The translations under genes were made by a program, and so were the position numbers. The notes beneath the pieces were generated by a model that did not search any database, had not been told where the DNA came from, and saw only the letters and a list, made by a program, of their open reading frames with translations. This document shows, in pieces, positions 1-64,000 of a stretch of DNA of 64,000 nucleotides. Position 1 is the stretch's first letter. The number at the start of each line of letters is the position of its first letter. Origin of the DNA: Escherichia phage 348Ecol098PP. The DNA is taken from sequence record OR062947.1. The stretch is one strand, 5' to 3'.

Positions 1-182
1 GCTAAAAGGTCACACAATACGTTTAAGCGTGAACCTTCAAAATCATAATCAAGAAATTCATTCTGTCCATTGAGCCATTCGATAATGTTCTGTTTGATTT
101 CGGCAAATGTGCCCCCGATAAAAATCTCGGGAATAGCATTCGCTGTTCGGGTTAATTGATAATTTACAGGAGTGTTTGCCAT
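1..182 (-). CDS. 6: baseplate wedge subunit gp6, N-terminal fragment (continues beyond window)
   Basis: Reverse complement from 182 reads MANTPVNYQLTRTANAIPEIFIGGTFAEIKQN..., recalled T4 gp6 N-terminus; follows 5.4 as in T4. Confidence 0.85.
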   Translation of the reverse strand, partial: MANTPVNYQLTRTANAIPEIFIGGTFAEIKQNIIEWLNGQNEFLDYDFEGSRLNVLCDLL

Positions 183-190
183 TTTAATTC

Positions 191-484
191 CTATTTTATA
201 AAGACTTTTGACGAGGCCTGAGAAACAGTATCCCCGCATGAAATTGGGTCAGCCATTTGAACGGCCTTTTTACCTGTGACGTATACTTTAGATGTACGAG
301 GTTCAGTAACACCTCCATGAGTCTCGTATGGTTTTTTAATTTCTGTATGAGGTGTTATTTGGTCTCCTGCCACAAGAACAGGAATACCGCCGGTGAACAC
401 TTTAGATTGGGAAGCATTTATTACAGTAGGAGGCCATGCTTCATGACCTGCTGTAACGCACTTGTCGTAACTTAAGCCAGACAT
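191..484 (-). CDS. 5.4: PAAR-repeat baseplate spike tip protein gp5.4
   Basis: 97 aa from internal ATG ([19 protein letters not shown]...); size and position between 5.1 and 6 as in T4. Confidence 0.8.
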
Positions 485-486
485 TT

Positions 487-1002
487 TCACGGCCTCACAT
501 AAACATAGTTTCGTAATTGATGGGCCCATTTGCTCCAATTTCCTACTATAGTTTTTGTATAAACCTTAGTAAGAGTTTTTTGTACTGGAGCTGGTGGAGG
601 TTCTGTACCAGAGTCACTTCTAGAACCGCCTGATGAACTTTCTTCTTGGTAGTTATAAATCATTTCAACCGTATAACTAAACACTTTACGAAGATTCTGA
701 GGAGCTCTCCACAAATATAACTGTGTGGATTCATCTTTTGGTAAATCATCCCATGAAGATGCGGTTTCAAAATCATCATTTAATCGGTATTTCAATGCAT
801 CCGAAGAAAAGCTAAACACACTTTCATATATTCCATATAAACGATTGCCATCTACCGTAATGCCTTGTGTCGGTTCATAATCTGTTATATTTATTGACAC
901 TAAAGTTTCGGTTGTTTCTAACTGTGGAGTAAAAAGGACGTCAATAGACGCCCCTTCCATGTCTTCTCCTAAGTCGGTATTTAAAGGAAGTATTTGTGCC
1001 AT
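487..1002 (-). CDS. 5.1: gp5.1-like hypothetical protein
   Basis: 171-aa ORF immediately downstream of gene 5 on - strand; syntenic with T4 5.1. Confidence 0.6.
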
Positions 1003-1005
1003 ATA

Positions 1006-2739
1006 TTACCCAATATCAATACGAGATCCGTCAACAGTGTATTGTCCTGAAGCTACTGAGCTCATTGTAGACATTGTTTCTGCCCAATCCCCGGCAACAG
1101 TCATATCAACATTACCATTAACGGTCCATTTAACGTTTCCGTTGACAGTGTAATCATGATTCCCTTCGACCTGAGTTTTAGCATCACCTTTAACAAGAAT
1201 ATCTGCATTTCCGTCAACAACTATTTTGATATTACCCTTAACGTAAAGAGTTCCATCGCCTTCAACAGTTTTAGTTTGGTTACCACGAATAAAGATTGTG
1301 TCATTGCCGTCTATTTGATGGAGGCGGTCTGCCATGTTATAATATATTTCATTAGCACCAACGTTAACAAGCTTATCGCCAGAAATCAAGAAGTTCCCAT
1401 CGCCATTAGTGATGTCAAAAAGGTCTTCTACAGTTTTACGAGTACGACGCCCAGACGGAGAAACTTCCTCATATGACCCTGTTGGATGAACTAAGCGATA
1501 ACGTTCATTACCTGGAGTATCGTCAAATTCTTGGATATGACCACTTTCTGTTTCCATAGCATGAACGTATGGATACTCACCACGATAACTTGATTCCGGT
1601 TCTTTAAAAAGGATACGTGAATCTAATGGAACAGGAGGACCAGCCGGGTCTTCTGGATCGGTATTTCTAGTAACTAAATCAGCACCAACTCCTGGTGAAG
1701 GCGGTGTTTTAACAGGAACACCGTATGATTCCATGTTACCAGTTAAAATAATTGTTGTTACACGTGAAGCACGCCCTTTAGTCTGTTGGAACCATAATGA
1801 ATCGCGTCCAGATTTGTATGCAGTTTTCCAATCACCTGTGGCCATTGCTTTAAGCATAGTATTGAATTTTGCTACACCACCAACACCCATTTGGAAGCAC
1901 ATGTTTTCTAATGCCATTTGACGAGACCTGTTCATTTTAGCATAAACAGGACCTACTTTAGAATTAGAACGAATGTCTTTCTGCATCTTAGCAAGGTCTT
2001 TCTCAAATAACGCTGTTGCTTCTTCTAATGTAATAGTTCCGGGATTTCCTGTTACTTCACGCCCTACTTGATCGGATAACAATTTATTAATTCGAGACAT
2101 ATCTCGGGTCTTTTCCATTACGATAAGGTGTCCAATACCTACTGTAGGATATCCGAGATGGTCCCAATACACTTTATCACGAAGACCTTCGTCACGACGT
2201 AACATTTCTGTTATTGTAAAATTAGGGTCATCATCTTCTGGAATATTTGCTAAATCTGTATCATCTGGGTTTATACCATAATCCAAGTTGTTGTCTTGAA
2301 TTACGTTAGAGTTCGAATAATAACCAGCTTCACCACCTTGGTTTAATACGTTCGTATCATTACCTAAACGTCGTGGATACTGGCCTGTCGGGTCCGAAAA
2401 ACCTTCAAGTCTATTAGGCTTTTCACGTACGATTCCGCCGTATGTACCAAGTACGATCCCGTTTGTTTTCCATTTGTCTAAGAAATGACCATATACTCGA
2501 GTTCCTTCAACAGGACCTGTAACAGAACCACCAATACCTGACATTGATGCAGACGTAATAGGTTGAATAACAGTCATCCATGGAAGTTTTTCTGTAGGAA
2601 TACCCTGCACATCGCCTTGTACTCTCTGTGCGGGATGAAGTCCAACTACTCGCACTCGAACTCGCCCTTGTTTTAATGGGTCCATTCTGTCTTCGACAAC
2701 ACCCACGAACCAATTAAGGCTACTGCTAATCATTTCCAT
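1006..2739 (-). CDS. 5: baseplate hub / tail lysozyme gp5
   Basis: 577 aa; internal lysozyme domain (DEGLRDKVYWDHLGYPTVGIGHL) and C-terminal VxG beta-helix repeats. Confidence 0.95.
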   Translation of the reverse strand: MEMISSSLNWFVGVVEDRMDPLKQGRVRVRVVGLHPAQRVQGDVQGIPTEKLPWMTVIQPITSASMSGIGGSVTGPVEGTRVYGHFLDKWKTNGIVLGTYGGIVREKPNRLEGFSDPTGQYPRRLGNDTNVLNQGGEAGYYSNSNVIQDNNLDYGINPDDTDLANIPEDDDPNFTITEMLRRDEGLRDKVYWDHLGYPTVGIGHLIVMEKTRDMSRINKLLSDQVGREVTGNPGTITLEEATALFEKDLAKMQKDIRSNSKVGPVYAKMNRSRQMALENMCFQMGVGGVAKFNTMLKAMATGDWKTAYKSGRDSLWFQQTKGRASRVTTIILTGNMESYGVPVKTPPSPGVGADLVTRNTDPEDPAGPPVPLDSRILFKEPESSYRGEYPYVHAMETESGHIQEFDDTPGNERYRLVHPTGSYEEVSPSGRRTRKTVEDLFDITNGDGNFLISGDKLVNVGANEIYYNMADRLHQIDGNDTIFIRGNQTKTVEGDGTLYVKGNIKIVVDGNADILVKGDAKTQVEGNHDYTVNGNVKWTVNGNVDMTVAGDWAETMSTMSSVASGQYTVDGSRIDIG

Positions 2740-3314
2740 TATGCAATCTCCATCTCACGAATCAAATCTGTGATAAACGAGTTTATATCTTCTTTTGCAA
2801 CAATTTTTATTTTACGAAGTTTTTCATTATCTAATACTGCCGCTTCATAAGTATCTACTGCAGCTAAAGGTCCTTTATATTGCGGATACTTACGAGCTTC
2901 ATCACCTTTATCGTACCACACTAAAGGCTCGTCCGGATATGAAACCAAATTGTAAAATTTCTCACGATTTTCATTAATATGATAAAGAACTTGGTCGCCG
3001 CCCGCATTAGCATATTTCTGAATAGAAGCTTGATAAGCTGCTTCCTGAGATGTAATCCAACCATAATACGGATCATAGTTATCATTACACATCAAAAGGA
3101 CCCAGTATAATTGAGGGTTGCCATAAATTATGTTTGCTAGTTCTTCAGGACGCGGAGAGCCTTTAATATAATAAGAACGTAATCTATAATTGGCAGCAAC
3201 ACGTTTAAAGTACTCTTTATAGTTACGAAATATGTCTGTCATAGGAATAGTAGGTGCATTCTTATTAACTGTTTTAGCACTATATCCTATTGGGTCGAAG
3301 AATGTAAATAACAA
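2739..3314 (-). CDS. 53: baseplate wedge subunit gp53
   Basis: 191 aa; position upstream of gene 5, divergent from gene 4, as in T4. Confidence 0.8.
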   Translation of the reverse strand: MLFTFFDPIGYSAKTVNKNAPTIPMTDIFRNYKEYFKRVAANYRLRSYYIKGSPRPEELANIIYGNPQLYWVLLMCNDNYDPYYGWITSQEAAYQASIQKYANAGGDQVLYHINENREKFYNLVSYPDEPLVWYDKGDEARKYPQYKGPLAAVDTYEAAVLDNEKLRKIKIVAKEDINSFITDLIREMEIA

Positions 3315-3341
3315 GATAGTCTCCTTCCAATATGAAATTGG

Positions 3342-3349
3342 TATAAATA
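3342..3349 (+). promoter_or_regulatory. late promoter TATAAATA for gene 4
   Basis: Exact T4 late -10 consensus TATAAATA 27 nt upstream of gene 4 ATG. Confidence 0.55.
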
Positions 3350-3356
3350 ATAATAC

Positions 3357-3364
3357 TATTTATA
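3357..3364 (-). promoter_or_regulatory. late promoter TATAAATA (minus strand) for gene 53 operon
   Basis: tatttata on + strand = TATAAATA on - strand, about 43 nt upstream of gene 53 start. Confidence 0.45.
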
Positions 3365-3375
3365 AGGAGGACAAC

Positions 3376-3825
3376 ATGGCCTACTCTGGTAAATGGGTCC
3401 CAAAAAATTTAAAAAAATACCGTGGAGACCATACCAAAATAACGTATCGTTCAAACTGGGAAAAATTCTTTTTCGAATGGTTGGATAAAAATCCAGAAAT
3501 TATTGCATGGGGTAGTGAAACAGCAGTAATTCCATATTTTTGTAATGCTGAAGGTAAGAAACGTCGATACTATATGGACATATGGATGAAAGATGCATCA
3601 GGTCAAGAGTTTTTTGTAGAAATAAAACCAAAGAAAGAAACTCAACCACCTATTAAACCGGTGAATCTTACAACTGCGGCTAAGAAACGTTATATGAATG
3701 AAATATATACCTGGTCTGTGAACTGTGACAAATGGAAAGCTGCCTCAGCTGTTGCTGAAAAGAGAAATATAAAATTTCGAGTTCTAACCGAAGATGGTCT
3801 TAGAAAACTCGGATACAAGGGGTAA
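3376..3825 (+). CDS. 4: head completion protein gp4
   Basis: [42 protein letters not shown]...; SD AAGGAGG upstream; track ORF trimmed to this ATG. Confidence 0.85.
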
Positions 3826-3827
3826 TT

Positions 3828-4649
3828 ATGAGCATATTCCAAATTATATCTGAAGGCGTACAAGCCCCTAAGATTGCTCAGTCTATGAATGAAAGAAAAT
3901 GGATTGAGATAGGATTAGAATACAAGAAAGCTAAAGAGAAAGGAATCACTGCAAAAGCATTTGCAGAATCAAAAGGAATAAAATACTCGTCGTTTACATC
4001 TGCAATGTCTAGATATGCATCATCTATTAAGACTGCACAGAAAATTGAAACGCTTGAATCTAAACCTAAAAATAAACTCAATAAGCAAGAACGTCAACTT
4101 CTGATGATAAACTCGTTTCGCAGTTCAATACGAGAAAAGATTAGAAATGAAGGCGCAGCAGTAAACAACAAATCATCTAAGTGGTTTGTTGAAACAATTA
4201 AGAAAAGTGTAAAAGGTCATAAAGTAGTCAAGCCTACGCCAGGCAAAATTTATACTTACGTGTATGATGCTAAACATAAAGATACTCTACCGTATTGGGA
4301 CAGATATCCTTTGATTATTTATTTAGGATTAGGTAAACATAATTTGATGTACGGGTTAAACTTGCACTATATCCCACCTAAAGCACGTCAACAGTTTCTT
4401 GAAGAATTGCTGAAGCAATATGCTAGCACAACTACTATTACTAATAACACAAAGTTGAAGATAGACTGGAGCAAGGTGAAAGGATTTCAAGGTGCTGACA
4501 AAATGATTAAAGCATACCTGCCAGGCCACATTAGAGGAACAATAACAGAAATCGCTCCTAAAGACTGGGCCAACATAATCATGTTACCTACTCAGCAGTT
4601 TATGTCAAAAGGAAAACGTTTCTCTGCGAATACTGTTTGGAAATCTTAA
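3828..4649 (+). CDS. 2: DNA end protector protein gp2
   Basis: 273 aa; size and synteny (4-2-3-1). Confidence 0.8.
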
Positions 4650-4751
4650 TTCTATTCTCTTCCGTTCTTCTGATATTCTGTTGAACCAGATTAATGGAAG
4701 AGACCTAAAACCATTATACTGCATTTTTATTAAAGCGTTTTTGAGGTGCTT

Positions 4752-5336
4752 ATGACTCGTCCAGCGAGACAGATTTTTAACCAAACAAATATAACAAACT
4801 TTGTTGTGGATATCCCAGATAGTACACGAACTTCAGGTTTTGTGCTCAATGCCCAAACGGCTCCATTGCCAGGTGTGAGAATTCCTGTTGTTGAAACTGT
4901 GACAGGCACAATGGGGCTAGGACGTGCAATGCGTGCAGGCACCACATTTGAATATGACCCTTTTATTGTACGATTTATAGTTGATGAAGACATGACGTCC
5001 TGGATGAACATGTATAAATGGATGCTCAGCACTAATAATTATATAACCGGCCATAATACGGCCCACTCTGATGGTCCTGAGTTTGTTACTTTGCACATTT
5101 TAAACAACAATAAGACCGAAGTAGTTTTGACGGCAAATTTCTATAAACCATGGATTTCCGATTTGAGTGAAATTGAATTTAGTTACACTGAAGACTCTGA
5201 CCCTGCCGTTACTTGCGTAGCAACTATTCATTACGCGTATATGACGATAGAAAAAGATGGCGAAGTCATTGTATCTCAACAACCACGTCAAGCGGTCGAA
5301 TCTAAATCCATTTCTAGACACCCTTCCTTGCGTTAA
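4752..5336 (+). CDS. 3: tail completion / sheath stabilizer gp3
   Basis: Synteny between 2 and 1; first ATG (MTRPARQ...). Confidence 0.75.
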   Translation: MTRPARQIFNQTNITNFVVDIPDSTRTSGFVLNAQTAPLPGVRIPVVETVTGTMGLGRAMRAGTTFEYDPFIVRFIVDEDMTSWMNMYKWMLSTNNYITGHNTAHSDGPEFVTLHILNNNKTEVVLTANFYKPWISDLSEIEFSYTEDSDPAVTCVATIHYAYMTIEKDGEVIVSQQPRQAVESKSISRHPSLR

Positions 5337-5389
5337 TCGCTTCTAGCTCCGTATGTTATAATCACTCATAAATTATATGAGGAAAACCT

Positions 5390-6124
5390 ATGGAGCTAAT
5401 CTTTTTAAGTGGCATCAAACGTAGTGGTAAAGACACTACTGCTGATTACATCAATTCAAACTTTAAATCCGTAAAATACCAATTGGCATATCCGATTAAA
5501 GACGCTCTAGCAATAGCCTGGGGACGTAGGCATGCTGAAAACCCTGATGTATTCACAGAGTTGAAATACGAATACTTTGAAGGCATTGGATACGACCGTG
5601 AAACACCATTAAATCTCAATAAGTTGGATGTTATTGAATTATTGGAAGAAGCGCTAATTTATTTGCAAAGTCAATATTTACCAATTAATAATGTTAAAGT
5701 ATTATCATCGTTAGAAGGTGGATATTCGTATCTAGATATTAAACCATATGAAGCCCTGCGTGAAGCTATAAATAATATCAACGACACATGGTCAATCCGC
5801 CGTCTTATGCAAGCCCTCGGTACGGATGTTGTCGTTAATTTATTTGACCGTATGTATTGGGTTAAACTTTTTGCATTAAACTATATGGATTATATTGGAA
5901 GTGATTTCGATTACTATGTCGTAACCGATACACGTCAAGTCCATGAAATGGAAACCGCTAGAGCGATGGGTGCTACAGTTATTCATGTGGTTCGCTCTGG
6001 TACGGAATCCACCGATAAACATATTACAGAAGCTGGGTTGCCTATTGAAGAAGGCGATTTAGTTATTACAAACGACGGCTCTTTAGAAGAGCTTTATTCT
6101 AAAATTGAAACAATCTTAAGGTAA
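5390..6124 (+). CDS. 1: deoxynucleoside monophosphate kinase gp1
   Basis: 244 aa, N-terminal P-loop-like GIKRSGKDT; synteny. Confidence 0.8.
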   Translation: MELIFLSGIKRSGKDTTADYINSNFKSVKYQLAYPIKDALAIAWGRRHAENPDVFTELKYEYFEGIGYDRETPLNLNKLDVIELLEEALIYLQSQYLPINNVKVLSSLEGGYSYLDIKPYEALREAINNINDTWSIRRLMQALGTDVVVNLFDRMYWVKLFALNYMDYIGSDFDYYVVTDTRQVHEMETARAMGATVIHVVRSGTESTDKHITEAGLPIEEGDLVITNDGSLEELYSKIETILR

Positions 6125-6128
6125 TAAA

Positions 6129-6814
<686 letters not shown>

Positions 6815-6825
6815 TTTTCACAAAA

Positions 6826-6860
6826 CAGTTTACATAAAGATGATGGTGTGTTACTATCAT
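6826..6860 (+). promoter_or_regulatory. early sigma70-type promoter (GTTTAC ... tactat)
   Basis: GTTTACA -35-like box, about 18 nt spacer, -10-like tactat, partial inverted repeat; precedes ORF 6892. Confidence 0.5.
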
Positions 6861-6891
6861 CCTATCAAATAAACAGCCTCAAGGAAATAAA

Positions 6892-7203
6892 ATGAAAACT
6901 TATCAAGAGTTTATCGCTGAAGCTACTAAAGCCGATAAAAATTTTATTATTAACACCACCGGTCCGTTAGATGATGAATACGCTAATGCTATTATTAAGT
7001 CAATTTCTAATCAAGGCGTTGAAGTAACAAATTTCGAATATAAGAAAAATGATACTTATATGATAATTAGTATCAAAAAAGGTTCAAAGGCTAAAATTAA
7101 ATCTGCATTTGGTGTTATGCGAGTCGACCAAATCGATAACCACGATTTTTCACAAACAGGGGCCAAACGCCAAAACACCATTTCTTCTAAAGGCATAAAA
7201 TAA
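6892..7203 (+). CDS. internal-protein-like protein with capsid targeting sequence
   Basis: N-terminus MKTYQEFIAE = T4 internal protein capsid targeting sequence (CTS). Confidence 0.75.
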   Translation: MKTYQEFIAEATKADKNFIINTTGPLDDEYANAIIKSISNQGVEVTNFEYKKNDTYMIISIKKGSKAKIKSAFGVMRVDQIDNHDFSQTGAKRQNTISSKGIK

Positions 7204-7242
7204 TTTACAACTTGATAGGACTACTATATCATAGTCCTATCA
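7204..7242 (+). promoter_or_regulatory. early promoter inside perfect inverted repeat (PeSL-like)
   Basis: ATTTACA then 9-bp inverted repeat ataggacta/tagtcctat flanking the -10 region. Confidence 0.55.
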
Positions 7243-7264
7243 AAATAACCAAATGGAACCTAAA

Positions 7265-7528
7265 ATGAAAACTTTCAACGAATTCATCTCAGAATCGTCT
7301 GGTGTGAAAATTAACAAAGCGGTCAATCAGGTTATTGCTGATATTCTTAATTTGTATAACATTGACTTAACTCCGCATATCACGCTTGGTAACAAACGAA
7401 ACTTTTTCATATTTGACACATCCGAACTTGATGAAAATCAGTTCAATAACATTCAACGTTTTGCGAATGATAAAGGTCTTCGACACGAGCCTGGTGGCTA
7501 TAAAAAATACGCAATATATTTGAAATAA
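7265..7528 (+). CDS. internal-protein-like protein with CTS
   Basis: Starts MKTFNEFISE (CTS pattern); SD upstream. Confidence 0.7.
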   Translation: MKTFNEFISESSGVKINKAVNQVIADILNLYNIDLTPHITLGNKRNFFIFDTSELDENQFNNIQRFANDKGLRHEPGGYKKYAIYLK

Positions 7529-7529
7529 A

Positions 7530-7572
7530 GGTATACAAGCCTATAGGGATATGTTATAGTAGTCCTATCAAA
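7530..7572 (+). promoter_or_regulatory. early promoter / PeSL-like cassette
   Basis: gtatacaa ... tgttatagtagtcctatc, same cassette family. Confidence 0.45.
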
Positions 7573-7597
7573 ACAAATGAGTAAATGGAGAAATAAA

Positions 7598-7783
7598 ATG
7601 AAACGCGCTGAACTGATTCGTAATGTTGCTGTAGTAATTGCTTCAATGGCTTTTAGTTTTTCGATGTTTGTAGGATTCATTTGTGGACTACTGACAACAA
7701 CTGAAAACTCTATCTCATTGGTAGTAGCATTTCTAATCGGCTTAATCGCTATCGTTATGGATAAAATTGCAAAAGGTGAGTAA
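7598..7783 (+). CDS. small hydrophobic (membrane) protein
   Basis: 61 aa, one predicted TM segment; SD aaatggag before ATG. Confidence 0.55.
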   Translation: MKRAELIRNVAVVIASMAFSFSMFVGFICGLLTTTENSISLVVAFLIGLIAIVMDKIAKGE

Positions 7784-7784
7784 A

Positions 7785-8147
7785 ATGAAATATCACGTAT
7801 ATGCGGATTTTGAAGCAAATCCTTCTAAAGACCCCGATTGTCGTTTGATACGCAGACCATTTGATTCAGCAGCTCAAGCCTGGGCCTGGATTAAAACTTG
7901 TACTCCTTCTTACACTTTCTTTGAAGTGGTAGATGATAACGGTGTTCTGCATCCAGAACCTACAGAAACTATTAATTTCCTTCTGTTTGCAGGTTATGAC
8001 TGTTATCCTCTTGGCGGTATTGATGATCTTGTTGCTACAGGAAAAACTGTTGAGGCTCTTCGCGAAATCTACAAAAATGCTGAAGAAAATTTTGACTGGT
8101 ATCATATTGTTGATGCTCATACCTTTGAAATGGTGGAACATTCATGA
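7785..8147 (+). CDS. hypothetical protein
   Basis: 120-aa ORF with SD, packed between neighbours. Confidence 0.6.
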   Translation: MKYHVYADFEANPSKDPDCRLIRRPFDSAAQAWAWIKTCTPSYTFFEVVDDNGVLHPEPTETINFLLFAGYDCYPLGGIDDLVATGKTVEALREIYKNAEENFDWYHIVDAHTFEMVEHS

Positions 8148-8434
8148 TTCTTTACGCTAAAATAAAATCTGTCGAGAACGGATATGAAAGCGACCGTCGA
8201 GCGGCTAAAGCATTAGTCGATGACTACGGTATTTTGACTATTTTTGAGGTTGAAAAGGTTTACATCGACCGTTCGTCTTCACAGGTCAAATTACTATGGG
8301 AAGACCGTAAATTTAATACAGTGAACTTTGATTTCTTTATTGAAACCGAATCAGGTCCTGTTGAATATGATATTTTCAAGAATCCTTTGAAATTACGTTG
8401 CATTGAATATAATTACATTAATATGGTACGGTGA
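8144..8434 (+). CDS. hypothetical protein
   Basis: 96-aa ORF, ATGA overlap with upstream gene. Confidence 0.6.
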   Translation: MILYAKIKSVENGYESDRRAAKALVDDYGILTIFEVEKVYIDRSSSQVKLLWEDRKFNTVNFDFFIETESGPVEYDIFKNPLKLRCIEYNYINMVR

Positions 8435-8438
8435 GTAA

Positions 8439-8954
8439 ATGAATATTTGTTTAGGCAGTACAATTCCTAAGGGTTACGTAATTGATGTCACTACTTGGGA
8501 AAATGACGGCGACAACTATAAAACCAAAACATTATTTGGTGTAGAAGAGCATGAGCTCCAACAGTTTAAATATCTCTTGAAGAAATTTAAGAGTCGTCAT
8601 TCTAGCACTAAAGCTGAACGTTACTGTGGTAATACACCATTCAGTGATTGCTCGCTTTTAATCTATGAATACTTGGTTGAAGGACTGTTCTCAGACCAGC
8701 TTTATCCAGAATTCATTAAAAAGGTCTTTGGTATTGAAGTCGACCTTGGTGATAAATCTGAAGAAGACGAAGCCCGCGTATTCGACCTGTTCTTTGTGAA
8801 AGGCGATGAGGTATCTCAAGGACTTATTGATATTCTTGGCTATGCTTCTGAATACTACGACTATGATTTCTTGCGTGTAGTTGAACGTGTTGAATTCGCT
8901 TATATTGAAGAAGAAATTGTTTTGCCGACTGTTAAAATGATTGATTTGCTTTAA
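8439..8954 (+). CDS. hypothetical acidic protein
   Basis: 171-aa ORF. Confidence 0.6.
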   Translation: MNICLGSTIPKGYVIDVTTWENDGDNYKTKTLFGVEEHELQQFKYLLKKFKSRHSSTKAERYCGNTPFSDCSLLIYEYLVEGLFSDQLYPEFIKKVFGIEVDLGDKSEEDEARVFDLFFVKGDEVSQGLIDILGYASEYYDYDFLRVVERVEFAYIEEEIVLPTVKMIDLL

Positions 8955-9033
8955 GAATTATGTGTTATTATTAATTCATACCCTCTATTACCAAAGGTGC
9001 TCTAAAGTGCCTTTCATAATAGAAAGTTATTTA

Positions 9034-9107
9034 GGCCCTGTAGCTCAACGGTTAGCAGCAGTCCCCTCATAAGGGAAAGGTTACCAGTTCGAATCTGGTC
9101 TGGGTCA
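9034..9107 (+). tRNA. tRNA with CAU anticodon (Ile2 or Met)
   Basis: Hand-folded cloverleaf: acceptor GGCCCTG/CTGGGTC (one mismatch), D-loop with GG, anticodon loop CTCATAA, T-arm ACCAG-TTCGAAT-CTGGT; no encoded CCA. Confidence 0.6.
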
Positions 9108-9113
9108 TATATT

Positions 9114-9189
9114 CGAGGCATAGCTCAGAAGGAAGAGCAAGGACCTTCTAAGTCCTAGGTCGTAGGTTCGATCCCTACTGTCTCGACCA
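9114..9189 (+). tRNA. tRNA-Arg (anticodon UCU)
   Basis: Hand-folded: acceptor CGAGGCA/TGTCTCG, D-arm GCTC-AGAAGGAA-GAGC, anticodon loop CTTCTAA, T-arm GTAGG-TTCGATC-CCTAC, encoded CCA. Confidence 0.8.
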
Positions 9190-9207
9190 ACTTTAAGTGA
9201 GGAAAAT

Positions 9208-9552
9208 ATGAAAGGCAATATTTATCTGGTAGTTCATGATTTAACGTTTTATTTTAACGAATATGATACAGTTATTTCTCATCGATTGATTAATTCGCTG
9301 TATCAGCATGCCGATTACATTTATGTTCAAAATGAATTTGGACATTGGAAGTTCATTAAAAACCGTTCTGGGTTAACTAGTTTTGAATACTTTGATCGCA
9401 AAGACCTTTTAAACGAAATCCCATTGCAACATCGGTTCCAGAAACGCGAATCATTATATTATTGCCGTCATATACCAAACGCCGAATGTGTTAATGAAGC
9501 GATTAATCTATGGCGTCGGCGTCGAGAGCAAATTGATGATATGCCAAAATAA
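9208..9552 (+). CDS. hypothetical protein
   Basis: 114-aa ORF with SD GAGGA 7 nt before ATG. Confidence 0.6.
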   Translation: MKGNIYLVVHDLTFYFNEYDTVISHRLINSLYQHADYIYVQNEFGHWKFIKNRSGLTSFEYFDRKDLLNEIPLQHRFQKRESLYYCRHIPNAECVNEAINLWRRRREQIDDMPK

Positions 9553-9639
9553 GAAGCCGGGTCGCTACCGGTAAGTCGTCGGACTGATGTTCCCTGAGTA
9601 AGGACTGGTCTTAATAAATCTTTATGATTTGTTAATATC

Positions 9640-9815
9640 CCCTTACATCACAGCAGAAACGGCGCACAGAATTATCGATTCGAGGAAATATCTTTGCCGT
9701 AAGCCGAGTAGCGTTTTTGACGGAACGTTCGGATATGGTCGAGATATGGCCTTTTAAAAATATTGAGTAGCGTCAACTACTTAATAACCGGGTTCGAATC
9801 CCGGCGTTTCGTACA
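9640..9815 (+). ncRNA. possible small stable RNA with tRNA-like 3-prime T-arm
   Basis: Non-coding stretch with CCGGG-TTCGAAT-CCCGG T-arm-like hairpin at 9788-9804 but no canonical cloverleaf; terminator follows. Confidence 0.3.
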
Positions 9816-9854
9816 AACACTTACTTAGTAGGTGGAAACCCCGACAAGGTATAT

Positions 9855-9883
9855 AGCCCCTTCCGAAAGGTTGGGGCTTTTTT
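9855..9883 (+). terminator. rho-independent terminator
   Basis: agccccttccgaaaggttggggc hairpin followed by TTTTTT; same hairpin recurs at 25116. Confidence 0.7.
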
Positions 9884-9884
9884 G

Positions 9885-9892
9885 TATAAATA
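9885..9892 (+). promoter_or_regulatory. late promoter TATAAATA
   Basis: Exact TATAAATA about 35 nt upstream of CTS-protein gene 9928. Confidence 0.45.
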
Positions 9893-9927
9893 TAGTAAAC
9901 AATAAACCTACTTTCTAAGGACCGTCA

Positions 9928-10554
9928 ATGTATACTTTTAATGAATTTTTAGCCGAAACGGAAGTAATCACCGAAGCCGGTGTACGTATGACAAAAGAGA
10001 AATGGCAAGCTGCTTACGATGCTATTTCTGGTACAAAAACTAGTACAGAGTTTTTCAAAAACGTTCAAGCCATGTACGGTATCGACACTTCCAGCCAAAA
10101 AGAATATTACAGAGCTTCTAAAGCATTCAAAGATATTGTTAGTGGTGGTGTTTCTGCTAAATCGGGTTCGCCTAAAGTAAAACCTGCTCCTACCATTCCT
10201 AAACCTGCGACCCCTAAAGCAATAGCAAAACCTGAGCCTAAGCCGGAAGTAAAAGCAACTCCTAAAGCTCCTGCTCTTAAGTTTGATACTTCTAGCCTGG
10301 AAAAAAAATATAAACAACTATCTTCGCTTGTTCGCGATATTGAATCCGATACATCTTCACTCGTTCGTGAATTCAATAGTCTTCGTAATGGCCAACATAT
10401 CAACAACCTTGATACCCCGGACCTTTATCGTCTTTATTTGACTATCGAAGGTTTGAAGTACACTCAACCACTTCACGACGCGATTAAAGAAAAACTTCGT
10501 CAGGCAGGTCGTTTGGCTGCTGACGCTGCTCAGTATGCAAAAACTCGTAAGTAA
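9928..10554 (+). CDS. internal-protein-like protein with CTS and Pro/Lys-rich linker
   Basis: Starts MYTFNEFLAE (CTS pattern); central PKxxP low-complexity segment. Confidence 0.7.
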   Translation: MYTFNEFLAETEVITEAGVRMTKEKWQAAYDAISGTKTSTEFFKNVQAMYGIDTSSQKEYYRASKAFKDIVSGGVSAKSGSPKVKPAPTIPKPATPKAIAKPEPKPEVKATPKAPALKFDTSSLEKKYKQLSSLVRDIESDTSSLVREFNSLRNGQHINNLDTPDLYRLYLTIEGLKYTQPLHDAIKEKLRQAGRLAADAAQYAKTRK

Positions 10555-10559
10555 AGAAT

Positions 10560-10578
10560 GGGGACTTCGGTCCCCTTT
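10560..10578 (+). terminator. rho-independent terminator (TTCG tetraloop)
   Basis: ggggac-ttcg-gtcccc followed by TTT. Confidence 0.65.
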
Positions 10579-10604
10579 AGGGGGTCTATAACTTACTGAA
10601 AAAG

Positions 10605-10645
10605 TTGTTTACTTCTTCCCTAGATGTGTTACTATAGACCTATCA
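10605..10645 (+). promoter_or_regulatory. early promoter
   Basis: GTTTAC ... gtgttactat before ORF 10664. Confidence 0.5.
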
Positions 10646-10663
10646 AAACACGTGGAGAATATT

Positions 10664-10969
10664 ATGAGTCTTTACACTGAACTGAATAAAAAATCTGAAG
10701 AATCCGCTGAAACTATTTTTAAAAACGTGCAAAAGCGTATTTTAGAAAAGATGTATAACACTGCAGCTAAAGGTGAAAAATCTTGCCGGTTTCCGATTAG
10801 GTGTTCTTCAGATTTATGCGCAAATACTATTGAATGGCTGGAAAGTGAAGGTCTTACAGTAGAGAAAAACCCGGCGACTTCTATTGACGGCGAATCATAT
10901 ATTAGTATTTCTTGGGATAAACCACGTATGAATGAAGGACACTACAAGTTGTTAAGTTGGAAAAATTAA
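10664..10969 (+). CDS. hypothetical protein
   Basis: ORF with SD; ATG MSLYTELNKK. Confidence 0.6.
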   Translation: MSLYTELNKKSEESAETIFKNVQKRILEKMYNTAAKGEKSCRFPIRCSSDLCANTIEWLESEGLTVEKNPATSIDGESYISISWDKPRMNEGHYKLLSWKN

Positions 10970-10976
10970 AAATAAT

Positions 10977-11010
10977 GATGTACAAGCACCAAGGATGGTG
11001 ATACTATAGA
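10977..11010 (+). promoter_or_regulatory. early promoter (atgatgtaca subfamily)
   Basis: TGTACA -35-like, -10-like tactat; related cassettes at 29408, 31368, 32388, 63061. Confidence 0.45.
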
Positions 11011-11037
11011 CTTATCAACTACAGAGGAGTAAACAAA

Positions 11038-11202
11038 ATGACTACTTTAATTATTTGGTTCGATGAAAATGAAGAAACATACTGTGTGAATATTGGTGAA
11101 AGTCCAATGCCTGAATTTGAATCCTCAGATAAAAACTCTGTTGTATCTTGGGCTGAAGGTTATAAAGCAGCTAAAGGTGACGTTGAAATAATTTACATCT
11201 AA
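11038..11202 (+). CDS. small hypothetical protein (54 aa)
   Basis: ORF below track cutoff; SD agaggag before ATG; promoter upstream. Confidence 0.45.
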   Translation: MTTLIIWFDENEETYCVNIGESPMPEFESSDKNSVVSWAEGYKAAKGDVEIIYI

Positions 11203-11225
11203 GTAAGTTTATGTTATAGTAGTCC
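11188..11225 (+). promoter_or_regulatory. early promoter / PeSL-like cassette
   Basis: atttaca ... tgttatagtagtcctatc. Confidence 0.45.
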
Positions 11226-11248
11226 TATCAAATCAAGAGGAAAACAAA

Positions 11249-11476
11249 ATGGCTAAAGTTAGTATTGATGTCGTTGATTATGAATACACCGAAGAAGTTA
11301 TTCGCAACCGTCACCCTGAAGTTCGTATCGATTCAGCCCAAGATTCCAAGTTCTGGACAACTGAGCTTAATCTGAGTGGTCCTTATGAAGCTGTTAAGAA
11401 GTTCATGGTTGAAGAATACTGCGAAGGCATGCACCCGGAAGACGCCAAGTTTTATGTCAATTTGATTAAAAAATAA
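11249..11476 (+). CDS. hypothetical protein
   Basis: 75-aa ORF. Confidence 0.6.
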   Translation: MAKVSIDVVDYEYTEEVIRNRHPEVRIDSAQDSKFWTTELNLSGPYEAVKKFMVEEYCEGMHPEDAKFYVNLIKK

Positions 11477-11524
11477 TTTACAAACTCTTGAGAGCAGAGT
11501 ATAATGCTCTCATTGGATAATAAA
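11477..11524 (+). promoter_or_regulatory. early promoter TTTACA-17-TATAAT within inverted repeat; duplicated cassette
   Basis: Canonical -35/-10 spacing; inverted repeat gagagca/tgctctc around -10; 45-nt identical copy at 40957-41001. Confidence 0.65.
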
Positions 11525-11546
11525 CCACCAATTGAAAGGTAATAAT

Positions 11547-12140
11547 ATGAACACACTGAAGAAACTTGTCGAATTCATCCGCACTAAATTGGGTACTGCT
11601 ATGGCTAAAAATCTGACTGTCGAAGAACAGTATAACGCAGCTGCAGATAAGTTGATTACCCAAATCAAAGAACTAAAAACGGCTTCTGTTAAATCTATTA
11701 ATGAAGAAAAACGTATTCGCGAACTTGTTAATGAAAAGAACAAGCAAGCCGCTTCTAAGGAACGTGAAATTCGTAAGCTCCTGGCCGAAGGACAAGATGT
11801 TACCATGCATGCTAAGCTTGGTCTTCTGTATCGTCGAACTGCCGAACAACTTAATACAAAAGCTGACGGGTATGCCGCTATGCGAATTGAAATTGCTCGT
11901 AAGGTGGTTGAACTTGATGATGCTCGTCAGAACCTGGCAATCAAACTCGAATACATTCGTGAAACTCGAGCAGCCAATGCCCTTGGTATCTCTACGGCCG
12001 ATGATGTAATTGAAATCGCTGCACTGACTAAGGTTGATATCGAAGACACTCTGACTCGTGTTGAAACGTTCAATGGCACTCCAGCAGGTGTCGAAACCAC
12101 TTCTGCTGATGTACAAGAATATATTAACTCTTTGAAATAA
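11547..12140 (+). CDS. coiled-coil protein
   Basis: 197 aa, largely heptad-like charged sequence. Confidence 0.6.
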
Positions 12141-12148
12141 AATAATAC

Positions 12149-12170
12149 GGAGGACTCCGGTCCTCCTTTT
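12149..12170 (+). terminator. rho-independent terminator
   Basis: ggaggac-tccg-gtcctcc followed by TTTT. Confidence 0.7.
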
Positions 12171-12189
12171 GGATAATAAAGGAGTTAAC

Positions 12190-12792
12190 ATGCGAAACCA
12201 AAATAATGATATTGACTCAATGTTCGAAGAGTTCCGAGATAAGGTAAATCCACCTACGTCTTTAGTTGATTCATTACGATATGTTGCAACCGGACGTAAA
12301 TGGTACTGGTCGTCTTCTTATGAGACCACCGAGAAAACGGCTAGCCATAGCAGAAAATCTTTATTAGCCCCAGGTATTATGATTCATGATATCGGAGCTA
12401 TTGCTAAACTAGTTGCAGATCATGATATTAGATTCACCGATTTCGTTGCTCCTACATGGTCTGTTTGTTGTTTAAACACTGAATTGGAATATATCAGCGA
12501 ACGCTCTGAAGATTATTATGGTTTTAGAGATAAGCTTCTGAGGTCTAATATGTTTTATATCGATACAGAAGTTCTAGTCGATAATAAAAAATATTACTTT
12601 ACGTTAATCATCGATTCTGAAACTATGTATGAAGGCAAGCCTTTGCTTAAAAGAGTTGATGCTTTAAGTGCTATTGATGCGCTTTATGAAACCATGGTTG
12701 TTAGTCCTAATTTCACTAACAATTTAATCCTTGAGCAATTTATTATGGAATGTAGAGAATATGTCAAAGCCAACCCTGTACATGCCAAGTAA
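12190..12792 (+). CDS. hypothetical protein
   Basis: 200-aa ORF with SD aaggag. Confidence 0.6.
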   Translation: MRNQNNDIDSMFEEFRDKVNPPTSLVDSLRYVATGRKWYWSSSYETTEKTASHSRKSLLAPGIMIHDIGAIAKLVADHDIRFTDFVAPTWSVCCLNTELEYISERSEDYYGFRDKLLRSNMFYIDTEVLVDNKKYYFTLIIDSETMYEGKPLLKRVDALSAIDALYETMVVSPNFTNNLILEQFIMECREYVKANPVHAK

Positions 12793-13153
12793 GCCCTGGG
12801 CATACGAATACAAACGTAAATTAATCCCAAACGAAGTACTATTTGGCCCTATTTTAGCTTTAGCATTTTTAATCTTTATGATTATAGGAGCTGTTTTAGA
12901 TTCTAGTGAAGTTATATCGTCTGATGCAGTGTTTTTACTTATTATAGCTGGGTCGTTTATTGTGCCATTTTTATTAATGCCTATTAATTGGGTGGGATAT
13001 TGGTACCAAGGACGTCATCACAGAGCTAGAGTACGCGAATGGAAAATTCAATGTGCAAAAGCAAGAGCTCAATATGACGAGGCTGTTAAAAAATATGAAT
13101 ATGACGAAGCCATGGAATTCGTTAAGGAGATAAGATGCAAAAGCCTGAACTGA
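12782..13153 (+). CDS. membrane protein (2 predicted TM)
   Basis: Starts at ATG overlapping upstream stop; hydrophobic segments. Confidence 0.55.
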   Translation: MPSKPWAYEYKRKLIPNEVLFGPILALAFLIFMIIGAVLDSSEVISSDAVFLLIIAGSFIVPFLLMPINWVGYWYQGRHHRARVREWKIQCAKARAQYDEAVKKYEYDEAMEFVKEIRCKSLN

Positions 13154-13162
13154 ATTTATGCT

Positions 13163-13192
13163 GTTTACGCTTCTCAAATGATTAGTTATAAT
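13163..13192 (+). promoter_or_regulatory. early promoter GTTTAC-N18-TATAAT
   Basis: Direct read. Confidence 0.55.
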
Positions 13193-13251
13193 GAACTCCT
13201 AGCTAGACGTGAAAATGAAACAATCGAAAACTTTATTAAGGAATGTAGAAA

Positions 13252-13557
13252 ATGAGTAAGATTATTGAAATTAAAGTACCAGAGTTTAATGATGCCAAAT
13301 CCGCTTCAGATGCAATTTATAAACTTCTGAATCAAGCTGAACGTATCGAAGAAGAAGCAACAAAGATCGCAGACCAATATGCCGTATCATTTTCTGTAGG
13401 TGATTATGGTAGCGGTCGTACTTATTATCCTAAGGGTGAAATCGTATCCCAGTGGATGAAAAATGAAATTGAAAATAATGGTGGCGATGTTAAGCGTGAA
13501 GGTAATGGTTACGTTATTACTGAAGGTGCTTGGGTTTCGTCTTCTGCGTTGTGCTAA
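13252..13557 (+). CDS. small protein, paralog 1 of 3 (C-terminal WVSSSxxC motif)
   Basis: Ends ...GAWVSSSALC. Confidence 0.6.
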   Translation: MSKIIEIKVPEFNDAKSASDAIYKLLNQAERIEEEATKIADQYAVSFSVGDYGSGRTYYPKGEIVSQWMKNEIENNGGDVKREGNGYVITEGAWVSSSALC

Positions 13558-13566
13558 GGAATCATT

Positions 13567-13839
13567 ATGTCTAAAGAACAAACCGAACTGGCTGAAGCTG
13601 TAGCAAAAATCTATGCAGCTATTGAGGCTGCCAAAGAAATTGCTGATAAACAAAACACAACATTCGACTTGCACCCAGCTTATGGTATGGGTGGAACCTA
13701 TCATTCACCCGGACATCTTAAAGCCGATCTTGAACGTTGTACAAAAAACGGCTATGCTGAATGGGCTGACGTTTACCAATACGACTACAACCTGAGCCTC
13801 GAAACTGGTGGTTGGGTCGCATCTTCTCACACTTGCTAA
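13567..13839 (+). CDS. small protein, paralog 2 of 3
   Basis: Ends ...GGWVASSHTC. Confidence 0.6.
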   Translation: MSKEQTELAEAVAKIYAAIEAAKEIADKQNTTFDLHPAYGMGGTYHSPGHLKADLERCTKNGYAEWADVYQYDYNLSLETGGWVASSHTC

Positions 13840-13848
13840 GGAAACTAT

Positions 13849-14046
13849 ATGTCTCGTGAATTAGATTGTGCTGTACGTACCGCAGTAGCTGCCCTGGAAA
13901 ACCTGTTCCAAATTGCAACAGAAGAACGCGAAGAAGTTACATTGTGGATTGAAGATAACGCAGGTCTGAATCTCCAGGACGCGATCTCATTATCCCACAA
14001 TAGTATCACTGTTCAAGGCTGGGTATCATCTAGTTATTCTTGCTAA
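13849..14046 (+). CDS. small protein, paralog 3 of 3
   Basis: Ends ...QGWVSSSYSC. Confidence 0.6.
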   Translation: MSRELDCAVRTAVAALENLFQIATEEREEVTLWIEDNAGLNLQDAISLSHNSITVQGWVSSSYSC

Positions 14047-14049
14047 AAC

Positions 14050-14090
14050 AGTTTACAACAAGATAGGGCTATGTTATAGTAGTCCTATCA
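14050..14090 (+). promoter_or_regulatory. early promoter / PeSL
   Basis: GTTTACA ... atagggcta tgttatag tagtcctat. Confidence 0.5.
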
Positions 14091-14108
14091 AATTAAATGG
14101 AGTCCACA

Positions 14109-14348
14109 ATGATTTATTACGAAAGTATCGGAACCAAAGTGGTTGCTAAAACCATTACTCGTGAAAAGTTTGCAAAGATATTCGATATGCGTTATAAAAA
14201 ATCTGAACACAAAGGCATCCGATTCGAAGATGCGCACTGTACAATTTGCCCTTATAATGAAGACATAAACGGTACAATCGTTCCATTGGTAGAGGCTTCA
14301 CACGATGACCTCTGGGATGAATATGATATCGCATGTCGTGAAATTTAA
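14109..14348 (+). CDS. hypothetical protein
   Basis: SD GGAG before ATG (MIYYESIG). Confidence 0.55.
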   Translation: MIYYESIGTKVVAKTITREKFAKIFDMRYKKSEHKGIRFEDAHCTICPYNEDINGTIVPLVEASHDDLWDEYDIACREI

Positions 14349-14376
14349 GTTAATGAATTAATCCGAGGAAAATATT

Positions 14377-15333
14377 ATGATGTTAGTTATTGGTTCTCGT
14401 GCACTTCACTATCACGGTCTTATTGATTCTAGCGCTATCAAAAATAGTGATTGGGACTTTATTGCGGACCAAGGTTCTTGGAATGCATTCAAAAATCAAA
14501 TGATGGGTGTATATGTTCACCAAGATAACCCTAATGTTCAAGTTTTCAAATGCTTCCATAATGGACGCGAAACTCATTTTGAAGCATATATTGTTCCGGC
14601 AATCACTAATGTCCGTGAATTAGTCGGTGAACTCACTCCTGAAGATTTCACGTCTTCTTATGACCTTTTAAAATACGCCAAGAAAAATTTGACTAAAGAC
14701 CGTTTGAACGGGTTTTACTGGGCAACTCCTGAGATATGTCTTGCAATTAAGATGTCTCATCGTTTCAAGAAAAATAATCCATTCTTTTTAAAGACTATGA
14801 ACCATATTCAGTATCTTCGTGGTAAAGGTGTTACACTGAACGATGAACTTACTGAAATTATGCTGAAACGCCAGAAAGAAACCTTGAACTATGCTCACCC
14901 AGTTCTTGACACTTCTAAAAGTGCGTTCTTTAAAGATGACATCTATACATATGACCATGATACTATTCATGAAGCCATTGCACTAACAGACCGTCCAGCG
15001 TATACATTTTATATGAAAGATGGTTCTGAAGTCATGACCTCACGCGAGAAGTTCGAATCGTTACCCGAAATGATTAAACTGGCTGGTGTATACGAAGAAT
15101 CATGTGTACTAGCATTAGAACGTTCTCAAATTCCTAATGACTTTAAAATTAACCCTGAAGCCAGTTTTATGATGGCATTGGAAAAAGTCTGTACAAGCAT
15201 CACCTCCGGTTGGTTCCGTGAATACGCATACGAGAACTATTATGAAGTAGTGGCTATGTATCATAAGCTCGGCAAAAATGATTACGTCAAACGTTTCAAA
15301 CAAAATTTCCATATGGTAAAACCTTTCAAATAA
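14377..15333 (+). CDS. hypothetical protein, possible nucleotidyltransferase fold
   Basis: N-terminal GS-x17-DWD resembles a loosened pol-beta nucleotidyltransferase motif. Confidence 0.5.
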   Translation: MMLVIGSRALHYHGLIDSSAIKNSDWDFIADQGSWNAFKNQMMGVYVHQDNPNVQVFKCFHNGRETHFEAYIVPAITNVRELVGELTPEDFTSSYDLLKYAKKNLTKDRLNGFYWATPEICLAIKMSHRFKKNNPFFLKTMNHIQYLRGKGVTLNDELTEIMLKRQKETLNYAHPVLDTSKSAFFKDDIYTYDHDTIHEAIALTDRPAYTFYMKDGSEVMTSREKFESLPEMIKLAGVYEESCVLALERSQIPNDFKINPEASFMMALEKVCTSITSGWFREYAYENYYEVVAMYHKLGKNDYVKRFKQNFHMVKPFK

Positions 15334-15343
15334 CTTCACAAAA

Positions 15344-15385
15344 CTGTTTACGCAATTATAGGACTATGTTATAGTAGTCCTATTA
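15344..15385 (+). promoter_or_regulatory. early promoter inside perfect inverted repeat (PeSL)
   Basis: GTTTAC, inverted repeat ataggacta/tagtcctat flanking tgttatag. Confidence 0.55.
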
Positions 15386-15403
15386 AAACATGAGGAGAAT
15401 ATT

Positions 15404-15709
15404 ATGAAATTAGGCGAAACCAACCGAATTGGTCTTTTAACAATATTTGCATCACCTTTTTACGCAACTCTTTCTGTTGCAGTATTACAAAAGGCTTACA
15501 GTATGGATGGTGTTCCTGGTTTTGTATTCTTATCACCGTTTTTATTATTCGTCGGAGCTTTGTTATTATATGCCACGACTAGTTTCGACCATAATGTCTG
15601 GGTCAATTATAAATGTAAATTGTCCGAAGAAGAACACGCAGAAGCTCGTAAAAAAGCTATTGAATCTACCAATCTAGAAAATTTCATTAAAGAATGTCGA
15701 GGAAAATAA
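15404..15709 (+). CDS. membrane protein
   Basis: 101 aa, 2-3 hydrophobic segments. Confidence 0.6.
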   Translation: MKLGETNRIGLLTIFASPFYATLSVAVLQKAYSMDGVPGFVFLSPFLLFVGALLLYATTSFDHNVWVNYKCKLSEEEHAEARKKAIESTNLENFIKECRGK

Positions 15710-15710
15710 T

Positions 15711-16397
15711 ATGAATAGTTCTAAAGTGTTTAATAGTCAAGCTCGTGCAGTAGGTGGTTTTGCTCATGCGATTAAAAACGACCAGATTAAAAACGAGCCT
15801 ATGTTCTTTAACTGCGATTTGAATTTTGCTTTTGATAATGGTGGTCCAATTACTCGTAGCTTTATCATGAACTTGCCAGATGATTGGAACACCGACCAGG
15901 TTGTATTTGATTCACGAGTCCACATGCTGATGCCAGGTTGGTACCCTGCTATTCCTGGATATCACCATGACGATGTTCCACGCCCTGATATTCCAGTTGG
16001 TCAACACTTTATTACTGCAGGACAACCTGACTATGACAATCCTCGTTATTTGTCTGAACATATTCTTGGTCTTGTTAACGCTGATGTGTGTCCTACTCAT
16101 TTTGCAACAGGAACTGCAGAGTTCAGTCAGATTCCTGATGGCGAACTTATCTATCGCCAGTGGCACAAAGAAGTCCTCGAAAAAATTGAAAAAGGTGAAC
16201 TAGAGAAATGGGAAGCTCCAGATCGTACTCTTCTTCAGTTTGATTGGCAAACATGGCACACTGGTTCTCGTGCAATTAGTAACGGATGGCGTTGGTTCGG
16301 ACGTGTATCTCGTAATACAGACCGAGTTAAAAAGATTACCAATGAAATTCGTGTCAACGCTCAAGTTTATCTGGAATTCCCTATGGAAGGCTGGTAA
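15711..16397 (+). CDS. hypothetical protein
   Basis: 228-aa ORF. Confidence 0.6.
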   Translation: MNSSKVFNSQARAVGGFAHAIKNDQIKNEPMFFNCDLNFAFDNGGPITRSFIMNLPDDWNTDQVVFDSRVHMLMPGWYPAIPGYHHDDVPRPDIPVGQHFITAGQPDYDNPRYLSEHILGLVNADVCPTHFATGTAEFSQIPDGELIYRQWHKEVLEKIEKGELEKWEAPDRTLLQFDWQTWHTGSRAISNGWRWFGRVSRNTDRVKKITNEIRVNAQVYLEFPMEGW

Positions 16398-16876
16398 TGA
16401 TTAACAATAATATAGACGATGGCAATGAAGGTATTTCGTATTATTCAGTAGATTGGACAGGATGTCCATCCTACTTAGTGAAACATATTTGCCAAGAATT
16501 TAAAATCGACCAGCCAGCAGGTATTATCGTGAACAGATACATTAATGGATATCAACCTATCGATGAAGTAATACGAACAACTCAAGCTGAGCTTGAAAAG
16601 TTTTTCAATAAGTGCCAATGGATAACAGGATGGATTATATTTGTACCGTCGGTATGGTTTTTCGGTACTAAGGTGAGTTCTTTCGGTTTTGTTGATATTA
16701 TTGCTATCTTATTAGCATCTACTATCGTAAGTATTATTGGTGGTATTATTGGTGGAGGTACTGTAGGCATCATTATTAATCTTGTTAAAAGTAGTTTACA
16801 GGAACGTAAAGACAAGATAAAAGCCAAGAATAATGAAGTTGAACGTTTTATTACCGAATGCAGGAATTTGAGATGA
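16397..16876 (+). CDS. membrane protein with glycine-zipper segment
   Basis: IIGGIIGGGTVGIIINL hydrophobic Gly-zipper. Confidence 0.6.
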   Translation: MINNNIDDGNEGISYYSVDWTGCPSYLVKHICQEFKIDQPAGIIVNRYINGYQPIDEVIRTTQAELEKFFNKCQWITGWIIFVPSVWFFGTKVSSFGFVDIIAILLASTIVSIIGGIIGGGTVGIIINLVKSSLQERKDKIKAKNNEVERFITECRNLR

Positions 16877-17109
16877 GTATAGCAATTTACGTTAAATCAG
16901 AATCATGTGATAGTTATCTGTACACATACGATAAAGATGTGTCAGAAGAAAAAATCAAAGACGACCTTAATATGGACCTTGATATGTTCTGTCCTATTGC
17001 AGATTACAAACTTGCGGTCTCTAATAGTGAAAGTCCATCTAAAGAAACGCGCATTGAAGAATTTATGTCCGAATTAATGGCCAAATCATGGGACCGAGAT
17101 GATGAGTAA
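16873..17109 (+). CDS. hypothetical protein
   Basis: ATGA overlap start. Confidence 0.5.
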   Translation: MSIAIYVKSESCDSYLYTYDKDVSEEKIKDDLNMDLDMFCPIADYKLAVSNSESPSKETRIEEFMSELMAKSWDRDDE

Positions 17110-17557
17110 GAAAAATAAAGTGAAAGAACTATCAGCCGGTATTATTTTCCTTACCGAAGATAAAGAGTTATTCATGGGGCGTGTAACTGGTTCTCGTCCT
17201 AAAGGTGCATTAGCTCATCGGTGGGATATTCCTAAAGGCCGTGTCGAACCTGGCGAATCTCCTATTGAAGCCGCTATTCGTGAATGCGAAGAAGAAACTG
17301 GGTTTACACAATATGACCCTGCCTTCCTGAAAGACTTAGGTGAACGTCATTACTCAGACAATAAGAATATTCATCTGTTCCAATATACCATCCCTGTAGA
17401 GCACGAGCAATTCAGAAACAGTGTTTGTAATTCCTATCATACATTCCCAGACGGACGTCAGATTCCTGAATTTGATGCATTCGCTTTAATTAAACCTTCT
17501 CAATGGGAATATGTAATGGGCAAATCATTATATAAGGTGCTCACTACCCTCCTATAA
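17099..17557 (+). CDS. nudE: Nudix hydrolase NudE
   Basis: Nudix box GRVEPGESPIEAAIRECEEETG. Confidence 0.85.
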   Translation: MMSKKNKVKELSAGIIFLTEDKELFMGRVTGSRPKGALAHRWDIPKGRVEPGESPIEAAIRECEEETGFTQYDPAFLKDLGERHYSDNKNIHLFQYTIPVEHEQFRNSVCNSYHTFPDGRQIPEFDAFALIKPSQWEYVMGKSLYKVLTTLL

Positions 17558-17591
17558 GTAATAAATACCTCCTATAAACGTGGGAGGTATT

Positions 17592-18080
17592 ATGAATATA
17601 TTTGAAATGCTTCGTAATGACGAAGGTCTTAGACTGACTTTATATAAAGACACTGAAGGCTTTTGGACGATTGGCATAGGCCATTTAGTAACAAAGAACC
17701 CGTCTTTAGCCGTAGCTAAAGCTGAACTTGACAGAATGATCGGTCGTAAATGCAACGGTACAATTACCCTTGATGAGGCTGAAAAGCTATTTAATGAAGA
17801 CGTTGATAAAGCCGTTCGCGGAATCTTGGGTAATGCTAAACTTAAACCGGTATACGATTCTTTAGATGCAGTTCGTCGATGTGCATTGGTCAATATGGTC
17901 TTCCAAATGGGTGTAGCAGGCGTCGCCGGTTTTACTAATTCTCTTCGTATGCTTCAACAGAAACGTTGGGATGAAGCGGCAGTAAATCTAGCCCAATCTA
18001 AATGGTATCGTCAGACACCTAATCGCGCGAAACGCGTAATCTCAACATTTAAAACAGGAACTTGGAAAGCGTATATATGA
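17592..18080 (+). CDS. e: endolysin (T4 lysozyme e)
   Basis: [32 protein letters not shown]..., about 164 aa. Confidence 0.95.
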
Positions 18081-18358
18081 AAACATATAGTGAATTTTTA
18101 TCAGAATCTATTCTTAACGAAGCTACTGACACATTTGCAACTAAGCTAGGTGCAGCTTTGGTTGAAGCTGAAAGTCTATTAGCACGTATTTCTGAACTTG
18201 CTAGTAAGATAGATACTCGCAAATTTGAGCGCACCAGTGATATCGTTAAGCTTGAAGCCTTATTGCGTATGTGCGATAAACCGGAAGAAATCGCTAAGAA
18301 CGGCTCGCTGATGAAACAACGTCTTGAAAAATATATTTCAGGCGCTTCAGAAAAATAG
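18077..18358 (+). CDS. internal-protein-like protein with CTS
   Basis: Starts [10 protein letters not shown], overlaps e stop. Confidence 0.7.
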
Positions 18359-18359
18359 T

Positions 18360-18412
18360 GTTTACTTCCTCCAAGGGTTTTGATACTATACATTCATCAA
18401 CTACTTGGAGGA
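18360..18412 (+). promoter_or_regulatory. early promoter in stem-loop whose 3-prime arm carries the SD (PeSL)
   Basis: GTTTAC; inverted repeat tcctccaag/cttggagga; SD for denV inside 3-prime arm. Confidence 0.5.
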
Positions 18413-18416
18413 AATT

Positions 18417-18830
18417 ATGACTCGTATCAATTTAACACTTGTTTCTGAACTGACCGACCAACACCTTATGGCTGAGTATCGTGAATTACCACGCGTATTT
18501 GGTGCAGTCCGTAAACATGTTCAAAACGGTAAACGTGTAAAGGATTTTAAAATCTCTCCAACATTTATCTTAGGCACAGGTCACGTAACATTCTTTTACG
18601 ACAAACTCGAATTTTTACGTTTACGACAAATCGAGCTAATCGCTGAATGTTTGAAACGTGGTTTCAAAATCAAGGACACGACAGTCCAGGATATTTCCGA
18701 CATCCCTGCCGAATTTCGTAATAATTATGTCCCGTCCGAAGCGTCCATTGCGATAAGTCAAGCGCGCTTAGATGAAAAAATTGCTCAACGTCCGACTTGG
18801 TACAAATACTATGGTAAATCAATTTACTAA
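18417..18830 (+). CDS. denV: endonuclease V (pyrimidine dimer DNA glycosylase) DenV
   Basis: [34 protein letters not shown]..., recalled T4 endo V. Confidence 0.9.
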
Positions 18831-18836
18831 GGAAAA

Positions 18837-19097
18837 ATGAAAATGTATCAAGAATTTATCGTTGAAGCAGATGCCAAAGGTCCTAAATTTAAAGTTAAAG
18901 CTTTCATTGGTGATGCGGAAGACTTTGGCTCATTAAAACGTAATGGGTATTCTTTCTTAGGTGGCAATGGTAAAGAAATCAACACCTATGCAAAACGTAG
19001 TGAAATTGCTTATGTTGTAGCAAGTCCTAAAGTAGATGTTGACGATATTGGATATGATTTTAACAACTTCGGAATTATTTCTGGCGGTAAAGCTTAA
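18837..19097 (+). CDS. internal-protein-like protein with CTS (ipII position)
   Basis: Starts MKMYQEFIVE; follows denV as ipII does in T4. Confidence 0.7.
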   Translation: MKMYQEFIVEADAKGPKFKVKAFIGDAEDFGSLKRNGYSFLGGNGKEINTYAKRSEIAYVVASPKVDVDDIGYDFNNFGIISGGKA

Positions 19098-19100
19098 ACG

Positions 19101-19130
19101 GTTTACGCTTAAGTATTAATATGGTATAAT
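19101..19130 (+). promoter_or_regulatory. early promoter GTTTAC-N18-TATAAT
   Basis: Direct read. Confidence 0.55.
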
Positions 19131-19161
19131 TACTCTATCAAAACAAACAAGGAAACAAAAA

Positions 19162-19476
19162 ATGAAAACGTATAAAGAATTTATTGCAGAATCCGCCAAC
19201 CAACGCGTTGAAGGTGGTTATATTTGGATTGAACAAGTTGAGCCACCGAGCCGCACTTCTACAGGTAAATGGAAAATTACTGTTGACGGTCCTGGCGGTA
19301 AACGTAGGACTCTTAAAGAAATTAATGGGTACTATGAAGAAGCTCTTTCGGATGCAGGAACTTACATGATGCAAATCATGATTAAAAACCCTGAAAACCG
19401 TTTTGCAGCTAAAGTCTTCCGTCGTATTGGTAATAAACTTTATGATGCATACTCTAAAAACTTCCCTAAAGAATAA
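19162..19476 (+). CDS. internal-protein-like protein with CTS (ipIII-like)
   Basis: Starts MKTYKEFIAE. Confidence 0.7.
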   Translation: MKTYKEFIAESANQRVEGGYIWIEQVEPPSRTSTGKWKITVDGPGGKRRTLKEINGYYEEALSDAGTYMMQIMIKNPENRFAAKVFRRIGNKLYDAYSKNFPKE

Positions 19477-19501
19477 CATAAATTAAAACAATAGGAACAA
19501 A

Positions 19502-19831
19502 ATGAAAACATATCAGGAGTTTATCACTGAAGTTACATTATCTGCGGAACAGAAAGCTGCTATCGAAGAAGGTAAAAATCCCAAAGTAACATATAAAGTA
19601 AATAGTAAAGGCGTTTTTGATGGCTTGGTTCAAGACCCTGAATTGAAAAAAGTTCTTTCTAAAACTAATGCGTACTTTGCTCCTAAATTTAACACAGCCG
19701 GTGTACTTATTGGATTGGATGTATTCAACTCTAAAGGTGTTCTATCTAATGCCTTTGGTTATGCCGCTAACAAAATTACCAAAGCCGCATGGGAATCCAA
19801 TACTAAACAAGCTCAAAAGCCTAGAGTATAA
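19502..19831 (+). CDS. internal-protein-like protein with CTS (ipIII-like)
   Basis: Starts MKTYQEFITE. Confidence 0.7.
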   Translation: MKTYQEFITEVTLSAEQKAAIEEGKNPKVTYKVNSKGVFDGLVQDPELKKVLSKTNAYFAPKFNTAGVLIGLDVFNSKGVLSNAFGYAANKITKAAWESNTKQAQKPRV

Positions 19832-20003
19832 TTCTTGCCTAATAAAGGGAAACGCAACCTCTCCTTATGAACGTCGAGTCCTCTAAGTGATGTACCTTTT
19901 CCAACCTGTAATAAGGTCGAGCGCAATGCGGTAATGGGTTTACATAGCGAGTCGAAGGACCTAACATGTGCCATGGAATGGCCCAAACCTTAAGAGAAAT
20001 AAT

Positions 20004-20543
20004 ATGAGAACATTTTTAACTGGTCCTTATCTATCCCTGATGAATGCTTTTACACACCATTCTGATGCTAGAGTAGAAGAAATTTGTAAGAATGGTTATG
20101 TCCCACCATTTGAAGACGTACTCAAGCAGTACTGTACACTTCGTTTAGACGGTGGCAGACAATCAGGTAAATCAACCGCAATAACTAATTTTGCTGTTAA
20201 TTGGCTGTATGATGGTGGAACAGTTATTGTTCTTTCTAATACTTCAGCTTATGCTAAAATTTCTGCTGGCAACATTAAAAAAGAATTTTCTCGTTATTCT
20301 AGCGATGATATTCGATTCCGTTTATTTACTGATTCTGTTCGTAGTTTTATTGGCAATGAAGGTTCTAAATTCCGTGGATTAACGCTTTCTCGTATTCTGT
20401 ATATAATTGACGAGCCTATTAAAGCTCCTGATATGGATAAGATTTACAATGTCCACATTAAAACAGTACAGCACTGCTGCAAAAGCAAATATTGCATCGG
20501 CGGTAATGCTCGTCCTCAATTTTTTGTGATTGGAATGCAATGA
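20004..20543 (+). CDS. P-loop NTPase-like protein
   Basis: Walker A-like GGRQSGKST. Confidence 0.55.
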   Translation: MRTFLTGPYLSLMNAFTHHSDARVEEICKNGYVPPFEDVLKQYCTLRLDGGRQSGKSTAITNFAVNWLYDGGTVIVLSNTSAYAKISAGNIKKEFSRYSSDDIRFRLFTDSVRSFIGNEGSKFRGLTLSRILYIIDEPIKAPDMDKIYNVHIKTVQHCCKSKYCIGGNARPQFFVIGMQ

Positions 20544-20848
20544 TGACCACTATTGAAGTTTTTGAGTATTGTTATAACAGCCCAGTATGCAATAAAAGGG
20601 CTCTTGTAGAAAATTATGAGATTTACCATTTTAAACCTAAACGATATCGTTTGACTAAAGGTCCGTTCGCAGGGCAGCAGGTTCTTTGTACTGCTCCTAA
20701 TGCACGGTTGATGACTAGTATTCCGCATTTCAAAATGGAATTTATTGATGGGCCATTTAAGGGATTAATCACTCAAAGTTTAATGGCGTTTAATTCCGAC
20801 CCATTTTTGATTAAAGAACAATCTTGGATAAATTTATTTTCTAATTGA
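20540..20848 (+). CDS. hypothetical protein
   Basis: ATGA overlap. Confidence 0.55.
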   Translation: MMTTIEVFEYCYNSPVCNKRALVENYEIYHFKPKRYRLTKGPFAGQQVLCTAPNARLMTSIPHFKMEFIDGPFKGLITQSLMAFNSDPFLIKEQSWINLFSN

Positions 20849-20854
20849 GGTTAT

Positions 20855-21217
20855 ATGAAAGCATATCAAATTCTTGAAGGTGCACATAAAGGCACTATTT
20901 ATTTTGAAGACGGTACTCAAGCCCGGATTATTGTCTCTAAGACTTTTAAAGAAGACTCTATTGTAGACCCGGAAATTTTCTATGGTTTGAATGCCCGTGA
21001 AATTGAAATTGAACATCAACCTAAAGTTAAAATTGAAGGTGGTCAACATCTGAACGTTAACGTTCTGCGTCGTGAAACTCTAGAAGATGCAGTTAAGCAT
21101 CCGGAAAAATATCCGCAGCTGACCATCCGTGTATCCGGTTATGCAGTTCGCTTTAACTCTCTGACTCCAGAACAGCAGCGCGACGTTATCGCTCGTACCT
21201 TTACTGAGAGTCTATAA
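20855..21217 (+). CDS. autonomous glycyl radical cofactor (GrcA/YfiD-like)
   Basis: C-terminus [25 protein letters not shown] = glycyl-radical signature of the PFL C-terminus / GrcA. Confidence 0.8.
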
Positions 21218-21441
21218 TGGCTAAATTGATTATAGAAGGGTCTGAAGATGTTTTAAAATGTTTTGCCGCCTGGTTTAGTTGCTCAGGCGAGCAATCATTC
21301 ATTGAAGCATTTAGAACGGGTGATATTACTGGAAAATATCCGTCAACCGATATCACTGTACGCGGATATGGTATTAATGAGCCTATCCAATTGGTCGAAT
21401 ATGACCTTGCCACCGATGAGGAAATTCCTTATGTCGATTGA
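21217..21441 (+). CDS. hypothetical protein
   Basis: 74-aa ORF. Confidence 0.5.
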   Translation: MAKLIIEGSEDVLKCFAAWFSCSGEQSFIEAFRTGDITGKYPSTDITVRGYGINEPIQLVEYDLATDEEIPYVD

Positions 21442-21697
21442 AGACATCAAAGGCTACAAGCCGCATACCGATGATAAAATCAGTAAAGTGAACGCTATTA
21501 AAGACGCAGAAGTCCGTCTTGGATTGTTGTTTGATGCTCTGATTGAAGAAGCATATATCTTGAAAGAAAACGAAACAGAGCAACAAACCAAAGAAGATAT
21601 GGATGCAGTGCAGGCTCTTAAGTATGCTAAGCAACATCTAAAAGAAGCCAGCATGTGGGCATGTCGTGCGGTATTTCGACCTGAGGAAAAATACTAA
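21431..21697 (+). CDS. hypothetical protein
   Basis: Internal ATG (MSIEDIKGY) overlapping upstream stop. Confidence 0.5.
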   Translation: MSIEDIKGYKPHTDDKISKVNAIKDAEVRLGLLFDALIEEAYILKENETEQQTKEDMDAVQALKYAKQHLKEASMWACRAVFRPEEKY

Positions 21698-21912
21698 TGG
21701 CTTCTACTATTACTGGGTTATTGGACTTTCAAGAAAAGGTCAACAAAATTTGTAGTGAATACTTAAAGTATCTTGAAGAAGACCTTGAAGATTGTAAGGA
21801 AGAAGGCGAAGAAGACTATGCTGACCAGCGTCGTCGCCAAATCGAAGAGATGAGGCATTTCGCCAATATGGTATCTAAAGAATCTTGGGCTTTAACTCCA
21901 TTTTATCAATAA
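21697..21912 (+). CDS. hypothetical acidic protein
   Basis: 71-aa ORF. Confidence 0.5.
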   Translation: MASTITGLLDFQEKVNKICSEYLKYLEEDLEDCKEEGEEDYADQRRRQIEEMRHFANMVSKESWALTPFYQ

Positions 21913-21917
21913 AGTAG

Positions 21918-21965
21918 TTTACTTCTCCTCTAGTTGTGTTACTATAGACCTGTCAACTAGAGGAG
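21918..21965 (+). promoter_or_regulatory. early promoter in 12-bp perfect inverted repeat (PeSL)
   Basis: GTTTAC; ctcctctagttg / caactagaggag; 3-prime arm carries SD of regB. Confidence 0.55.
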
Positions 21966-21973
21966 AAATCAAA

Positions 21974-22432
21974 ATGACTATCAATTCAGACGTTTTTATC
22001 CGCCGTAATAAACTCCGTCGAATCTTTGAAACGGAGTTCCGCAAAATAAATGCCGGTATAAAAGATGCTGCAAAGTCTCTTGGACTACCAGGCTTTCATA
22101 TCAAGTATTCTCAACATCTCTTAGATCGTGCCATCCAGAGAGAAATAGATGAGAATTACGTTTTTGAATTATTTCATAAAGTAAAAAATCATGTTAAAGA
22201 AGTTGCAGAATTTTTATCAATGCCGGCACGTCCAGATGTTGATGAAGATTTTGTCGAAGGTGTCGAATATCGCCCAGGCCGTTTAGAAATAACTGATGGA
22301 AATCTTTGGTTAGGACTTACAGTTTGTCGCGAAAATCCAGCATTCAAAATGAAGACTCTTCAATGCAGAATGGCTATTATTAACAGTAAACGACTACCAG
22401 GAAAAGCTTCTAAAGCAGTGATTAAAATCTAG
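21974..22432 (+). CDS. regB: endoribonuclease RegB
   Basis: MTINSDVFIRRNKLRR...HLLDRAIQREIDENYVFELFHK...RLPGKASKAVIK, recalled T4 RegB. Confidence 0.8.
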   Translation: MTINSDVFIRRNKLRRIFETEFRKINAGIKDAAKSLGLPGFHIKYSQHLLDRAIQREIDENYVFELFHKVKNHVKEVAEFLSMPARPDVDEDFVEGVEYRPGRLEITDGNLWLGLTVCRENPAFKMKTLQCRMAIINSKRLPGKASKAVIKI

Positions 22433-22440
22433 AGGTAAAC

Positions 22441-22983
22441 ATGAGAAAAGCACTACTCGCTGGTCTATTTGCTCTTTCGTTATCAGCACATAGCTCCGAG
22501 CATACTTTTAGTAATGTCCAACTCGATAACTTGAATTATGCTTATCAGTTTGGGGAACAGTTTTCTAAGGACGGAAAATTTAAAACGCATGAAAATATGC
22601 ATAAGAAAGGACTTGGATACATAATGGCCGCAATACTATGGCAAGAATCATCTGCCGGTATTAATCTTAAAGATAAGAAAGGTCACCATGCGTATGGAAT
22701 GTTCCAAAACTATCTACCGTCAATGAGGGCAAGAATTAACCAGCTTGGTTATAATATGACTGATGCCCAAATTAAGAAAATGCTATCTAAGCGGTCTAAT
22801 TCAGCCAGATGGGCTTATATCGAATTTTCTTATTGGTTAAATATACATAATGGGGATATAAGAAAAGCTATATCCTCATATAATGCGGGATGGAAGACAA
22901 GTGCTGGAAGTAAATATGCTTCTGAAGTCCTAGAAAAGGCTAATTACCTTAAATCAAATAAACTACTGGAAATAAAAGAATGA
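22441..22983 (+). CDS. secreted lytic transglycosylase (SLT domain)
   Basis: Signal peptide; SLT motifs E-S (WQESS), G-hMQ (YGMFQ), AYNAG-like (SYNAGW). Confidence 0.65.
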   Translation: MRKALLAGLFALSLSAHSSEHTFSNVQLDNLNYAYQFGEQFSKDGKFKTHENMHKKGLGYIMAAILWQESSAGINLKDKKGHHAYGMFQNYLPSMRARINQLGYNMTDAQIKKMLSKRSNSARWAYIEFSYWLNIHNGDIRKAISSYNAGWKTSAGSKYASEVLEKANYLKSNKLLEIKE

Positions 22984-23327
22984 CCAAAATGTTGGCTTTA
23001 ATAGTTGGCTTGGTTTCATTTAACGCTCTTGCTAATACTACATATACTGATGTAACGGAGTATACAAACAGAACGGCGTCTGATTATTGTGGTAAAAGTC
23101 AAGAGTGTAAAGTAGATTTTTCACAAAAATTGTTATATGCGTATAAAGACGGAGAAAAAGATGGGGCGTCTAGTAGGTTCAAGGCGTCTACCTTAATTAA
23201 AAGATACTATAAAAAATGGCAAATATTAGAATGCTCGGTGGCGGAACCTAAAGATAAGGCAGCATGCAATTCTATGGTGGACCGTCTAGTTGACTCTTAT
23301 ACTAGAGGACTTGCAGCAAGTGATTAA
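22980..23327 (+). CDS. secreted/periplasmic hypothetical protein
   Basis: N-terminal signal peptide MTKMLALIVGLVSFNALA. Confidence 0.55.
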   Translation: MTKMLALIVGLVSFNALANTTYTDVTEYTNRTASDYCGKSQECKVDFSQKLLYAYKDGEKDGASSRFKASTLIKRYYKKWQILECSVAEPKDKAACNSMVDRLVDSYTRGLAASD

Positions 23328-23784
23328 AAACTATATCAAGGGCGATATTGTCGCCCTGTTTTCTAAAGGTAATAATATTGCTCATGGGTGTAATTGTTTT
23401 CATACAATGGGCGCTGGTGTGGCAGGACAATTAGCAAAGGCTTATCCAAAAATTCTGGAAGCCGATAAACTTCAAACCGAATTCGGAGACGAGTCTAAAC
23501 TCGGGACTTATTCGGTTTATGAAAAATATTTTAAGACCCATAAAGCTTATTGCTTTAATCTTTATACACAGTTTGAGCCGGGACCTAATTTTGAGTACTC
23601 TGCTTTAATGAATTGTATAATAGAATTAAATGAATTCGGAAAGAATAAGATAACAAAGCCTGTAATTTATATGCCAAGAATTGGTGCAGGTATTGGTGGT
23701 GGAAACTGGGACGTCATCGAAGAGATTTTAGATACGTATTCTACTAAACTAGAAATTGTGATTGTTGATTGGGAACCTAAATGA
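23320..23784 (+). CDS. macro-domain protein (ADP-ribose binding/processing)
   Basis: Macro-domain-like motifs NIAHGCN ... GAGVAGQL; no in-frame ATG, start placed at GTG 23320 after SD (uncertain). Confidence 0.6.
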   Translation: MIKNYIKGDIVALFSKGNNIAHGCNCFHTMGAGVAGQLAKAYPKILEADKLQTEFGDESKLGTYSVYEKYFKTHKAYCFNLYTQFEPGPNFEYSALMNCIIELNEFGKNKITKPVIYMPRIGAGIGGGNWDVIEEILDTYSTKLEIVIVDWEPK

Positions 23785-23963
23785 AATTAACTAAAGAAGA
23801 GAAAGCTAAACTGTTCGAACTTATCCATGACCTATTGGATGAGCAAGCAGCCACCAATGCGTACGATGAATATGCTCCTTTAACAGATGAAGAATATCAA
23901 GCATTGATGGAATCATTTGACAGGAAAGAACAAGAACTCATTGACTACGTGAATTCACTATAA
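23781..23963 (+). CDS. hypothetical acidic protein
   Basis: 60-aa ORF. Confidence 0.45.
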   Translation: MKLTKEEKAKLFELIHDLLDEQAATNAYDEYAPLTDEEYQALMESFDRKEQELIDYVNSL

Positions 23964-23972
23964 GGGACTCTT

Positions 23973-24554
23973 ATGGCTAGTTTAATTTTTACATATGCCG
24001 CTATGAACGCTGGTAAGTCTGCTTCATTACTTACTGCCGCACATAACTATAAAGAACGTGGCATGGGTGTATTAGTTCTTAAACCGGCTATTGATACTCG
24101 TGATTCAAAGGGTGAAATAGTCTCTCGTATTGGTATTCGTCAGGATGCCAATATAATTACAAAAGACATGGATATCTTTGAATTCTATAAATGGGCTGCA
24201 GCACAAAAGGATATTCACTGCGTATTTGTTGACGAAGCTCAGTTCTTAACTACTGAAAAGGTGTATCAACTTAGTCGTATTGTTGACGTATACAATGTGC
24301 CAGTAATGGCATATGGACTACGAACAGATTTTAAAGGTAATCTATTTGAAGGTTCTCAAGCATTAATGGCTATTGCCGATAAGCTTGTTGAACTTAAAGG
24401 TGTCTGTCATTGTGGTAAAAAGGCCACAATGGTAGCTAGAGTCACGGAAGATGGACTTCCAATTACAGATGGCAGTCAAATTGAAATTGGTGATACCGAT
24501 AGATATGTGTCATTATGCCGGAAGCATTGGAATGATTTGACAGGGTTGTTATAA
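23973..24554 (+). CDS. tk: thymidine kinase
   Basis: P-loop AAMNAGKS, TK zinc-ribbon CHCGKKAT...LCRKHW. Confidence 0.9.
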   Translation: MASLIFTYAAMNAGKSASLLTAAHNYKERGMGVLVLKPAIDTRDSKGEIVSRIGIRQDANIITKDMDIFEFYKWAAAQKDIHCVFVDEAQFLTTEKVYQLSRIVDVYNVPVMAYGLRTDFKGNLFEGSQALMAIADKLVELKGVCHCGKKATMVARVTEDGLPITDGSQIEIGDTDRYVSLCRKHWNDLTGLL

Positions 24555-24581
24555 ATACTAATATCTAACCAAGAGGTATAT

Positions 24582-24794
24582 ATGCAGCAATTAAACGAAA
24601 GACAACTTCGTAATCTTACTGTAACCCAATTGGATGAAATCCGAAGAGAATTAGGACATTCTATTTCTCATTTAAACGAGGATATCCGTCAAACTGGTTC
24701 TAAAGCTGATTATACACGCAAGCGCAAGCTGGAAAAATACCTCACAGATGTTAAGGCCGTCCAAAGGCGAAAAATAAATACTGGCCAAAATTAA
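24582..24794 (+). CDS. hypothetical protein
   Basis: 70-aa ORF with SD. Confidence 0.5.
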
Positions 24795-24806
24795 CAGGAG
24801 GCCTAT

Positions 24807-25109
24807 ATGGCCTTAAGAGCGATAGCTGTCATGGCGATGCTGGGGTTTTTTGCAGCAACAACTCCTATCGTTGGTACTGCATATATCGACCCATATTTTG
24901 ATAACTTTATGGAATCAGGGATTAAAAACGTATATACTTTGTTTGAAATTCAAAATGTCGAGAATTCTGAAAAATTCTATAAGTATATGGCAAAGCATTA
25001 CAAAAATAGCCCCTGTGATGATGCATTTGAATGTCATGAACAAGGCATAAAAACTGCCAGACAATTTGCCGAGTTCATGAAAATAAAATTAGAGCCTACA
25101 TCTATCTAA
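24807..25109 (+). CDS. secreted protein
   Basis: N-terminal signal peptide. Confidence 0.55.
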   Translation: MALRAIAVMAMLGFFAATTPIVGTAYIDPYFDNFMESGIKNVYTLFEIQNVENSEKFYKYMAKHYKNSPCDDAFECHEQGIKTARQFAEFMKIKLEPTSI

Positions 25110-25115
25110 TTTACT

Positions 25116-25143
25116 AGCCCCTTCCGAAAGGTTGGGGCTTTTT
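25116..25143 (+). terminator. rho-independent terminator (copy of 9855 hairpin)
   Basis: agccccttccgaaaggttggggc + T-run, identical to 9855-9883. Confidence 0.7.
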
Positions 25144-25154
25144 GGCATCTATCA

Positions 25155-25206
25155 GTTTACTTCTCCTCAGGTTGTGTTATAGTAAACCTTACTTACTAGA
25201 GGAGAA
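25155..25206 (+). promoter_or_regulatory. early promoter / PeSL with SD in 3-prime arm
   Basis: GTTTAC; inverted repeat ttctcctc/gaggagaa. Confidence 0.5.
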
Positions 25207-25210
25207 CGTT

Positions 25211-25390
25211 ATGTCACGTAAAGAAAAAATTTCTAAGTTAATGTTTTTGATTGAAGAGTACGCTAATGCGGTATCTGATTGGGAAAATGCTCATGGTTGC
25301 GAAGATGGAGACATCGACATTAACAGAGCTATGAAAAAGATGGCTGATACGCACACCGAATTGCAAATGTATGTTAACGAGATTATGTGA
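25211..25390 (+). CDS. small hypothetical protein
   Basis: Internal ATG with SD gaggag. Confidence 0.5.
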   Translation: MSRKEKISKLMFLIEEYANAVSDWENAHGCEDGDIDINRAMKKMADTHTELQMYVNEIM

Positions 25391-25397
25391 GGACATT

Positions 25398-25607
25398 ATG
25401 CTTTACGATTATACTGGAAAATCTGAAGACGGTGTACTTGAACTTTTACCTGAAAGTGCTGAAGATGATGATATGACGACGGTGATGTTTTGTAAAAATG
25501 GCCCTGGGGATAAGGGATGGATTTATCTTCGTCAAGAAAATGACTTAATTGTTTTGGACCCTAAACAAGTTGAAGAACTTTATCAACATTTAAAACACAA
25601 TCGGTAG
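25398..25607 (+). CDS. hypothetical acidic protein
   Basis: ORF with SD. Confidence 0.5.
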   Translation: MLYDYTGKSEDGVLELLPESAEDDDMTTVMFCKNGPGDKGWIYLRQENDLIVLDPKQVEELYQHLKHNR

Positions 25608-25645
25608 TTTACAACTTGGTAGGACTATGTTATAGTAGTCCTACC
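25607..25645 (+). promoter_or_regulatory. early promoter in 10-bp perfect inverted repeat (PeSL)
   Basis: GTTTACA; ggtaggacta/tagtcctacc flanking tgttatag. Confidence 0.55.
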
Positions 25646-25663
25646 AAAACAAATGGAGAACAA

Positions 25664-25774
25664 AATGAAACTTTTGCTTATCGCTTATGTTGTAGTACAA
25701 TACAATTATCCGATGTTTACGTATAACATGGTAAATGGTATAATGAATCTTATTGAAGCGAGTATGGTAAAATG
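25664..25774 (+). CDS. possible 36-aa micro-ORF
   Basis: Strong SD aaatggag; region also contains promoter-like GTTTAC-N18-TATAAT, so may be non-coding. Confidence 0.25.
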
Positions 25775-25887
25775 ACCTGTGAACAAGCTAATAAATTGAT
25801 AGATCTTATTTAATTTTTATAGAAATCAGGTTGATGCTCGTCAGAATTATTTGGTGAATTTTGTTGAAACTTTAATTGGTGAATAAT

Positions 25888-26418
25888 ATGAAAACTGTAA
25901 TTGAAACGACTGAGTTGTTTGGTGATTTATGTATCGAAAAACGTGGTTATGCGTACGTTCTGACGCAAGAAGATGATGTTGTTACTATTCTTCCTATGGA
26001 ACTAGACAAGATTTTGAAACTCAATCCACCTGGTCATGCATCTGTAATTAACATTGATGGAGACCTTCAAGTTCGTTTTTATCACGGACTTTATAGCGGG
26101 GTTAATATCGAAACCGAAGATGAATGTTTTTCTATTAATAATTGGAAAACATTTGTCACTAAGGTGAAAGAATTCATGGAATCTGAAACAGCCAAAAAGG
26201 CCAAACTTCAATGGGCTAAATGCCGTAATGCTTTTATTACAAATCAGGACCGCCCTGACTATACAACAGTCCTGGGAGTTAATCCTTCTTATGAAGATGG
26301 TGATGTCGTAGTTATTCGTCAAATTGATGACCTTCGTCAACATATCATTACATTAGACAAAGATGAAGCAGTTGCTCTTAAAGCTTATCTTGATTCTATT
26401 ATCCCGACTTTGAAATAA
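25888..26418 (+). CDS. hypothetical protein
   Basis: 176-aa ORF. Confidence 0.6.
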   Translation: MKTVIETTELFGDLCIEKRGYAYVLTQEDDVVTILPMELDKILKLNPPGHASVINIDGDLQVRFYHGLYSGVNIETEDECFSINNWKTFVTKVKEFMESETAKKAKLQWAKCRNAFITNQDRPDYTTVLGVNPSYEDGDVVVIRQIDDLRQHIITLDKDEAVALKAYLDSIIPTLK

Positions 26419-26427
26419 GGAATTATT

Positions 26428-26901
26428 ATGATTATCAATGAAAACTCTTGGCACTTTAAAATTTATGCAGCGTTCAATAGTACATGGAATCGTCCGAAAA
26501 CGTTGTGTGCTTATTTTTGGAAAACGTTAATCCCGGTATTGGCTGCTTCAATTATTGGATTTGCGATTTTAGCAGCAGTCACAATCATTGGCCAGGAAAT
26601 TTTAACTAAATTCTTTGTTTTTAGCAGTCTATGGACATTAGTTCCAGCCTCAATTGGTGTAGGCATTTTAATGGTAGCAGTCATGGCTTTTATTGCTACT
26701 GGGTTGGTAATTGGTCCGTCTTGGTTGTTAGACAAATATAACGACAGAAAATATTATAAAGAAATTGAGCTCATTGCACAAAACCAAGAACGAATTAAAA
26801 ATGGACTTGAGCCTATTGAACGTAAGAAATCATTAATAGGTGAATACCTTAAAGCTCGTAAAGAAAAAGTCTGTCCTACTCTTGAATATAAGGCTAAATG
26901 A
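26428..26901 (+). CDS. integral membrane protein
   Basis: Several hydrophobic TM segments. Confidence 0.6.
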   Translation: MIINENSWHFKIYAAFNSTWNRPKTLCAYFWKTLIPVLAASIIGFAILAAVTIIGQEILTKFFVFSSLWTLVPASIGVGILMVAVMAFIATGLVIGPSWLLDKYNDRKYYKEIELIAQNQERIKNGLEPIERKKSLIGEYLKARKEKVCPTLEYKAK

Positions 26902-27887
26902 TGAAAACAATTATGAAAGGCTACTTTGGTAGCCACCTTTATGGAACGTCTACTCCTGAATCTGACGTCGATTTTAAAGAAATTTATGTCCCTCATGCTC
27001 GTGATATCTTGACCGGTAACGTTAAAGAACACATGAGCAAGAACACGAATAACACATCTTCTAAGAACACAAAAGACGACGTGGACCATGAGTTGTATAG
27101 TCTCAAATATTTCTTTAAACTAGCTGCGGATGGTGAAACCGTCGCATTAGATATGCTTCACACTCCACCAAGTCTAGTAGTTAAATCTGATTTGCCTGAT
27201 GTATGGAAGTATATTCAAGATAACAGGTCTCGTTTCTATACCACTAACATGAAATCTTATTTAGGGTATGTCCGTAAGCAAGCTTCTAAATATGGTGTCA
27301 AGGGTTCTCGACTGGCTGTTCTTCGTCAAGCCCTTAAACGTTCTAATGAATGGGGACAATACTTTGATAATGGTGCAGTAATTCGTTTATCACATATGAA
27401 GAATGTTCTGCCTGTAGGTGAATTTGCTTCGTGGGTTGAAACCGAAAACGAGAAAACAGGTAAGCAAACATTCTATAATCTGTTAGACCGTAAATTCCAA
27501 GACACATTAACCAATAAAGAGTTCAATGCCATCCTGGTTAAACTGGAAGAGAACTATGGTGAACGTGCTCGTAAGGCAGAAGCTAACGAAGGTATTGACT
27601 GGAAAGCATTGAGTCATGCATGTCGTGGTGGACTTCAACTATTGGAAATTTACAAAACCGACGACCTGGTTTACCCACTTCAGGATGCTCCATTTATTCT
27701 CGATGTTAAGCTTGGTAAACATACATTTAAAACTGTACAAGAATTCCTAGAAGATATCGTTGACCAAGTTGAACAAGCATCAGAACAAGCCGCTAAGAAC
27801 GGTATGCAACAAAAAGTAGATATGAGTTTCTGGGATGATTTCCTTGAGCAAGTCTATCTCGAAAATCATAATTCTTACTATAAATAA
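26898..27887 (+). CDS. nucleotidyltransferase-fold protein
   Basis: N-terminal GS-x10-DVD (pol-beta superfamily NTase motif hG[GS]...DhD). Confidence 0.6.
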   Translation: MMKTIMKGYFGSHLYGTSTPESDVDFKEIYVPHARDILTGNVKEHMSKNTNNTSSKNTKDDVDHELYSLKYFFKLAADGETVALDMLHTPPSLVVKSDLPDVWKYIQDNRSRFYTTNMKSYLGYVRKQASKYGVKGSRLAVLRQALKRSNEWGQYFDNGAVIRLSHMKNVLPVGEFASWVETENEKTGKQTFYNLLDRKFQDTLTNKEFNAILVKLEENYGERARKAEANEGIDWKALSHACRGGLQLLEIYKTDDLVYPLQDAPFILDVKLGKHTFKTVQEFLEDIVDQVEQASEQAAKNGMQQKVDMSFWDDFLEQVYLENHNSYYK

Positions 27888-27918
27888 ATAGATAAATAAC
27901 CCTTAACTTGAGGTAAAT

Positions 27919-28200
27919 ATGAAAAAATTAGTAATTGGTTTATTCGCAGTAATGATGGCATTCTCTGTTGGTGCTACCACAGGTGCAGCCGGCGGTAGTG
28001 CAGGAGCTGGTGGTAACCAGTCTTCTGGGCCTTCCAACGGTTCGGTAAATGCATCACATTCTCAGGGTATTGAGAACATTAAATCAAGCTATATTAATAG
28101 CACGGCCGGACAAGCAACTGAAGCATGGTCAAAGGGCCGAGTAGTTACTCGCTCCGTATTCTGTGATATGCCTAATTATGTTGCTAAGTGCGATAAGTAA
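27919..28200 (+). CDS. secreted Gly-rich protein
   Basis: Signal peptide then GAAGGSAGAGG. Confidence 0.55.
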   Translation: MKKLVIGLFAVMMAFSVGATTGAAGGSAGAGGNQSSGPSNGSVNASHSQGIENIKSSYINSTAGQATEAWSKGRVVTRSVFCDMPNYVAKCDK

Positions 28201-28204
28201 ATGT

Positions 28205-28224
28205 GGGGACCTTCGGGTCCCTTT
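28205..28224 (+). terminator. rho-independent terminator
   Basis: gggacc-ttcg-ggtccc + TTT. Confidence 0.65.
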
Positions 28225-28249
28225 AGGGGGTTAAAATATTTAAAAAAGT

Positions 28250-28285
28250 AGTGTACATGCTTTTAGGATATGTTATTATAGACCT
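28250..28285 (+). promoter_or_regulatory. early promoter
   Basis: gtgtaca ... tgttattatagacctatc. Confidence 0.45.
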
Positions 28286-28317
28286 ATCGAAACGAAATGA
28301 GTAAATTGGAGAATAAA

Positions 28318-29298
28318 ATGTTCAACGTTCAAATCAAAAAAGGTATCTATCGTAATAACGAAATCTCTGGTTCTTATGTTGCCACAAAGACCTGGTTCCC
28401 GGCAAAGCTTAATCCTGAATGTTCCCACTTAGGTGATGGTAAAATTTTCGTTATTATTGATGGTTCTGAACGTGGAGTATGGGTCTTCAAATCAGACATC
28501 GTAATGGAAGGAGTTGAGACATCACCAGTTGCAGTTGTTGAAAGCACTGAAGATATGAAAACTCGTATCAACAAACGCTTTAAAGTAATGAACATGATGA
28601 CGAATGGCATTATCGATGGCAAAATTCGTTCACTCATTATTTCAGGTGCAGCCGGTATTGGTAAGACGTATTCTCTGGATAAAGCACTTAATAATGCTAA
28701 TGATAATGGTTTCATCAAATACAAAAGCATTAATGGTAAAATCTCTGGTATTGGCCTTTACGAACAACTTTGGCTCAACCGTGATGCAGACAGCGTTCTC
28801 TTAATCGACGACGTTGACGTATTCTCAGATATGGACATCTTGAACCTTCTTAAAGCAGCATTAGATACAGGCGATAAACGCAAAGTTTGTTGGAGCACTG
28901 CGTCATCTTATCTCGAGGATAAGGGTATTGATAAAGAATTTGAGTTTGAAGGTACTATCGTTTTCATTACAAACGTTGATATAGATAAAGAGTTAGAACG
29001 GGGTTCGAAACTTGCTCCACACCTTCAAGCTTTAGTATCTCGTTCAGTGTATCTCGACCTTGGAGTACACTCTAATGAAGAGATTATGGTTCGAGTTGAA
29101 GATGTAATATTATCTACTGACATGATGCAGAAACGTGGTCTGACGGATGCAGAAACGTATAAAGCATTGTCCTGGATGAAGGCTAATGTATCTCGTCTTC
29201 GCAATGTATCATTACGTACCGCTCTTTATGTAGCAGATTTTATTTCAACTGATAAAGATGGTTGGGAGGAAATCTCTGAAGTAACTTTACTGAAATAA
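28318..29298 (+). CDS. P-loop ATPase (Walker A/B) with N-terminal extra domain
   Basis: Walker A SGAAGIGKT, Walker B VLLIDDVD. Confidence 0.65.
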   Translation: MFNVQIKKGIYRNNEISGSYVATKTWFPAKLNPECSHLGDGKIFVIIDGSERGVWVFKSDIVMEGVETSPVAVVESTEDMKTRINKRFKVMNMMTNGIIDGKIRSLIISGAAGIGKTYSLDKALNNANDNGFIKYKSINGKISGIGLYEQLWLNRDADSVLLIDDVDVFSDMDILNLLKAALDTGDKRKVCWSTASSYLEDKGIDKEFEFEGTIVFITNVDIDKELERGSKLAPHLQALVSRSVYLDLGVHSNEEIMVRVEDVILSTDMMQKRGLTDAETYKALSWMKANVSRLRNVSLRTALYVADFISTDKDGWEEISEVTLLK

Positions 29299-29435
29299 GC
29301 TTATAGGAAGTTCTGAGGTAACAAAAGCCATAAAGATGAATAATCATATGGCTTACCTCAAAGAAGGACACCAGGAACCTACTGAGGGCATAGAAATATT
29401 TAAAATAATGATGTACAAATCAAAGAGGATATGTT

Positions 29436-29723
29436 ATGGATTTTATGCAAAAAATTAAAGCCGCAGTCGAACTGTATGCTCATCGTATGGTTAGTTCTAC
29501 GATGCAATATAGTGAGGAGGTTCGCCAGGACTCTTCCTTGAAAGGAAAAACTAAAGCCTTAATTACCTTAGATCGTTTGCAAAAGAATGCCATAGAGATG
29601 CTCCAGTACGACAAGGGTGTATATAAGAAAGAACAGGAAGAGAAACTTAAATCTGAAAAATTACAAAAAATCCCGAAGTCTGTTTGGTTCAGTGGAAAAA
29701 ATACCGAAAAAAGTTTCTTTTAG
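29436..29723 (+). CDS. hypothetical protein
   Basis: 95-aa ORF with SD agagga. Confidence 0.55.
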   Translation: MDFMQKIKAAVELYAHRMVSSTMQYSEEVRQDSSLKGKTKALITLDRLQKNAIEMLQYDKGVYKKEQEEKLKSEKLQKIPKSVWFSGKNTEKSFF

Positions 29724-29724
29724 T

Positions 29725-29762
29725 TGTTTACAAGGTCTATGGTTATGTTATTATAGACCTAT
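29725..29762 (+). promoter_or_regulatory. early promoter / PeSL
   Basis: GTTTACA; inverted repeat aggtctat/atagacct around tgttattat. Confidence 0.55.
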
Positions 29763-29781
29763 CAACTACTGGAGGTAAAAC

Positions 29782-30309
29782 ATGAACGCTAAAGATATTT
29801 TCAACCTGGTAAATTATAACGACGGTAAATTTAAATCTGAAGCACAAAGCAAGTTCTTTAATGACGTTGCTTATGGTAACGAGATTACCGTGGACGGAGG
29901 TCAGATTTTCAAATCTCGCTGGAATTGGATTGTTATCATCGATTCAGTTGGAATTGTGGAAGTCTACAAAAACACTAACAAAAAACGTACATTATTCTGG
30001 TCTCGTGAAACTAACGAGCAGTACAAAAAGGATAAAGCATCTCGTTTATCCAAAGTAACCCAGGAAGATATCGACTTCATCAAGAAAGATATCGAGATGT
30101 ACGAAAATTTAATTGCTGAAGACCAGGCAGTACTCGATAAGTTTGATGAAATTAAAGCTTCTCGTGAAATCCCTGACTTCATGAAAGAAACAGTAAACGA
30201 ACGATACGCTCTCACTTCAGAACGTATTGCAAACTATACAAAACAGAAAGCAGAACGTATTAGTACTCTTCGGAAATTTGAAGAACGTTTAAAGACGGTT
30301 CACGCATAA
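29782..30309 (+). CDS. hypothetical protein
   Basis: 175-aa ORF. Confidence 0.6.
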   Translation: MNAKDIFNLVNYNDGKFKSEAQSKFFNDVAYGNEITVDGGQIFKSRWNWIVIIDSVGIVEVYKNTNKKRTLFWSRETNEQYKKDKASRLSKVTQEDIDFIKKDIEMYENLIAEDQAVLDKFDEIKASREIPDFMKETVNERYALTSERIANYTKQKAERISTLRKFEERLKTVHA

Positions 30310-30311
30310 AC

Positions 30312-30336
30312 GCTTTACCCAAGGACGGGTTATAAT
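30312..30336 (+). promoter_or_regulatory. early promoter
   Basis: gctttac ... TATAAT. Confidence 0.45.
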
Positions 30337-30371
30337 GGTTTTGAGTTCCAATTCAATCTGAGGAAATAGTT

Positions 30372-31367
30372 ATGAGCATTACATCTGATGCGGTAAAACA
30401 TGAAATTAACGGTTTATGTGCTTCACAGATTAAAGTGTGGTTTAAAGACCATAACGATCGCAGAGCACTTAATTATGAACAAATTGCTATCCAAGTTCAT
30501 CAATTACTGGTTAGTAAATTTGATTTTCATATGCCGTCTGAAATCTATACTAATCTGCCGCGAGCACTTATTAAAGCGTGTAAAGGTTATGGAAAATCAA
30601 TGGCTGATGGAATCTTCAGCGCGCTGAATAAACTTAACGTTCTGTCGATGATTAACTCTAACAACATCCTGCGTAATCTAGGACGTACTGATTTGTTCGG
30701 CCGTGAACAGTGTAAAATGCCTTTGAAATGGATTGTTGCTCATCTTAACGAGAACCAAACACGTTTTATGGCCGTAACAGCACGCTTACAAATGGGCCTA
30801 GATCGTCAGATGAACTTTAAAACTCATCCACGTTATTCAGGTTCAACTGACTTTTATAAATGTGAGCTTCAAAAGGTTGCAGGTAAAACTGTCTTAGTAG
30901 TTCGTGTAACGTTTGAAGGACGACGTCAAGGATATTTTGACATAATCGGCTCCGGGCTTAAACATTGTGGATTTATCGACGAAGTTGATATCAAGCGAGA
31001 CGGCATTGGATACCGTATTGGATATGTTTGTACTCTTAAAGAAGAGATTTCAGGACCAGCACCAGGACTAAAAGACGTTAGATATAAAGACGAGCTCGTT
31101 GAAGAAATAAAAGAAGTTGAATATGATATCAACCAAGAAGATGCTCTTAAAGACCTTATTGATGAACCGAACCAAGACGTTATTCCTGTTCAGAAATTTG
31201 AATCAAAACATGCTGAGCAAATCAAATACTTTGAAGCTTTGATTAACGAACTTAATGTAACTATTCAACAGACTGACGATGAAATCTCACGATTAGCAGG
31301 TTTAAACGGTAAAAATAAAACAGAACGAGCTAATCTTATTCAGGTAGTAAAACTTCTTAAGGAATGA
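30372..31367 (+). CDS. hypothetical protein with C-terminal coiled coil (array member 1)
   Basis: 331 aa. Confidence 0.6.
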   Translation: MSITSDAVKHEINGLCASQIKVWFKDHNDRRALNYEQIAIQVHQLLVSKFDFHMPSEIYTNLPRALIKACKGYGKSMADGIFSALNKLNVLSMINSNNILRNLGRTDLFGREQCKMPLKWIVAHLNENQTRFMAVTARLQMGLDRQMNFKTHPRYSGSTDFYKCELQKVAGKTVLVVRVTFEGRRQGYFDIIGSGLKHCGFIDEVDIKRDGIGYRIGYVCTLKEEISGPAPGLKDVRYKDELVEEIKEVEYDINQEDALKDLIDEPNQDVIPVQKFESKHAEQIKYFEALINELNVTIQQTDDEISRLAGLNGKNKTERANLIQVVKLLKE

Positions 31368-31396
31368 TGTACAACCAAGGATGGTTGGAGTATAAT
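31368..31396 (+). promoter_or_regulatory. early promoter TGTACA-N17-TATAAT (duplicated cassette)
   Basis: 27-nt tacaaccaaggatggttggagtataat identical at 32390-32416. Confidence 0.6.
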
Positions 31397-31422
31397 AAAT
31401 TTTTCAACATGAGGAATATAAA

Positions 31423-32382
31423 ATGGCTTTTATTACACGTAGAGAACTTATCAAAGAATTTACCTCGAACGCATATACTCCAGGACCTAATCCTATCCGT
31501 ATGCCTGTAAAGACTCCTGAAGAGATTGAGGAAATCTGTTCATATTATGGGATTACTTCTCGTAAGTTTACTCAATTTGAATGCGTTACTAACACACCCG
31601 TTAAAGAGTTCATTAAAAATGGCGAGTTCAGCCGTTTATTGGCCAAACAGAAACTTCGTAATTTTTGTATTGGCGGTGAAGGACAATATTTCGCTAAGCA
31701 GTTCCGGAATAACCTTAACAATCTGATGGCCATTGCTTCTCGTATTCGTCCTCAAGCAATTAACATGAAACATTTGAAATATACTTACGATAAGTTGGAA
31801 ATCATGGTTATCAGTGAGAACGAGTTCACTCTCACGTATAAACCTAAGAATGATAACGTTGCTCGTGTATTCCACCAAGCGTTGGAAGTTTTAGGTGATA
31901 ATATTCACCAGATTAAAGCAATTTATTCTCGTGAGCTTAATATTATCGACCCTATCAAGAATAAGGGCCATATCGCTATCCAAGCTCGTGTATCTATTGG
32001 TAAAAAGGTTCCTGCGCCATGGTGGCACAAAGACTCTGAATACTATCAAAATCTTAAAAAGGAAAATGCATTGTTTGAAGGCAATATTACAGCAACACCA
32101 GTCGGTAATGCAGAGGTTCTAGGCGCATATTCTCCAGCACAATCTGGTATGTTTAAAGGTTTGCCAAATGTGTGCAAACTGTCGGCAGTAAAACTAAATG
32201 TTTCTAATGACCTTCTTCCGGCCGAAGATTATCATTACAACCAAATCAAGGCTACTGTAGACCAACTGTCCGTTGAACTTGACAAAGCACAAGCTAAGCT
32301 TCGTGATGCTCAACAGGTGGTGACCAATCTCCAGTTGCAGTACTCTAAACTTTTTAACGCAATGAATGCATTAAAATCATAA
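31423..32382 (+). CDS. hypothetical protein with C-terminal coiled coil (array member 2)
   Basis: 319 aa. Confidence 0.6.
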   Translation: MAFITRRELIKEFTSNAYTPGPNPIRMPVKTPEEIEEICSYYGITSRKFTQFECVTNTPVKEFIKNGEFSRLLAKQKLRNFCIGGEGQYFAKQFRNNLNNLMAIASRIRPQAINMKHLKYTYDKLEIMVISENEFTLTYKPKNDNVARVFHQALEVLGDNIHQIKAIYSRELNIIDPIKNKGHIAIQARVSIGKKVPAPWWHKDSEYYQNLKKENALFEGNITATPVGNAEVLGAYSPAQSGMFKGLPNVCKLSAVKLNVSNDLLPAEDYHYNQIKATVDQLSVELDKAQAKLRDAQQVVTNLQLQYSKLFNAMNALKS

Positions 32383-32387
32383 AATAG

Positions 32388-32416
32388 TTTACAACCAAGG
32401 ATGGTTGGAGTATAAT
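32388..32416 (+). promoter_or_regulatory. early promoter GTTTACA-N17-TATAAT (duplicated cassette)
   Basis: Near-identical to 31368-31396. Confidence 0.6.
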
Positions 32417-32444
32417 GAATCTATCTTAACGAGAGGAAAATATT

Positions 32445-33392
32445 ATGACACGTTCACATTACATTGAATACTTTGCAGGTCTTATCGCTAACGCTCACGC
32501 TCAACGTGCTACTGGTGCTTGGACTGATGTTCCACATAAAGGTGTGGTTTATAGTATTCTTCGTGATTTTCTTACATACACAGGCCAAGAAAATCATATC
32601 TGTAAAGATACTCAAAATGCATATTCTCATTCATTAGGGACACTGCTTCAATGGTTCAAACGTTCTCGTTTATTATCTTCTACTGTAGCTCGCGATAACA
32701 TTAAAAACTTTATGAAGCCGAGCTTTATTAAATCTGTGACATCTAAAACCGATTTGGTTGAATTCACTATTGTTAATGATGTTAAAAAGACTCATTTGGC
32801 TGATTGGTTATCTACCATTCCTGAAACTAAATTTGCTGATAAATTTGCTTGTGAATTCAATAACCAAGTGAATATGCTTTTTAAACATTCTCGTAAATTA
32901 TTCACAGGCGGCGATGATCGTACAAATACAGTTCATGCTAAAGATTGGGTTACTGCAGTGTTCAAACCAACCGGTAATGGTACCGCATCATTATCAATTG
33001 ATATTCAGGTTCCTTATTATTACTCACGTAATCTCGGCACCATGAAAGCTGAAGAAATTAAGAAGCACAATAAAACCATTCGTTCGTTGTCTTATAAACT
33101 TCGCATGATGTTAAGAATCATGGACGTGGTAGAAATGTATGATGAAACCGAAGATAACGGTTCAATGTTATACAGTTCTCGCATTCAAATTAAGTTGAAG
33201 AACCCTAACGAGTATAAGCCTAAGCCTATTAAAGAGCCTAAAGCAGAAAAAGTTGATAACTTAAGAGAAGAACGCGAATATCTCAAATCTCGTCTGAAAG
33301 AAGTCGAAGCCCAGATTGCAGAACAAACTAAATCGTTAAAAGCTCTGAATGCGAAAGCGGATGGTTTACGAAATGCCATTGAGGTGTTATAA
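32445..33392 (+). CDS. hypothetical protein with C-terminal coiled coil (array member 3)
   Basis: 315 aa. Confidence 0.6.
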   Translation: MTRSHYIEYFAGLIANAHAQRATGAWTDVPHKGVVYSILRDFLTYTGQENHICKDTQNAYSHSLGTLLQWFKRSRLLSSTVARDNIKNFMKPSFIKSVTSKTDLVEFTIVNDVKKTHLADWLSTIPETKFADKFACEFNNQVNMLFKHSRKLFTGGDDRTNTVHAKDWVTAVFKPTGNGTASLSIDIQVPYYYSRNLGTMKAEEIKKHNKTIRSLSYKLRMMLRIMDVVEMYDETEDNGSMLYSSRIQIKLKNPNEYKPKPIKEPKAEKVDNLREEREYLKSRLKEVEAQIAEQTKSLKALNAKADGLRNAIEVL

Positions 33393-33697
33393 TGAAACTA
33401 CGTCTTTTAGAGGATATTGATATGAACACTAATCACCGCTTGGTTAAGTTTATTGACGATAGTTCAAAGATTGAATTTGTTCAGCGAGATAAAATCCACG
33501 GTGAAGAAGAGTTCGTTCCTCCGGCATGGAACGAAATCATGAAAATGGTTGAACGACGTGAAAATGCTGCCAAATCGGCAGCAAAACATCCATGCCCGGA
33601 ATGTGGAACTATCCAAGTCCAACTGGTTAACTGGACCACTGATAACTTGAAATTGAAATGCCGTAAATGCTTCCACAAATTTGAGAGAACATTATAA
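33392..33697 (+). CDS. zinc-ribbon protein
   Basis: CPECG ... CRKCFHKF four-Cys motif. Confidence 0.55.
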   Translation: MKLRLLEDIDMNTNHRLVKFIDDSSKIEFVQRDKIHGEEEFVPPAWNEIMKMVERRENAAKSAAKHPCPECGTIQVQLVNWTTDNLKLKCRKCFHKFERTL

Positions 33698-34110
33698 TGA
33701 GATATAGCCTTCGTTGTTTTATTGCAGCTTTAGTTTTTGCCATCATTCCATTCATTTGGAACAGCCAGAATACTTACATGGAAACTAAAGTAATTCCTGT
33801 GGAGGTAGTGGAATTAATCTCAGGCCAATCTACAGGAAAATATTCTAAATTAGAATTTATTGCAGTCTATAAAGATGAGCAAGGACGAGTTTTTGACAGG
33901 CGTGTATCACCGTCGTTTTATACGCTTCTGAATAAAGGTGATACGATAGCTATAGAAATTCGTGAGATGGATATCAAACAAACTACTAAAGATAACCTGA
34001 TTTGGTTCTTTGGTACGGTGTTGTTGGTTTCTATCTGTATCACAGGTTTTATTACATGTATTGTATTTGGCGTTGCATATTTAATCGATGAAAGGAAAAA
34101 TAATGTTTAA
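33697..34110 (+). CDS. membrane protein
   Basis: N- and C-terminal hydrophobic segments. Confidence 0.55.
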   Translation: MRYSLRCFIAALVFAIIPFIWNSQNTYMETKVIPVEVVELISGQSTGKYSKLEFIAVYKDEQGRVFDRRVSPSFYTLLNKGDTIAIEIREMDIKQTTKDNLIWFFGTVLLVSICITGFITCIVFGVAYLIDERKNNV

Positions 34111-34366
34111 AGTGTACGGGTATGACTCTACTATTCATAAATGCATTTATTGTGATAATGCGAAACGATTGCTGACTGTTAAGAAACAGCCATTCGAATT
34201 CATTAATGTTATGCCAGAAAAAGGTGTGTTCGACGATGAGAAAATTACTGAGCTTCTTGTTAAGCTTGGACGCGAATCACAAGTTGGATTGACTATGCCT
34301 CAAGTGTTTGCTCCTGACGGAAGTCACATTGGTGGATTTGATCAACTGCGAGAATATTTTAAATGA
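34103..34366 (+). CDS. nrdC: glutaredoxin/thioredoxin NrdC
   Basis: MFKVYGYDSTIHKCIYCDNAKRLL... with CxxC. Confidence 0.85.
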   Translation: MFKVYGYDSTIHKCIYCDNAKRLLTVKKQPFEFINVMPEKGVFDDEKITELLVKLGRESQVGLTMPQVFAPDGSHIGGFDQLREYFK

Positions 34367-34578
34367 TGCTTGAAGGAACTGATTATATCCATGACTACCG
34401 TGGAAACGCGGTATATGTAGGTGATGAAGTTGCAGTTTACTATGGGTATGGAACTTTGATGACAGCCAAGGTTATTCAAATTAAAAATAATCGTGCTAAA
34501 CTCGAAGTTTATTATTCTAATGGCGAAAAGTCTATTTCTAAATGGAAATACGGCGATTGCATTGTTAAACTGGGGTAA
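34363..34578 (+). CDS. hypothetical protein
   Basis: 71-aa ORF. Confidence 0.5.
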   Translation: MMLEGTDYIHDYRGNAVYVGDEVAVYYGYGTLMTAKVIQIKNNRAKLEVYYSNGEKSISKWKYGDCIVKLG

Positions 34579-34580
34579 AT

Positions 34581-34751
34581 ATGATTTACGATATTAGTGC
34601 AGCAAGAGCTCCATCAATGGTTACTATTCCTGTTGAAGAATTAGATCGTCTTCAGAAAATTGAAGAGCTTCTTTGGGAAATTGAATCTGATTTGCCATCT
34701 GGGCTAGAATCCTGGGTTGATTATGAAGAGCTCAATAAGCTCCGCGGTTAA
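34581..34751 (+). CDS. small hypothetical protein (56 aa)
   Basis: ORF below track cutoff, starts 3 nt after upstream stop. Confidence 0.35.
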   Translation: MIYDISAARAPSMVTIPVEELDRLQKIEELLWEIESDLPSGLESWVDYEELNKLRG

Positions 34752-34800
34752 ACCATGGTATTCGGCTCGATGGGAGACGGTCGAGCCAGACGTCGAAACA

Positions 34801-34830
34801 GTTTACAACGACGAAGAAACGTGTTATGAT
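34801..34830 (+). promoter_or_regulatory. early promoter
   Basis: GTTTACA ... tgttatgat. Confidence 0.45.
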
Positions 34831-34879
34831 GAACCTTCAATAAATGAATTAATTGATATGGAAATGGGAAGAGATTATT

Positions 34880-35050
34880 ATGCAAGTTAAATTATTATAC
34901 CGTTTATTAAAAAATGGCAAGCATGATTGGTATTTGCTTATTAAAACCGATCCGAATTTTTTCTCTGGACAACCATTTACAGTTCGTCCTACTAAACGTC
35001 AGCTTCGCAAAGCTAAACGTTCTCATCGAGACTTTTATAACGTTTACTAA
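34880..35050 (+). CDS. small basic protein
   Basis: SD gggaagag before ATG. Confidence 0.45.
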   Translation: MQVKLLYRLLKNGKHDWYLLIKTDPNFFSGQPFTVRPTKRQLRKAKRSHRDFYNVY

Positions 35051-35052
35051 AT

Positions 35053-35060
35053 TATAAATA
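35053..35060 (+). promoter_or_regulatory. late promoter TATAAATA for gene 49
   Basis: Exact TATAAATA 30 nt before gene 49 ATG, next to a hairpin that can pair with the SD region. Confidence 0.55.
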
Positions 35061-35089
35061 CCCTTATCTATTTAAGGTAAGGGTTTATC

Positions 35090-35563
35090 ATGTTATTATC
35101 AGGCGCAAAATATAAAGAAGAAAAACAAAAATTTTATGATGCACAGAATGGTAAGTGTCCTATTTGCCACCGTGAATTAGACCCTGATGTTCAAGGTAAC
35201 CATCTTGACCACGACCATGAATTAAACGGGCCAAAAGCAGGTAGAGTTCGTGGGTTACTCTGTAATCTGTGCAATGCAGCAGAAGGTCAAATGAAGCATA
35301 AGTTCAACCGTTCCGGTCTTAAAAGACGTGATGTCGACTACCTCGAATGGCTTGAAGCTCTTCTTGCTTATTTGAAACAAGATTATTCTGATAATAATAT
35401 CCATCCTAATTTTGTTCCAGACAAAACTAAAGAGTTCTCAAGACTAGGTAAAGAGGAAATGATGTCCGAGATGCTTCAAAGAGGATTTGAATATAATGAA
35501 TCTGATACCAAAACACAATTAATAGCTTCATTCAAAAAGCAGCTTAGAAAGAGTTTAAAATGA
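35090..35563 (+). CDS. 49: endonuclease VII (Holliday junction resolvase) gp49
   Basis: 157 aa; CxxC...HLDHDHELNGPKAG...CNLCN zinc/H-N-H-like motifs; recalled T4 gp49. Confidence 0.9.
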   Translation: MLLSGAKYKEEKQKFYDAQNGKCPICHRELDPDVQGNHLDHDHELNGPKAGRVRGLLCNLCNAAEGQMKHKFNRSGLKRRDVDYLEWLEALLAYLKQDYSDNNIHPNFVPDKTKEFSRLGKEEMMSEMLQRGFEYNESDTKTQLIASFKKQLRKSLK

Positions 35564-36381
35564 ATGTAGTATATAAACTATCATTTATTAATAGAATTAA
35601 TGCTAAAACCCCACCATATTATTACATTGGAAGTAAAACCAATTGCACTTTTGATGGAACGAATATTATTGATAAAAATGGTAAATTTTATTATTCGTCT
35701 TCGTCATCTTCCGAATTTCAAAAAGCCTTATTGAAAGAAACGCCGAAAGTTGAAATATTATATTTTCAATTAGTCGGAGATGAACAAATAACTAGCATTG
35801 AAGCTGAATTTCAAAAGAATATAGAAAAAGATGTATGGAATAAAGAGTATTTTAATTTAGCATATGCTGATGGCAAATTTACGACATATGGTATTTCTCC
35901 TTCTAAAGAAACTAGAGAAAAACAATCAATAACCATGATTAAAAGAAATCGTAATAAAGGCAAAAATCATGGATTTTATGGAAAGCATCATACTAATTTA
36001 GCCAGAAAGAAAATATCAGAAGCTTCTAAAAAATACTGGAAAGAAAATCCGCATCGTGGATTTTCGCATACAAAGGAAGCTAAAATTAAAATTGGAATTT
36101 CATCTTCTATCAGGCATAAAGGAAGTGGAAATCCGATGTATGGTGTAAAACCTTGGAAAACTCCGAACGCAATTAAATCTGGTACTTGTATATTATGGTT
36201 AAAATACGCAGAAATTTTATATGATTATTTAGGTCCAGATTTTAAAAGTAAATCATCTATTTTTGCGGATTTAAACTTACCGAAATTTAGAATTGATAAT
36301 TTCATCAAAAGGTTTAAAATGGGTTGGAACCCATATTTAGACGAAGAATTTCAAAAGGATAAATTAGAATTATGTCTTTAG
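35560..36381 (+). CDS. GIY-YIG homing endonuclease (Seg / I-TevI-like) with NUMOD3-like repeats
   Basis: VYKLSFINRIN...YYYIGSKTN GIY-YIG motif; repeated GxxHxxExKxKIS motifs; strongly AT-rich. Confidence 0.75.
   Translation: MNVVYKLSFINRINAKTPPYYYIGSKTNCTFDGTNIIDKNGKFYYSSSSSSEFQKALLKETPKVEILYFQLVGDEQITSIEAEFQKNIEKDVWNKEYFNLAYADGKFTTYGISPSKETREKQSITMIKRNRNKGKNHGFYGKHHTNLARKKISEASKKYWKENPHRGFSHTKEAKIKIGISSSIRHKGSGNPMYGVKPWKTPNAIKSGTCILWLKYAEILYDYLGPDFKSKSSIFADLNLPKFRIDNFIKRFKMGWNPYLDEEFQKDKLELCL
35560..36381 (+). mobile_element. free-standing homing endonuclease gene between gene 49 and nrdD
   Basis: Same as CDS; composition differs from flanking genes. Confidence 0.6.
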
Positions 36382-38189
36382 AGAAAGATGTTTTAAATTT
36401 TATTTCAAATAAAGATAAAGAATTAAATACCGAAAACGCCAACAAAGATTCTCGTGTCTTTCCAACAAAAAGAGATTTAATGGCCGGTATTGTTTCTAAA
36501 CATATCGCTTGTCGTATTCTTCCAAGTCATATTGTAAATGCCCATAATGTTGGATTAATTCATTTTCATGATTTAGATTACAGTATATCATTGCCTTTTA
36601 CTAATTGCTGTTTAGTAGATTTAAAAGGAATGCTTGAGAATGGATTTAAATTAGGCAATGCTCAAATTGAAACGCCTAAATCGATTGGTGTTGCTACTGC
36701 AATTATGGCACAAATTACTGCACAAGTTGCTTCTCACCAGTATGGCGGAACTACATTTGCGAATGTAGATAAAGTACTTTCTCCTTATGTTAAACGCACA
36801 TATGCAAAACATATTGAGGATGCAGAAAAATGGCAAATCGCTGATGCGTTGAATTATGCTCAATCTAAAACAGAAAAAGATGTCTATGACGCATTTCAAG
36901 CTTATGAGTATGAAGTAAATACTCTCTTTAGTTCAAACGGACAAACGCCTTTTGTAACAATTACATTTGGTACGGGAACTGACTGGACTGAACGAATGAT
37001 TCAGAAAGCAATTTTGAAAAATCGTATTAAAGGTCTTGGTCGTGATGGGATAACTCCTATTTTCCCTAAGCTTGTTATGTTCGTTGAAGAAGGTGTTAAT
37101 CTTTATAAAGATGATCCGAACTATGATATTAAACAGCTTGCTCTAGAGTGCGCAAGCAAAAGAATGTATCCTGACATTATTTCGGTTAAGAATAATAAAG
37201 CTATTATCGGTTCTTCAGTTCCTGTTTCTCCAATGGGCTGCCGTAGTTTCTTGAGTGTATGGAAAGATTCGACTGGCAATGAAATTCTTGATGGACGTAA
37301 TAATCTTGGTGTTGTAACACTGAATCTTCCTCGTATCGCATTAGATTCTTATATTGGAACCCAGTTCAATGAACAGAAATTTGTTGAATTATTCAATGAA
37401 CGAATGGATTTATGTTTTGAAGCATTGATGTGCAGAATTAGTTCCTTAAAAGGAGTTAAAGCGACTGTTGCTCCTATTCTTTACCAAGAAGGTGCATTCG
37501 GGGTTCGTCTTAAACCTGATGACGATATAATTGAGTTATTTAAAAACGGTAGAAGTTCAGTGTCTTTGGGATACATTGGTATTCACGAATTGAATATTCT
37601 TGTCGGTCGTGATATTGGACAAGAAATTTTAACTAAAATGAATGCTCATCTTAAACAGTGGACTGAAAGAACCGGATTTGCTTTTAGTTTATATTCTACT
37701 CCTGCTGAAAACCTTTGTTATCGCTTCTGTAAACTTGATACAGAAAAATATGGAAGCGTAAAAGATGTTACCGATAAAGGTTGGTACACTAACAGTTTCC
37801 ACGTTTCAGTAGAAGAAAATATTACTCCGTTTGAAAAGATTTCTCGTGAAGCGCCGTATCATTTCATTGCGACAGGCGGTCACATTTCTTATGTTGAACT
37901 TCCAGATATGAAAAACAATTTAAAGGGACTTGAGGCTGTCTGGGATTATGCTGCACAACATTTAGATTATTTTGGTGTTAATATGCCAGTAGATAAATGT
38001 TTTACATGCGGAAGTACCCATGAAATGACTCCTACTGAAAACGGATTTGTTTGTTCAGTTTGCGGAGAAACTGATCCTAAAAAGATGAACACCATAAGAA
38101 GAACATGCGGTTATTTGGGAAATCCGAACGAACGCGGATTTAATCTCGGTAAAAATAAAGAAATCATGCATAGGGTTAAACACCAATGA
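36372..38189 (+). CDS. nrdD: anaerobic ribonucleoside-triphosphate reductase NrdD
   Basis: 605 aa; C-terminal glycyl radical motif RTCGYLG and Zn-Cys cluster; uninterrupted. Confidence 0.9.
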   Translation: MSLEKDVLNFISNKDKELNTENANKDSRVFPTKRDLMAGIVSKHIACRILPSHIVNAHNVGLIHFHDLDYSISLPFTNCCLVDLKGMLENGFKLGNAQIETPKSIGVATAIMAQITAQVASHQYGGTTFANVDKVLSPYVKRTYAKHIEDAEKWQIADALNYAQSKTEKDVYDAFQAYEYEVNTLFSSNGQTPFVTITFGTGTDWTERMIQKAILKNRIKGLGRDGITPIFPKLVMFVEEGVNLYKDDPNYDIKQLALECASKRMYPDIISVKNNKAIIGSSVPVSPMGCRSFLSVWKDSTGNEILDGRNNLGVVTLNLPRIALDSYIGTQFNEQKFVELFNERMDLCFEALMCRISSLKGVKATVAPILYQEGAFGVRLKPDDDIIELFKNGRSSVSLGYIGIHELNILVGRDIGQEILTKMNAHLKQWTERTGFAFSLYSTPAENLCYRFCKLDTEKYGSVKDVTDKGWYTNSFHVSVEENITPFEKISREAPYHFIATGGHISYVELPDMKNNLKGLEAVWDYAAQHLDYFGVNMPVDKCFTCGSTHEMTPTENGFVCSVCGETDPKKMNTIRRTCGYLGNPNERGFNLGKNKEIMHRVKHQ

Positions 38190-38656
38190 ATTATGATAGA
38201 TTTTATCCTTGCGATTTTGTGAATGGCCCTGGTTGCAGGGTCGTTCTTTTCGTTACAGGTTGTTTGCATAAATGCGAAGGGTGTTATAATAAATCAACAT
38301 GGAATGCTAGAAATGGTATTCCATTCACCGGAGAGACACTAGAACAATTAATTGAATGTTTGAATAATGATTATATAGAAGGATTGACTATAACCGGAGG
38401 TGACCCTCTCTATCCTGACAACCGAGATGTTGTTCATTGCATCGTTCAAACAGTAAAAAATCTTTATCCCAATAAAAGCATTTGGTTGTGGACAGGATAT
38501 AAGTTTGAAGATATTAAACAACTAGAAATGCTTAAATATGTTGATGTTATTATTGATGGGAAGTATGAGAAAAATCTTCCGACTAAAAAGCTGTGGCGAG
38601 GATCAGATAATCAGCGACTTTGGTCAAATACCGATGGGGTGTGGAAACATGATTAA
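38186..38656 (+). CDS. nrdG: anaerobic RNR activating enzyme NrdG (radical SAM)
   Basis: CLHKCEGCYN = CxxxCxxC. Confidence 0.85.
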   Translation: MNYDRFYPCDFVNGPGCRVVLFVTGCLHKCEGCYNKSTWNARNGIPFTGETLEQLIECLNNDYIEGLTITGGDPLYPDNRDVVHCIVQTVKNLYPNKSIWLWTGYKFEDIKQLEMLKYVDVIIDGKYEKNLPTKKLWRGSDNQRLWSNTDGVWKHD

Positions 38657-38770
38657 ATTGAATTACATTATGGATACTATAAATGATATGATTTTTCGTT
38701 TTGGCCCAGAATTTTATTCGCAGTATAGTTTGGTGTTTATCAATGTTTGGTTAATCAATTAAGGGTAAAT

Positions 38771-38986
38771 ATGTATAAATTTCGTAAAGGTTTAGCTGAT
38801 TTTCTTACAACTGTAACGTTCTTTTTGTTTATGGCAGTTGGAGCTATTTTTCTTATTCCTTTTACTGTTGTATTTTTCGTGATTAGTTTAATTTCTCCGG
38901 AAAAGGGATTATCCTCCAGCGAATTCAATGAACGTTTGGACAAAATTACTAATAAACTGAATTCTGTTCTTGATAAAAAGGCTTAA
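38771..38986 (+). CDS. small membrane protein
   Basis: Hydrophobic segment. Confidence 0.5.
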   Translation: MYKFRKGLADFLTTVTFFLFMAVGAIFLIPFTVVFFVISLISPEKGLSSSEFNERLDKITNKLNSVLDKKA

Positions 38987-38988
38987 TT

Positions 38989-39306
38989 ATGATTAGTTTT
39001 GAGCGGTATGTGGTAGAGAGTTGGAAAGGTTTTGATATGTTCGGTAATGACTATTATTTCTATGAATGTAGTCTAAATCCTAGTTTTTGGGCTGGACGTG
39101 AACGAGATTTCGAAGAAATTAATGCTCGTGCCGAATTGTTAGGTGAACTGCCTACGGTTTATTTTACCTTTGATGAATCTGGATTTGTTATCCAGGTTTA
39201 TTTTCCTGAAGAAAACTCCGGTGAGGATTCTGTTAATCCTCCTTATTGGGCTTACCAAGGAATTATTTCTCGTGGAACAAAACTCGAACTTAAAGAACAA
39301 GATTGA
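38989..39306 (+). CDS. hypothetical protein
   Basis: 105-aa ORF. Confidence 0.55.
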   Translation: MISFERYVVESWKGFDMFGNDYYFYECSLNPSFWAGRERDFEEINARAELLGELPTVYFTFDESGFVIQVYFPEENSGEDSVNPPYWAYQGIISRGTKLELKEQD

Positions 39307-39595
39307 AATTTATGGCATCCCTGAAGAAGTAGGACGTTGTCCGGGATGTTATACTGTTACAAAACTTTTAAAGGAGCTCAATGCTCCTTATACATTTTAT
39401 AAAGTCCTCACTAATAATGGTAAGATTGAATATGACCGTCCTTTAATCGTATCTCTTGCTAAACGTGCAGGATTCACTTCACTTAATATTCGTTATCCTG
39501 TCATATTTTTAAATGATAAGAAACAAAAGAATATTGCAGAGTTTAAAAAGTCCTTGATTTCATTAGGATATGACTCTGATATCATAGAAGATTGA
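39302..39595 (+). CDS. glutaredoxin-like protein (NrdH-like); start codon uncertain
   Basis: KIEIYGIPEEVGRCPGCYTVTKLL redox CPGC motif; no in-frame ATG after upstream stop, ATT at 39302. Confidence 0.5.
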   Translation: MEIYGIPEEVGRCPGCYTVTKLLKELNAPYTFYKVLTNNGKIEYDRPLIVSLAKRAGFTSLNIRYPVIFLNDKKQKNIAEFKKSLISLGYDSDIIED

Positions 39596-39619
39596 CCAGG
39601 CGGCGCCTGGTCAATCTTC
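39587..39619. repeat. 33-nt perfect palindrome
   Basis: gaagattgaccaggcg-g-cgcctggtcaatcttc; overlaps stop codon of glutaredoxin-like gene. Confidence 0.8.
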
Positions 39620-39704
39620 ATCTCATTTCTAATATAATCCATTGGAATCTTCACTTCACTATCTCCTTGTGCCCCTCTCAAATCGAAAATATTTTCATAA
39701 AACA

Positions 39705-39750
39705 GTTTACATCCTCAATAGATGTGTTAAGATTAAACCATCTACTATAG
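39705..39750 (+). promoter_or_regulatory. early promoter (approximate)
   Basis: GTTTACA with imperfect inverted repeat. Confidence 0.4.
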
Positions 39751-39761
39751 AGGAAAATAAA

Positions 39762-40010
39762 ATGATTAGTTTAGATTCAAAGAAAGTTGTTCTAACTCTT
39801 AATGTAAATAACGAACGTCTGATATTCATTACCATTTCCGATTTGAACGTTGAAATTGCTAATGGCGTCCGTACTTATCAAACGTCTAAAACACATTGGG
39901 ACTATATCCCAATGTTGACGCTTACTCAGCGTTTAGAATCAATCGGTCTTAAAGACCTTTCAGTAAGTGAAGTGAATTTTATCAAACGCATTGTATCAAT
40001 CAACCTCTGA
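39762..40010 (+). CDS. hypothetical protein
   Basis: SD gagga before ATG. Confidence 0.55.
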   Translation: MISLDSKKVVLTLNVNNERLIFITISDLNVEIANGVRTYQTSKTHWDYIPMLTLTQRLESIGLKDLSVSEVNFIKRIVSINL

Positions 40011-40017
40011 GGTACTT

Positions 40018-40311
40018 ATGGGTAAAACGTATCGTCGTAAAGATTTGAAAGTTCGTGATTACGACTATTTTGGTAAACGTAAAGCTCCTGACGGTGTTAG
40101 CCACAGAGACATGGTTGAAAACATTTTCCGCTCAGATAAATGGAAACGTATGAAAGGCGTTGATTCCGAAGTCAAGAATGAAATGAATCGACAACTTCGA
40201 AAAGAAGTTCGTAAGTTGAAAAAAGATGTTTACAGTAAAGAAGATTATGATTATAATACTTCTCATACTGAAGCCAAACGTAAAGCTAACGAATGTTATC
40301 GTTACAGTTGA
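40018..40311 (+). CDS. hypothetical basic protein
   Basis: SD gaggt before ATG. Confidence 0.55.
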   Translation: MGKTYRRKDLKVRDYDYFGKRKAPDGVSHRDMVENIFRSDKWKRMKGVDSEVKNEMNRQLRKEVRKLKKDVYSKEDYDYNTSHTEAKRKANECYRYS

Positions 40312-40318
40312 GGAAATT

Positions 40319-40453
40319 ATGAATATCAAACGAATGCTTTTTAAGCAGGGATTATATACTTTAAATGCTAATCTAAAGGGTGATACAACTAAATGGTCTG
40401 TAAATGACTGGATTAAGTTCATCGACGAAAACGCGGCGTGGAACACAAAATGA
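40319..40453 (+). CDS. small hypothetical protein (44 aa)
   Basis: SD gagga before ATG. Confidence 0.4.
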   Translation: MNIKRMLFKQGLYTLNANLKGDTTKWSVNDWIKFIDENAAWNTK

Positions 40454-40650
40454 ATCCTGAAAATATTGTGTCATGGCAACTTCGTGAAGAACGTGCCGAA
40501 TTCTTTGCCAATATGAAACTCAACGGTGTTGATGATGAAGACTTTTTACGTTGGTTCTGGATTTACAAATACAAAGAATGCCAGCACGCTGTACTACTGA
40601 CTTGCGCAGTTATGTACGAAGGCTGGAAAGGCGCTAAAAAGTTCGGTTAA
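40450..40650 (+). CDS. hypothetical protein
   Basis: ATGA overlap. Confidence 0.5.
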   Translation: MNPENIVSWQLREERAEFFANMKLNGVDDEDFLRWFWIYKYKECQHAVLLTCAVMYEGWKGAKKFG

Positions 40651-40652
40651 TA

Positions 40653-40692
40653 ATGTACAACGATAGGAAGACATGTTATTATCTTCCTATCG
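40653..40692 (+). promoter_or_regulatory. early promoter in 10-bp perfect inverted repeat (PeSL)
   Basis: atgtaca; gataggaaga/tcttcctatc. Confidence 0.55.
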
Positions 40693-40713
40693 TCTTAAAA
40701 TGAGGAAAATATC

Positions 40714-40953
40714 ATGGAACAAGAATTAGACATTACTACATCGAAAAAACGTCTTGAAGTCGTAGTGAATGGTTCAACTATTAAGTTTGTATATGACACT
40801 TTAACTGATGCTATTACCGTTAGTTGTGGTGGAAAGGCTTTTAGTCTAGATTCTACTGAAAACAAATACCCGTTCTATAAAGGTATCTTTGATATGGGTG
40901 TTGATATCAGTGTTCGTCAAGCAAACTATTTACATTATCTTATCACGAAATAA
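40714..40953 (+). CDS. hypothetical protein
   Basis: 79-aa ORF. Confidence 0.55.
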   Translation: MEQELDITTSKKRLEVVVNGSTIKFVYDTLTDAITVSCGGKAFSLDSTENKYPFYKGIFDMGVDISVRQANYLHYLITK

Positions 40954-41001
40954 TGCACAAACTCTTGAGAGCAGAGTATAATGCTCTCATTGGATAATAA
41001 A
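40954..41001 (+). promoter_or_regulatory. early promoter, second copy of the 11477 cassette
   Basis: 45-nt identity with 11480-11524. Confidence 0.65.
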
Positions 41002-41019
41002 ACAACCGAGGAAAATAAT

Positions 41020-41352
41020 ATGTCTACTAAAATCAAAAACGTAGTTAATTCTTTCGCTTTCGATAAAGTTGTTGCTCTTCTGGAATCCGGCAATATTGTT
41101 ACTCCTCAAGTTCTTGACGCGTGGGAATTCCGTCTTTATGAAATCATGCAAAAACACGACCAGAAAATTGGACGTAATTCTATTCGCGAAATTCTAGTAC
41201 AATATATTCTTTCTGAATTTGACGTTGCTGCATTTGGTGTTGAATCTAAAGCTTATCAGAAACATGAAATCTCTGAAAAAACTATCCGTCGTATGAAAAA
41301 TCAACGTAAGAAAAAATTCGTTGACCTGAAAATTGTTAAGGCGGTAAAATGA
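41020..41352 (+). CDS. hypothetical protein
   Basis: Start after promoter cassette; SD gagga. Confidence 0.6.
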   Translation: MSTKIKNVVNSFAFDKVVALLESGNIVTPQVLDAWEFRLYEIMQKHDQKIGRNSIREILVQYILSEFDVAAFGVESKAYQKHEISEKTIRRMKNQRKKKFVDLKIVKAVK

Positions 41353-41576
41353 GCGTATTAACAGAAACTTTGATTAATGACCTGCGTCTAGCTGGTTACG
41401 AAGTTGGTACAAATAGCCTAGGTCTTCCTCAGATTGAAGGGCCTGGATTTATTCTAGAATACGAATTCAAACAATGGTGGTTATATGCTACGGTTGACGA
41501 TGCGTTGAATATTGATTTCGTTGACCAATTTGATTCGTTGGATGCTGCCTTATTTGCAGCAAAGGAAATAGAATGA
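41349..41576 (+). CDS. hypothetical protein
   Basis: ATGA overlap. Confidence 0.55.
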   Translation: MSVLTETLINDLRLAGYEVGTNSLGLPQIEGPGFILEYEFKQWWLYATVDDALNIDFVDQFDSLDAALFAAKEIE

Positions 41577-41731
41577 AACTATCTTGAATCGCTATAACCG
41601 AAGAAAAGTTTGGTGAATTTTAAGTCGACAACTTTATGAAAGTTACGTATCTTTGATAGTATCTCGTGCTTTAAGATAGGTCTCTAAATATTATGATATA
41701 ATAGACCTATGAATTGAGCCAAGAGGTACTT

Positions 41732-42289
41732 ATGACTGAACAAAAACCTAAAAATAACTATGTGAATAATAAAGAGCTTCTCGCCGCTATAATCGAGTGG
41801 AAAAAGGAGCTCTTAAATAATAAAGACCCAAACAAAATTATTCGTCAGAATGATACCATCGGTTTAGCAATTATGCTTATCGCCGAAGGCCTGTCCAAAC
41901 GTTTCAACTTTTCAGGATATACCCAGTCTTGGAAGCAGGAGATGATTGCAGATGGGATTGAAGCCTCTATTAAGGGACTTCATAATTTCGACGAAACTAA
42001 GTACAATAACCCACATGCATACATAACTCGAGCTTGTTTTAATGCCTTTGTCCAACGTATCAAAAAAGAACGTAAGGAAGTTGCAAAGAAATATAGTTAC
42101 TTCGTTCATAATGTCTACGACAGTCATGACGATGATATGGTAGCGTTGGTAGATGAAACGTTTATTCAAGACATCTACGATAAAATGACGCATTATGAAG
42201 AATCCGCTTATAAAGCTCCTGGGGCTGAAAAGAAGGAAGTTGTTAGCGATTCGCCTAGTTTGGATTTTTTATATGAGGATGACAATTGA
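41732..42289 (+). CDS. 55: late-transcription sigma factor gp55
   Basis: [27 protein letters not shown]...[32 protein letters not shown], recalled T4 gp55. Confidence 0.9.
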
Positions 42290-42488
42290 CATCTCTAACT
42301 ACTTAGAAGAACCTTTTGACGAAGCAATCCCTTATTTGGTAAAACTGTTGGGTCGTGAATTTAAAATTAATTTTGACATCGACCCTTTGAACCCACATGA
42401 CGTGTCATTTTCGATAAATGGGACTCCGGTTGAGTATGAGTTCTGTATTGAAGAGGATGGACGTTTTTATTTTAATTTAATGAGATAA
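42273..42488 (+). CDS. hypothetical protein
   Basis: ORF overlapping end of 55. Confidence 0.45.
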
Positions 42489-42489
42489 T

Positions 42490-42813
42490 ATGACTACCGA
42501 GATTATTGAAAATAAAGAAGCAGAAGATGCAGTAGCTAAAATGCTACAAGAAATCCAAAAGAAAAATGAAGCTGAAGCACGTAAAAAATCCGAAAAGATT
42601 CTTAAAAAGAATCGTTTTGAACTAAACCGTCTTTATGCTCATGCTCAAGAAGCAGCAATTCAAAACAACTTCGAAGCTTACGAATATGCTATTAAGAAAT
42701 CTCGGGATATTCTACGACAACCATATAACGACAAGCTAATTAAAATCCAGTGGGTTACTACTCGTCAGGCTATTGAGGACATCATTAATGGCGCTAGTTC
42801 AAACAAAGTTTAA
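42490..42813 (+). CDS. hypothetical protein
   Basis: 107-aa ORF. Confidence 0.55.
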   Translation: MTTEIIENKEAEDAVAKMLQEIQKKNEAEARKKSEKILKKNRFELNRLYAHAQEAAIQNNFEAYEYAIKKSRDILRQPYNDKLIKIQWVTTRQAIEDIINGASSNKV

Positions 42814-42994
42814 ACGTCTGAAGCTGAACGCAGGGTTCACCCTTAAATTGGGAGGTCCTCTTTGTGTTAAAATCTCTGAAAAGGAATATCACGACTGTTC
42901 TATTACAGAAATTTGTCCGCCTATTGTAAAGGCAGACCCAAAACAACTCGTGTGGGTTGATTCATTTCAAGTTAAGAAATGGTGGAAACGATGA
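42788..42994 (+). CDS. hypothetical protein
   Basis: Overlapping ORF in different frame. Confidence 0.35.
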   Translation: MALVQTKFKRLKLNAGFTLKLGGPLCVKISEKEYHDCSITEICPPIVKADPKQLVWVDSFQVKKWWKR

Positions 42995-43033
42995 GAGAAA
43001 TCGATTTAGGTATTTTCTGAGAGGTGCTTATGC

Positions 43034-43207
43034 ATGACGAACATCCCGACTTCTGAAAATTTCGATAAAATCCGTAAAGGCAAAGCAGAAAGAATGAGAC
43101 GTTTTAAAGAGTCTTATGATAAAGCTAAAGCCGAAGGAACTATTACATACAAGCCCATTCGATTTAAAAGTTCAAATGAGCCTCTGTACGGTGTACTATG
43201 TGGATAG
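43034..43207 (+). CDS. small hypothetical protein (57 aa)
   Basis: ORF below track cutoff; SD gaggtg; terminator immediately after. Confidence 0.4.
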   Translation: MTNIPTSENFDKIRKGKAERMRRFKESYDKAKAEGTITYKPIRFKSSNEPLYGVLCG

Positions 43208-43230
43208 GAACTCTTCGGAGTTCCTTTTTT
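43206..43230 (+). terminator. rho-independent terminator
   Basis: aggaactc-ttcg-gagttcct + TTTTTT. Confidence 0.75.
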
Positions 43231-43276
43231 GCTTTATAAACGGATGATAGAATGAATTAACTAATGAGGAAATAAT

Positions 43277-44296
43277 ATGAAAATTTTGCACTTAGGCGAC
43301 TTCCATATCGGAGTCAAACAAGATGACCCATGGGTTCAAGATATTCAACGTGACGGTATTCGTCAAGCAATTGAATACTCTAAGAAACACGGGATTAAAA
43401 CTTGGATTCAGTACGGTGATTGGTTTGACGTCCGTAAAGCAATAACACATCGTACAATGGAATTCAATCGTGAAATCGTTGATATGATTTCTAAAGCAGG
43501 CATTCACGTTCATGTCACGATAGGAAACCATGACATGGCGTTTAAGAATACAATAACACCTAACACTGTTTCTGAATTGTTAACTCAATTTGAAAACTTT
43601 ACTATTTACGAGCATCCAACTACTGTAGATTTTGACGGATGTCTGATTGATATCGTTCCATGGATGTGTGAAGAAAATACAGGTGAAATCTTAGAGCACA
43701 TCAAGACTTCTTCTGCAGCGTATTGTGTTGGGCACTGGGAACTGAACGGCTTTTATTTCTATAAAGGAATGAAGTCTCATGGGCTTGAACCTGATTTCTT
43801 AAAGACCTATAAACAAGTCTGGTCCGGCCACTTCCACACAATCTCTGAAGCTGCTAACGTCAAATATATTGGGACACCATGGACCCTTACTGCAGGTGAT
43901 GAGAACGACCCGCGCGGATTCTGGGTATTTGACACTGATGTTGAACGTATGGAATTTATTCCTAATGAAACAACATGGCATCGACGAATCACTTATCCGT
44001 TTAAAGGCAAAATCAATTATTCTGATTATACTAATCTAGCAGTACGTGTTATAGTATCAGAAATTGATTCAGAGTTGACTAAGTTTGAATCTGAACTTGA
44101 AAAAGTAGTTCACTCTCTTCGTATGGTTTCTAAAGTTGATAACAGTGTTGAATCTGATGATGACCAGGAAATCGAGATTAAATCACTTCAAGATATCATT
44201 AAAGAATATATTGACGCGATTCCAGATATCTCAGACGAAGATAGAGAAGCGCTGGTCAAATATTCCAACGAACTTTATATTGAGGCAACACAATGA
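43277..44296 (+). CDS. 47: recombination endonuclease subunit gp47 (Mre11-like)
   Basis: 339 aa; phosphoesterase motifs LHLGDFH, GDWFD, GNHD. Confidence 0.9.
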   Translation: MKILHLGDFHIGVKQDDPWVQDIQRDGIRQAIEYSKKHGIKTWIQYGDWFDVRKAITHRTMEFNREIVDMISKAGIHVHVTIGNHDMAFKNTITPNTVSELLTQFENFTIYEHPTTVDFDGCLIDIVPWMCEENTGEILEHIKTSSAAYCVGHWELNGFYFYKGMKSHGLEPDFLKTYKQVWSGHFHTISEAANVKYIGTPWTLTAGDENDPRGFWVFDTDVERMEFIPNETTWHRRITYPFKGKINYSDYTNLAVRVIVSEIDSELTKFESELEKVVHSLRMVSKVDNSVESDDDQEIEIKSLQDIIKEYIDAIPDISDEDREALVKYSNELYIEATQ

Positions 44297-44550
44297 CTTT
44301 AGATGAATTTAACAATGCTGGTCTCAGGCTTGAAGTCGAAATGGACGTTAAAGATGATGATGGATTCGAGAACACTATCAAGTATTGGATTGAGCCATTA
44401 CGCGTTGAAGGCAATGAAGTTAAAGCAGTTCATGTCTGCACCGACTGGGCTATTGAATTTAGCTTTAATATAATGGACAACGATACTCCTGGCTCTATTC
44501 TTAAAATGGCTGAAGCGTGTATTGAGGACGCGTATAATGACGAAGACTGA
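44293..44550 (+). CDS. hypothetical protein (46.2-like position)
   Basis: 85-aa ORF. Confidence 0.5.
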   Translation: MTLDEFNNAGLRLEVEMDVKDDDGFENTIKYWIEPLRVEGNEVKAVHVCTDWAIEFSFNIMDNDTPGSILKMAEACIEDAYNDED

Positions 44551-44776
44551 TTACGAAATCCATCGTCATGAATTTAGTATTGGTGACGGTTATATTGGTG
44601 TCGTTGAATGGGCTGAGAATTACGAGGAATCAACTCCTCGTTTCTTTGGAACAATGTATGTTACCTGTGAGTACGCGCCAGGTGTTGTTATATATGCAGA
44701 ACTAGATGAATATTTTGCTGATAGAGATGACATGTTAAAATATGTAGAGGACTTCATTCGAAGAGAATACATATGA
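44537..44776 (+). CDS. hypothetical protein (46.1-like position)
   Basis: ORF. Confidence 0.5.
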   Translation: MTKTDYEIHRHEFSIGDGYIGVVEWAENYEESTPRFFGTMYVTCEYAPGVVIYAELDEYFADRDDMLKYVEDFIRREYI

Positions 44777-46461
44777 AATCATTTAAATTAAATCGTGTTC
44801 GTTATCAAAACATCATGTCGGTAGGTGGGAATCCTATTGACATCCAATTAGATAAAGTCCAAAAGACATTAATCACTGGTAAAAATGGTGGTGGTAAATC
44901 TACGATGTTAGAAGCCATTACTTTCGGACTTTTCGGTAAACCATTTCGTGATGTTAAGAAAGGGCAAATCATTAATAGCACGAACAAGAAAGAGCTCTTA
45001 GTTGAGCTTTGGATGGAATTCGATGGTAAAAAATACTTCATTAAACGTGGCCAAAAGCCCAATATTTTCGAAATCTCCGTTGACGGTGTTCGTCTCGATG
45101 AATCTGCCAGCAGTCGTGACTTCCAAGAAGAATTTGAACGTAGCATCGGAATGTCATACGCGTCTTTTAAACAAATCGTTGTGCTTGGGACGGCAGGGTA
45201 TACCCCTTTCATGGCTCTTAGCACCCCTGCTCGTAGAAAACTTGTCGAAGACCTTTTAGAAGTCGGCACACTCGCTGAAATGGATAAAATCAATAAGTCT
45301 CAAGTTCGAGAACTTAATTCCCAGGGACAAGTTCTCGATGCCAAGAAAGATGGTGTTATCCAACAAATTAAGATTTATAACGAGAATATCGAACGTCAAA
45401 AGAAATTATCTGGTGATAATGTAGCGCGTCTACAGAATATGTATGATGACCTAGCCAAAGAAGCTCGTTCATTAAAAGCAGAAATCGAAGAAGCTAATGA
45501 GCGACTACTTAATATCGTTCTTGATGAAGACCCTACTGAGGCATTCAACAAGATCGGACAAGAAGCATTCTTGATTAAATCTAAAATCGACTCATATAAC
45601 AAAGTTATTAAGATGTATCATGACGGTGGCACATGTCCTACTTGTGCGTCACAGTTGCACCAGGGTGACCCTATTGTCTCTAAGATTACCGATAAGCTTC
45701 ATGAATGTAATCACTCATTCGAGCAACTTACATGTCACAGAGATAATCTGAGTGTCCTAGTGGACGAATATAGAGCTAATGTTAAGACTAAACAGGACCT
45801 TGCATCTGATATTCGTACCAAGAAACAAGCAATGATTGCCACTATTGATAAAGCTAAGAAAGTTAAAGCTGCAATAGAACAAGCCTCGGCGGAATTTATC
45901 GACCATGCCGATGAGATAGCTTTGCTTCAAAAAGAACTTGATAAAATCATTAAAACAAAATCAGATATCGTTCTTGAAAAATACCATCGTGGTATTATCA
46001 CAGATATGTTAAAAGATTCTGGTATTAAAGGTGCTATCATTAAAAAATACGTGCCTCTGTTCAACAAGCAGATTAACCATTATCTTAAAATCATGGAAGC
46101 TGATTACGTGTTTTCTATTGACGAAGAATTCAATGAATCTATAAAATCACGTGGCCGCGAAGAGTTCAGTTATGCTTCATTTAGTCAAGGTGAAAAAGCA
46201 CGTATCGATATCGCGTTATTGTTTACATGGCGAGATATTGCTGAAAAGGTCTCTGGTGTTAGAATCAATACATTAATTATGGACGAAGTCATGGATTCCG
46301 CGACTGATTCTGAAGGTATTAAAGCTATTTCAACAATTCTTAACTCTCTAACCGATGCAAACGTGTTTATAATTAGTCACAGAGACCATGACCCACAAGC
46401 TTATGGACAGCATTTGCAAATGAGCAAAGTTGGACGATTTACTGTAATGAAAGCCTCTTAA
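44773..46461 (+). CDS. 46: recombination endonuclease subunit gp46 (Rad50-like ATPase)
   Basis: 562 aa; Walker A GKNGGGKST, zinc hook CPTC, signature and Walker B near C-terminus. Confidence 0.9.
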   Translation: MKSFKLNRVRYQNIMSVGGNPIDIQLDKVQKTLITGKNGGGKSTMLEAITFGLFGKPFRDVKKGQIINSTNKKELLVELWMEFDGKKYFIKRGQKPNIFEISVDGVRLDESASSRDFQEEFERSIGMSYASFKQIVVLGTAGYTPFMALSTPARRKLVEDLLEVGTLAEMDKINKSQVRELNSQGQVLDAKKDGVIQQIKIYNENIERQKKLSGDNVARLQNMYDDLAKEARSLKAEIEEANERLLNIVLDEDPTEAFNKIGQEAFLIKSKIDSYNKVIKMYHDGGTCPTCASQLHQGDPIVSKITDKLHECNHSFEQLTCHRDNLSVLVDEYRANVKTKQDLASDIRTKKQAMIATIDKAKKVKAAIEQASAEFIDHADEIALLQKELDKIIKTKSDIVLEKYHRGIITDMLKDSGIKGAIIKKYVPLFNKQINHYLKIMEADYVFSIDEEFNESIKSRGREEFSYASFSQGEKARIDIALLFTWRDIAEKVSGVRINTLIMDEVMDSATDSEGIKAISTILNSLTDANVFIISHRDHDPQAYGQHLQMSKVGRFTVMKAS

Positions 46462-47174
46462 TGAGGCTTATGTTTACAGTTATCAAAATGCCAACGACGC
46501 ATATTAGCAGGGATCCCTATTTTATCGCAATGAGGACATTTAATTTTCTTGTCCTCTTTTTTCTTTCTGTTAGGATTTGATTTACAGAATTTTATATGCG
46601 GCTTTAACGCCGATAACTTAGTAGTTAAGCCACAAAACGGACAAGAATCTTCTTTCCAAATTTTCGTGGCCATGGTTTTAATTATTTTATCTTTTGTTTC
46701 TTGATCAAGTTTTACTATTTTAGGCGTAGGGCCTTGTTTACAGTTATCAAAATGCCAACGTCTCATGTTTCCTTCAGTGCCGGTTAAACCGCAGTGTGGA
46801 CATGTAATCTTTGGTTTATTTTTTGCCGACTCAGACATTTTCTTACGAGTTTCAGCAGTGAATTCTTTGTTCTTTTGAACTTCTTGATTCTTACGTCGAA
46901 GCCATCCAAATAATTTGTTTTTGCTTCTATCTGCTTTAGGAGATGAGATAGTCATCATACGAGCAGCATATATTAAAGAGGCATTATCTGGATGGATTTT
47001 TACCAACAGTTGATGTGCCAAATAATGTTCTTCCGGTGTTAAGTCTACTAAGTTTAAAGCATCATCACTTCCACCTAAACATTGTGGTATAATGTGATGA
47101 CGTTCTGTATAACCATCTAAACTTCTTGATTTAGCATTGGTGATAAGCTTTTCGTATATTGAGTTATAATTCAT
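46458..47174 (-). CDS. HNH homing endonuclease with three C-terminal Cys-His repeats
   Basis: HNH motif ERHHIIPQCLGGSDDALNLVDLTPEEHYLAH; repeated CPHCG...MRRWHFDNCK; only minus-strand gene in an all-plus region. Confidence 0.75.
   Translation of the reverse strand: MNYNSIYEKLITNAKSRSLDGYTERHHIIPQCLGGSDDALNLVDLTPEEHYLAHQLLVKIHPDNASLIYAARMMTISSPKADRSKNKLFGWLRRKNQEVQKNKEFTAETRKKMSESAKNKPKITCPHCGLTGTEGNMRRWHFDNCKQGPTPKIVKLDQETKDKIIKTMATKIWKEDSCPFCGLTTKLSALKPHIKFCKSNPNRKKKEDKKIKCPHCDKIGIPANMRRWHFDNCKHKPH
46458..47174 (-). mobile_element. free-standing HNH homing endonuclease gene between 46 and 45.2
   Basis: Opposite orientation to neighbours; internal 30-nt direct repeats (46471 and 46737). Confidence 0.6.
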
Positions 47175-47227
47175 TTACTAAATCCTTATTTGATACAGCA
47201 ACAGATAAATTGATAAACCTATTTATA

Positions 47228-47253
47228 TTGCTTTAATCTCGGAGATTTATAAT
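47228..47253 (+). promoter_or_regulatory. candidate MotA-dependent middle promoter
   Basis: MotA-box-like TTGCTTTA, 12-nt spacer, -10 TATAAT. Confidence 0.45.
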
Positions 47254-47443
47254 GGCGGAGTATTCAACTGGCCAACATCTTCTCGTTGTCCCTGAAATTA
47301 AAAAATATGTTTTGACCAATACGTTTTCAGGTGAAGAACATATTGTTACTGAACAAATGCTCAAATCTGCTTTTAAAGATGAGTATAATAAAATAATGTC
47401 TAATCGCAATTCCGCATGGACAGTTACCGACTTCTACGAATAA
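47252..47443 (+). CDS. 45.2: gp45.2-like hypothetical protein
   Basis: 63 aa, position between 46 and rpbA. Confidence 0.55.
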   Translation: MAEYSTGQHLLVVPEIKKYVLTNTFSGEEHIVTEQMLKSAFKDEYNKIMSNRNSAWTVTDFYE

Positions 47444-47455
47444 GAGAGAAATAAT

Positions 47456-47872
47456 ATGTTTACTACTGCTAAAGGTTTCACTGCTGCTGATCTGAAAGTT
47501 ACTTCTATCCGTACTGACGCTAACCCACATAACCATAATCGTGTTCGTAAAGCATGGGTCCTGCATTGTGATGACGCAAGTGCTAAAAAACTCCAATCTT
47601 TGCCACAAGAAACTCGTTTTATGATTTATGGTTTTATTGATAACGATGTATCTGATATGTGGATTCATCTGATGCGTAAGCACTATAAAGATTCTATTGA
47701 AGCCGGCGGAAAAATCGTTCTTGATAAAGATGGTTCTGAGCGTCTGGAAGATTTCTACTGTGTTGATGCCGACGAACAACTAATTGCAGCTGGCGAAATT
47801 GTTGCTTCTAAAATTCCAGAATATATTGAATCACTGCCTGAAGCTATTAAAAAGCAGATGGTTGCTGCATAA
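47456..47872 (+). CDS. rpbA: RNA polymerase-binding protein RpbA
   Basis: 138 aa, immediately upstream of gene 45. Confidence 0.65.
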   Translation: MFTTAKGFTAADLKVTSIRTDANPHNHNRVRKAWVLHCDDASAKKLQSLPQETRFMIYGFIDNDVSDMWIHLMRKHYKDSIEAGGKIVLDKDGSERLEDFYCVDADEQLIAAGEIVASKIPEYIESLPEAIKKQMVAA

Positions 47873-47914
47873 TAAATTTGTTATAAACTTTGAATTGTCT
47901 TGAAAGGAAATAAA

Positions 47915-48601
47915 ATGAAACTGTCTAAAGATACTATCGCTATTCTGAAAAACTTTGCCTCTATTAACTCTGGCATTCTGCTGAGTCAAGGTAAATTTAT
48001 TATGACTCGTGCAGTTAATGGCACCACTTATGCGGAAGCAAATATCTCTGATGAAATTGATTTTGACGTAGCACTTTATGATTTGAATAGCTTCTTAAGC
48101 ATTTTGAGTCTAGTGTCTGATGATGCCGAAATTTCAATGCACACCGATGGCAATATTAAAATTGCAGATACACGTTCCACAGTTTATTGGCCTGCCGCTG
48201 ACAAGAGCACCATTGTTTTTCCTAATAAGCCAATTCAATTCCCAGTGGCTTCTGTGATTACTGAAATTAAAGCCGAAGACCTTCAACAATTGCTTCGAGT
48301 TTCACGTGGTCTTCAGATTGATACAATTGCTATTACAAATAAAGATGGTAAAATTGTTATCAATGGCTATAATAAAGTTGAAGATTCTGGACTAACTCGT
48401 CCTAAGTATTCTTTGACTCTTACCGATTATGATGGTTCTAACAATTTTAACTTCGTAATCAATATGGCTAATATGAAAATCCAGCCAGGTAACTATAAAG
48501 TAATGTTGTGGGGAGCTGGTGATAAAGTTGCAGCCAAGTTTGAAAGCCCTCAAGTAAGTTATGTTATTGCGATGGAAGCCGATTCTACTCACGACTTCTA
48601 A
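47915..48601 (+). CDS. 45: sliding clamp gp45
   Basis: MKLSKDTIAILKNFASINSGILL... Confidence 0.9.
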   Translation: MKLSKDTIAILKNFASINSGILLSQGKFIMTRAVNGTTYAEANISDEIDFDVALYDLNSFLSILSLVSDDAEISMHTDGNIKIADTRSTVYWPAADKSTIVFPNKPIQFPVASVITEIKAEDLQQLLRVSRGLQIDTIAITNKDGKIVINGYNKVEDSGLTRPKYSLTLTDYDGSNNFNFVINMANMKIQPGNYKVMLWGAGDKVAAKFESPQVSYVIAMEADSTHDF

Positions 48602-48676
48602 GTCAAAGCTTTACGTTTATTGTGATACGATTATGGAGGAGAAATCCTCCAGTTTAATGATAATGAGGAAAATTAC

Positions 48677-49639
48677 ATGATTACTATCAATTCCAAAGAA
48701 CACATTCTAGAACAGAAATATCGTCCTTCTTCCATTGACGAATGTATTCTGCCTGCGTATGACCATGAAACATTCAAGTCTTTAGTATCTAAAGGAAAAC
48801 TTCCTCATATTATTTTGCACTCTCCTTCTCCTGGTACAGGTAAAACAACCGTAGCAAAAGCATTATGTAACGATATCAACGCTGAAATGATGTTCGTCAA
48901 CGGTTCTGATTGTAAAATTGATTTTGTACGTGGACCGTTAACTGCATTTGCTCGTTCAGTCTCAATGGAAGGCAAGCCGAAAGTTATTGTTATCGATGAA
49001 TTTGACCGTAGTGGCCTCGCCGAATCACAACGTCACCTTCGTACATTCATGGAAGAATTCTCTAGTAACTGTTCTATTATTATTACTGCTAACAACATCG
49101 ATGGAATTATTGAACCATTACGTAGTCGTTGTCGAGTTATCGAATTCGGACGTCCAACCGAAGAAGATAAAATCTCGATGATGAAGAAAATGATTCATCG
49201 TATGGTTGAAATCTGTAAGAACGAAAATATCGAAATCGCTGATATGAAAGTTGTTGCAGCTCTGGTTAAAAAGAACTTCCCGGACTTTCGTCGTACAATT
49301 GGCCAATTAGACCAGTACTCGTCTAAAGGTGTTCTTGATGCGGGTATTTTGTCTATCGTAACTAATGACCGTGGCACAGTCTCTGATGTTATCGAAGCAA
49401 TGAAGAACAAAGATATCAAACAGCTTCGTGCATTAGCTCCAAAATATGCCGCAGATTATTCATGGTTCATCGATAAATTAGTTTCAGAATGTTATGACCA
49501 AGTTGCACCCGGTAAAAGTATTATTTCGCTTTATGAAATTGCAGGCGAAAATAATAAGTTTCATGGACTAGCTAGTAATATTGAATTACATGTTATGTAT
49601 ATGCTTCTTCAACTGACCTGCGAACTGACTTGGAAATAA
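48677..49639 (+). CDS. 44: clamp loader large subunit gp44
   Basis: AAA+ motifs [17 protein letters not shown]. Confidence 0.9.
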
Positions 49640-49640
49640 T

Positions 49641-50204
49641 ATGAACTTATTCGATGATGACGTCCGGCTTAACGAGCACCAAATTGCATGGAAGTCTAAT
49701 GACGCTGATGCGATTCAAAAATGTGCTGATATGTTTAAAGAAAAACCTGAGAATGGATTCTTTAAAATCATTAATGCTATTAATGAAAAGAAATCTATGT
49801 CAATTGCTCAGGTCGACTATTCAAAATTTATGGTTGAGAACTCATTATCCCAGTTCCCAGAATGTATGCCAGCTGTTTACATGATGAACTTAGTCGGTTC
49901 TGAATTAAGTGATGAAGCGCACTTCAACTATATGATGGCGGCAATTCCGCGTGGTCGTCGATTCTCTAAATGGGCTAAACTAGTCGAAGACACTTCAGAG
50001 TTACTAGTTATCAAACTGTTGATGAAACATTACACAATCAACATGAATGATGCTACTGAGTATAAGCGGCTCCTTGAAAAAAATAACAAGTTGCCAATAG
50101 TCCTTAAAGAACTGAAGGCCATGGTCACTGATGAGTTTCTCAAAGAAGTTACAAAAAATGTGAAAGAACAAAAACAATTTAAAAAATTAGCATTGGAATG
50201 GTAA
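49641..50204 (+). CDS. 62: clamp loader small subunit gp62
   Basis: 187 aa directly coupled to 44. Confidence 0.85.
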
Positions 50205-50206
50205 AA

Positions 50207-50575
50207 ATGATTGAAATTAAATTGAAGAACCCTGAAGATTTTCTGAAAGTCAAAGAGACTCTGACCCGTATGGGCATCGCTAATAACAAGGATAAAGTCC
50301 TTTACCAGTCTTGTCATATCCTCCAAAAGCAAGGTAAATACTATATCGTCCACTTTAAAGAAATGCTGCGTATGGACGGACGTCAGGTTGATATTGACGG
50401 TGAAGACTATCAGCGACGTGATTCGATTGCTCAGTTGCTTGAAGACTGGGGATTGATTGTTATTGAAGATTCTGCTCGTGAAGATCTATTTAGCCTGACT
50501 AATAACTTCCGAGTTATCTCTTTTAAACAGAAAGATGACTGGACTTTGAAAGCAAAATATACAATTGGTAATTAA
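50207..50575 (+). CDS. regA: translational repressor RegA
   Basis: MIEIKLKNPEDFLKVKETLTRMGIANNKDKVLYQSCHILQK... Confidence 0.9.
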   Translation: MIEIKLKNPEDFLKVKETLTRMGIANNKDKVLYQSCHILQKQGKYYIVHFKEMLRMDGRQVDIDGEDYQRRDSIAQLLEDWGLIVIEDSAREDLFSLTNNFRVISFKQKDDWTLKAKYTIGN

Positions 50576-50581
50576 AGCAAT

Positions 50582-50599
50582 GGGACTTCGGTCCCATTT
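50582..50599 (+). terminator. hairpin after regA (terminator and/or gene 43 translational operator)
   Basis: gggac-ttcg-gtccc followed by aTTT, 58 nt before gene 43. Confidence 0.45.
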
Positions 50600-50656
50600 G
50601 GAGTATAATAAGTTCATCAACAAACAAAAGACAATAACTCGTCTAAAGGAAATTAA

Positions 50657-53368
50657 ATGAAAGAATTTTACTTAACGGTTGAACAGATTGGTGATTCAAT
50701 TTTTGAACGTTACATCGATTCTAACGGCCGTGAACGTACTCGTGAAGTAGAATATAAACCATCACTGTTTGCTCATTGTCCAGAAAGTCAGGCTACGAAA
50801 TATTTCGATATCTACGGTAAGCCGTGTACTCGTAAGTTGTTCGCTAATATGCGTGATGCCTCCCAATGGATTAAACGCATGGAAGATATCGGTCTTGAAG
50901 CACTTGGCATGGACGATTTCAAATTGGCGTATTTGTCTGACACTTATAACTATGAAATCAAATACGACCATACAAAAATTCGTGTGGCTAACTTCGACAT
51001 CGAAGTAACATCTCCCGATGGGTTCCCTGAGCCATCACAAGCAAAACATCCGATTGATGCTATCACCCATTATGACTCAATTGACGACAGGTTCTACGTA
51101 TTTGATCTATTGAATTCTCCATATGGTAATGTAGAAGAATGGTCTATTGAAATCGCTGCTAAGCTTCAAGAACAAGGCGGTGATGAAGTTCCATCCGAAA
51201 TTATCGATAAAATCATTTATATGCCGTTCGATAACGAAAAAGAATTGTTGATGGAATATCTCAACTTCTGGCAACAGAAAACTCCTGTCATTTTGACTGG
51301 ATGGAACGTTGAGTCATTTGATATTCCATATGTGTATAACCGAATCAAGAATATTTTTGGCGAATCTACTGCGAAACGTTTATCACCACATCGTAAAACT
51401 CGTGTTAAAGTTATCGAAAACATGTATGGTTCTCGTGAAATCATTACATTGTTCGGTATCTCTGTTCTTGATTACATTGACCTTTACAAAAAATTCTCTT
51501 TTACCAATCAACCATCGTATTCTCTGGATTACATTTCAGAATTTGAATTGAACGTTGGTAAACTGAAATATGACGGCCCTATTTCTAAGCTTCGTGAAAG
51601 CAATCACCAACGATATATTTCTTATAACATTATCGACGTGTATCGTGTATTGCAAATTGATGCTAAGCGTCAGTTCATCAACTTGAGTTTGGACATGGGT
51701 TATTATGCTAAAATTCAGATTCAATCTGTGTTTAGCCCAATTAAAACATGGGATGCTATTATTTTTAATAGCCTTAAAGAGCAGAACAAGGTGATTCCAC
51801 AAGGTCGTTCTCACCCGGTTCAACCTTATCCTGGCGCTTTTGTTAAGGAACCTATTCCAAATCGATACAAATATGTAATGAGTTTCGACCTTACATCTCT
51901 GTATCCAAGTATTATTCGCCAAGTGAATATTAGCCCGGAAACAATAGCAGGAACGTTTAAAGTAGCTCCATTGCATGATTATATTAACGCAATCGCTGAA
52001 CGTCCTTCAGATGTGTACAGTTGTTCTCCTAACGGCATGATGTATTATAAAGACCGTGATGGTGTAGTTCCAACTGAAATCACTAAAGTCTTTAATCAAC
52101 GTAAAGAACATAAAGGTTATATGCTTGCGGCTCAACGTAATGGCGAAATAATTAAAGAGGCATTGCATAATCCTAATCTTTCTGTTGATGAACCATTAGA
52201 TGTTGATTATCGTTTCGACTTCAGTGATGAGATTAAAGAAAAGATTAAAAAGTTGTCTGCTAAATCTCTTAATGAAATGTTGTTTAGAGCTCAACGTACT
52301 GAAGTTGCAGGTATGACTGCCCAAATTAACCGTAAATTGCTTATCAACTCACTTTATGGTGCACTTGGAAACGTTTGGTTCCGTTATTATGATTTGCGTA
52401 ATGCTACTGCAATCACAACATTTGGTCAAATGGCTTTACAGTGGATTGAACGTAAAGTTAATGAATATCTGAATGAAGTTTGTGGTACAGAAGGTGAAGC
52501 TTTCGTTCTTTATGGTGATACAGACTCTATTTACGTATCTGCTGATAAAATTATCGATAAGGTTGGTGAATCTAAATTCCGTGATACCAACCATTGGGTA
52601 GACTTCTTAGATAAGTTTGCACGTGAACGTATGGAACCAGCTATTGATAGAGGTTTCCGTGAAATGTGTGAATACATGAACAATAAACAACACTTAATGT
52701 TCATGGACCGAGAAGCTATCGCTGGTCCTCCACTTGGTTCTAAAGGTATTGGTGGATTCTGGACTGGTAAGAAACGTTATGCATTAAACGTGTGGGATAT
52801 GGAAGGTACTCGTTACGCTGAGCCTAAACTCAAAATCATGGGTCTAGAGACTCAGAAATCTTCGACTCCTAAAGCAGTACAGAAAGCTCTTAAAGAATGT
52901 ATTCGTCGTATGCTTCAAGAAGGTGAAGAATCATTACAAGAATATTTTAAAGAGTTTGAAAAAGAATTCCGTCAATTGAATTATATTAGCATCGCGTCTG
53001 TATCTTCTGCGAATAACATTGCTAAATATGATGTTGGTGGATTCCCTGGCCCCAAATGCCCATTCCATATTCGTGGAATTCTGACGTATAACCGGGCTAT
53101 CAAAGGTAATATCGATGCACCGCAAGTTGTAGAAGGTGAAAAAGTATATGTTCTGCCTTTACGTGAAGGAAACCCATTCGGTGATAAATGTATCGCATGG
53201 CCTTCTGGTACTGAAATCACAGATTTAATTAAAGACGACGTACTTCATTGGATGGACTACACTGTTCTCCTTGAGAAGACATTTATTAAACCACTTGAAG
53301 GATTCACATCAGCAGCGAAACTCGATTACGAGAAGAAAGCATCTCTGTTCGATATGTTCGATTTTTGA
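50657..53368 (+). CDS. 43: DNA polymerase gp43 (family B)
   Basis: 903 aa; exo motifs FDIEV, YNIIDVYRV, pol motifs DxxSLYPS, YGDTDS; N-terminus MKEFYLTVEQIGDSIFERYIDSNGRERTREVEYKPSLFAH matches recalled RB69 gp43. Confidence 0.97.
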   Translation: MKEFYLTVEQIGDSIFERYIDSNGRERTREVEYKPSLFAHCPESQATKYFDIYGKPCTRKLFANMRDASQWIKRMEDIGLEALGMDDFKLAYLSDTYNYEIKYDHTKIRVANFDIEVTSPDGFPEPSQAKHPIDAITHYDSIDDRFYVFDLLNSPYGNVEEWSIEIAAKLQEQGGDEVPSEIIDKIIYMPFDNEKELLMEYLNFWQQKTPVILTGWNVESFDIPYVYNRIKNIFGESTAKRLSPHRKTRVKVIENMYGSREIITLFGISVLDYIDLYKKFSFTNQPSYSLDYISEFELNVGKLKYDGPISKLRESNHQRYISYNIIDVYRVLQIDAKRQFINLSLDMGYYAKIQIQSVFSPIKTWDAIIFNSLKEQNKVIPQGRSHPVQPYPGAFVKEPIPNRYKYVMSFDLTSLYPSIIRQVNISPETIAGTFKVAPLHDYINAIAERPSDVYSCSPNGMMYYKDRDGVVPTEITKVFNQRKEHKGYMLAAQRNGEIIKEALHNPNLSVDEPLDVDYRFDFSDEIKEKIKKLSAKSLNEMLFRAQRTEVAGMTAQINRKLLINSLYGALGNVWFRYYDLRNATAITTFGQMALQWIERKVNEYLNEVCGTEGEAFVLYGDTDSIYVSADKIIDKVGESKFRDTNHWVDFLDKFARERMEPAIDRGFREMCEYMNNKQHLMFMDREAIAGPPLGSKGIGGFWTGKKRYALNVWDMEGTRYAEPKLKIMGLETQKSSTPKAVQKALKECIRRMLQEGEESLQEYFKEFEKEFRQLNYISIASVSSANNIAKYDVGGFPGPKCPFHIRGILTYNRAIKGNIDAPQVVEGEKVYVLPLREGNPFGDKCIAWPSGTEITDLIKDDVLHWMDYTVLLEKTFIKPLEGFTSAAKLDYEKKASLFDMFDF

Positions 53369-53408
53369 TATAATGACATGGACGGTAAACTAATTAAACG
53401 AGAGAAAT

Positions 53409-54044
53409 ATGAAAACTACTCCTATTACTATCGCTATTGACGCAATCATAAAACAATCTTCTTCTTTGGCCGCTATGGCCAAAGTAATTAGTCAAAACCC
53501 TGCTCGTTATAATGCTATTCTAGAAACTCTTCGACGTCCGGGACTTAGTAATTATGAAAGTCGTGTAATTATTACAGGTGTTGGTAAGAATGCTAATATT
53601 GCAACTAAAGCTTCTGAGACATTTGCTTCACTCGGTATCCCGAGTATGTACTTGAACACTGGGCATTATTCTCACGGCGATGCAGGATTCATTGCGCCTA
53701 ATGATGTGTTGATTCATATTAGTCGTTCTGGTAAAACTGAAGAAATGATAGGCGTGGCTAAGCATCTTAAAATGATTCGACCGAACGTCAAACAGATTCT
53801 GTTGCATTGTAACCCAGACATTCCACAAGAAAATGAAGCCCTTTTTGATTACTCTTTCTGTACAGGCATCGCAGTAGAGGTTGATGAGAATTCTCTGGCT
53901 CCGACTATGTCCACTACATTGTTGTTAGCGCTTATCGATACGTTTGCTATCAACCTTTCGTCTGAACGTGGATTTACCTCTAATGATTTCCTTAAGTTCC
54001 ATCCAGGCGGTGCACTAGGTGCCATGTTACGAGGCGAGCAATGA
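53409..54044 (+). CDS. SIS-domain sugar-phosphate isomerase (KdsD/GutQ-like arabinose-5-phosphate isomerase core)
   Basis: ITGVGKNANIATKASETFASLGIPS...HGDAG...ISRSGKTEE...LAPTMSTT matches SIS/KdsD pattern. Confidence 0.8.
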   Translation: MKTTPITIAIDAIIKQSSSLAAMAKVISQNPARYNAILETLRRPGLSNYESRVIITGVGKNANIATKASETFASLGIPSMYLNTGHYSHGDAGFIAPNDVLIHISRSGKTEEMIGVAKHLKMIRPNVKQILLHCNPDIPQENEALFDYSFCTGIAVEVDENSLAPTMSTTLLLALIDTFAINLSSERGFTSNDFLKFHPGGALGAMLRGEQ

Positions 54045-54225
54045 AAGCAATAACAATAGGACTTTTACTATTGATGCTTGTCATGACTATCTACTGGAGC
54101 TTAACGGCTCCAGTAATGATTCCAACACTTGTAATTGGATGGATTATGATTGGACTACAAGCAAAGTATGAATGCTTTAACTAGAATAGTGTACAATACT
54201 CCTACTTACCAATGAGGACCACAAC

Positions 54226-55911
54226 ATGAAAAAAGCTGTTATTCTTGGTGCTGGACTAGCAACTCGTTTGTATCCAATAACGCATCATATTCCTAAGGTG
54301 CTTGTTAACTATAAACAAGACACTATTCTGAGCAATTTGTATACAATTTATTCTGACCTTGGCGCAGATGAAATTATTGTAGTAGTTCATTCAAAATTTG
54401 CTGGAACTGTTCGAGCTTATTGTGAGCAAGAAGGGTTCAATGTGACTATTCGTACAGTTGATGAAGCGTATGGTTCTGCTTATGCTCTTGCTAAATTGCA
54501 CAAAGATTTAGACGGCCATAATGTAATTGTTAACTGGTGTGATATTATTCCTGATTTTGGTTCATGGTCTTGGAATGTTAACGCAATCTATGTTAAGGGT
54601 GACGAATGTCGATATAATTTCGACGGTGAAAATATCACTAACGTAGGTTCAACAGGTGGTAATGTTGTAGGAATTTACCAGTTCAAAGACTGGGAATTCT
54701 ATATGGGTTCTACCGATGAGGAAATTCATGAATACTGCAAAGGACGTGATTTCGTAGAATTCCTTTACGGCAGTGCATTCAATAAATCAGAGCTTATGAA
54801 TCTAATTGATTTAGGTGATATGCCTAAACTTGAAAAGGCTCATGAAGTTCGTGAACTTAATCGTAGTTTTAATGCAGTTGAAATTGGTGAAGAAACTGTA
54901 ACTAAATTCGCATTAACCGAACAAGGCCGAGCTCTTCAGAAAGATGAGATTTCATGGTATCTTAAAGTGAAATCAGATTCAGTTCCTCAGTTAGTTTCTG
55001 TTAATGAAAATAACTTTGAAATGGAACGCATTAAAGGTAAGCCGGCATTTGAATATATTAAATCCAAATCGAGTCTCGCTCGTCCACAAATTGTTGATGC
55101 AATTTTAGATGCACTGAAATTCAGCACAGACACTTATTTTGTAAGTCCTGAAACTGTTCGTCGTGATTTCACTAAAGAATTCTATACGAAAGTTATTGAT
55201 CGTTGTGAAAGTATTCAACCATTGATTGATTCATTTGGTAAAATAACACATGTGAACTACACTAAGATTGGGCGTCTGAAGCCAATGTTGAAACAAGCTT
55301 TAGAACACCTTATTCGTTATCATAACCGTTCTCAGGGACAGTACTCTGTTATTCATGGTGACCCGAACTTCAGTAATACTATGATTACTGATAATGGCGA
55401 AGTCAAGTTTATCGACCCTCGTGGATATTTTGGTGAAACCAAGATTTACGGGCCAAAATTGTATGATGAAGCTAAAGTGCTTTACGCTGTTTCAGGATAT
55501 GATGAATTCAACGCTAATCCGACCTGGGGGCAGTTTACTATTGATGAAACAACTTGTAATGTGACTATTAACATCAATCCATTAGTTTACAAATATGGAA
55601 AGATGAGTTCGTTTAACGAGTATCATCATTTGGCGGTGGCAATTATCTGGATTGCATTAGGTGGTTATTTCAAGAATAATCCACTTAAAGCGGTAGCCGC
55701 ATATTATAAAGGTATGGAACTTCTGACTAAGCAATTACGTAACATGGGCCGTGTACTTCAGGACGGCACCATTAGTTATGACGTAGCAGAACCTGTAACG
55801 GCTACTCTGATTACAAAAAATCCTGGTAAATGGGTACTAACTGATAAAGAAACTGGTGTTTCCTATCGTCCAATCGGTGGCGATATCACTCATCAATGGG
55901 AACGAATCTAA
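54226..55911 (+). CDS. bifunctional sugar-1-phosphate nucleotidyltransferase / APH-like sugar kinase
   Basis: N-terminus AVILGAGLATRL (NDP-sugar pyrophosphorylase); C-terminal HGDPNFSN and FIDPRG (APH/choline-kinase fold). Confidence 0.8.
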   Translation: MKKAVILGAGLATRLYPITHHIPKVLVNYKQDTILSNLYTIYSDLGADEIIVVVHSKFAGTVRAYCEQEGFNVTIRTVDEAYGSAYALAKLHKDLDGHNVIVNWCDIIPDFGSWSWNVNAIYVKGDECRYNFDGENITNVGSTGGNVVGIYQFKDWEFYMGSTDEEIHEYCKGRDFVEFLYGSAFNKSELMNLIDLGDMPKLEKAHEVRELNRSFNAVEIGEETVTKFALTEQGRALQKDEISWYLKVKSDSVPQLVSVNENNFEMERIKGKPAFEYIKSKSSLARPQIVDAILDALKFSTDTYFVSPETVRRDFTKEFYTKVIDRCESIQPLIDSFGKITHVNYTKIGRLKPMLKQALEHLIRYHNRSQGQYSVIHGDPNFSNTMITDNGEVKFIDPRGYFGETKIYGPKLYDEAKVLYAVSGYDEFNANPTWGQFTIDETTCNVTININPLVYKYGKMSSFNEYHHLAVAIIWIALGGYFKNNPLKAVAAYYKGMELLTKQLRNMGRVLQDGTISYDVAEPVTATLITKNPGKWVLTDKETGVSYRPIGGDITHQWERI

Positions 55912-56297
55912 TGCACCGTGTAGAAAACATGCTTAATCTTTGTTTTGATGTCGATGATTGTATAACAGAGTGGAATAACAATCGTGATTACGTGAACTTC
56001 AAACCAGACGTCGAAATGGTGTCTGCCATTAATGCCCTATATGATGCAGGGCATACCATAACGCTTTACACTGCTCGCGGTATGAAGTCAGTAGGTCCTG
56101 GTCGTATAGCAATTGACATTCTCCCAAGTCTGATTCAGAACTTGGCAAACATTGGCTTGAAGTACCATAATTTGCTAACACATAAACCAGTATATGATTG
56201 GATTATCGACGACAAAGCTATGCGTCCTGACGAATTCAAAGCTCTTATGAATAAAGGCGAATTCGAAACATTTAAATCATATAAACCGAATCTATAA
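55911..56297 (+). CDS. HAD-superfamily phosphatase (KdsC-like)
   Basis: Motif I FDVDD, later T, K-P and DD motifs. Confidence 0.7.
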   Translation: MHRVENMLNLCFDVDDCITEWNNNRDYVNFKPDVEMVSAINALYDAGHTITLYTARGMKSVGPGRIAIDILPSLIQNLANIGLKYHNLLTHKPVYDWIIDDKAMRPDEFKALMNKGEFETFKSYKPNL

Positions 56298-56351
56298 TAA
56301 TTTAAGTAAGACCTGCAAAAACCATCGCAACAATTAACGCGAGATGCAAAA

Positions 56352-57512
56352 ATGAATACCTTTAAAATCGGAACGAATTTTGATTTAGCTCTTCTTGATA
56401 AAATCGTAGAGCTCAATAAAACTTATCCTAATAGCTTGATAAACGAAGTATACGGCTCTACAAGAGAAATGGCTTTTGTAGCAGCCAGACCTGATTTTAG
56501 GCTTCCTGACGTTGACAAAAAGATGTTAGAAGATTACGTTAAACGTTGTAACGAATTAGGTATTTGCTTTAACTATACACTCAACACGATAAATCCTGGT
56601 TCAAAAAGAGAACTAGTTGAGTGGAAGAAGAAAGCTATTCAGGATTATGTTCAGTATCTTTGGTCAATAGGCGTATGGCGTATTACTATCGCTAACCCTG
56701 TTGTTATGGAAATTGTTCGTGAAGTCAATAAAGACATTGAGATTGAAGTTTCAACAATTCTACATGTCGATGCTGTAACTCAAATCAAATACTTGCATGA
56801 CCAATATAATATCAAAAAGGTCTGCTGTGGAATTCATAAGAACCGTTCAGTTTCTTTCCTGAAGCGTGCAGCAGAGTTTTGCAATAAGAACAATATAATA
56901 TTTGAAGTTCTCGTAAATGAATTCTGCTCTAATGCTGGTAAAGGGTATACAACACATTGTAGTTATCGTGACTCTTGCTATATTTTCCATAGCACCGATG
57001 TTACAGTAGATGATGCCAAATCCTTAAATGGATATCCTATGCAGCACTGTATTAAAGCTCGTGATACAGACCCATTTAACTGGTTGAGAACTCGTTTTGT
57101 TCGTCCTCAAGATTTGAAACTTTATAATGATATTGGTATCACTCAATTCAAAGTTTCAGGACGTACAGGTAGCACCGACTACATTTTGAAAGTTCTTGAA
57201 GCTTATGCTTCTGAAAAGTTTGAAGGTAATTTGTTGGAATTGTGGAAGCCTTTAGAGACTATTTTCACTCTTGAAAATGAGACCGAGTTTTCACATACGG
57301 TAAATATTGAAACCTCTTTGTTAGATGGCTTTTTAGAAAAAAGGTGGTTCAAACATCCAGATTTCGATTGTGCTAATGAAATCTGCGGGACGACGTGTAC
57401 ATATTGTGAAAGATATTATAAACGTCAGTTATCTAAAAATGGGTTAGCAGAAAACTCTATATCTATTATTGATATAACTAACTCTGATGACGCTTTGAGG
57501 TACCCGGAATGA
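56352..57512 (+). CDS. Cys-rich enzyme of unknown function (possible metal / Fe-S binding)
   Basis: 386 aa; Cys clusters C-x10-C-x5-C and C-x5-C-x3-C-x2-C near C-terminus. Confidence 0.6.
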   Translation: MNTFKIGTNFDLALLDKIVELNKTYPNSLINEVYGSTREMAFVAARPDFRLPDVDKKMLEDYVKRCNELGICFNYTLNTINPGSKRELVEWKKKAIQDYVQYLWSIGVWRITIANPVVMEIVREVNKDIEIEVSTILHVDAVTQIKYLHDQYNIKKVCCGIHKNRSVSFLKRAAEFCNKNNIIFEVLVNEFCSNAGKGYTTHCSYRDSCYIFHSTDVTVDDAKSLNGYPMQHCIKARDTDPFNWLRTRFVRPQDLKLYNDIGITQFKVSGRTGSTDYILKVLEAYASEKFEGNLLELWKPLETIFTLENETEFSHTVNIETSLLDGFLEKRWFKHPDFDCANEICGTTCTYCERYYKRQLSKNGLAENSISIIDITNSDDALRYPE

Positions 57513-57670
57513 TTTCTAGAAAAACTTTTAACCACCAACTTAATGAAGAGATTTTGACTATGAAAATTAACAGCAACGAACAAATTCTTAAAAAGGCCCT
57601 TATGGGCCTGTTTGAAACTAAAGCGGCTAAAGTGATTAAAGAAACCTGTTCAACTAGAATACTACGCTGA
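57509..57670 (+). CDS. small hypothetical ORF (53 aa), possibly frameshifted gene
   Basis: ATG overlaps upstream stop; downstream frame continues protein-like to 57749. Confidence 0.3.
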   Translation: MISRKTFNHQLNEEILTMKINSNEQILKKALMGLFETKAAKVIKETCSTRILR

Positions 57671-57745
57671 TGCATTTCTTCATAGTGTTCTTGGAAGTAT
57701 CGATGCTGAAGCTTTACGTTATATCAACATCGCTAAGAAATTCAA

Positions 57746-57772
57746 ATAAGCTTTATGAATTGAGTATATAAT
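57746..57772 (+). promoter_or_regulatory. candidate MotA-dependent middle promoter for gene 42
   Basis: MotA-box-like AAGCTTTA, 11-nt spacer, TATAAT. Confidence 0.45.
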
Positions 57773-57790
57773 AACTGTATTGAGGTAAAC

Positions 57791-58507
57791 ATGGGAAAAC
57801 ATAACACAATGAAATATATTAAAGCCGCAGATTTTCAATCCGCATTTAAAGCTGTCAATCGTGAAATTTTAGAAAATCCACAGTTCGTTACTGACTCTCG
57901 TATTGGACGTTGTAATGAAATTGGGTCTATGACAGTAGTTGTTGATACCCCTTCATCATTCAAAATGACCGACCCACGTATTAATCGCATCTCTTATGAA
58001 TATGCTGAAGATTTCTGGAAATTTATGATTTCTGGTGGTACTGATGCAGAAGAAGCATTTAAGGCATATCCTAACGTTGCTAAATTTATTTCTAAACCTA
58101 AATCAGATGCTTTGCCTGCAAACTTCAACACTTTCTACGGTCCACGAATTGCGGCCCAGTTACCAGCTCTTCTCAAAGAACTTAAAGAGAAACCTAATTC
58201 ACGAAGAGTTGTGTTTCAAATTCTTGAAAGTTCAGATCAGGCTTTGCTTGATTCGGATGAAACACTTGAATATCCATGTACTGACTCAGTGACTTATTAT
58301 ATTCGTGATGGTAAGCTTTATACCCACTGTCATATGCGTTCTCAGAACTGTGCTGTTGTTATGCAGTTGGATTTTTATCTCCAAGGAAAATTACTTCATT
58401 ATATCGCTAACGAATGTGGTGTAGAAGTTGGTGATTATACTCATACCATGGTAAGTGCCCATGTGTTTGAACGTGATTTTGATTATGTTAAAGGATTCCT
58501 TGACTAA
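57791..58507 (+). CDS. 42: dCMP hydroxymethylase gp42-like (thymidylate synthase fold)
   Basis: TS-family motifs RRVVFQIL, PCTDSVTYYIRDGKLYTHCHMRSQN, AHVFE; position between 43 and uvsX. Confidence 0.75.
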   Translation: MGKHNTMKYIKAADFQSAFKAVNREILENPQFVTDSRIGRCNEIGSMTVVVDTPSSFKMTDPRINRISYEYAEDFWKFMISGGTDAEEAFKAYPNVAKFISKPKSDALPANFNTFYGPRIAAQLPALLKELKEKPNSRRVVFQILESSDQALLDSDETLEYPCTDSVTYYIRDGKLYTHCHMRSQNCAVVMQLDFYLQGKLLHYIANECGVEVGDYTHTMVSAHVFERDFDYVKGFLD

Positions 58508-59406
58508 TGGCTATTTTCCGCGTACCTATCTTGAGTATGCGGTCTTATGAAACTGGACAGTATGCTATCCTTAAGGATGGCAACTTCCAACTTCATTTGC
58601 ACCGTGCTAATCCGGGTGATGTGATTACATATCCACGTAATGCATCTGATATTAAAGAATGTGAACGTCTTTTCCCAGAATTTAAGTTTGTTCCATTATG
58701 GTATAAAGATAACGCATATAACACTCGTAAATATTTCTGGTCTGAAAATGAATTTGTGGTTGATTCATTAATTGATTATTATGATTGTGATTTTCTAATC
58801 ACAGATATCACTGGATATGACGGTACTTTTGACGTAGAATTCAATTTCAATATCACTGCAGACCCTAATAAACCACGTTTTTATATTGACGAATTCTTAA
58901 AAACCGATATGTTGTCGGTTAATCGTTCACTTCAAACTACTGTGTTGAATAAACGTCAAAAGGAAGTGCTGGTTAACGCTGGTGCCGATGGTAATAAGAT
59001 TATCGTAACCCAGAAAGTTATACGTCCTTCCATCATGCAGCGTCTTGTAGGTGATTTGGCTCCTATTCATCTAGATGGTATTTTTCATCCATTTCGAATT
59101 AGTGATCCGTGCTATCGTTTTGAACAAGTGGTTGAATGCGCGATTCAATTAGGTCAACCGCTTTATATAACCGATCCAAATAATAGCTTCGACAGAAATA
59201 AGTATCCTGAAGAAGCGTTGATTCGAATTTTTAAACCAACTAAAACTGAGTACTATCAAATTCTTAAAGGACGACCGAAGATTCAATATTTCGAAAATCC
59301 TGAAGAAGTATTTCATCCAGGTCTTGGTGAGTTCATCTACTTTAACGCTTTAATTTCTTCGCCGTATAATATACCTAAATATGAAGATGTCGTAATCGAG
59401 GAATAA
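58507..59406 (+). CDS. hypothetical protein in the beta-glucosyltransferase position
   Basis: 299 aa, no resemblance to recalled T4 beta-gt; ATGA coupling to gene 42. Confidence 0.6.
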   Translation: MAIFRVPILSMRSYETGQYAILKDGNFQLHLHRANPGDVITYPRNASDIKECERLFPEFKFVPLWYKDNAYNTRKYFWSENEFVVDSLIDYYDCDFLITDITGYDGTFDVEFNFNITADPNKPRFYIDEFLKTDMLSVNRSLQTTVLNKRQKEVLVNAGADGNKIIVTQKVIRPSIMQRLVGDLAPIHLDGIFHPFRISDPCYRFEQVVECAIQLGQPLYITDPNNSFDRNKYPEEALIRIFKPTKTEYYQILKGRPKIQYFENPEEVFHPGLGEFIYFNALISSPYNIPKYEDVVIEE

Positions 59407-59407
59407 A

Positions 59408-59956
59408 ATGGCTAAAATTATTTTAGTAGATGGCCCAGATAATGCTGGTAAAACAACTTTCATTAATGACATAATGGAAATTAGTGAAAGATATGTAAAG
59501 ATTGATTTCCCTAAACGAACAGTTGATGGACGTTTCGATGTTAAGTCTCGAAATGAAGTTGGCTGTTTCGAAACGATGTTGAATTATTTAGACCCTACTA
59601 AGATTTATCTGTTAGACCGTGGATATATTAGTAACTGGGTTTATGGACGTATTCGACAAGACGCGGACTCGGTTCTTGACGTTTATGAACAGGATTATGT
59701 TCGTCTTTGCCAAAACCATGATGTGTTCACAATTATTTTAACACGTAACGAAATGACTGAAAGTTTTGAAGACGACCTTATTACTTTGTCTTCATTCGGT
59801 TTTAATACAGTCATTTCACATTTTGAAGAGTTTGCAATTCATAACAAAATCCAAACGTATCAATTACTTAATCATGATGGTGCTAACAAAGTTATAGGAT
59901 TTAATGCAAGCGAACGTAATGATTTGATTACAGAAATCATCAAATGGGCTCGTTAA
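59408..59956 (+). CDS. thymidylate-kinase-like P-loop nucleotide kinase
   Basis: P-loop VDGPDNAGKTT and DRGYISNWVYG resembling the TMK DRY motif. Confidence 0.65.
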   Translation: MAKIILVDGPDNAGKTTFINDIMEISERYVKIDFPKRTVDGRFDVKSRNEVGCFETMLNYLDPTKIYLLDRGYISNWVYGRIRQDADSVLDVYEQDYVRLCQNHDVFTIILTRNEMTESFEDDLITLSSFGFNTVISHFEEFAIHNKIQTYQLLNHDGANKVIGFNASERNDLITEIIKWAR

Positions 59957-59974
59957 GAGCCATTTAAAGTTTTA

Positions 59975-60002
59975 AATGCTGTATAACCCTTAGTATATAA
60001 TC
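59975..60002 (+). promoter_or_regulatory. candidate middle promoter upstream of uvsX
   Basis: aTGCTGTA box, 13-nt spacer, TATAAT. Confidence 0.35.
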
Positions 60003-60054
60003 ATCTTATCTTTTAAACATGAGTAAAATATAATGATGCCTATGGAAAAATACA

Positions 60055-61227
60055 ATGTCTGATTTAAAATCTCGTCTGATTAAAGCTTCTACTTCTAAAA
60101 TGACTGCAGACTTGACTAAGTCTAAGCTGTTTAATAATCGTGATGAAGTCCCTACTCGTATTCCGATGTTGAATATTGCACTAGGTGGTGCTCTGAATGC
60201 AGGATTGCAATCAGGCTTGACTATTTTTGCTGCACCTTCTAAACATTTTAAAACATTGTTTGGACTGACCATGGTTGCAGCATATATGAAGAAATATAAA
60301 GATGCAATTTGTTTGTTCTATGATTCAGAATTTGGTGCTTCAGAATCTTATTTTCGTTCAATGGGTGTTGATTTAGACCGTGTAGTTCATACTCCGATTC
60401 AATCTGTCGAACAACTTAAAGTTGATATGACTAATCAGCTTGACGCGATTGAACGTGGTGATAAAGTTATTATCTTTATCGATTCAATCGGTAATACTGC
60501 ATCTAAGAAAGAAACCGAAGATGCGTTGAACGAGAAAGTTGTAGGTGATATGTCTCGTGCTAAGGCACTTAAATCTCTGTTCCGCATTGTGACTCCTTAT
60601 CTGACTATTAAAGATATTCCATGTGTTGCAATCAACCATACAGCAATGGAAATCGGCGGACTATATCCTAAAGAGATTATGGGCGGCGGTACAGGTATTC
60701 TTTACTCTGCTAACACTGTATTCTTTATCTCTAAACGTCAGGTTAAAGAAGGTACAGAATTGACCGGTTATGACTTCACGTTGAAAGCAGAAAAATCTCG
60801 CACAGTTAAAGAGAAATCTACTTTCCCGATCACGGTTAATTTTGATGGCGGTATTGACCCATTCAGTGGCTTGTTAGAAATGGCAACTGAAATTGGTTTT
60901 GTAGTTAAGCCTAAAGCCGGGTGGTATGCTCGTGAATTCCTTGACGAAGAAACAGGCGAAATGATTCGTGAAGAAAAATCATGGCGTGCTAAAGCTACTG
61001 ATTGTGTAGAATTTTGGGGGCCGTTGTTTAAACATAAGCCTTTCCGAGATGCAATTGAAACTAAATATAAACTAGGTGCTATCTCTTCTATTAAAGAAGT
61101 TGATGACGCTGTTAACGACCTTATTAATTGCAAAGCAACAACTAAAGTTCCGGTTAAAACTTCTGATGCTCCGTCTGCAGCAGATATAGAAAACGACCTT
61201 GACGAAATGGAAGATTTCGATGAATAA
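60055..61227 (+). CDS. uvsX: RecA-like recombinase UvsX
   Basis: MSDLKSRLIKASTSKMTADLTKSKLFNNRDEV...; RecA fold motifs. Confidence 0.95.
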   Translation: MSDLKSRLIKASTSKMTADLTKSKLFNNRDEVPTRIPMLNIALGGALNAGLQSGLTIFAAPSKHFKTLFGLTMVAAYMKKYKDAICLFYDSEFGASESYFRSMGVDLDRVVHTPIQSVEQLKVDMTNQLDAIERGDKVIIFIDSIGNTASKKETEDALNEKVVGDMSRAKALKSLFRIVTPYLTIKDIPCVAINHTAMEIGGLYPKEIMGGGTGILYSANTVFFISKRQVKEGTELTGYDFTLKAEKSRTVKEKSTFPITVNFDGGIDPFSGLLEMATEIGFVVKPKAGWYAREFLDEETGEMIREEKSWRAKATDCVEFWGPLFKHKPFRDAIETKYKLGAISSIKEVDDAVNDLINCKATTKVPVKTSDAPSAADIENDLDEMEDFDE

Positions 61228-61561
61228 TCTCGATGATTTAAATCTAGAAATCGTTGATGAATCCCCTTCTTCGGAAGGGGAAGACATTCGCAAAGAACGA
61301 GTGTTTAATGAATCTCTTAAAATTGTCCGTTCAGCAATGGAAAATGTCATTCAAGAGATTCTGATTACACTTGAAGACGGTTCCCATCATATAGTCTATA
61401 TTACAAAACTAGACTGGGTTGATGGTAAAATCGTAATGGACTTTGCAGTTCTTGACCAGGACAGAAAAGCAGAACTTGCACCACATGTTGAAAAATGTGT
61501 TACAATGCAAGTACAACAAGCTTTTAATGAACGAACCAAGAAAAAATTTAAATTCTTTTAA
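61220..61561 (+). CDS. 40: head vertex assembly chaperone gp40
   Basis: 113 aa overlapping uvsX stop; position between uvsX and 41. Confidence 0.7.
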   Translation: MNNLDDLNLEIVDESPSSEGEDIRKERVFNESLKIVRSAMENVIQEILITLEDGSHHIVYITKLDWVDGKIVMDFAVLDQDRKAELAPHVEKCVTMQVQQAFNERTKKKFKFF

Positions 61562-61570
61562 GGAGTTATC

Positions 61571-63013
61571 GTGGTAGAAATTATTTTGTCTCATCTAGTA
61601 TACGACCAGGCTTATTTTTCTAAGGTCTGGCCTTATATGGATTCTGAGTATTTTGAGCGTGGACCGGCAAAAAATGTCTTTAAAATTATAAAGAGCCACG
61701 TTAACGAATATAATGCAATGCCATCTATCAATGCGTTAAAGGTGGCTTTAGATAACAGTTCTTTAACTGAAGCCGAATATAAAGGAACTTCAGACCTAAT
61801 TGAAAAATTGGCTGATACTCCTGAAGACCACGAATGGTTGGTTAAAGAAACTGAGAAATATGTCCAGCAAAAAGCGATGTATAACGCTACATCCAAAATC
61901 ATTGAGATTCAGTCTAATGCTGAACTACCTCCAGAACAACGTAACAAGAAAATGCCTGACGTAGGAGCTATTCCTGATATTATGCGTCAAGCACTTTCAA
62001 TTTCGTTTGATAGTTATGTTGGGCATGACTGGATGGAAGACTACGAAGCACGCTGGCTTTCTTATCTGAACAAAGCACGTAAGGTCCCGTTCAAATTAAA
62101 CATTTTGAATAAAATCACTAAAGGTGGTGCTGAAACCGGTACACTAAACGTTTTAATGGCTGGTGTTAACGTCGGTAAATCTTTAGGCCTTTGTTCACTT
62201 GCTGCAGATTATCTTCAAACAGGTCATAATGTTCTTTATATTTCCATGGAAATGGCTGAAGAAGTTTGTGCTAAGCGTATAGATGCAAACATGCTTGACG
62301 TATCACTTGATGATATTGATGATGGTAACGTATCTTATGCTGAATATAAAGCCAAGATGGAAAAATGGCGTTCAAAAACAACATTAGGACGTTTAGTAGT
62401 TAAACAGTATCCTACTGGTGGAGCTAATGCTAATACATTCCGTGCATTGCTTAATGAATTGAAACTCAAGAAGAACTTTGTGCCATCTGTAATCATGGTT
62501 GATTACTTAGGTATTTGTGGGTCTTGTCGTATCAGAGTTTACACTGAAAATAGCTACACATTAGTTAAAGCTATCGCAGAAGAACTTCGTGCATTAGCAG
62601 TAGAATCTGAAACAGTTCTATGGACTGCAGCTCAAGTAGGACGTGCAGCATGGGATGCTTCAGACATGAACATGAGTGATATTGCAGAATCAGCAGGTTT
62701 ACCAGCAACGGCAGATTTCATGTTGGCCGTAATTGAAACCGAAGAACTTGCACAAGCTGAACAACAACTTATCAAACAAATCAAATCACGATACGGTGAT
62801 AAGAATAAGTGGAATAAATTCCTGATGGGTGTACGTAAAGGCAACCAGAAATGGATTGAGATTGAGCAAGAAGGCATGAACACACCTAACACAGTAAATG
62901 AAAACGCAGGTGCTCAGATGCGTCAGGCAGAGATGAATCGTACGGAACGCGTAGGTAAAGCCAAAGCAACACGTGCTGACCTAGATAGCTTAGCCAATGA
63001 GTTAAAATTTTAA
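61571..63013 (+). CDS. 41: replicative DNA helicase gp41 (DnaB-like)
   Basis: 480 aa; Walker A GVNVGKS, Walker B IMVDYLG. Confidence 0.9.
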   Translation: MVEIILSHLVYDQAYFSKVWPYMDSEYFERGPAKNVFKIIKSHVNEYNAMPSINALKVALDNSSLTEAEYKGTSDLIEKLADTPEDHEWLVKETEKYVQQKAMYNATSKIIEIQSNAELPPEQRNKKMPDVGAIPDIMRQALSISFDSYVGHDWMEDYEARWLSYLNKARKVPFKLNILNKITKGGAETGTLNVLMAGVNVGKSLGLCSLAADYLQTGHNVLYISMEMAEEVCAKRIDANMLDVSLDDIDDGNVSYAEYKAKMEKWRSKTTLGRLVVKQYPTGGANANTFRALLNELKLKKNFVPSVIMVDYLGICGSCRIRVYTENSYTLVKAIAEELRALAVESETVLWTAAQVGRAAWDASDMNMSDIAESAGLPATADFMLAVIETEELAQAEQQLIKQIKSRYGDKNKWNKFLMGVRKGNQKWIEIEQEGMNTPNTVNENAGAQMRQAEMNRTERVGKAKATRADLDSLANELKF

Positions 63014-63019
63014 TAAAAA

Positions 63020-63038
63020 GGAGACTTCGGTCTCCTTT
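63020..63038 (+). terminator. rho-independent terminator
   Basis: ggagac-ttcg-gtctcc + TTT. Confidence 0.65.
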
Positions 63039-63101
63039 CGGGGTTTACATCTTCCTCTAGGCATGATATGATGTACTTACACCAACCAAGAGGAGAACAA
63101 A

Positions 63102-63419
63102 ATGAAAACCATCGATTGTAAAGCAGAATTTAAGATTTTTTATCACGGTTCAAGTAGTTCAGCTAACATCGAAAACATGCTTTGTCCTCCTGAGGAAACA
63201 GGAGTTCTGTCTGAAACCGGACGTAAGAAAAACTTGGATCGTGTATTCTTTACTGAAGATATCGGTTTAGCAAAGATTTATGCAGGACGAGCAGCACGCT
63301 CTTATGGAGGTGAACCACGTCTCTATCGAGTAATTTCTCCGGTAGACGTAGTTCAAATGAATAATACTAAAGGTGCTACAGTTTATCACGCTGAATGGGC
63401 ATTTTGTGAGGAAATATGA
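63102..63419 (+). CDS. hypothetical protein
   Basis: 105-aa ORF with SD agaggag. Confidence 0.55.
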   Translation: MKTIDCKAEFKIFYHGSSSSANIENMLCPPEETGVLSETGRKKNLDRVFFTEDIGLAKIYAGRAARSYGGEPRLYRVISPVDVVQMNNTKGATVYHAEWAFCEEI

Positions 63420-63604
63420 ACAAATTAACTAAAGTTACTTTTATCGGTTGGTTTAAAAGCGGTGAGATGTTCACTAAAGATATCATGTTATCAGGTGATC
63501 GCGAAGAAATCGAGTGGGTTACGGTACAACTTGCTGAAGTGAACAACGCATTAGTTAAAGCATTTGTTAATGACGAGAAAGTTTTCGAAGCAGATTTTCA
63601 ATAA
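63416..63604 (+). CDS. dmd: Dmd-like antitoxin (inhibitor of host RnlA/LsoA toxins)
   Basis: 62 aa; KVTFIGWFKSGEMFTKDI and NNALVKAFVND resemble recalled T4 Dmd; position after 41. Confidence 0.5.
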   Translation: MNKLTKVTFIGWFKSGEMFTKDIMLSGDREEIEWVTVQLAEVNNALVKAFVNDEKVFEADFQ

Positions 63605-63616
63605 TTTTAAATAACT

Positions 63617-63650
63617 GTTTACAAGCACCACATACTGTGTTACTATCTTT
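63617..63650 (+). promoter_or_regulatory. early promoter
   Basis: GTTTACA ... gtgttactat. Confidence 0.5.
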
Positions 63651-63674
63651 CTATCAACTACAGAGGAAATTGAA

Positions 63675-64000
63675 ATGAAAAAATTAATCGCTTTAGCAAT
63701 GGTATTTGGATTAACCGGATGTGGTGCCCACGGCTTTATCCCTAATAACGTTGGCCAACTGATTTACAATCCGAATGTTAAACAGTATGACCAACCTAAA
63801 GTTGAAGTGGAAGACCCGGTTACTGTAGGTAATCGAATGATTCAAGCTGATACCCATGCTCAACGTTATCGTGACTCTGATACTGTAGCATTGTCAAAAG
63901 AACAACGCGTTAAAGAACATTGTCTACAGGCTACTGAAATCGCATTCATTCGCTATGTTGAAACAACTGGTAAAGAGCCTACCCAGAAACAAATCGTGAA
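63675..64000 (+). CDS. lipoprotein, 5-prime partial (continues beyond window)
   Basis: MKKLIALAMVFGLTGC lipobox; open frame to window end. Confidence 0.6.
   Translation, partial: MKKLIALAMVFGLTGCGAHGFIPNNVGQLIYNPNVKQYDQPKVEVEDPVTVGNRMIQADTHAQRYRDSDTVALSKEQRVKEHCLQATEIAFIRYVETTGKEPTQKQIV

Follow-up and report, generated by a model that had tools for sequence, protein, structure and literature searches.

The window (the whole stretch of DNA analysed here, 64 kb in length) belongs to a Mosigvirus of the RB69 group (~96% identical) and contains seven ORFs on the plus strand that open with a common ten-residue leader. The genes, named after their start positions, and the promoter- and terminator-like sites that accompany them are as follows.

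6829..6857, plus strand: sigma-70 or T4-early-like promoter by consensus match (TTTACA-17-TACTAT, TG-extended), upstream of ip6892
6892..7203, plus strand: ip6892, 103 aa with leader MKTYQEFIAE; an Ip7-like internal protein that opens the ipI locus downstream of 57B
7204..7232, plus strand: promoter-like site (TTTACA-17-TATCAT), upstream of ip7265
7265..7528, plus strand: ip7265, 87 aa, leader MKTFNEFISE, Ip9 orthologue
9855..9892, plus strand: terminator-like hairpin and T4 late-promoter box, upstream of ip9928
9928..10554, plus strand: ip9928, 208 aa with the variant leader MYTFNEFLAE, at a third Ip locus that follows tRNA-Met and tRNA-Arg
18077..18358, plus strand: ip18077, 93 aa, leader ending LSE, distantly Ip5-related
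18837..19097, plus strand: ip18837, 86 aa, leader MKMYQEFIVE, unnamed internal head protein family
19102..19130, plus strand: promoter-like site (TTTACG-17-TATAAT, TG-extended), upstream of ip19162 and ip19502
19162..19476, plus strand: ip19162, 104 aa, leader MKTYKEFIAE, Ip10 orthologue
19502..19831, plus strand: ip19502, 109 aa, leader MKTYQEFITE, narrow, mostly Mosigvirus family

When all six frames of the window were scanned with the strict motif M[KY][TM][YF].EF[IL].E, written as a regular expression, exactly seven matches were obtained, each at the start of an ORF; 200 shuffles of the sequence gave none. The shorter core [YF].EF[ILV].E occurs seven times in the window compared to 0.175 expected, and looser leader patterns run over the whole 64 kb returned no extra copy. 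The leader of ip6892 matches the capsid targeting sequence (CTS) of T4 IpII and IpIII residue for residue (T4 proteins taken from NC_000866). The other six differ from it by 1-5 substitutions, mostly at positions 5 and 9, which vary freely both among the seven leaders and among Ip9 orthologues. An aromatic residue (Y or F) at position 4 and F at position 7 are found in all seven. Residues 8-10 read, in gene order, IAE, ISE, LAE, LSE, IVE, IAE and ITE, so that each leader contains the [L/I]-x-E motif of gp21, judged by presence of the motif alone. Mutagenesis of T4 IpIII assigned targeting to the aromatic position 4 and Phe7, and processing to Ile/Leu8 and Glu10 (PMC9026906); the four mapped positions are retained in every leader. 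The preliminary description had listed seven ORFs beginning M-K/Y-T-Y/F-x-E-F-I/L-x-E and had matched this leader to the CTS of T4 internal proteins. All seven starts and the plus strand stand, as does the match to the CTS, except that position 3 of ip18837 is Met and not Thr. Its span of 6892-19831 as a single feature has to be replaced by three separate loci with ~25 unrelated genes between them, and its term 'paralogous' is a misnomer, because the ten-residue leader alone is common to the seven.

The two classic, polymorphic Ip loci (57B–trna.4 and e–denV–vs.8), which are syntenic with T4 ipI and ipIII/ipII, hold six of the genes, and ip9928 lies at a third site. The mature proteins would be 8-22 kDa, with a pI of 8.2-9.7 in all but ip18077 (6.3), the sole non-basic one. 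Sequences of all seven are already in GenBank at 96-100% identity. In the ipI locus, ip6892 (mature part 93 aa, pI 9.5) matches phrog_2667 'internal head protein' (E 1.9e-38) and is 68% identical to T2 Ip7 over 97% of its length, 66% to CC31 ip7 and 96% to RB69 ORF156c. The neighbouring ip7265 matches phrog_7673 'internal head protein' (E 7e-49), with 76% identity to VR25 ip9 and 71% to RB15 Ip9 (Q38376); in its AF2 model (pTM 0.71) a small alpha/beta sandwich follows a disordered leader. The ORF list extends this gene upstream to an ATG at 7253. We took the CTS-first start at 7265 as plausible because it has the GGAA-N5-6-ATG context of the other genes.

In the second classic locus, the start of ip18077 overlaps the stop codon of the lysozyme gene e as ATGA; the ORF list extends to a TTG at 18062, and here too the CTS-first start, 18077, was taken as plausible. 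The protein has a second LNE site at residues 13-15, matches phrog_3499 'internal head protein' (E 1.2e-46), is 47% identical to fFiEco06 ip5 and to T6, and belongs to a family annotated as 'putative internal head protein' in moha, moskry and GADS24. Six nucleotides past the denV stop begins ip18837, which matches phrog_35655 and phrog_2667, is 94% identical to RB69 ORF125c and has relatives annotated 'internal head protein' in ST0, LF82-16, phi25-307 and VR25. The next gene, ip19162, is 72% identical to VR7 'Ip10' and matches phrog_3966, and its JS09 orthologue carries the note 'Ip10; similar to CAA84455 Ip10 [phage Pol]'. The family of ip19502 (90 matching records) is 'hypothetical' in all annotated records among the matches listed and forms only 2 clusters among 5.8 billion proteins. 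An exhaustive HMMER search with it recovered its own cluster and one 119-aa relative (P0039, 37% identity) that starts MKTYQQFITE.

At the third locus, the leader of ip9928 is atypical (Tyr2), its position is outside both classic loci, and a second conserved [IL]-x-E|A site is found at residues 14-16. Homologues carry the leaders MKTYNEFLNE, MLKFKEF or MLNFNEFITE. The protein matches phrog_2280, function not known (E 1.3e-57), and its family (138 matching records) is 'hypothetical protein' in every annotated record among the matches listed. The AF2 model has two helical domains with a disordered Pro/Lys-rich linker between them. The corresponding slot of RB69 holds a different CTS gene, ORF149c (MKTYAEFLTE).

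The upstream sites also separate this gene from the rest. At 9855-9884 a hairpin and T run resemble an intrinsic terminator; immediately after them comes a perfect T4 late-promoter box, TATAAATA (9885-9892), 43 nt before ip9928. This is the only gene of the seven with a canonical late promoter; the other six have early-type promoter-like sites or lie downstream of e or denV. An inverted repeat spans the -10 hexamer of the site at 6829..6857, and T4 ipI, ipII and ipIII have an equal arrangement upstream, i.e. a promoter-like site with an inverted repeat across the -10. At ip7265 the -10 hexamer lies within a hairpin that has a 12-bp stem (7212-7243), with -16.6 kcal/mol and z = -4.9. Late expression of the ip genes here is assumed by analogy with T4, whose ip genes share this promoter-like layout.

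With the leader removed, the bodies have no detectable mutual similarity by BLASTP and hhalign, which upholds the earlier statement that they are unrelated, though PHROGs lumps two pairs. The seven bodies gave no Pfam or NCBIfam match, and the fold search with the two AF2 models (ip7265 and ip9928) gave no informative match. Five of the seven belong to families named or annotated as internal head proteins (Ip7-like, Ip9, Ip5-related, the unnamed family and Ip10), and ip9928 and ip19502 have no Ip name in the records examined. Identity with Ip1/IPI* was considered for each gene and ruled out: a PF11634 search matched none of the seven even at E <= 1, with T4 and RB69 IpI as positive controls scoring 180 and 170 bits (E about 1e-50), and BLASTP against T4 IpI aligned the leader region alone (residues 1 to ~25) with no significant score. 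Identity of the mature parts with IpII or IpIII was likewise ruled out, as BLASTP found no significant body similarity. Five of the seven aligned through the leader region alone (first 11-30 residues), and the 43- and 53-residue alignments of ip7265 and ip19502 to IpII are not significant with the leader discounted.

We then compared the slots across eight Mosigvirus genomes (the window and seven related records) and T4. These slots hold 11 body families, with 3-7 CTS genes per genome. A true Ip1 is present in the ipI locus of RB69, moskry, mar005P1, GADS24 and JS09; the slot of ip7265 itself holds Ip1 in RB69, moskry, JS09 and T4. The slot of ip19502 is occupied by IpII in JS09, IpIII in p000v, and IpIII plus IpII in G2469. 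Homology to the window ends at 6914 in moskry, 7291 in RB69, 19532 in JS09 and 19525 in p000v. All four ends fall within codons 8-11 of a gene with a CTS, at the final CTS codons or one codon further on, and homology resumes at 7531 and 19901. Upstream of ip9928, RB69 homology ends at 9891, within the late-promoter box. Thus, among near-identical phages, the exchanged segments begin inside the CTS codons (or the promoter) and end just past the stop codon. The Ip repertoire has been built by cassette exchange, with bodies swapped between near-identical phages, and the breakpoint map is a clean illustration of a leader that doubles as the recombination joint.

It is very probable, mainly by analogy with T4, that the seven genes encode T4-type internal proteins that are injected and most likely act against restriction, their repertoire having arisen by this exchange. 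The CTS leader, the T4 ipI and ipIII/ipII positions and the five named or annotated homologue families bear out the internal-head-protein reading of the preliminary description. From the T4 experiments we infer that the CTS would carry each precursor into the assembling prohead core, that the prohead protease gp21 would cut after Glu10 (and possibly after Glu16 in ip9928), and that the mature, mostly basic proteins would remain with the DNA inside the head and be injected together with it. The genes for gp21, gp22, gp67 and gp68 fall outside the 64 kb window and are present in RB69 (~96% identical over the region). A literature search found no virion proteomics, N-terminal sequencing or phenotype reported for the seven or their orthologues.

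The most likely job of the injected proteins would be neutralising those first-line defences of the host that are specific to the strain, chiefly modification-dependent type IV enzymes of the GmrSD type, each Ip being matched to a single enzyme variant. This role is suggested by analogy with T4, in which IPI* blocks GmrSD (PMC3012670), IpIII is needed on ECOR17 and is active without its CTS (PMC9391042), and Ip1, Ip2 and Ip3 each inhibit a distinct GmrSD (PMC12373910). The authors of the last study extend the role, as a proposal, to other genes of both Ip loci. An anti-defence function had thus already been put forward for these loci (PMC3012670, PMC12373910). Because RB69-group DNA is modified with arabinosyl-hmC and not glucosyl-hmC (PMC9026906), the restriction enzymes that matter here may be other ones than those of the T4 work.

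Packaged proteins could also serve mainly as structural or charge-neutralising core parts, in prohead scaffolding, DNA condensing or ejection, with no specific anti-defence target. The basic charge of six of the mature proteins and the long Pro/Lys-rich disordered linker of ip9928 fit this explanation, as do the ~1000 Ip molecules of T4 that touch DNA phosphates via lysines (PMC3012670) and the head-assembly aberrations of IpIII-minus and triple-Ip mutants (PMC9026906). We nevertheless regard it as unlikely, since a generic role does not explain 11 unrelated bodies exchanged among ~96% identical phages, and the T4 Ips are dispensable on laboratory hosts and have specific GmrSD targets for all three. 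The two roles are compatible and not mutually exclusive. It seems quite improbable that the set includes decaying or unexpressed remnants of cassettes. The JS09 copy of the ip18837 family does end at 38 aa, and in the RB69 record ORF127c and ORF124c are frameshifted and ORF123c has E10A; in the window, however, none of the seven is truncated, their leaders and ribosome-binding contexts are intact, and each is 92-100% conserved in many independent isolates.

The shared 5' ends might instead be kept for their nucleic-acid sequence, whether as a signal for translation initiation, as a regulatory RNA signal or as a recombination hot spot, with a functionless peptide. Breakpoints inside the CTS codons, and the Shine-Dalgarno context GGAA-N5-6-ATG that is also common to the genes, would agree with this. 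However, the amino acids are kept despite synonymous codon differences at Thr3 (ACT/ACA/ACG), Glu6, Phe7 and Ile8, and the 30-nt leader-coding stretch has a nucleotide identity of only 63-90%, with longest common exact runs of 6-14 nt, which argues that selection on the CTS acts at the peptide level. Variation affects codons 5 and 9 as a whole, the residues that never vary are those shown important in T4 (PMC9026906), and the same peptide precedes ~50 unrelated bodies in metagenomic phages. We therefore find this explanation hardly credible.

Within the preferred reading, that of injected internal proteins, we tentatively raise the possibility that at least one of the seven, most plausibly ip9928 or ip19502, inhibits a defence beyond the GmrSD variants of T4 Ip1-3, the tag being a general cargo loader. 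Candidate targets would be an enzyme attacking the arabinosyl-hmC DNA found in RB69-group phages, or a non-restriction system. If true, MKTYxEFIxE would serve T4-like phages in general as a tag for loading cargo, cyanophages packaging SAM lyase among them, and a scan for the tag would be a cheap way of listing injected anti-defence proteins.

The gene class itself is already known: CTS-tagged internal proteins, hypervariable loci and an anti-restriction role are textbook T4 biology. The class has reportedly been known since 1994; the CTS of T4 internal proteins is said to go back to Mullaney & Black 1996, and the Ip4-Ip10 series of T-even phages reportedly to Repoila, Tetart, Bouet & Krisch 1994, EMBO J 13:4181. 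That series has direct homologues here, Ip7 (68%), Ip9 (71-76%), Ip10 (72%) and Ip5 (47%), and the same two hyperplastic loci and shuffling behaviour; the present set differs from it in that ip9928 and ip19502 are without an Ip name in the records examined and ip9928 is at a third locus. T4 IpI/IPI* (PF11634, GmrSD inhibitor) shares with genes here the locus downstream of 57B and a CTS-type leader. T4 IpII and IpIII share leader, neighbourhood (e, denV, vs.8) and promoter-like layout, whereas their bodies have no detectable similarity to those described here. The Dar proteins of phage P1 are likewise reported to be capsid-packaged and injected and to protect incoming DNA from restriction, but they are unrelated proteins of an unrelated phage, and packaging here would use a 10-residue cleavable N-terminal tag. 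T4 Alt is head-internal cargo whose propeptide is removed by the prohead protease and which is delivered into the host, as with the Ips (PMC9026906). The ejection proteins of the giant phages SPN3US and phiKZ are likewise reported to be prohead-protease-trimmed head cargo delivered into the host. Alt and these ejection proteins are large enzymes or many-protein boluses with other propeptides, and not small MKTYxEFIxE-tagged cassette genes.

The discovery value is thus small and the practical value is a worklist: one phage with seven intact candidate injected proteins and no Ip1, in which ip9928 and ip19502 are newly recognised as putative internal proteins relative to the annotated records listed. 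The seven are suited to the host-panel and GmrSD assays that recently assigned the targets of T4 Ip2 and Ip3. In viral metagenomes, the same leader is fused to ~50 other cargo families, including SAM lyases in T4-like cyanophages.

Seven ORFs with a common N-terminal leader had been proposed in a preliminary description to start at 6892, 7265, 9928, 18077, 18837, 19162 and 19502, and we found all of them on the + strand. We compared the mature parts (the proteins less the leader) to 50,697 phage records by tblastn.

Relatives of the seven genes. Genes are named by start coordinate. Records denotes phage records matched.
6892 (+), ip6892: 68% to T2 'Ip7'; 156 records
7265 (+), ip7265: 76% to VR25 'ip9' and 71% to RB15 Ip9; 181 records
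9928 (+), ip9928: 'hypothetical' throughout annotated records among the matches listed; 138 records
18077 (+), ip18077: 47% to fFiEco06 'ip5' and to T6, 'putative internal head protein' in close relatives; 496 records
18837 (+), ip18837: labelled 'internal head protein' in several records; 215 records
19162 (+), ip19162: 72% to VR7 'Ip10', JS09 orthologue cites Ip10 of phage Pol; 189 records
19502 (+), ip19502: 'hypothetical' throughout annotated records among the matches listed; 90 records

Scanned in all six frames, the window contains the strict leader motif seven times, every one at those ORF starts, and it is absent from all 200 shuffles. The core [YF]xEF[ILV]xE occurs seven times in the window versus 0.175 expected, and relaxed patterns give no extra copy anywhere else in the 64 kb. 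The proposed leader formula describes the leaders generally (ip19502 reads MKTYQEFITE) but fails at position 3 of ip18837, which is Met. The ORF lister offered alternative upstream starts at 7253 for ip7265 and 18062 for ip18077. We preferred the ATGs that place the leader first, since the GGAA-N5-6-ATG context of 7265 matches the sister genes and the ATG at 18077 overlaps the gene e stop codon as ATGA.

The leader is the capsid targeting sequence (CTS) of T4, as had been suggested: T4 IpII and IpIII (NC_000866) start MKTYQEFIAE, the same as ip6892, and the T4 IpI leader reads MKTFKEFTS... in that record. As reviewed in an account of L. Black's work (PMC9026906), residues 1-10 of T4 IpIII are enough for head incorporation, with targeting dependent on residues 4 and 7 and gp21 processing on residues 8 and 10; the review also bears out removal of the leader by the prohead protease in T4, where gp21 cleaves after Glu. 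All seven ORFs retain the aromatic residue 4, Phe 7, Ile/Leu 8 and Glu 10, and positions 5 and 9 are free to vary both among the seven and in Ip9 orthologues (IAE, ISE, ITE, IVE, INE). Synonymous codons are used in the leaders (Thr3 ACT/ACA/ACG, Glu6 GAG/GAA, Phe7 TTT/TTC, Ile8 ATC/ATT), and nucleotide identity across the 30 nt is 63 to 90%. Because of this variation a purely nucleotide-level signal is ruled out, and the constraint on the leader acts at the peptide level. The genes for gp67, gp68, gp21 and gp22 were found in RB69; the protease and core genes lie beyond the window.

As far as BLASTP and hhalign can tell, the bodies behind the leader are unrelated, as the preliminary description held. 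Leader-less BLASTP gave no significant match in any pair, and profile-profile comparison (hhalign) of small leader-less family alignments gave a probability below 1% in 21 of 21 pairs. The term 'paralogous' applied to the seven is warranted for the leader alone. PHROGs does place ip6892 with ip18837 in phrog_2667 and ip19162 with ip19502 in phrog_3966. We set this co-membership aside as proof of homology, as the leader-less searches found no related pair. PHROGs is a remote-homology clustering of whole proteins with the leader, so that the pairings are weak evidence, and the leader may drive both of them.

PHROGs assigns four of the seven genes to 'internal head protein' families. No Pfam or NCBIfam profile matched any of the seven proteins above threshold, and the sole NCBIfam line, TonB against ip9928, was rejected as compositional, arising from its Pro/Lys linker. 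PF11634 (IPI_T4) matched none of the seven while the positive controls, T4 and RB69 IpI, matched at about 1e-50; this is therefore a phage without Ip1. The ip19502 family is very narrow, with two 90% clusters in a set of 5.8 billion proteins and one additional relative of its body by exhaustive HMMER (119 aa, leader MKTYQQFITE). Its body (19532-19828) carries three short N-[ST]-[KA]-G-V-[FL]-like repeats, and exhaustive HMMER gave weak multi-stretch matches of these to the large repeat proteins P0038, P0040, P0041 and P0044. In the alignment of the ip9928 family, residues 14-16 form a further conserved [IL]-x-E|A site. AF2 models ip9928 as two helical domains, at about 20-72 and 122-206, with a disordered Pro/Lys-rich linker between them, and Foldseek searches with this model returned only generic helical bundles from PDB and its own family from BFVD.

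Of the 845 phage records that match 6800-19900, the best are Mosigvirus genomes (moskry, mar005P1, JN02, RB69), with 95-97% identity across 92-95% of this stretch. The gene order is that of RB69 and T4: gp1, 57A, 57B, an Ip locus, trna.4-trna.2, tRNA-Met, tRNA-Arg, ..., e.6-e.2, nudE, e (lysozyme), an Ip gene, denV, further Ip genes and vs.8. We collected the CTS-type ORFs of T4, of this window and of seven further Mosigvirus records, and found 11 body families in three slots, with 3-7 CTS genes per genome.

Occupants of the three slots. Each line denotes slot, occupant and phages.
After 57B: Ip1 only; moskry, mar007P3, GADS24, JS09
After 57B: Ip7-like only; p000v
After 57B: Ip7-like and Ip1; RB69
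After 57B: Ip7-like and Ip9; this window, G2469
Last before vs.8: ip19502-type; this window, RB69, moskry, mar007P3, GADS24
Last before vs.8: IpII; JS09
Last before vs.8: IpIII; p000v
Last before vs.8: IpIII and IpII; G2469
After tRNA genes: ip9928-type; all compared save RB69
After tRNA genes: ORF149c (MKTYAEFLTE); RB69

We mapped the junctions by pairwise blastn. Homology to moskry ends at 6914 (codon 8 of ip6892), to RB69 at 7291 (codon 9 of ip7265), and to JS09 and p000v at 19532 and 19525 respectively (ip19502 codons 8-11, the last CTS codons or the next one). It restarts directly past stop codons, at 7531 and 19901, and the left junction of the third locus is the late-promoter box, at 9891. 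The leader (or promoter) is therefore the 5' joint for body exchange. A shuffling model for ip genes is reportedly due to Repoila et al. 1994. Silas et al. (PMC12373910) credit Repoila et al. with an earlier description of many ip genes with a CTS leader in these two Ip loci. There is published work on the Ip class, the leader, the loci, the shuffling and the anti-defence hypothesis; GenBank holds the sequences, and for five of the seven families an annotation as internal protein exists somewhere. Two points are modestly new: ip9928 (phrog_2280) and ip19502 (phrog_3966), both of 'unknown function', can be recognised from sequence as CTS proteins, and ip9928 defines a third Ip locus.

In JS09 (L008, the JS09 locus, 13399-13515) the ip18837-family gene is shortened to 38 aa and looks like a pseudogene; evidently, Ip genes can be lost in addition to being swapped. 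The 2003 RB69 record (L001, AY303349) departs from this window and six other Mosigvirus at three Ip genes. In ORF127c (13499-13780) a compensated -1/+1 frameshift destroys the CTS, which reads MKTYMNFYQNLS; ORF124c (Ip10; 14583-14855) is cut short by an extra G; and ORF123c (14924-15253) has E10A, with the cleavage Glu gone. These changes may be either sequencing errors or true decay in a laboratory strain.

By analogy with T4 experiments, the CTS would target the precursors to the prohead core, and cleavage after Glu10 would be followed by retention with the DNA and injection with it. An anti-restriction function of the seven is likely by analogy with the T4 Ips. IPI* inhibits GmrSD (PMC3012670), as the preliminary description stated. 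Infection of ECOR17 needs IpIII, which is active without its CTS (PMC9391042), and Ip1, Ip2 and Ip3 inhibit a different GmrSD each (PMC12373910); Silas et al. propose further GmrSD variants as targets of other Ip-locus genes (PMC12373910). Since DNA of the RB69 group has arabinosyl-hmC (PMC9026906), the relevant enzymes may differ from those studied with T4. A structural, DNA-charge-neutralising role is compatible with anti-restriction. It would agree with the head-assembly phenotypes of T4 IpIII and with a pI that is basic in six of the seven proteins, but it does not easily explain why bodies are replaced so rampantly between near-identical phages.

An exact-pattern scan of IMG/VR for ATGAARACNTAYNNNGARTTYATHNNNGAR gave at least 120 stretches. 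Among the matches listed there are at least 124 ORFs with N-terminal MKTYxEFIxE (52-610 aa) in about 52 unrelated body clusters. One 10-member cluster matches PF23780 (S-AdoMet lyase) at 53-72 bits versus a cut-off of 28. Its neighbours we take to be photosystem II reaction-centre-like, ferredoxin, glutaredoxin and cobS/cobT-like genes, and on this reading the contigs are T4-like cyanophages. A PDB sequence search with a cyanophage CTS-SAM-lyase protein gave no match. The CTS-tagged SAM lyase would be packaged and injected, hence a plausible anti-restriction cargo. In S-CREM2, a T4-like cyanophage, mass spectrometry of virions detected a SAM hydrolase (PMC10665884). Another CTS protein has an AAA_33 P-loop kinase domain, and a 12-member cluster is very basic (178-610 aa) with no Pfam match. 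These proteins support the CTS as a portable cargo tag, whose natural cargo would be much wider than the enterobacterial Ips.

CTS proteins in IMG/VR loci (L009-L128).
L022, 3283-3765 (+): CTS-S-AdoMet lyase, leader MKTYKEFIQE
L060, 2221-2706 (+): CTS-S-AdoMet lyase, leader MKTYSEFIQE
L121, 111-935 (+): CTS-S-AdoMet lyase, leader MKTYREFIAE
L127, 4099-4740 (+): example CTS locus
L049, 2888-4717 (-): example CTS locus
L018, 1027-2346 (+): example CTS locus

Candidate expression signals, by consensus match only, and RNA genes are as follows.
-60 to -63 of ip6892, ip7265 and ip19162: promoter-like sites (G)TTTAC[AG]-17-TAnnnT
9885-9892: perfect late box TATAAATA, directly past a terminator-like hairpin, ip9928 alone
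9034-9107: tRNA-Met (Rfam)
9114-9189: tRNA-Arg (Rfam)

The T4 genes ipI, ipII and ipIII have the same promoter-like layout as ip6892, ip7265 and ip19162. ip18837 starts 6 nt past denV, and ip19502 starts 25 nt past ip19162. The start codon of ip18077 (18077-18080, ATGA) overlaps the stop of the lysozyme gene, which suggests that this internal protein may be translationally coupled to a late lysis gene. Inverted repeats lie across the -10 hexamer of promoter-like sites in the window (6839-6861, 7212-7243) and at ipI and ipII of the T4 locus (L003). The repeat of ip7265 has 12 bp, -16.6 kcal/mol and a z of -4.9; z is -4.1 for T4 ipI, -5.9 for T4 ipII and -1.8 (weaker) for ip6892. The stems have their position in common and differ in sequence, with CTATCAAA or CTCATCAAA after each. 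They may act in RNA processing, in transcript stability or by occluding the promoter.

Over 6000-20500 Rfam gave the two tRNAs and no other RNA. The 375 bp at 9553-9927, between the ORF150c homologue and ip9928, are without a convincing ORF and terminate in the terminator-like hairpin adjoining the late promoter. The stable RNAs rnaC and rnaD sit in the corresponding tRNA region of T4. Tandem ORFs at 13252-13557, 13567-13839 and 13849-14046 (+; 101, 90 and 65 aa) have MSK/MSR starts, ends of G-W-V-[SA]-S-S-x-x-C and a conserved C-terminal Cys in all three, and by sequence they form a putative local paralogue family, in the region of RB69 ORF139c, 137c and 136c.

Follow-up and report, generated by a model that had tools for sequence, protein, structure and literature searches.

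Among the elements closest to those described here are the PeSL (promoter-early stem-loop) cassettes of phages RB49 and phi1, which have G/C-rich stems and to which the available text of the original report assigns a terminator role (Arbiol et al., 2010; PMC2839356). The available text of a later study extends PeSLs to T4/PST and KVP40/nt-1, and gives for the T4/PST form a TTTACW-N17-TAYWAT promoter with stems of the type AGNA-loop-TCNT (Comeau et al., 2014; PMC4122927). According to the summary in the accessible part of Arbiol et al. (2010), Repoila et al. (1994) also placed T4-type early promoters together with AT-rich stem-loops at the flanks of the variable internal-protein (IP) genes of T-even phages. 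A second precedent is provided by the T4 genes e, soc, 49 and I-TevI, whose long transcripts fold such that the Shine–Dalgarno sequence is paired; a promoter inside the hairpin yields a shorter, translated RNA without the 5′ arm (reviewed in PMC3014915). According to the same review, regB needs tight regulation and its early promoter shuts off after 2–3 min.

Early promoters in the RB69-like window

The window, that is, the whole 64,000-nt stretch of Escherichia phage 348Ecol098PP (OR062947.1) that was analysed, is ~96% identical to coliphage RB69 (Mosigvirus). Its source is an RB69-like T4-type phage, and the motif that recurs in it is that of the phage's strong early promoters. A first-pass annotation of this DNA had claimed a recurrent GTTTAC box, 17–18-nt spacer and −10 region at 20 or more intergenic sites. 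The motif does recur far above chance: a family-specific matrix, used with a score cut-off of at least 14, matched 31 sites, exclusively on the + strand (top − strand score, 13.8), while random sequence yielded ~0.4 such sites per simulation. With the denV site, added by hand, this gives 32 (Table 1). The number of intergenic sites also holds, since ~24 lie directly 5′ of a gene with a leader of 20–32 nt; a further ~8 matrix sites lie within coding sequence and are doubtful. Exact matches to GTTTAC-N16–19-TATAAT occurred six times in the window as compared with 0.11 expected. A scan with a generic sigma-70 consensus was discarded (74 sites versus 67.5 expected), as the signal was separated by the family-specific matrix only.

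The variable early region, 6.8–41.1 kb, contains 30 of the 32 sites, and the replication-gene block at 41.1–63 kb contains none. The family consensus reads aaaaaA...TTTACaa...taTGtTATaATa.accTatcaaa, with an extended −10 (TGn) in 25/32 sites and a modest excess of A in the 24 nt upstream of the promoters (38.5%, against 32.6% window-wide). In the part of the window that aligns with RB69, the early promoters that Nolan et al. (2006; PMC1524935, Additional file 3) predicted for RB69 account for 24 of 30 sites; none of the five doubtful hits at 16885, 25715, 29411, 33364 and 38262 belongs to that list. T4 carries equivalent elements before ipI, trna.4, e.7, denV, regB and mobD.2. The GenBank records of RB69 and T4 contain no promoter features, and a literature search for T4 start-site or 3′-end datasets found none; start sites were placed by the T4 rule, ~7 nt after the −10. 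The boxes, spacer, strand, TGn extension, A-rich upstream tract and RB69 orthology are all those of a T4-type early promoter, and support the assignment of the sites as putative members of that family. At 11191 the consensus TAGTCCTATCAAA is retained after the −10 with no complementary 5′ arm, which indicates that conservation of this sequence belongs to the promoter consensus, whether or not it pairs. The two tRNAs downstream of the promoter-like site at 8944 were the only Rfam matches in the window.

Table 1. Early promoters, promoter-like sites and neighbouring hairpins in the window. z, fold z against shuffled sequence; SD, probability that the Shine–Dalgarno sequence is unpaired in predicted folds of read-through RNA / own-promoter RNA; Pe, RB69 early promoter.
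Position	Strand	Element	−35	−10	5′ arm / 3′ arm	Remarks
6828–6861	+	Early promoter, weak hairpin over −10	GTTTAC 6828–6833	TACTAT 6852–6857	GATGAT 6839–6844 / ATCATC 6856–6861	Matrix score 32.9; Pe:77187; internal-protein-like gene starts at 6892
7203–7243	+	Early promoter, hairpin over −10 (site of the first-pass annotation)	ATTTAC 7203–7208	TATCAT 7227–7232	TTGATAGGACTA 7212–7223 / TAGTCCTATCAA 7232–7243	Perfect 12-bp repeat round −10; 18-nt spacer; z −5.8; Pe:76812; internal-protein-like gene at 7265
7531–7568	+	Early promoter, degraded stem	GTATAC	TATAGT 7555–7560	ATAGG / CCTAT	Pe:76459; precedes tRNA.4-like gene
8944–8971	+	Promoter-like site				Score 18.6; absent from RB69 list; ~60 nt 5′ of tRNA-Met and tRNA-Arg (9034–9189)
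10560–10575		GC-rich UUCG hairpin, then TTT				Just 5′ of 10607 promoter
10607–10635	+	Early promoter	GTTTAC	TACTAT 10630–10635		
10978–11007	+	Early promoter, small hairpin wholly in spacer	ATGTAC	TACTAT	CACCA-AGGA-TGGTG	Pe:72567
11191–11220	+	Early promoter, no complementary 5′ arm	ATTTAC	TATAGT		Pe:72354; frd.3-like gene downstream
11476–11512	+	Early promoter, 8-bp hairpin over −10	ATTTAC	TATAAT 11500–11505	TGAGAGCA 11489–11496 / TGCTCTCA 11505–11512	z −4.1
13163–13192	+	Early promoter, no hairpin	GTTTAC	TATAAT		
14051–14089	+	Early promoter, 10-bp hairpin over −10, one G-T pair			GATAGGGCTA 14062–14071 / TAGTCCTATC 14080–14089	z −3.8; Pe:69254
15346–15383	+	Early promoter, 9-bp hairpin over −10	GTTTAC	TATAGT 15370–15375	15358–15366 / 15375–15383	z −3.5
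16885–16914	+	Doubtful matrix hit				In coding sequence or no downstream start codon
18360–18413	+	denV early promoter, anti-Shine–Dalgarno arm	GTTTAC	TACTAT 18384–18389	TTCCTCCAAG 18366–18375 (spacer) / CTTGGAGGAA 18404–18413 (ribosome-binding site)	z −5.6; SD 0.00 / 0.38
19101–19130	+	Early promoter, no hairpin	GTTTAC	TATAAT		Internal-protein-like gene at 19162 downstream
21917–21967	+	regB early promoter, 14-bp anti-Shine–Dalgarno arm	GTTTAC	TACTAT 21940–21945	TTCTCCTCTAGTTG 21923–21936 / CAACTAGAGGAGAA 21954–21967	z −5.0; SD 0.00 / 0.71
25115–25148		Terminator-like hairpin				5′ of 25155 promoter
25155–25206	+	Early promoter of DUF7438 gene, anti-Shine–Dalgarno arm	GTTTAC	TATAGT 25178–25183	TTCTCCTC 25161–25168 / GAGGAGAA 25199–25206 (ribosome-binding site)	SD 0.00 / 0.71
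25607–25647	+	Early promoter, perfect 12-bp hairpin over −10	GTTTAC	TATAGT 25631–25636	25616–25627 / 25636–25647	z −6.4; mobD.2-like gene downstream
~28205–28221		UUCG terminator-like hairpin				5′ of 28251 promoter
28251–28279	+	Early promoter	GTGTAC	TATTAT		nrdC.10 downstream
29726–29760	+	Early promoter, 8-bp hairpin over −10	GTTTAC	TATTAT 29749–29754	AGGTCTAT 29733–29740 / ATAGACCT 29753–29760	z −3.3; nrdC.8 downstream
31367–31396	+	Early promoter, spacer hairpin	ATGTAC	TATAAT	AACCA-AGGA-TGGTT	nrdC.5 downstream
32387–32416	+	Early promoter, spacer hairpin as at 31367	GTTTAC	TATAAT		nrdC.3 downstream
34801–34830	+	Promoter-like, inside ORF				Pe:48639
39705–39754	+	Early promoter of DUF7290 gene, bulged anti-Shine–Dalgarno arm	GTTTAC	TAAGAT 39728–39733	39712–39724 / 39739–39754 (includes ribosome-binding site GAGGA)	z −3.8; SD 0.01 / 0.59
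40228–40257		Promoter-like, similar to 34801 site				Matches Pe:43242
40653–40693	+	Early promoter, perfect 12-bp hairpin over −10	ATGTAC	TATTAT 40677–40682	40660–40671 / 40682–40693	z −4.7
40953–40989	+	Early promoter, 8-bp hairpin over −10	ATGCAC	TATAAT 40977–40982	40966–40973 / 40982–40989	Paralogue of 11476 cassette
63017–63038		UUCG hairpin				5′ of 63043 promoter
63043–63094	+	Early promoter, anti-Shine–Dalgarno arm	GTTTAC	TATGAT 63067–63072	TCCTCT 63053–63058 / AGAGGA 63089–63094 (ribosome-binding site)	SD 0.03 / 0.65
63617–63646	+	Early promoter, no hairpin	GTTTAC	TACTAT		
25715, 29411, 33364, 38262 (starts)		Doubtful matrix hits				In coding sequence or no downstream start codon

Two classes of hairpin and selection for pairing

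About half of the promoters carry an inverted repeat and the other half have no hairpin. The hairpins fall into two classes, a short one that closes over the −10 and one whose 5′ arm pairs with the ribosome-binding site (anti-Shine–Dalgarno). Perfect repeats flanking the −10 had been reported at five loci in the first-pass annotation; all are present, with stems of 9–14 bp and at coordinates within 1–3 nt of those stated. Its statement that the 3′ arm can hold the Shine–Dalgarno sequence of the next gene is correct for the three cases it named, at 18404–18413, 21954–21967 and 25199–25206.

A U-tract is absent from the hairpins over the −10, and none of them was called terminator-like on either strand, which makes the boundary role proposed for them below a weak one. 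Separate from these, GC-rich UUCG hairpins followed by T-runs were found 5′ of the promoters at 10607, 25155, 28251 and 63043; the shortness of these T-runs caused our custom terminator finder to overlook the UUCG hairpins. In the anti-Shine–Dalgarno class, which comprises denV, regB and the genes at 25211, 39762 and 63102, modelling of the RNA suggests that at all five loci long transcripts would have the Shine–Dalgarno sequence paired and those from the gene's own promoter would leave it open, with unpaired probabilities of at most 0.03 in read-through RNA as compared with 0.38–0.71 in own RNA. The known gene e hairpin, present at 17564–17591, served as an internal positive control for a sequestering fold. 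The earlier suggestion that the stems could modulate translation has in silico support for the anti-Shine–Dalgarno class, from predicted fold probabilities and covariation.

Stems are strongly concentrated at promoters. At 9/31 promoters the spacer and the region after the −10 form a perfect stem of 8 bp or more, as compared with 3.7% when arms are taken from different promoters, and none of 20,000 permutations of arm pairing in the window attained the observed mean. Among the 17 perfect inverted repeats in the window that have stems of 9 bp or longer and loops of 3–32 nt, six bracket a promoter −10. Segments from the −35 to the start codon had a mean fold z of −1.97 relative to shuffles, with 11/28 below −2, while only 8/80 gene starts without a promoter fell below this value (Mann–Whitney p = 9e-6). 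In T4 and four other lineages, too, arms of the same promoter pair far better than mismatched arms. A set of 70 independent promoters from IMG/VR contigs gave the same picture, with stems of at least 8 bp in 24/70, as compared with 3% for mismatched arms, and again 0/20,000 permutations.

Across T4 and other T4-type contigs the layout is shared, the arm sequences are different and compensatory changes are many; by lineage, the arms read GGACTA/TAGTCC, GGGCTA/TAGCCC, GGGTTA/TAACCC or AGGGTA/TACCCT. In a comparison anchored on GGAG, covariation outside this core was found at six positions of the regB stem and four of the denV stem, and the regB stem has compensatory changes in four lineages. The geometry is repeated at orthologous sites in lineages with 40–77% RegB protein identity. 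Similarly, the 25607 element and the T4 mobD.2 promoter differ by four double compensatory changes, and the RB69 orthologue of the 40953 stem, CGAGAGA/TCTCTCG, is changed on both sides. Alignment of the regB and denV upstream regions with MAFFT and RNAalifold placed the arms out of register and gave no useful consensus, so the covariation rests on hand-anchored alignments. These comparisons show that the predicted hairpins are selected for pairing rather than for sequence. A sequence-specific repressor operator was rejected because arm sequences differ among promoters and phages.

Positions in the stems that are not Watson–Crick are G-T in 18 cases and A-C in four, a count that includes orthologous, non-independent stems and becomes ~16 versus 4 when these are removed by hand; in the independent set the numbers are 4 and 0. 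Because G-T is favoured over A-C, the level at which the stems act is probably that of the sense-strand RNA.

Exchange of cassettes among loci

Promoter cassettes have clearly been exchanged between loci, judging by comparison within the window and with relatives. A 68-nt stretch that includes the 11476 promoter (11460–11527) is 88% identical to 40937–41004, and the cassette at 31367 is 86% identical to that at 32383. In the relative L003, the cassette 7218–7575 adjoins 15357, both junctions falling inside the hairpin/−10 core; the 15346 promoter is the recombination junction, and a chimeric promoter is present in L003. Homology to L003 also stops at 25627, within the 25607 element, and exact junctions within elements occur in both L003 and L021. 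The 7531 promoter forms the right-hand breakpoint of replacements in six relatives, and in six relatives a 250-bp insertion ends exactly at the −35 box of the 13163 promoter. Other breakpoints lie at 10601 and 10656, around the 10607 promoter; at 19190, by the 19101 promoter; and, in three relatives, at 28258, in the 28251 promoter.

The first-pass annotation had likened the elements to drivers of modular gene shuffling. A number of breakpoints in relatives map precisely within the elements, and 20 of 55 breakpoints fall in the 6.8% of sequence occupied by promoter elements (p = 2e-10). Against other gene junctions, taken as the null, strong PeSL-driven shuffling does not reach significance, with a modest excess of ~2-fold (13/26 versus 23/77, p = 0.054); when only junctions whose spacers measure 25 nt or more are counted, the figures are 13/24 and 9/25 (p = 0.16). 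As direct repeats of 40–70 nt in the variable region, the cassettes could allow homologous recombination to delete, swap or relocate genes. Those flanked by cassettes would then be the genes most easily lost, swapped or moved, and the repeats are relevant to phage engineering and to gene-content variation in therapeutic T4-type phages.

Proposed dependence of RNA structure on the promoter of origin

From the repeats, covariation and predicted folds we infer how the elements would act in vivo. Each site comprises an A-rich tract, a GTTTAC −35, a spacer of 17–18 nt and a TGn-extended TAnnnT −10; promoter, leader of ~22 nt and Shine–Dalgarno sequence together form a compact unit for the expression of a single small early gene. 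The 5′ arm lies in the promoter spacer, before the inferred start, and the 3′ arm at or past the −10. With the 5′ arm upstream of the inferred start site, the hairpin should form only in read-through RNA: RNA from the cassette's own promoter would lack the 5′ arm and keep an open leader, while RNA initiated upstream would contain both arms and fold. In the anti-Shine–Dalgarno class the read-through fold would bury the ribosome-binding site, so that the gene should be translated solely from the early transcript of its own promoter, and just for as long as early promoters are active. In the other class, the hairpin would end at ~+1 to +5 and leave the ribosome-binding site free; here it most likely represents the 3′ boundary of the upstream message, as an attenuator or a block to exonuclease. 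We think it probable that the sites are sigma-70 early promoters fused to a leader, about half of them with a promoter-dependent hairpin in read-through RNA. More tentatively, we propose that throughout the T-even phages a hairpin that is maintained by selection, its 5′ arm concealed within the promoter spacer, lets the promoter at which an mRNA began determine the structure of that mRNA and so confines translation of regB, denV and several small genes to their own early transcripts.

It is unlikely that the stem-loops are instead terminators or attenuators that insulate cassettes from upstream transcription, as proposed for PeSLs, with sequestration of the ribosome-binding site incidental. 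Such a role would fit the position of the hairpins, intergenic and at the 3′ side of upstream genes, the separate GC-rich UUCG hairpins with T-runs before four promoters, and the finding, given in the available text of Arbiol et al. (2010; PMC2839356), that a single PeSL stem-loop from RB49/phi1 lowered the expression of lacZ to roughly the same extent as did the rrnB T1 terminator. However, the −10 hairpins are AT-rich and followed by A-rich, not U-rich, sequence, with none called terminator-like, and a pure terminator does not predict that the 3′ arm is exactly the Shine–Dalgarno sequence in five cases or that its extension past GGAG covaries.

We give little credence to action at the DNA level, in which the repeats would fold over the −10, as a cruciform or as a hairpin in one strand, and help to shut off the promoter, or would be a target for an endonuclease VII-type nuclease and hence a recombination hot spot. 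The mechanism of T4 early-promoter shut-off is stated to be unknown (PMC2988021, PMC3014915), the repeats are centred on the −10, several recombination junctions map within a repeat, and the retention of pairing while arm sequence varies fits recognition of structure rather than sequence. Against this, a two-strand cruciform predicts no asymmetry between G-T and A-C on the sense strand, the loops of 17–30 nt in the anti-Shine–Dalgarno class are unfavourable for cruciform extrusion, and the link between 3′ arm and ribosome-binding site points to RNA.

Nor does it seem at all probable that the repeats are functionless by-products of recombination between promoter copies, with template-switch correction perfecting near-palindromes without selection. 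In T4, correction of near-palindromes from a template is an established process, stems are absent from half of the promoters, and cassettes are exchanged between loci, as the 11460–11527/40937–41004 pair and the chimeric promoter in L003 attest. Nevertheless, the geometry recurs with different arms at the orthologous sites whose RegB proteins have diverged, templated correction gives no reason to expect that the strands differ in their tolerance of G-T, and stems are far more frequent at promoters than elsewhere in the window.

The result is a well-supported map of early promoters and hairpins in an RB69-like phage. If promoter-dependent folding is correct, RNA structure by itself would restrict the expression of nucleases such as RegB and endonuclease V to the first minutes of infection, and synthesis of these proteins would stop at early-promoter shut-off although read-through and middle transcripts persist. 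Early genes would then be under a general level of control that the available text of the literature examined does not describe and that would play a part in the steep, poorly explained drop in early protein synthesis.

The architecture itself has already been published as PeSL elements, and the finding, though real, is mostly ordinary. The resemblance to PeSLs drawn in the first-pass annotation was apt: the published composite layout and the T4/PST motifs match the sites here. As far as the available text of the PeSL papers goes, both have a composite of early promoter, stem-loop, Shine–Dalgarno sequence and start codon (here with perfect stems of at least 8 bp at 9/31 promoters, fold z below −2 in 11/28 and leaders of 20–32 nt), a stem-loop mostly between −35 and −10 or overlapping the −10, and a concentration in hyperplastic regions, near insertions, deletions and replacements; AGGACTA...TAGTCCT here fits the T4/PST stem motif AGNA-loop-TCNT. 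By the same text, RB49 stems are G/C-rich, whereas those here are AT-rich with no U-tract. The available text of PMC2839356 and PMC4122927 contains no anti-Shine–Dalgarno subclass or covariation, and the word ‘translation’ does not occur in that of Arbiol et al. (2010).

With the early promoters of T4 and RB69 (Nolan et al., 2006; PMC1524935) the sites share the A-rich tract, the GTTTAC −35, the GT-rich or TGn-extended −10, C residues just before the start, the strand and the place 5′ of small early genes; hairpins, stem-loops and inverted repeats are not mentioned in that paper. The present phage differs from RB69 in being another isolate, ~96% identical, with some cassettes swapped. Cassettes like those at the IP loci, as far as the accessible summary of Repoila et al. 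(1994) describes them, are found here at 6828, 7203, 7531 and 19101, and relatives show gene swaps, but such elements are here spread well beyond the IP loci. In T4 e, soc, 49 and I-TevI expression is delayed by a late internal promoter (PMC3014915), whereas the promoters here have the early consensus; the mechanism would be similar and the logic of the timing reversed. Because the internal promoter is early and not late, the predicted effect is that translation is confined to the first minutes.

Early promoters of an RB69-like phage

Megablast assigns the window to the genus Mosigvirus: most of it aligns with coliphage RB69 at ~96% identity. The gene order on its + strand under the RB69 annotation (1, 57A, 57B, ipI, tRNAs, e.x, nudE, e, denV, vs.x, regB, tk, rI, nrdC.x, 49, nrdD, 55.x, 55, 47, 46, 45, 44, 62, regA, 43) identifies this strand as that of early and middle transcription in a T-even phage. 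Exact matches to GTTTAC-N16-19-TATAAT numbered six in the window, against 0.11 expected. A generic sigma-70 scan was uninformative (74 found, 67.5 expected); the early-promoter signal is therefore family-specific. The two blocks of a weight matrix spanned the -35 box plus the 12 nt before it and the -10 box plus the 5 nt before it; at a score of at least 14, the matrix settled on 31 sites, all on the + strand. Scores on the - strand peaked at 13.8, and at the same threshold ten random sequences yielded ~0.4 sites each. With the denV site, 18360, added by hand, the 32 sites have the consensus aaaaaA...TTTACaa...taTGtTATaATa.accTatcaaa, and 25 of them carry an extended -10 TGn. Thirty of the 32 fall in the interval 6.8-41.1 kb; the replication-gene block at 41.1-63 kb is free of such sites. 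About 24 directly precede a gene, with a leader of 20-32 nt, bearing out the first-pass annotation, which had proposed at least 20 intergenic promoters of a GTTTAC/TATAAT family.

The promoters themselves are already known by prediction: Nolan et al. 2006 (PMC1524935) predicted 57-58 early promoters in RB69, describing the GTTTAC box, an A-rich upstream tract and C residues at -3 to -1, and their text makes no mention of hairpins. The aligned part holds 30 matrix sites; with the published coordinates transferred through the RB69 locus, 24 of these proved to be positional orthologues of Nolan Pe sites. Near-identical cassettes stand before unrelated genes (Table), which suggests copying or gene conversion between promoters.

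Features of the window; promoters are named by the first base of the -35 box
Feature	Position	Observation
Class 1: 8-12 bp stem closing over -10	7203, 11476, 14051, 15346, 25607, 29726, 40653, 40953; weaker case 6828	Stems end at about +1 to +5
Class 2: anti-Shine-Dalgarno	18360 (denV), 21917 (regB), 25155, 39705, 63043	Anti-Shine-Dalgarno sequence forms the 5' arm, which directly follows the -35 box
Small hairpin wholly within spacer	10978, 31367, 32387	
Doubtful matrix hits	16885, 25715, 29411, 33364, 38262	Outside the RB69 list
GC-rich hairpins, UUCG or GAAA loops, then T-runs	10560-10575, ~28205-28221, 50581-50596, 63017-63038, 9854-9887, 25115-25148	Four adjoin early promoters upstream; copies 9854 and 25115 94% identical over 34 nt
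Gene e hairpin	17564-17591	TATAAA late-promoter-like sequence in loop
Perfect 15-bp palindrome	39587-39619	GAAGATTGACCAGGC-GGC-GCCTGGTCAATCTTC; 3-nt loop; no perfect inverted repeat in the window is longer; promoter 39705 follows ~90 nt downstream
Near-identical cassettes	11460-11527 / 40937-41004	88% over 68 nt; 29 kb apart
Near-identical cassettes	31363-31405 / 32383-32425	86% over 43 nt
tRNA genes	9034-9189	Met-CAU and Arg-UCU only, as in RB69; promoter-like site 8944 ~60 nt upstream
273-aa ORF	35560-36381 (+)	NUMOD3 motif, as commonly seen in homing endonucleases; flanked by genes 49 and nrdD; missing in RB69 and the other relatives covering the region
238-aa ORF	46458-47174 (-)	Weak zinc-ribbon matches; internal 77-nt repeat (46471-46547 / 46735-46811); located between 46 and 45.2; by comparison with RB69 and four other relatives, an insertion of ~800 bp
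Seven small genes sharing an MKTYxEFIxE N-terminus	Starts 6892, 7265, 9928, 18077, 18837, 19162, 19502	Stretch encoded by repeated 30-38 nt DNA; similar to targeting peptide of T-even internal head proteins; homology to relatives often stops ~25-50 nt into the gene
Private deletion	25809-25815	~70 extra bases in every relative covering the point; ~60 nt downstream of promoter-like site 25715

Inverted repeats and the conservation of pairing

The promoter at 7203-7243 (ATTTAC, 18 nt, then TATCAT) has its -10 enclosed by a perfect 12-bp inverted repeat, 7212-7223 / 7232-7243, as first reported. The wider claim that inverted repeats flank the -10 holds as well: in 9 of 31 promoters the spacer can pair with the region after the -10 in a perfect stem of 8 bp or more, whereas mismatched combinations, with 5' and 3' segments taken from different promoters, do so in 3.7% of cases; none of 20,000 permutations of the window promoters reached the observed mean. 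The window contains 17 perfect repeats whose stems reach 9 bp or more, with loops of 3-32 nt (10.1 ± 3.7 in random sequence). Six of these bracket a promoter -10, and another one corresponds to the known hairpin covering the gene e ribosome-binding site, a classic T4 hairpin that served as internal positive control. Folding of the stretch between -35 box and start codon gave a z of -1.97 on average, and 11 of 28 such segments were below -2, whereas 60-nt segments before promoter-less gene starts averaged +0.09, with 8 of 80 below -2 (p = 9e-6).

In T4, hairpins close over the -10 before ipI, ipII, ipIII, e.7, trna.4 and mobD.2, and anti-Shine-Dalgarno stems precede denV and regB, with arm sequences that differ from those of the window. 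Stems of at least 8 bp occur in 12 of 38 matrix promoters from T4 and four more distant lineages, and in 24 of 70 distinct promoters of IMG/VR contigs, selected solely by GTTTAC...TGATACTAT, against 3% in mismatched pairs (0 of 20,000 permutations reached the observed mean). The arm tracks the sequence after the -10 (GGACTA/TAGTCC, GGTCTA/TAGACC, GGGCTA/TAGCCC, GGGTTA/TAACCC, AGGGTA/TACCCT). Outside the GGAG core, at least two Watson-Crick pair types are found at six positions of the regB stem (four lineages) and at four of the denV stem. Hairpin 25607 differs from that of T4 mobD.2 by four double changes with pairing kept, and hairpin 40953 from its RB69 orthologue by two pairs changed on both sides. 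Across these alignments it is pairing, not sequence, that is conserved, which argues against a sequence-specific protein site. The asymmetry of sense-strand mismatches fits a structure formed by sense-strand RNA or sense single-stranded DNA rather than a two-strand cruciform: G-T outnumbered A-C by 18 to 4 in a first set (small counts that include non-independent stems), by ~16 to 4 once obvious orthologous repeats were taken out by hand, and by 4 to 0 in an independent set, again of small counts. The evidence points to selection on the stems for pairing, probably as sense RNA.

Recombination breakpoints at promoter elements

Alignment of the window with ten Mosigvirus relatives placed breakpoints at 55 distinct ends over the interval 3.2-50.7 kb. 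The zones reaching from -10 to +97 around the -35 starts make up 6.8% of the sequence and take in 20 of these ends (p = 2e-10); nine fall in the promoter core (p = 2e-5). Certain junctions are exact: replacements stop at 7531 in six relatives, others end at 21913 and 28258, and a 250-bp insertion in relatives stops at the -35 box of promoter 13163. In one relative, L003, the gene cassette 7218-7575 lies directly upstream of 15357, with both junctions within the hairpin/-10 core, giving a chimeric promoter.

Because whole-gene changes must end at gene junctions anyway, gene junctions were taken as the null. A breakpoint was present at 13 of 26 promoter-bearing junctions as compared with 23 of 77 promoter-less ones (one-sided p = 0.054), and, where the spacer measured 25 nt or more, at 13 of 24 as compared with 9 of 25 (p = 0.16). 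The exact junctions indicate that early-promoter elements serve as crossover sites in particular events; as to the modular gene shuffling to which the first-pass annotation likened them, the excess over other gene junctions is modest and not significant.

Proposed roles and known systems

By the T4 rule, transcription would start from the A of ATCAAA, ~7 nt downstream of the -10, so that the 5' arm would never be in the promoter's own transcript. Own RNA should begin with an open, A-rich leader of ~22 nt, while read-through RNA from upstream promoters would contain both arms. Predicted folds of the anti-Shine-Dalgarno class leave the Shine-Dalgarno unpaired with a probability of only 0.00-0.03 in read-through RNA but of 0.38-0.71 in own RNA, in keeping with the earlier suggestion that the stem-loops could modulate translation. 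As modelled, the design of this subclass conceals the ribosome-binding site within read-through transcripts, and its genes would be translated only while early promoters fire. Such a limit suits regB, whose early promoter is shut off after 2-3 min and which requires tight regulation (review, PMC3014915). In class 1 hairpins the ribosome-binding site stays open, and a terminator scan found no U-tract and nothing terminator-like on either strand. We favour a role for these as a boundary of the upstream message, either by attenuation or by stopping 3' exonucleases; of all steps in the proposal, this one is the weakest.

The composite architecture is published. As the first-pass annotation recognized, the elements fit the PeSL, defined by Arbiol et al. 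2010 (PMC2839356) as a cassette of early promoter and stem-loop, the latter usually located in the -35/-10 interval or across the -10, and described in T4/PST by Comeau et al. 2014 (PMC4122927) with promoter TTTACW-N17-TAYWAT and stems AGNA-loop-TCNT. The terminator-plus-promoter form of the PeSL would be represented at promoters 10607, 25155, 28251 and 63043, each immediately preceded by a GC-rich UUCG hairpin and a T-run. Translation is not discussed in the available text of either paper. What is added here is evidence, from sequence comparison, for selection on pairing in the stems and, from predicted folds, a subclass that would hide the ribosome-binding site from read-through RNA. The ribosome-binding-site hairpin mechanism is itself established for T4 e, soc, 49 and I-TevI (PMC3014915), where the internal promoter is late and expression is delayed; in the anti-Shine-Dalgarno class of the window, by contrast, the internal promoter is early.

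Follow-up and report, generated by a model that had tools for sequence, protein, structure and literature searches.

The question raised by this locus is what is encoded in about 300 nt of phage DNA that follow a tRNA cluster and carry no convincing ORF. The window, i.e., the whole 64,000-nt stretch of Escherichia phage 348Ecol098PP (OR062947.1) analyzed here, holds such an interval between the ORF at 9208–9552 and the terminator at 9855. A first-pass annotation, made from the letters of the sequence, had proposed that the interval encodes a small stable RNA, namely a counterpart of the two found in the tRNA cluster of T4, or else a decayed tRNA. The ORF and the T-arm-like hairpin on which this proposal drew are both present as described, and the ORFs that can be drawn within the interval are of small size, begin at TTG codons, and lack conservation. 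As judged by alignment, 9549–9815 is the homologue of T4 rnaD (species 2 RNA) followed by that of rnaC (species 1 RNA): the stretch is collinear with these two genes of T4, as the first of the two suggestions anticipated, and it encodes two RNAs instead of the single one that had been envisaged.

T4 rnaC and rnaD have been known and sequenced since the 1970s, the element is already annotated in T4 GenBank records, and the result reported here is the rediscovery of a known element together with a testable structural model of a 50-year-old orphan RNA. The two RNAs are among the oldest orphan RNAs of molecular biology and have no Rfam family; their function was called unknown in publications ranging from 2010 to 2025 (PMC3014915, PMC9697503, PMC12685909), and our literature searches retrieved no functional study of either of them. 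In T4, rnaC has been seen by northern blot and accumulates stably as a species of ~140 nt, and both RNAs are classed as late (PMC9697503). What is new is the predicted fold of rnaC, with 26 compensatory pairs including a covarying loop–loop contact, and evidence that this RNA moves on its own as a cassette of constrained length, seen in seven genera or more of T4-like phages of enterobacteria. The structural model makes the question of rnaC function testable.

The source phage is T4-like, of the Mosigvirus type, with NHEP10, HX01, and JS09 as its best matches, and the region is matched by 802–806 phage records. Positions 9540–9850 of the window align collinearly with the rnaD–rnaC stretch of T4 NC_000866: over rnaC, 136 of 137 positions are identical to T4 rnaC (T4s001), and over rnaD (~9549–9668) 104 of the 122 aligned columns are identical to T4s002. 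Following the "species 1 RNA" annotation of X03016, rnaC was taken to start at C1 of the acceptor-like stem and to end with the discriminator U. The gene lies in the tRNA unit, 3′ of rnaD and 5′ of a conserved hairpin and the terminator, and the order rnaD–rnaC–hairpin at the end of the tRNA cluster is the same in T4 and in this phage. In addition, the records of T2L, Aplg8, and ATK48 annotate the region as rnaC and/or rnaD, and that of RB3 as rnaC. Rfam, which the first-pass annotation had named as a check, yielded no identification (release 15 gives no family match at the gathering score over 9549–9850, nor in the Marfavirus copy), and it was alignment that provided the collinearity with T4. 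The features of the locus are collected in Table 1.

Table 1. Features of the tRNA and stable-RNA unit, with positions in the window
Feature	Position	Strand	Basis or remark
Candidate middle promoter, MotA-box-like (TGCTTTA, 12 nt, TATTAT)	8947–8971	+	regular-expression match and published T4 layout
tRNA-Met (CAT)	9034–9107	+	ARAGORN; Rfam tRNA, 52.4 bits
tRNA-Arg (TCT)	9114–9189	+	ARAGORN; Rfam tRNA, 66 bits
114-aa ORF, phrog_3355 (function unknown), between tRNA-Arg and rnaD	9208–9552	+	
rnaD (species 2 RNA) homologue, ~120 nt	9549–9668	+	ends placed by homology to T4
rnaD 5′ hairpin, 5-bp stem, invariant 7-nt loop GUCGCUA (9561–9567)	9556–9572	+	
rnaD long hairpin with closing helix GUCGUCG/CGGCG(C)AC	9575–9667	+	
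rnaC (species 1 RNA) homologue, 137 nt	9676–9812	+	homology to T4, X03016 limits, covariation
rnaC acceptor-like stem, 5′ strand CGAUUCG, pairs with 9805–9811 (CGUUUCG)	9676–9682	+	covariation
rnaC long arm at the D-arm position, closing helix AGG/CCU (9683–9685 with 9750–9752)	9683–9752	+	
rnaC A-rich single-stranded linker UUUAAAAA, AAAAU nearly invariant	9753–9760	+	
rnaC 10-bp arm, terminal loop L5 CGUCAA (9771–9776)	9761–9786	+	covariation
rnaC T arm CCGGG-UUCGAAU-CCCGG	9788–9804	+	covariation, motif scan
rnaC discriminator-like U, then ACA	9812–9815	+	
Conserved hairpin 3′ of rnaC	9818–9834	+	one pair A-U here, G-C in T4
Intrinsic terminator, AGCCCCUUCC-GAAA-GGUUGGGGCU + U6	9855–9883	+	fold, pattern match
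T4 late-promoter consensus TATAAATA	9885–9892	+	directly after the terminator, ahead of ORF 9928–10554 (phrog_2280)

The surroundings of the two RNAs differ from those in T4 at a few points. In T4, tRNA-Arg is followed by rnaD and rnaC without an intervening ORF, the gap between tRNA-Arg and rnaD being about 1–2 nt, whereas here the 114-aa ORF lies between them, and its stop codon overlaps the site homologous to the 5′ end of T4 rnaD. With this ORF in between, 3′ processing of tRNA-Arg cannot generate the 5′ end of rnaD as it does in T4, and adjacency to tRNA-Arg is a feature of the T4 context and not of the RNA itself. A member of phrog_3355 is also found 3′ of a tRNA-Met in Karamvirus ECLOM01. 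Downstream of rnaC, the conserved hairpin, which we take to be an RNase III processing site, precedes a terminator hairpin (9855–9878, capped by a GAAA tetraloop, with a folding energy of −16.4 kcal/mol and a U tract reaching to 9883) for which the consensus terminator scan made no call, because its stem holds two U·U mismatches in tandem. The terminator lies closer to rnaC here than in T4, and the change from G-C to A-U in the conserved hairpin is a compensatory one. The neighboring ORFs have no Pfam match, and the PHROG families to which they belong are all of unknown function; moreover, a survey of the neighbor families and of 5,426 E. coli genomes found no partner protein, conserved neighbor gene, or host target.

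Regarding the fold, rnaC was studied in 33 distinct copies from 43 loci, coming from Tequatro-, Mosig-, Karam-, Moon-, Winkler-, Kanagawa-, Gelderland-, and Marfavirus-type phages. The sequence in the window alone has a minimum free energy of −50.2 kcal/mol (z = −4.1), and RNAalifold, run on 14 copies, gives a fold identical to this single-sequence prediction. When 22 distinct copies were aligned, 98.7% of the cells were paired, with compensatory change at 26 of the 44 pairs; none of 500 shuffles reaches the observed pairing, and slid controls are 35–47% paired. Comparison of the copies shows that the predicted structure is a four-way junction whose parts follow the order of a cloverleaf: an acceptor-like stem, a 70-nt arm, a linker, a 10-bp arm, and a T arm.

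The last of these parts had been recognized at the outset, since the CCGGG-TTCGAAT-CCCGG hairpin at 9788–9804 and the 7-nt strand CGTTTCG that follows it at 9805–9811 are those on which the first-pass annotation remarked. That reading did not mention the partner of the acceptor-like 3′ strand, CGATTCG at 9676–9682. The third pair of the resulting stem is either A-U or G-C, and the versions of the two strands are never mixed among the 33 distinct copies. The T arm has G-C or U-A as its middle pair throughout the 22-copy alignment, and A-U and U·G were seen by eye in two more copies. The long arm starts with the AGG/CCU helix, which is invariant, and continues through three further helices to a terminal loop, L3 (UUGACG, 9717–9722); compensatory change is found in 15 of the 16 pairs of its helices 3–5. 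As for the 10-bp arm, 8 of 9 stem pairs covary. Although the middle of the molecule is almost wholly rewritten in the Kanagawa- and Marfa-type copies, the length of rnaC stays within 136–140 nt.

Some further details of the alignment may be recorded here. The tandem U·U formed by 9679–9680 with 9807–9808 is invariant in 33 of 33 distinct copies, next to the covarying pair. The direct repeat GAGTAGCGT, found at 9706–9714 and 9765–9773, makes up the 5′ strands of both loop-bearing hairpins of rnaC. An alternative pairing can be drawn between the 5′ acceptor strand (GAUUCGA, 9677–9683) and the T loop (UCGAAUC, 9794–9800), and it is lost in the Winkler-type copies. The acceptor-like stem is followed by U-CCA in the Marfavirus-type copies and by U-ACA in the others; the Marfavirus-type loci (L135, L136, L141, L142, L144, L164, L258, and L368–L370) combine U-CCA with the G-C version of the loop–loop contact described next.

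The two terminal loops of the body, L3 and L5, are perfectly complementary over 6 bp, and they are invariant in 25 distinct copies while the stems that carry them are rewritten. In these 25 copies the variable position of the contact is an A-U pair; in the other 8, which are all of the distinct Marfavirus-type copies, the loops read UUGGCG and CGCCAA, a matched change to G-C, so that pairing is preserved in 100% of the copies and no mixed copy occurs. This pattern points to a kissing-loop lock between L3 and L5. As the covariation amounts to one phylogenetic event, in the Marfavirus clade, the evidence is good, not overwhelming; it is further backed by the prior complementarity of the two 6-nt loops and by the tight conservation of rnaC length. 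Covariation reads the same for pairing within a molecule and between molecules, and geometry offers some guidance on this point. By our estimate, stacking of the 10-bp arm, the kiss (6 bp), and the inner stem (5 bp) makes the outward path; the chain then turns at a 4-nt bulge and comes back to the junction through ~16 bp and two internal loops. Since the two paths are similar in helical length, closure within one molecule is the simplest reading. Such a kiss would lock the body of rnaC as a rigid two-helix bundle.

With this fold at hand, the likeness of rnaC to a tRNA can be stated more precisely. The molecule has an acceptor stem of 7 bp that runs on into a T arm with a 5-bp stem and a 7-nt loop, followed by a discriminator, and it lacks the complete cloverleaf with D and anticodon arms that would score above threshold as a tRNA. 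Among tRNAs, class II offers the closest parallel, given the 7-bp acceptor stem, the 5-bp T stem with its UUCGAAU loop, the 3-bp helix at the D position, the long arm placed 1 nt before the T arm, and the discriminator followed by ACA or CCA; unlike a class II tRNA, rnaC has no anticodon arm, carries ~64 nt of helices in place of the D loop, holds a tandem U·U in its acceptor stem, and elicits no call from tRNA finders. It follows that the absence of canonical D and anticodon arms, as first described, is correct for the anticodon arm, whereas the D-arm position is occupied by a 3-bp helix with a long insertion. Similarly, the idea of a decayed tRNA is apt as far as rnaC is tRNA-derived in its acceptor stem, T arm, and discriminator, but the molecule is a conserved, structured one and no decaying relic. 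In the Winkler-type copies the T loop reads UGCAUCC or UGCAUGC, its canonical sequence being lost while the stem covaries, and strict mimicry of the tRNA elbow is thus not universal.

The combination of a tRNA top half with another body is familiar from other RNAs. The tRNA-like domain of tmRNA and the bacterial Y-RNA-like YrlA are stable non-coding RNAs in which a mimic of the tRNA top half is joined to a non-tRNA body, and both are matured by tRNA enzymes. This architecture is shared by rnaC. YrlA itself gives a sole match of 14.8 bits, which falls on the real tRNAs of the cluster and not on rnaC. A tmRNA was considered and rejected, for there is no ARAGORN tmRNA call, no tag ORF, and no G3·U70, pair 3:70 being A-U or G-C. 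At gathering thresholds, ARAGORN and Rfam report nothing at the locus beyond tRNA-Met and tRNA-Arg. For the T-loop motif GGTTCRANYCC, 0.27 matches are expected in the window and 3 are found, of which one belongs to tRNA-Arg. Another T-loop-like match, GGTTCAAGCCC, lies at 43781–43791 on the minus strand, far from the tRNA cluster, at a place where ARAGORN calls no tRNA. Readings of short motifs as CsrA-type GGA, ToxN-type AAAU, or SD-like GAGGA elements, or as codon or anticodon loops, were dropped as low-information coincidences.

The distribution of the two genes adds to this picture. The genes for tRNA-Trp and tRNA-Gly flank rnaC directly on its two sides in Karam-, Moon-, and Gelderlandvirus, both lie just downstream of it in Winklervirus, and in Marfavirus it comes after tRNA-Met and a spacer. 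The molecule is kept in three different cluster contexts. In Dhakavirus (loci L137–L140, ~700–860), rnaC is cleanly absent and rnaD is joined to the homologue of the post-rnaC hairpin, which comes straight after it. Conversely, rnaD is absent from phages of the Karam-, Moon-, Winkler-, Kanagawa-, Gelderland-, and Marfavirus types (L003, L005, L367, L371). Judged by these occurrences, rnaC and rnaD are independent cassettes, each found without the other, and the varied positions of rnaC within the clusters, together with its clean absence in Dhakavirus, indicate that it behaves like a tRNA-gene cassette. When viral, metagenome, and genome collections were scanned with loose two-anchor patterns, most matches were due to chance; filtering with an nhmmer profile left T4-like phage contigs and nothing else, and none of the copies from these collections was bacterial. 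Moreover, a covariance model of rnaC, applied to 27 loci around relatives of the neighboring phrog_2290 protein, including distant contigs, detected no remote homologue. As far as these searches can see, the rnaC family does not extend beyond the T4-like phages that infect enterobacteria.

The companion RNA, rnaD, is built differently. Its predicted fold over 9553–9668 has a free energy of −37.4 kcal/mol (z = −3.3). The closing pair of the 5′ hairpin varies among A-U, G·U, and G-C, and in the long hairpin 96% of the cells are paired, with compensatory change at 6 pairs. Among 14 distinct copies, the 5′ ~60 nt and the 3′ ~30 nt are nearly invariant, and the middle has diverged from T4. T4 rnaD has the same fold, its 5′ hairpin, closing helix, and 3′ end being those that hardly change; the differences from the present phage are concentrated in the distal hairpin. 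The distal 45–50 nt occur as three unrelated sequence types between flanks conserved at 100% (L010, L012, and L137–L140). On this evidence, the distal hairpin resembles a module that can be swapped while the scaffold stays fixed. The RNA ends in ACAG here and in an encoded ACCA in T4, where ACCA is confined to T4 itself.

Two complementarities connect rnaD with rnaC. The sequence CGCUAC of the rnaD loop (9563–9568) is complementary to GUAGCG, which is present twice in the rnaC repeat; this may be due to chance or reflect a contact between the two RNAs. In addition, the 3′ end of rnaD, GAAACGGCG (9656–9664), is complementary at 8 of 9 positions to the 3′ strand of rnaC (9802–9810), a pairing that may be relevant in the precursor.

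How the two RNAs would be made can be outlined from the T4 literature and from the anatomy of rnaC. In T4, a middle promoter lies just upstream of the tRNA cluster, and the cluster gives one ~1.75 kb primary transcript that runs from this promoter to an end after species I RNA and spans the tRNAs and both stable RNAs (PMC2330249). In the present phage, rnaD and rnaC would likewise be co-transcribed with tRNA-Met and tRNA-Arg up to the terminator, the middle-promoter-like site upstream of tRNA-Met being the likely promoter of the unit, and host tRNA-processing enzymes would excise them from the precursor. The acceptor-like stem stacked on the T arm would present RNase P with the "top half" of a tRNA; by analogy with tRNA precursors, a cut by this enzyme would set the 5′ end of rnaC at C9676, the 3′ end would fall at the discriminator U9812, and CCA repair could follow. 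Maturation through the tRNA-processing pathway is the most likely route for rnaC.

We consider it quite probable that the identity of the pair as rnaD and rnaC, maturation by the tRNA pathway, and a fold in cloverleaf order together account for the locus. The function that we favor is a tentative proposal, less likely than not: mature rnaC could be a trans-acting, non-decoding tRNA mimic whose top half binds a tRNA-binding protein. In such a scheme, rnaC would use tRNA maturation to gain stability, and its rigid body would present the top half to a partner, which might come from the host, as a processing or defense factor, or from the phage. Any benefit would be accessory and would depend on the host, in keeping with the convergent rnaD SNP selected on ECOR34 (PMC12685909). 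In favor of action in trans are the northern-blot detection of rnaC (PMC9697503) and its retention in three cluster contexts. Against a function of this kind, T4 mutants lacking the tRNA region grow on laboratory hosts. Beside it, rnaD would be an independent, rod-like RNA made of a conserved scaffold and an exchangeable distal hairpin.

A more specific version of this proposal, in which rnaC is a counter-defense RNA that titrates or blocks either an immune factor of the host that is directed at tRNAs or an enzyme of tRNA processing, appears rather unlikely at present. That a counter-defense role is conceivable follows from two reports, namely the use of phage tRNAs as counter-defense tools against PARIS (PMC11464382) and a convergent SNP that a T4-like phage acquired in rnaD while adapting to E. 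coli ECOR34 (PMC12685909). If true, this reading would explain both the gain and loss of the rnaC cassette in tRNA clusters and the host-specific selection on rnaD.

The trans-acting mimic has to be weighed against a role in cis, in which the tRNA-like fold directs an ordered series of cleavages or guards the 3′ end of the transcript, and the excised RNAs are by-products. The layout of T4-type clusters fits this well: both RNAs are found at the 3′ end, ahead of the conserved hairpin and the terminator, the primary transcript spans them together with the tRNAs (PMC2330249), and the near-complementarity of the rnaD 3′ end to the rnaC 3′ strand could time the cleavages. Other phages do not keep to this layout, and the presence of rnaC amid the tRNAs of the cluster in Karam-, Moon-, Gelderland-, and Winklervirus, i.e., its independence of context, argues against a purely cis-acting 3′-end element. 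Moreover, the invariant loops, the covarying kiss, and the strict length represent far more constraint than a cleavage signal requires, and the excised RNA accumulates stably (PMC9697503), all of which leave this explanation an unlikely one.

Another way of acting in trans would be by base pairing, with rnaC and rnaD serving as sRNAs that hit host or phage mRNAs through L3, L5, the A-rich linker, and the rnaD loop GUCGCUA. Short, invariant, single-stranded motifs are what such RNAs would display, the rnaD loop has its complement twice in rnaC, and the two molecules have been loosely termed regulatory RNAs in print (PMC9697503). Against this, the two best-conserved loops complement each other and covary, and no trans-acting sRNA has been characterized in T4 (PMC3014915). 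A blastn search with 9549–9850 against 5,426 E. coli genomes (E ≤ 10) detected neither similarity nor complementarity, at a sensitivity that short seeds would escape. We hold a base-pairing sRNA to be a decidedly unlikely identity.

The same two loops could instead join separate molecules. Prohead RNA of phi29 (pRNA), a phage-encoded RNA of 120–170 nt that is essential for packaging, has two loops whose complementarity, kept by covariation, is intermolecular, and rnaC resembles it in having two hairpin loops with complementarity kept by covariation. The comparison ends there, since the two RNAs have no homology in sequence or fold and rnaC is dispensable in some genera. Self-assembly of rnaC through L3 and L5 into dimers or rings, with a structural or late-assembly role, would agree with the perfect, covarying complementarity of the loops, with late expression (PMC9697503), and with the blindness of covariation to intra- versus intermolecular pairing. 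Nevertheless, the estimated helical lengths fit intramolecular closure, and Dhakavirus builds the same type of virion without rnaC. T4 packaging, for its part, works in vitro without RNA, which also counts against this reading. In sum, such a role is very improbable.

Less probable still is that the locus encodes an unusual but genuine tRNA of 91–94 nt, with the internal segment 9722–9728 as the 5′ strand of its acceptor stem. This segment, CGGAACG, can indeed pair with 9805–9811 in this phage and in T4, the records of phages 55 and G29 call a tRNA-Lys there, and, in E-value mode, the only Rfam match in the region is a weak one to tRNA-Sec (9720–9812, 17 bits, against a family threshold of 47). 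In the 22-copy alignment, by contrast, the internal stem has 84% of its cells paired, which is no better than in shuffles, and shows no compensatory change, while at the position covarying with the real 5′ strand the pair is broken in 13 of the 22 copies. The short tRNA with an internal acceptor strand was rejected on this covariation; in addition, neither ARAGORN nor Rfam makes a tRNA call, an anticodon stem is missing, and the anticodon-like CUUUUAA varies among the copies.

The last alternative, that 9549–9850 harbors small protein-coding genes, has a negligible chance of being right: ORFs of 42 aa (9629–9757, plus strand) and 34 aa (9672–9776, minus strand) exist and several GenBank records place hypothetical proteins here, but such ORFs are short, start with TTG, shift in frame and length between phages, and in Karamvirus run through tRNA genes, substitutions keep base pairs and not codons, and the indels of 1–2 nt together with the lack of ORF conservation exclude coding.

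The fold of rnaC also corrects a recurrent mis-annotation. In OQ599310, MK327940, NC_054920, and many other records, rnaC is entered as tRNA-Lys, as tRNA-OTHER, or as one or two "hypothetical protein" CDSs, and among the matches listed, few records label the region rnaC or rnaD.
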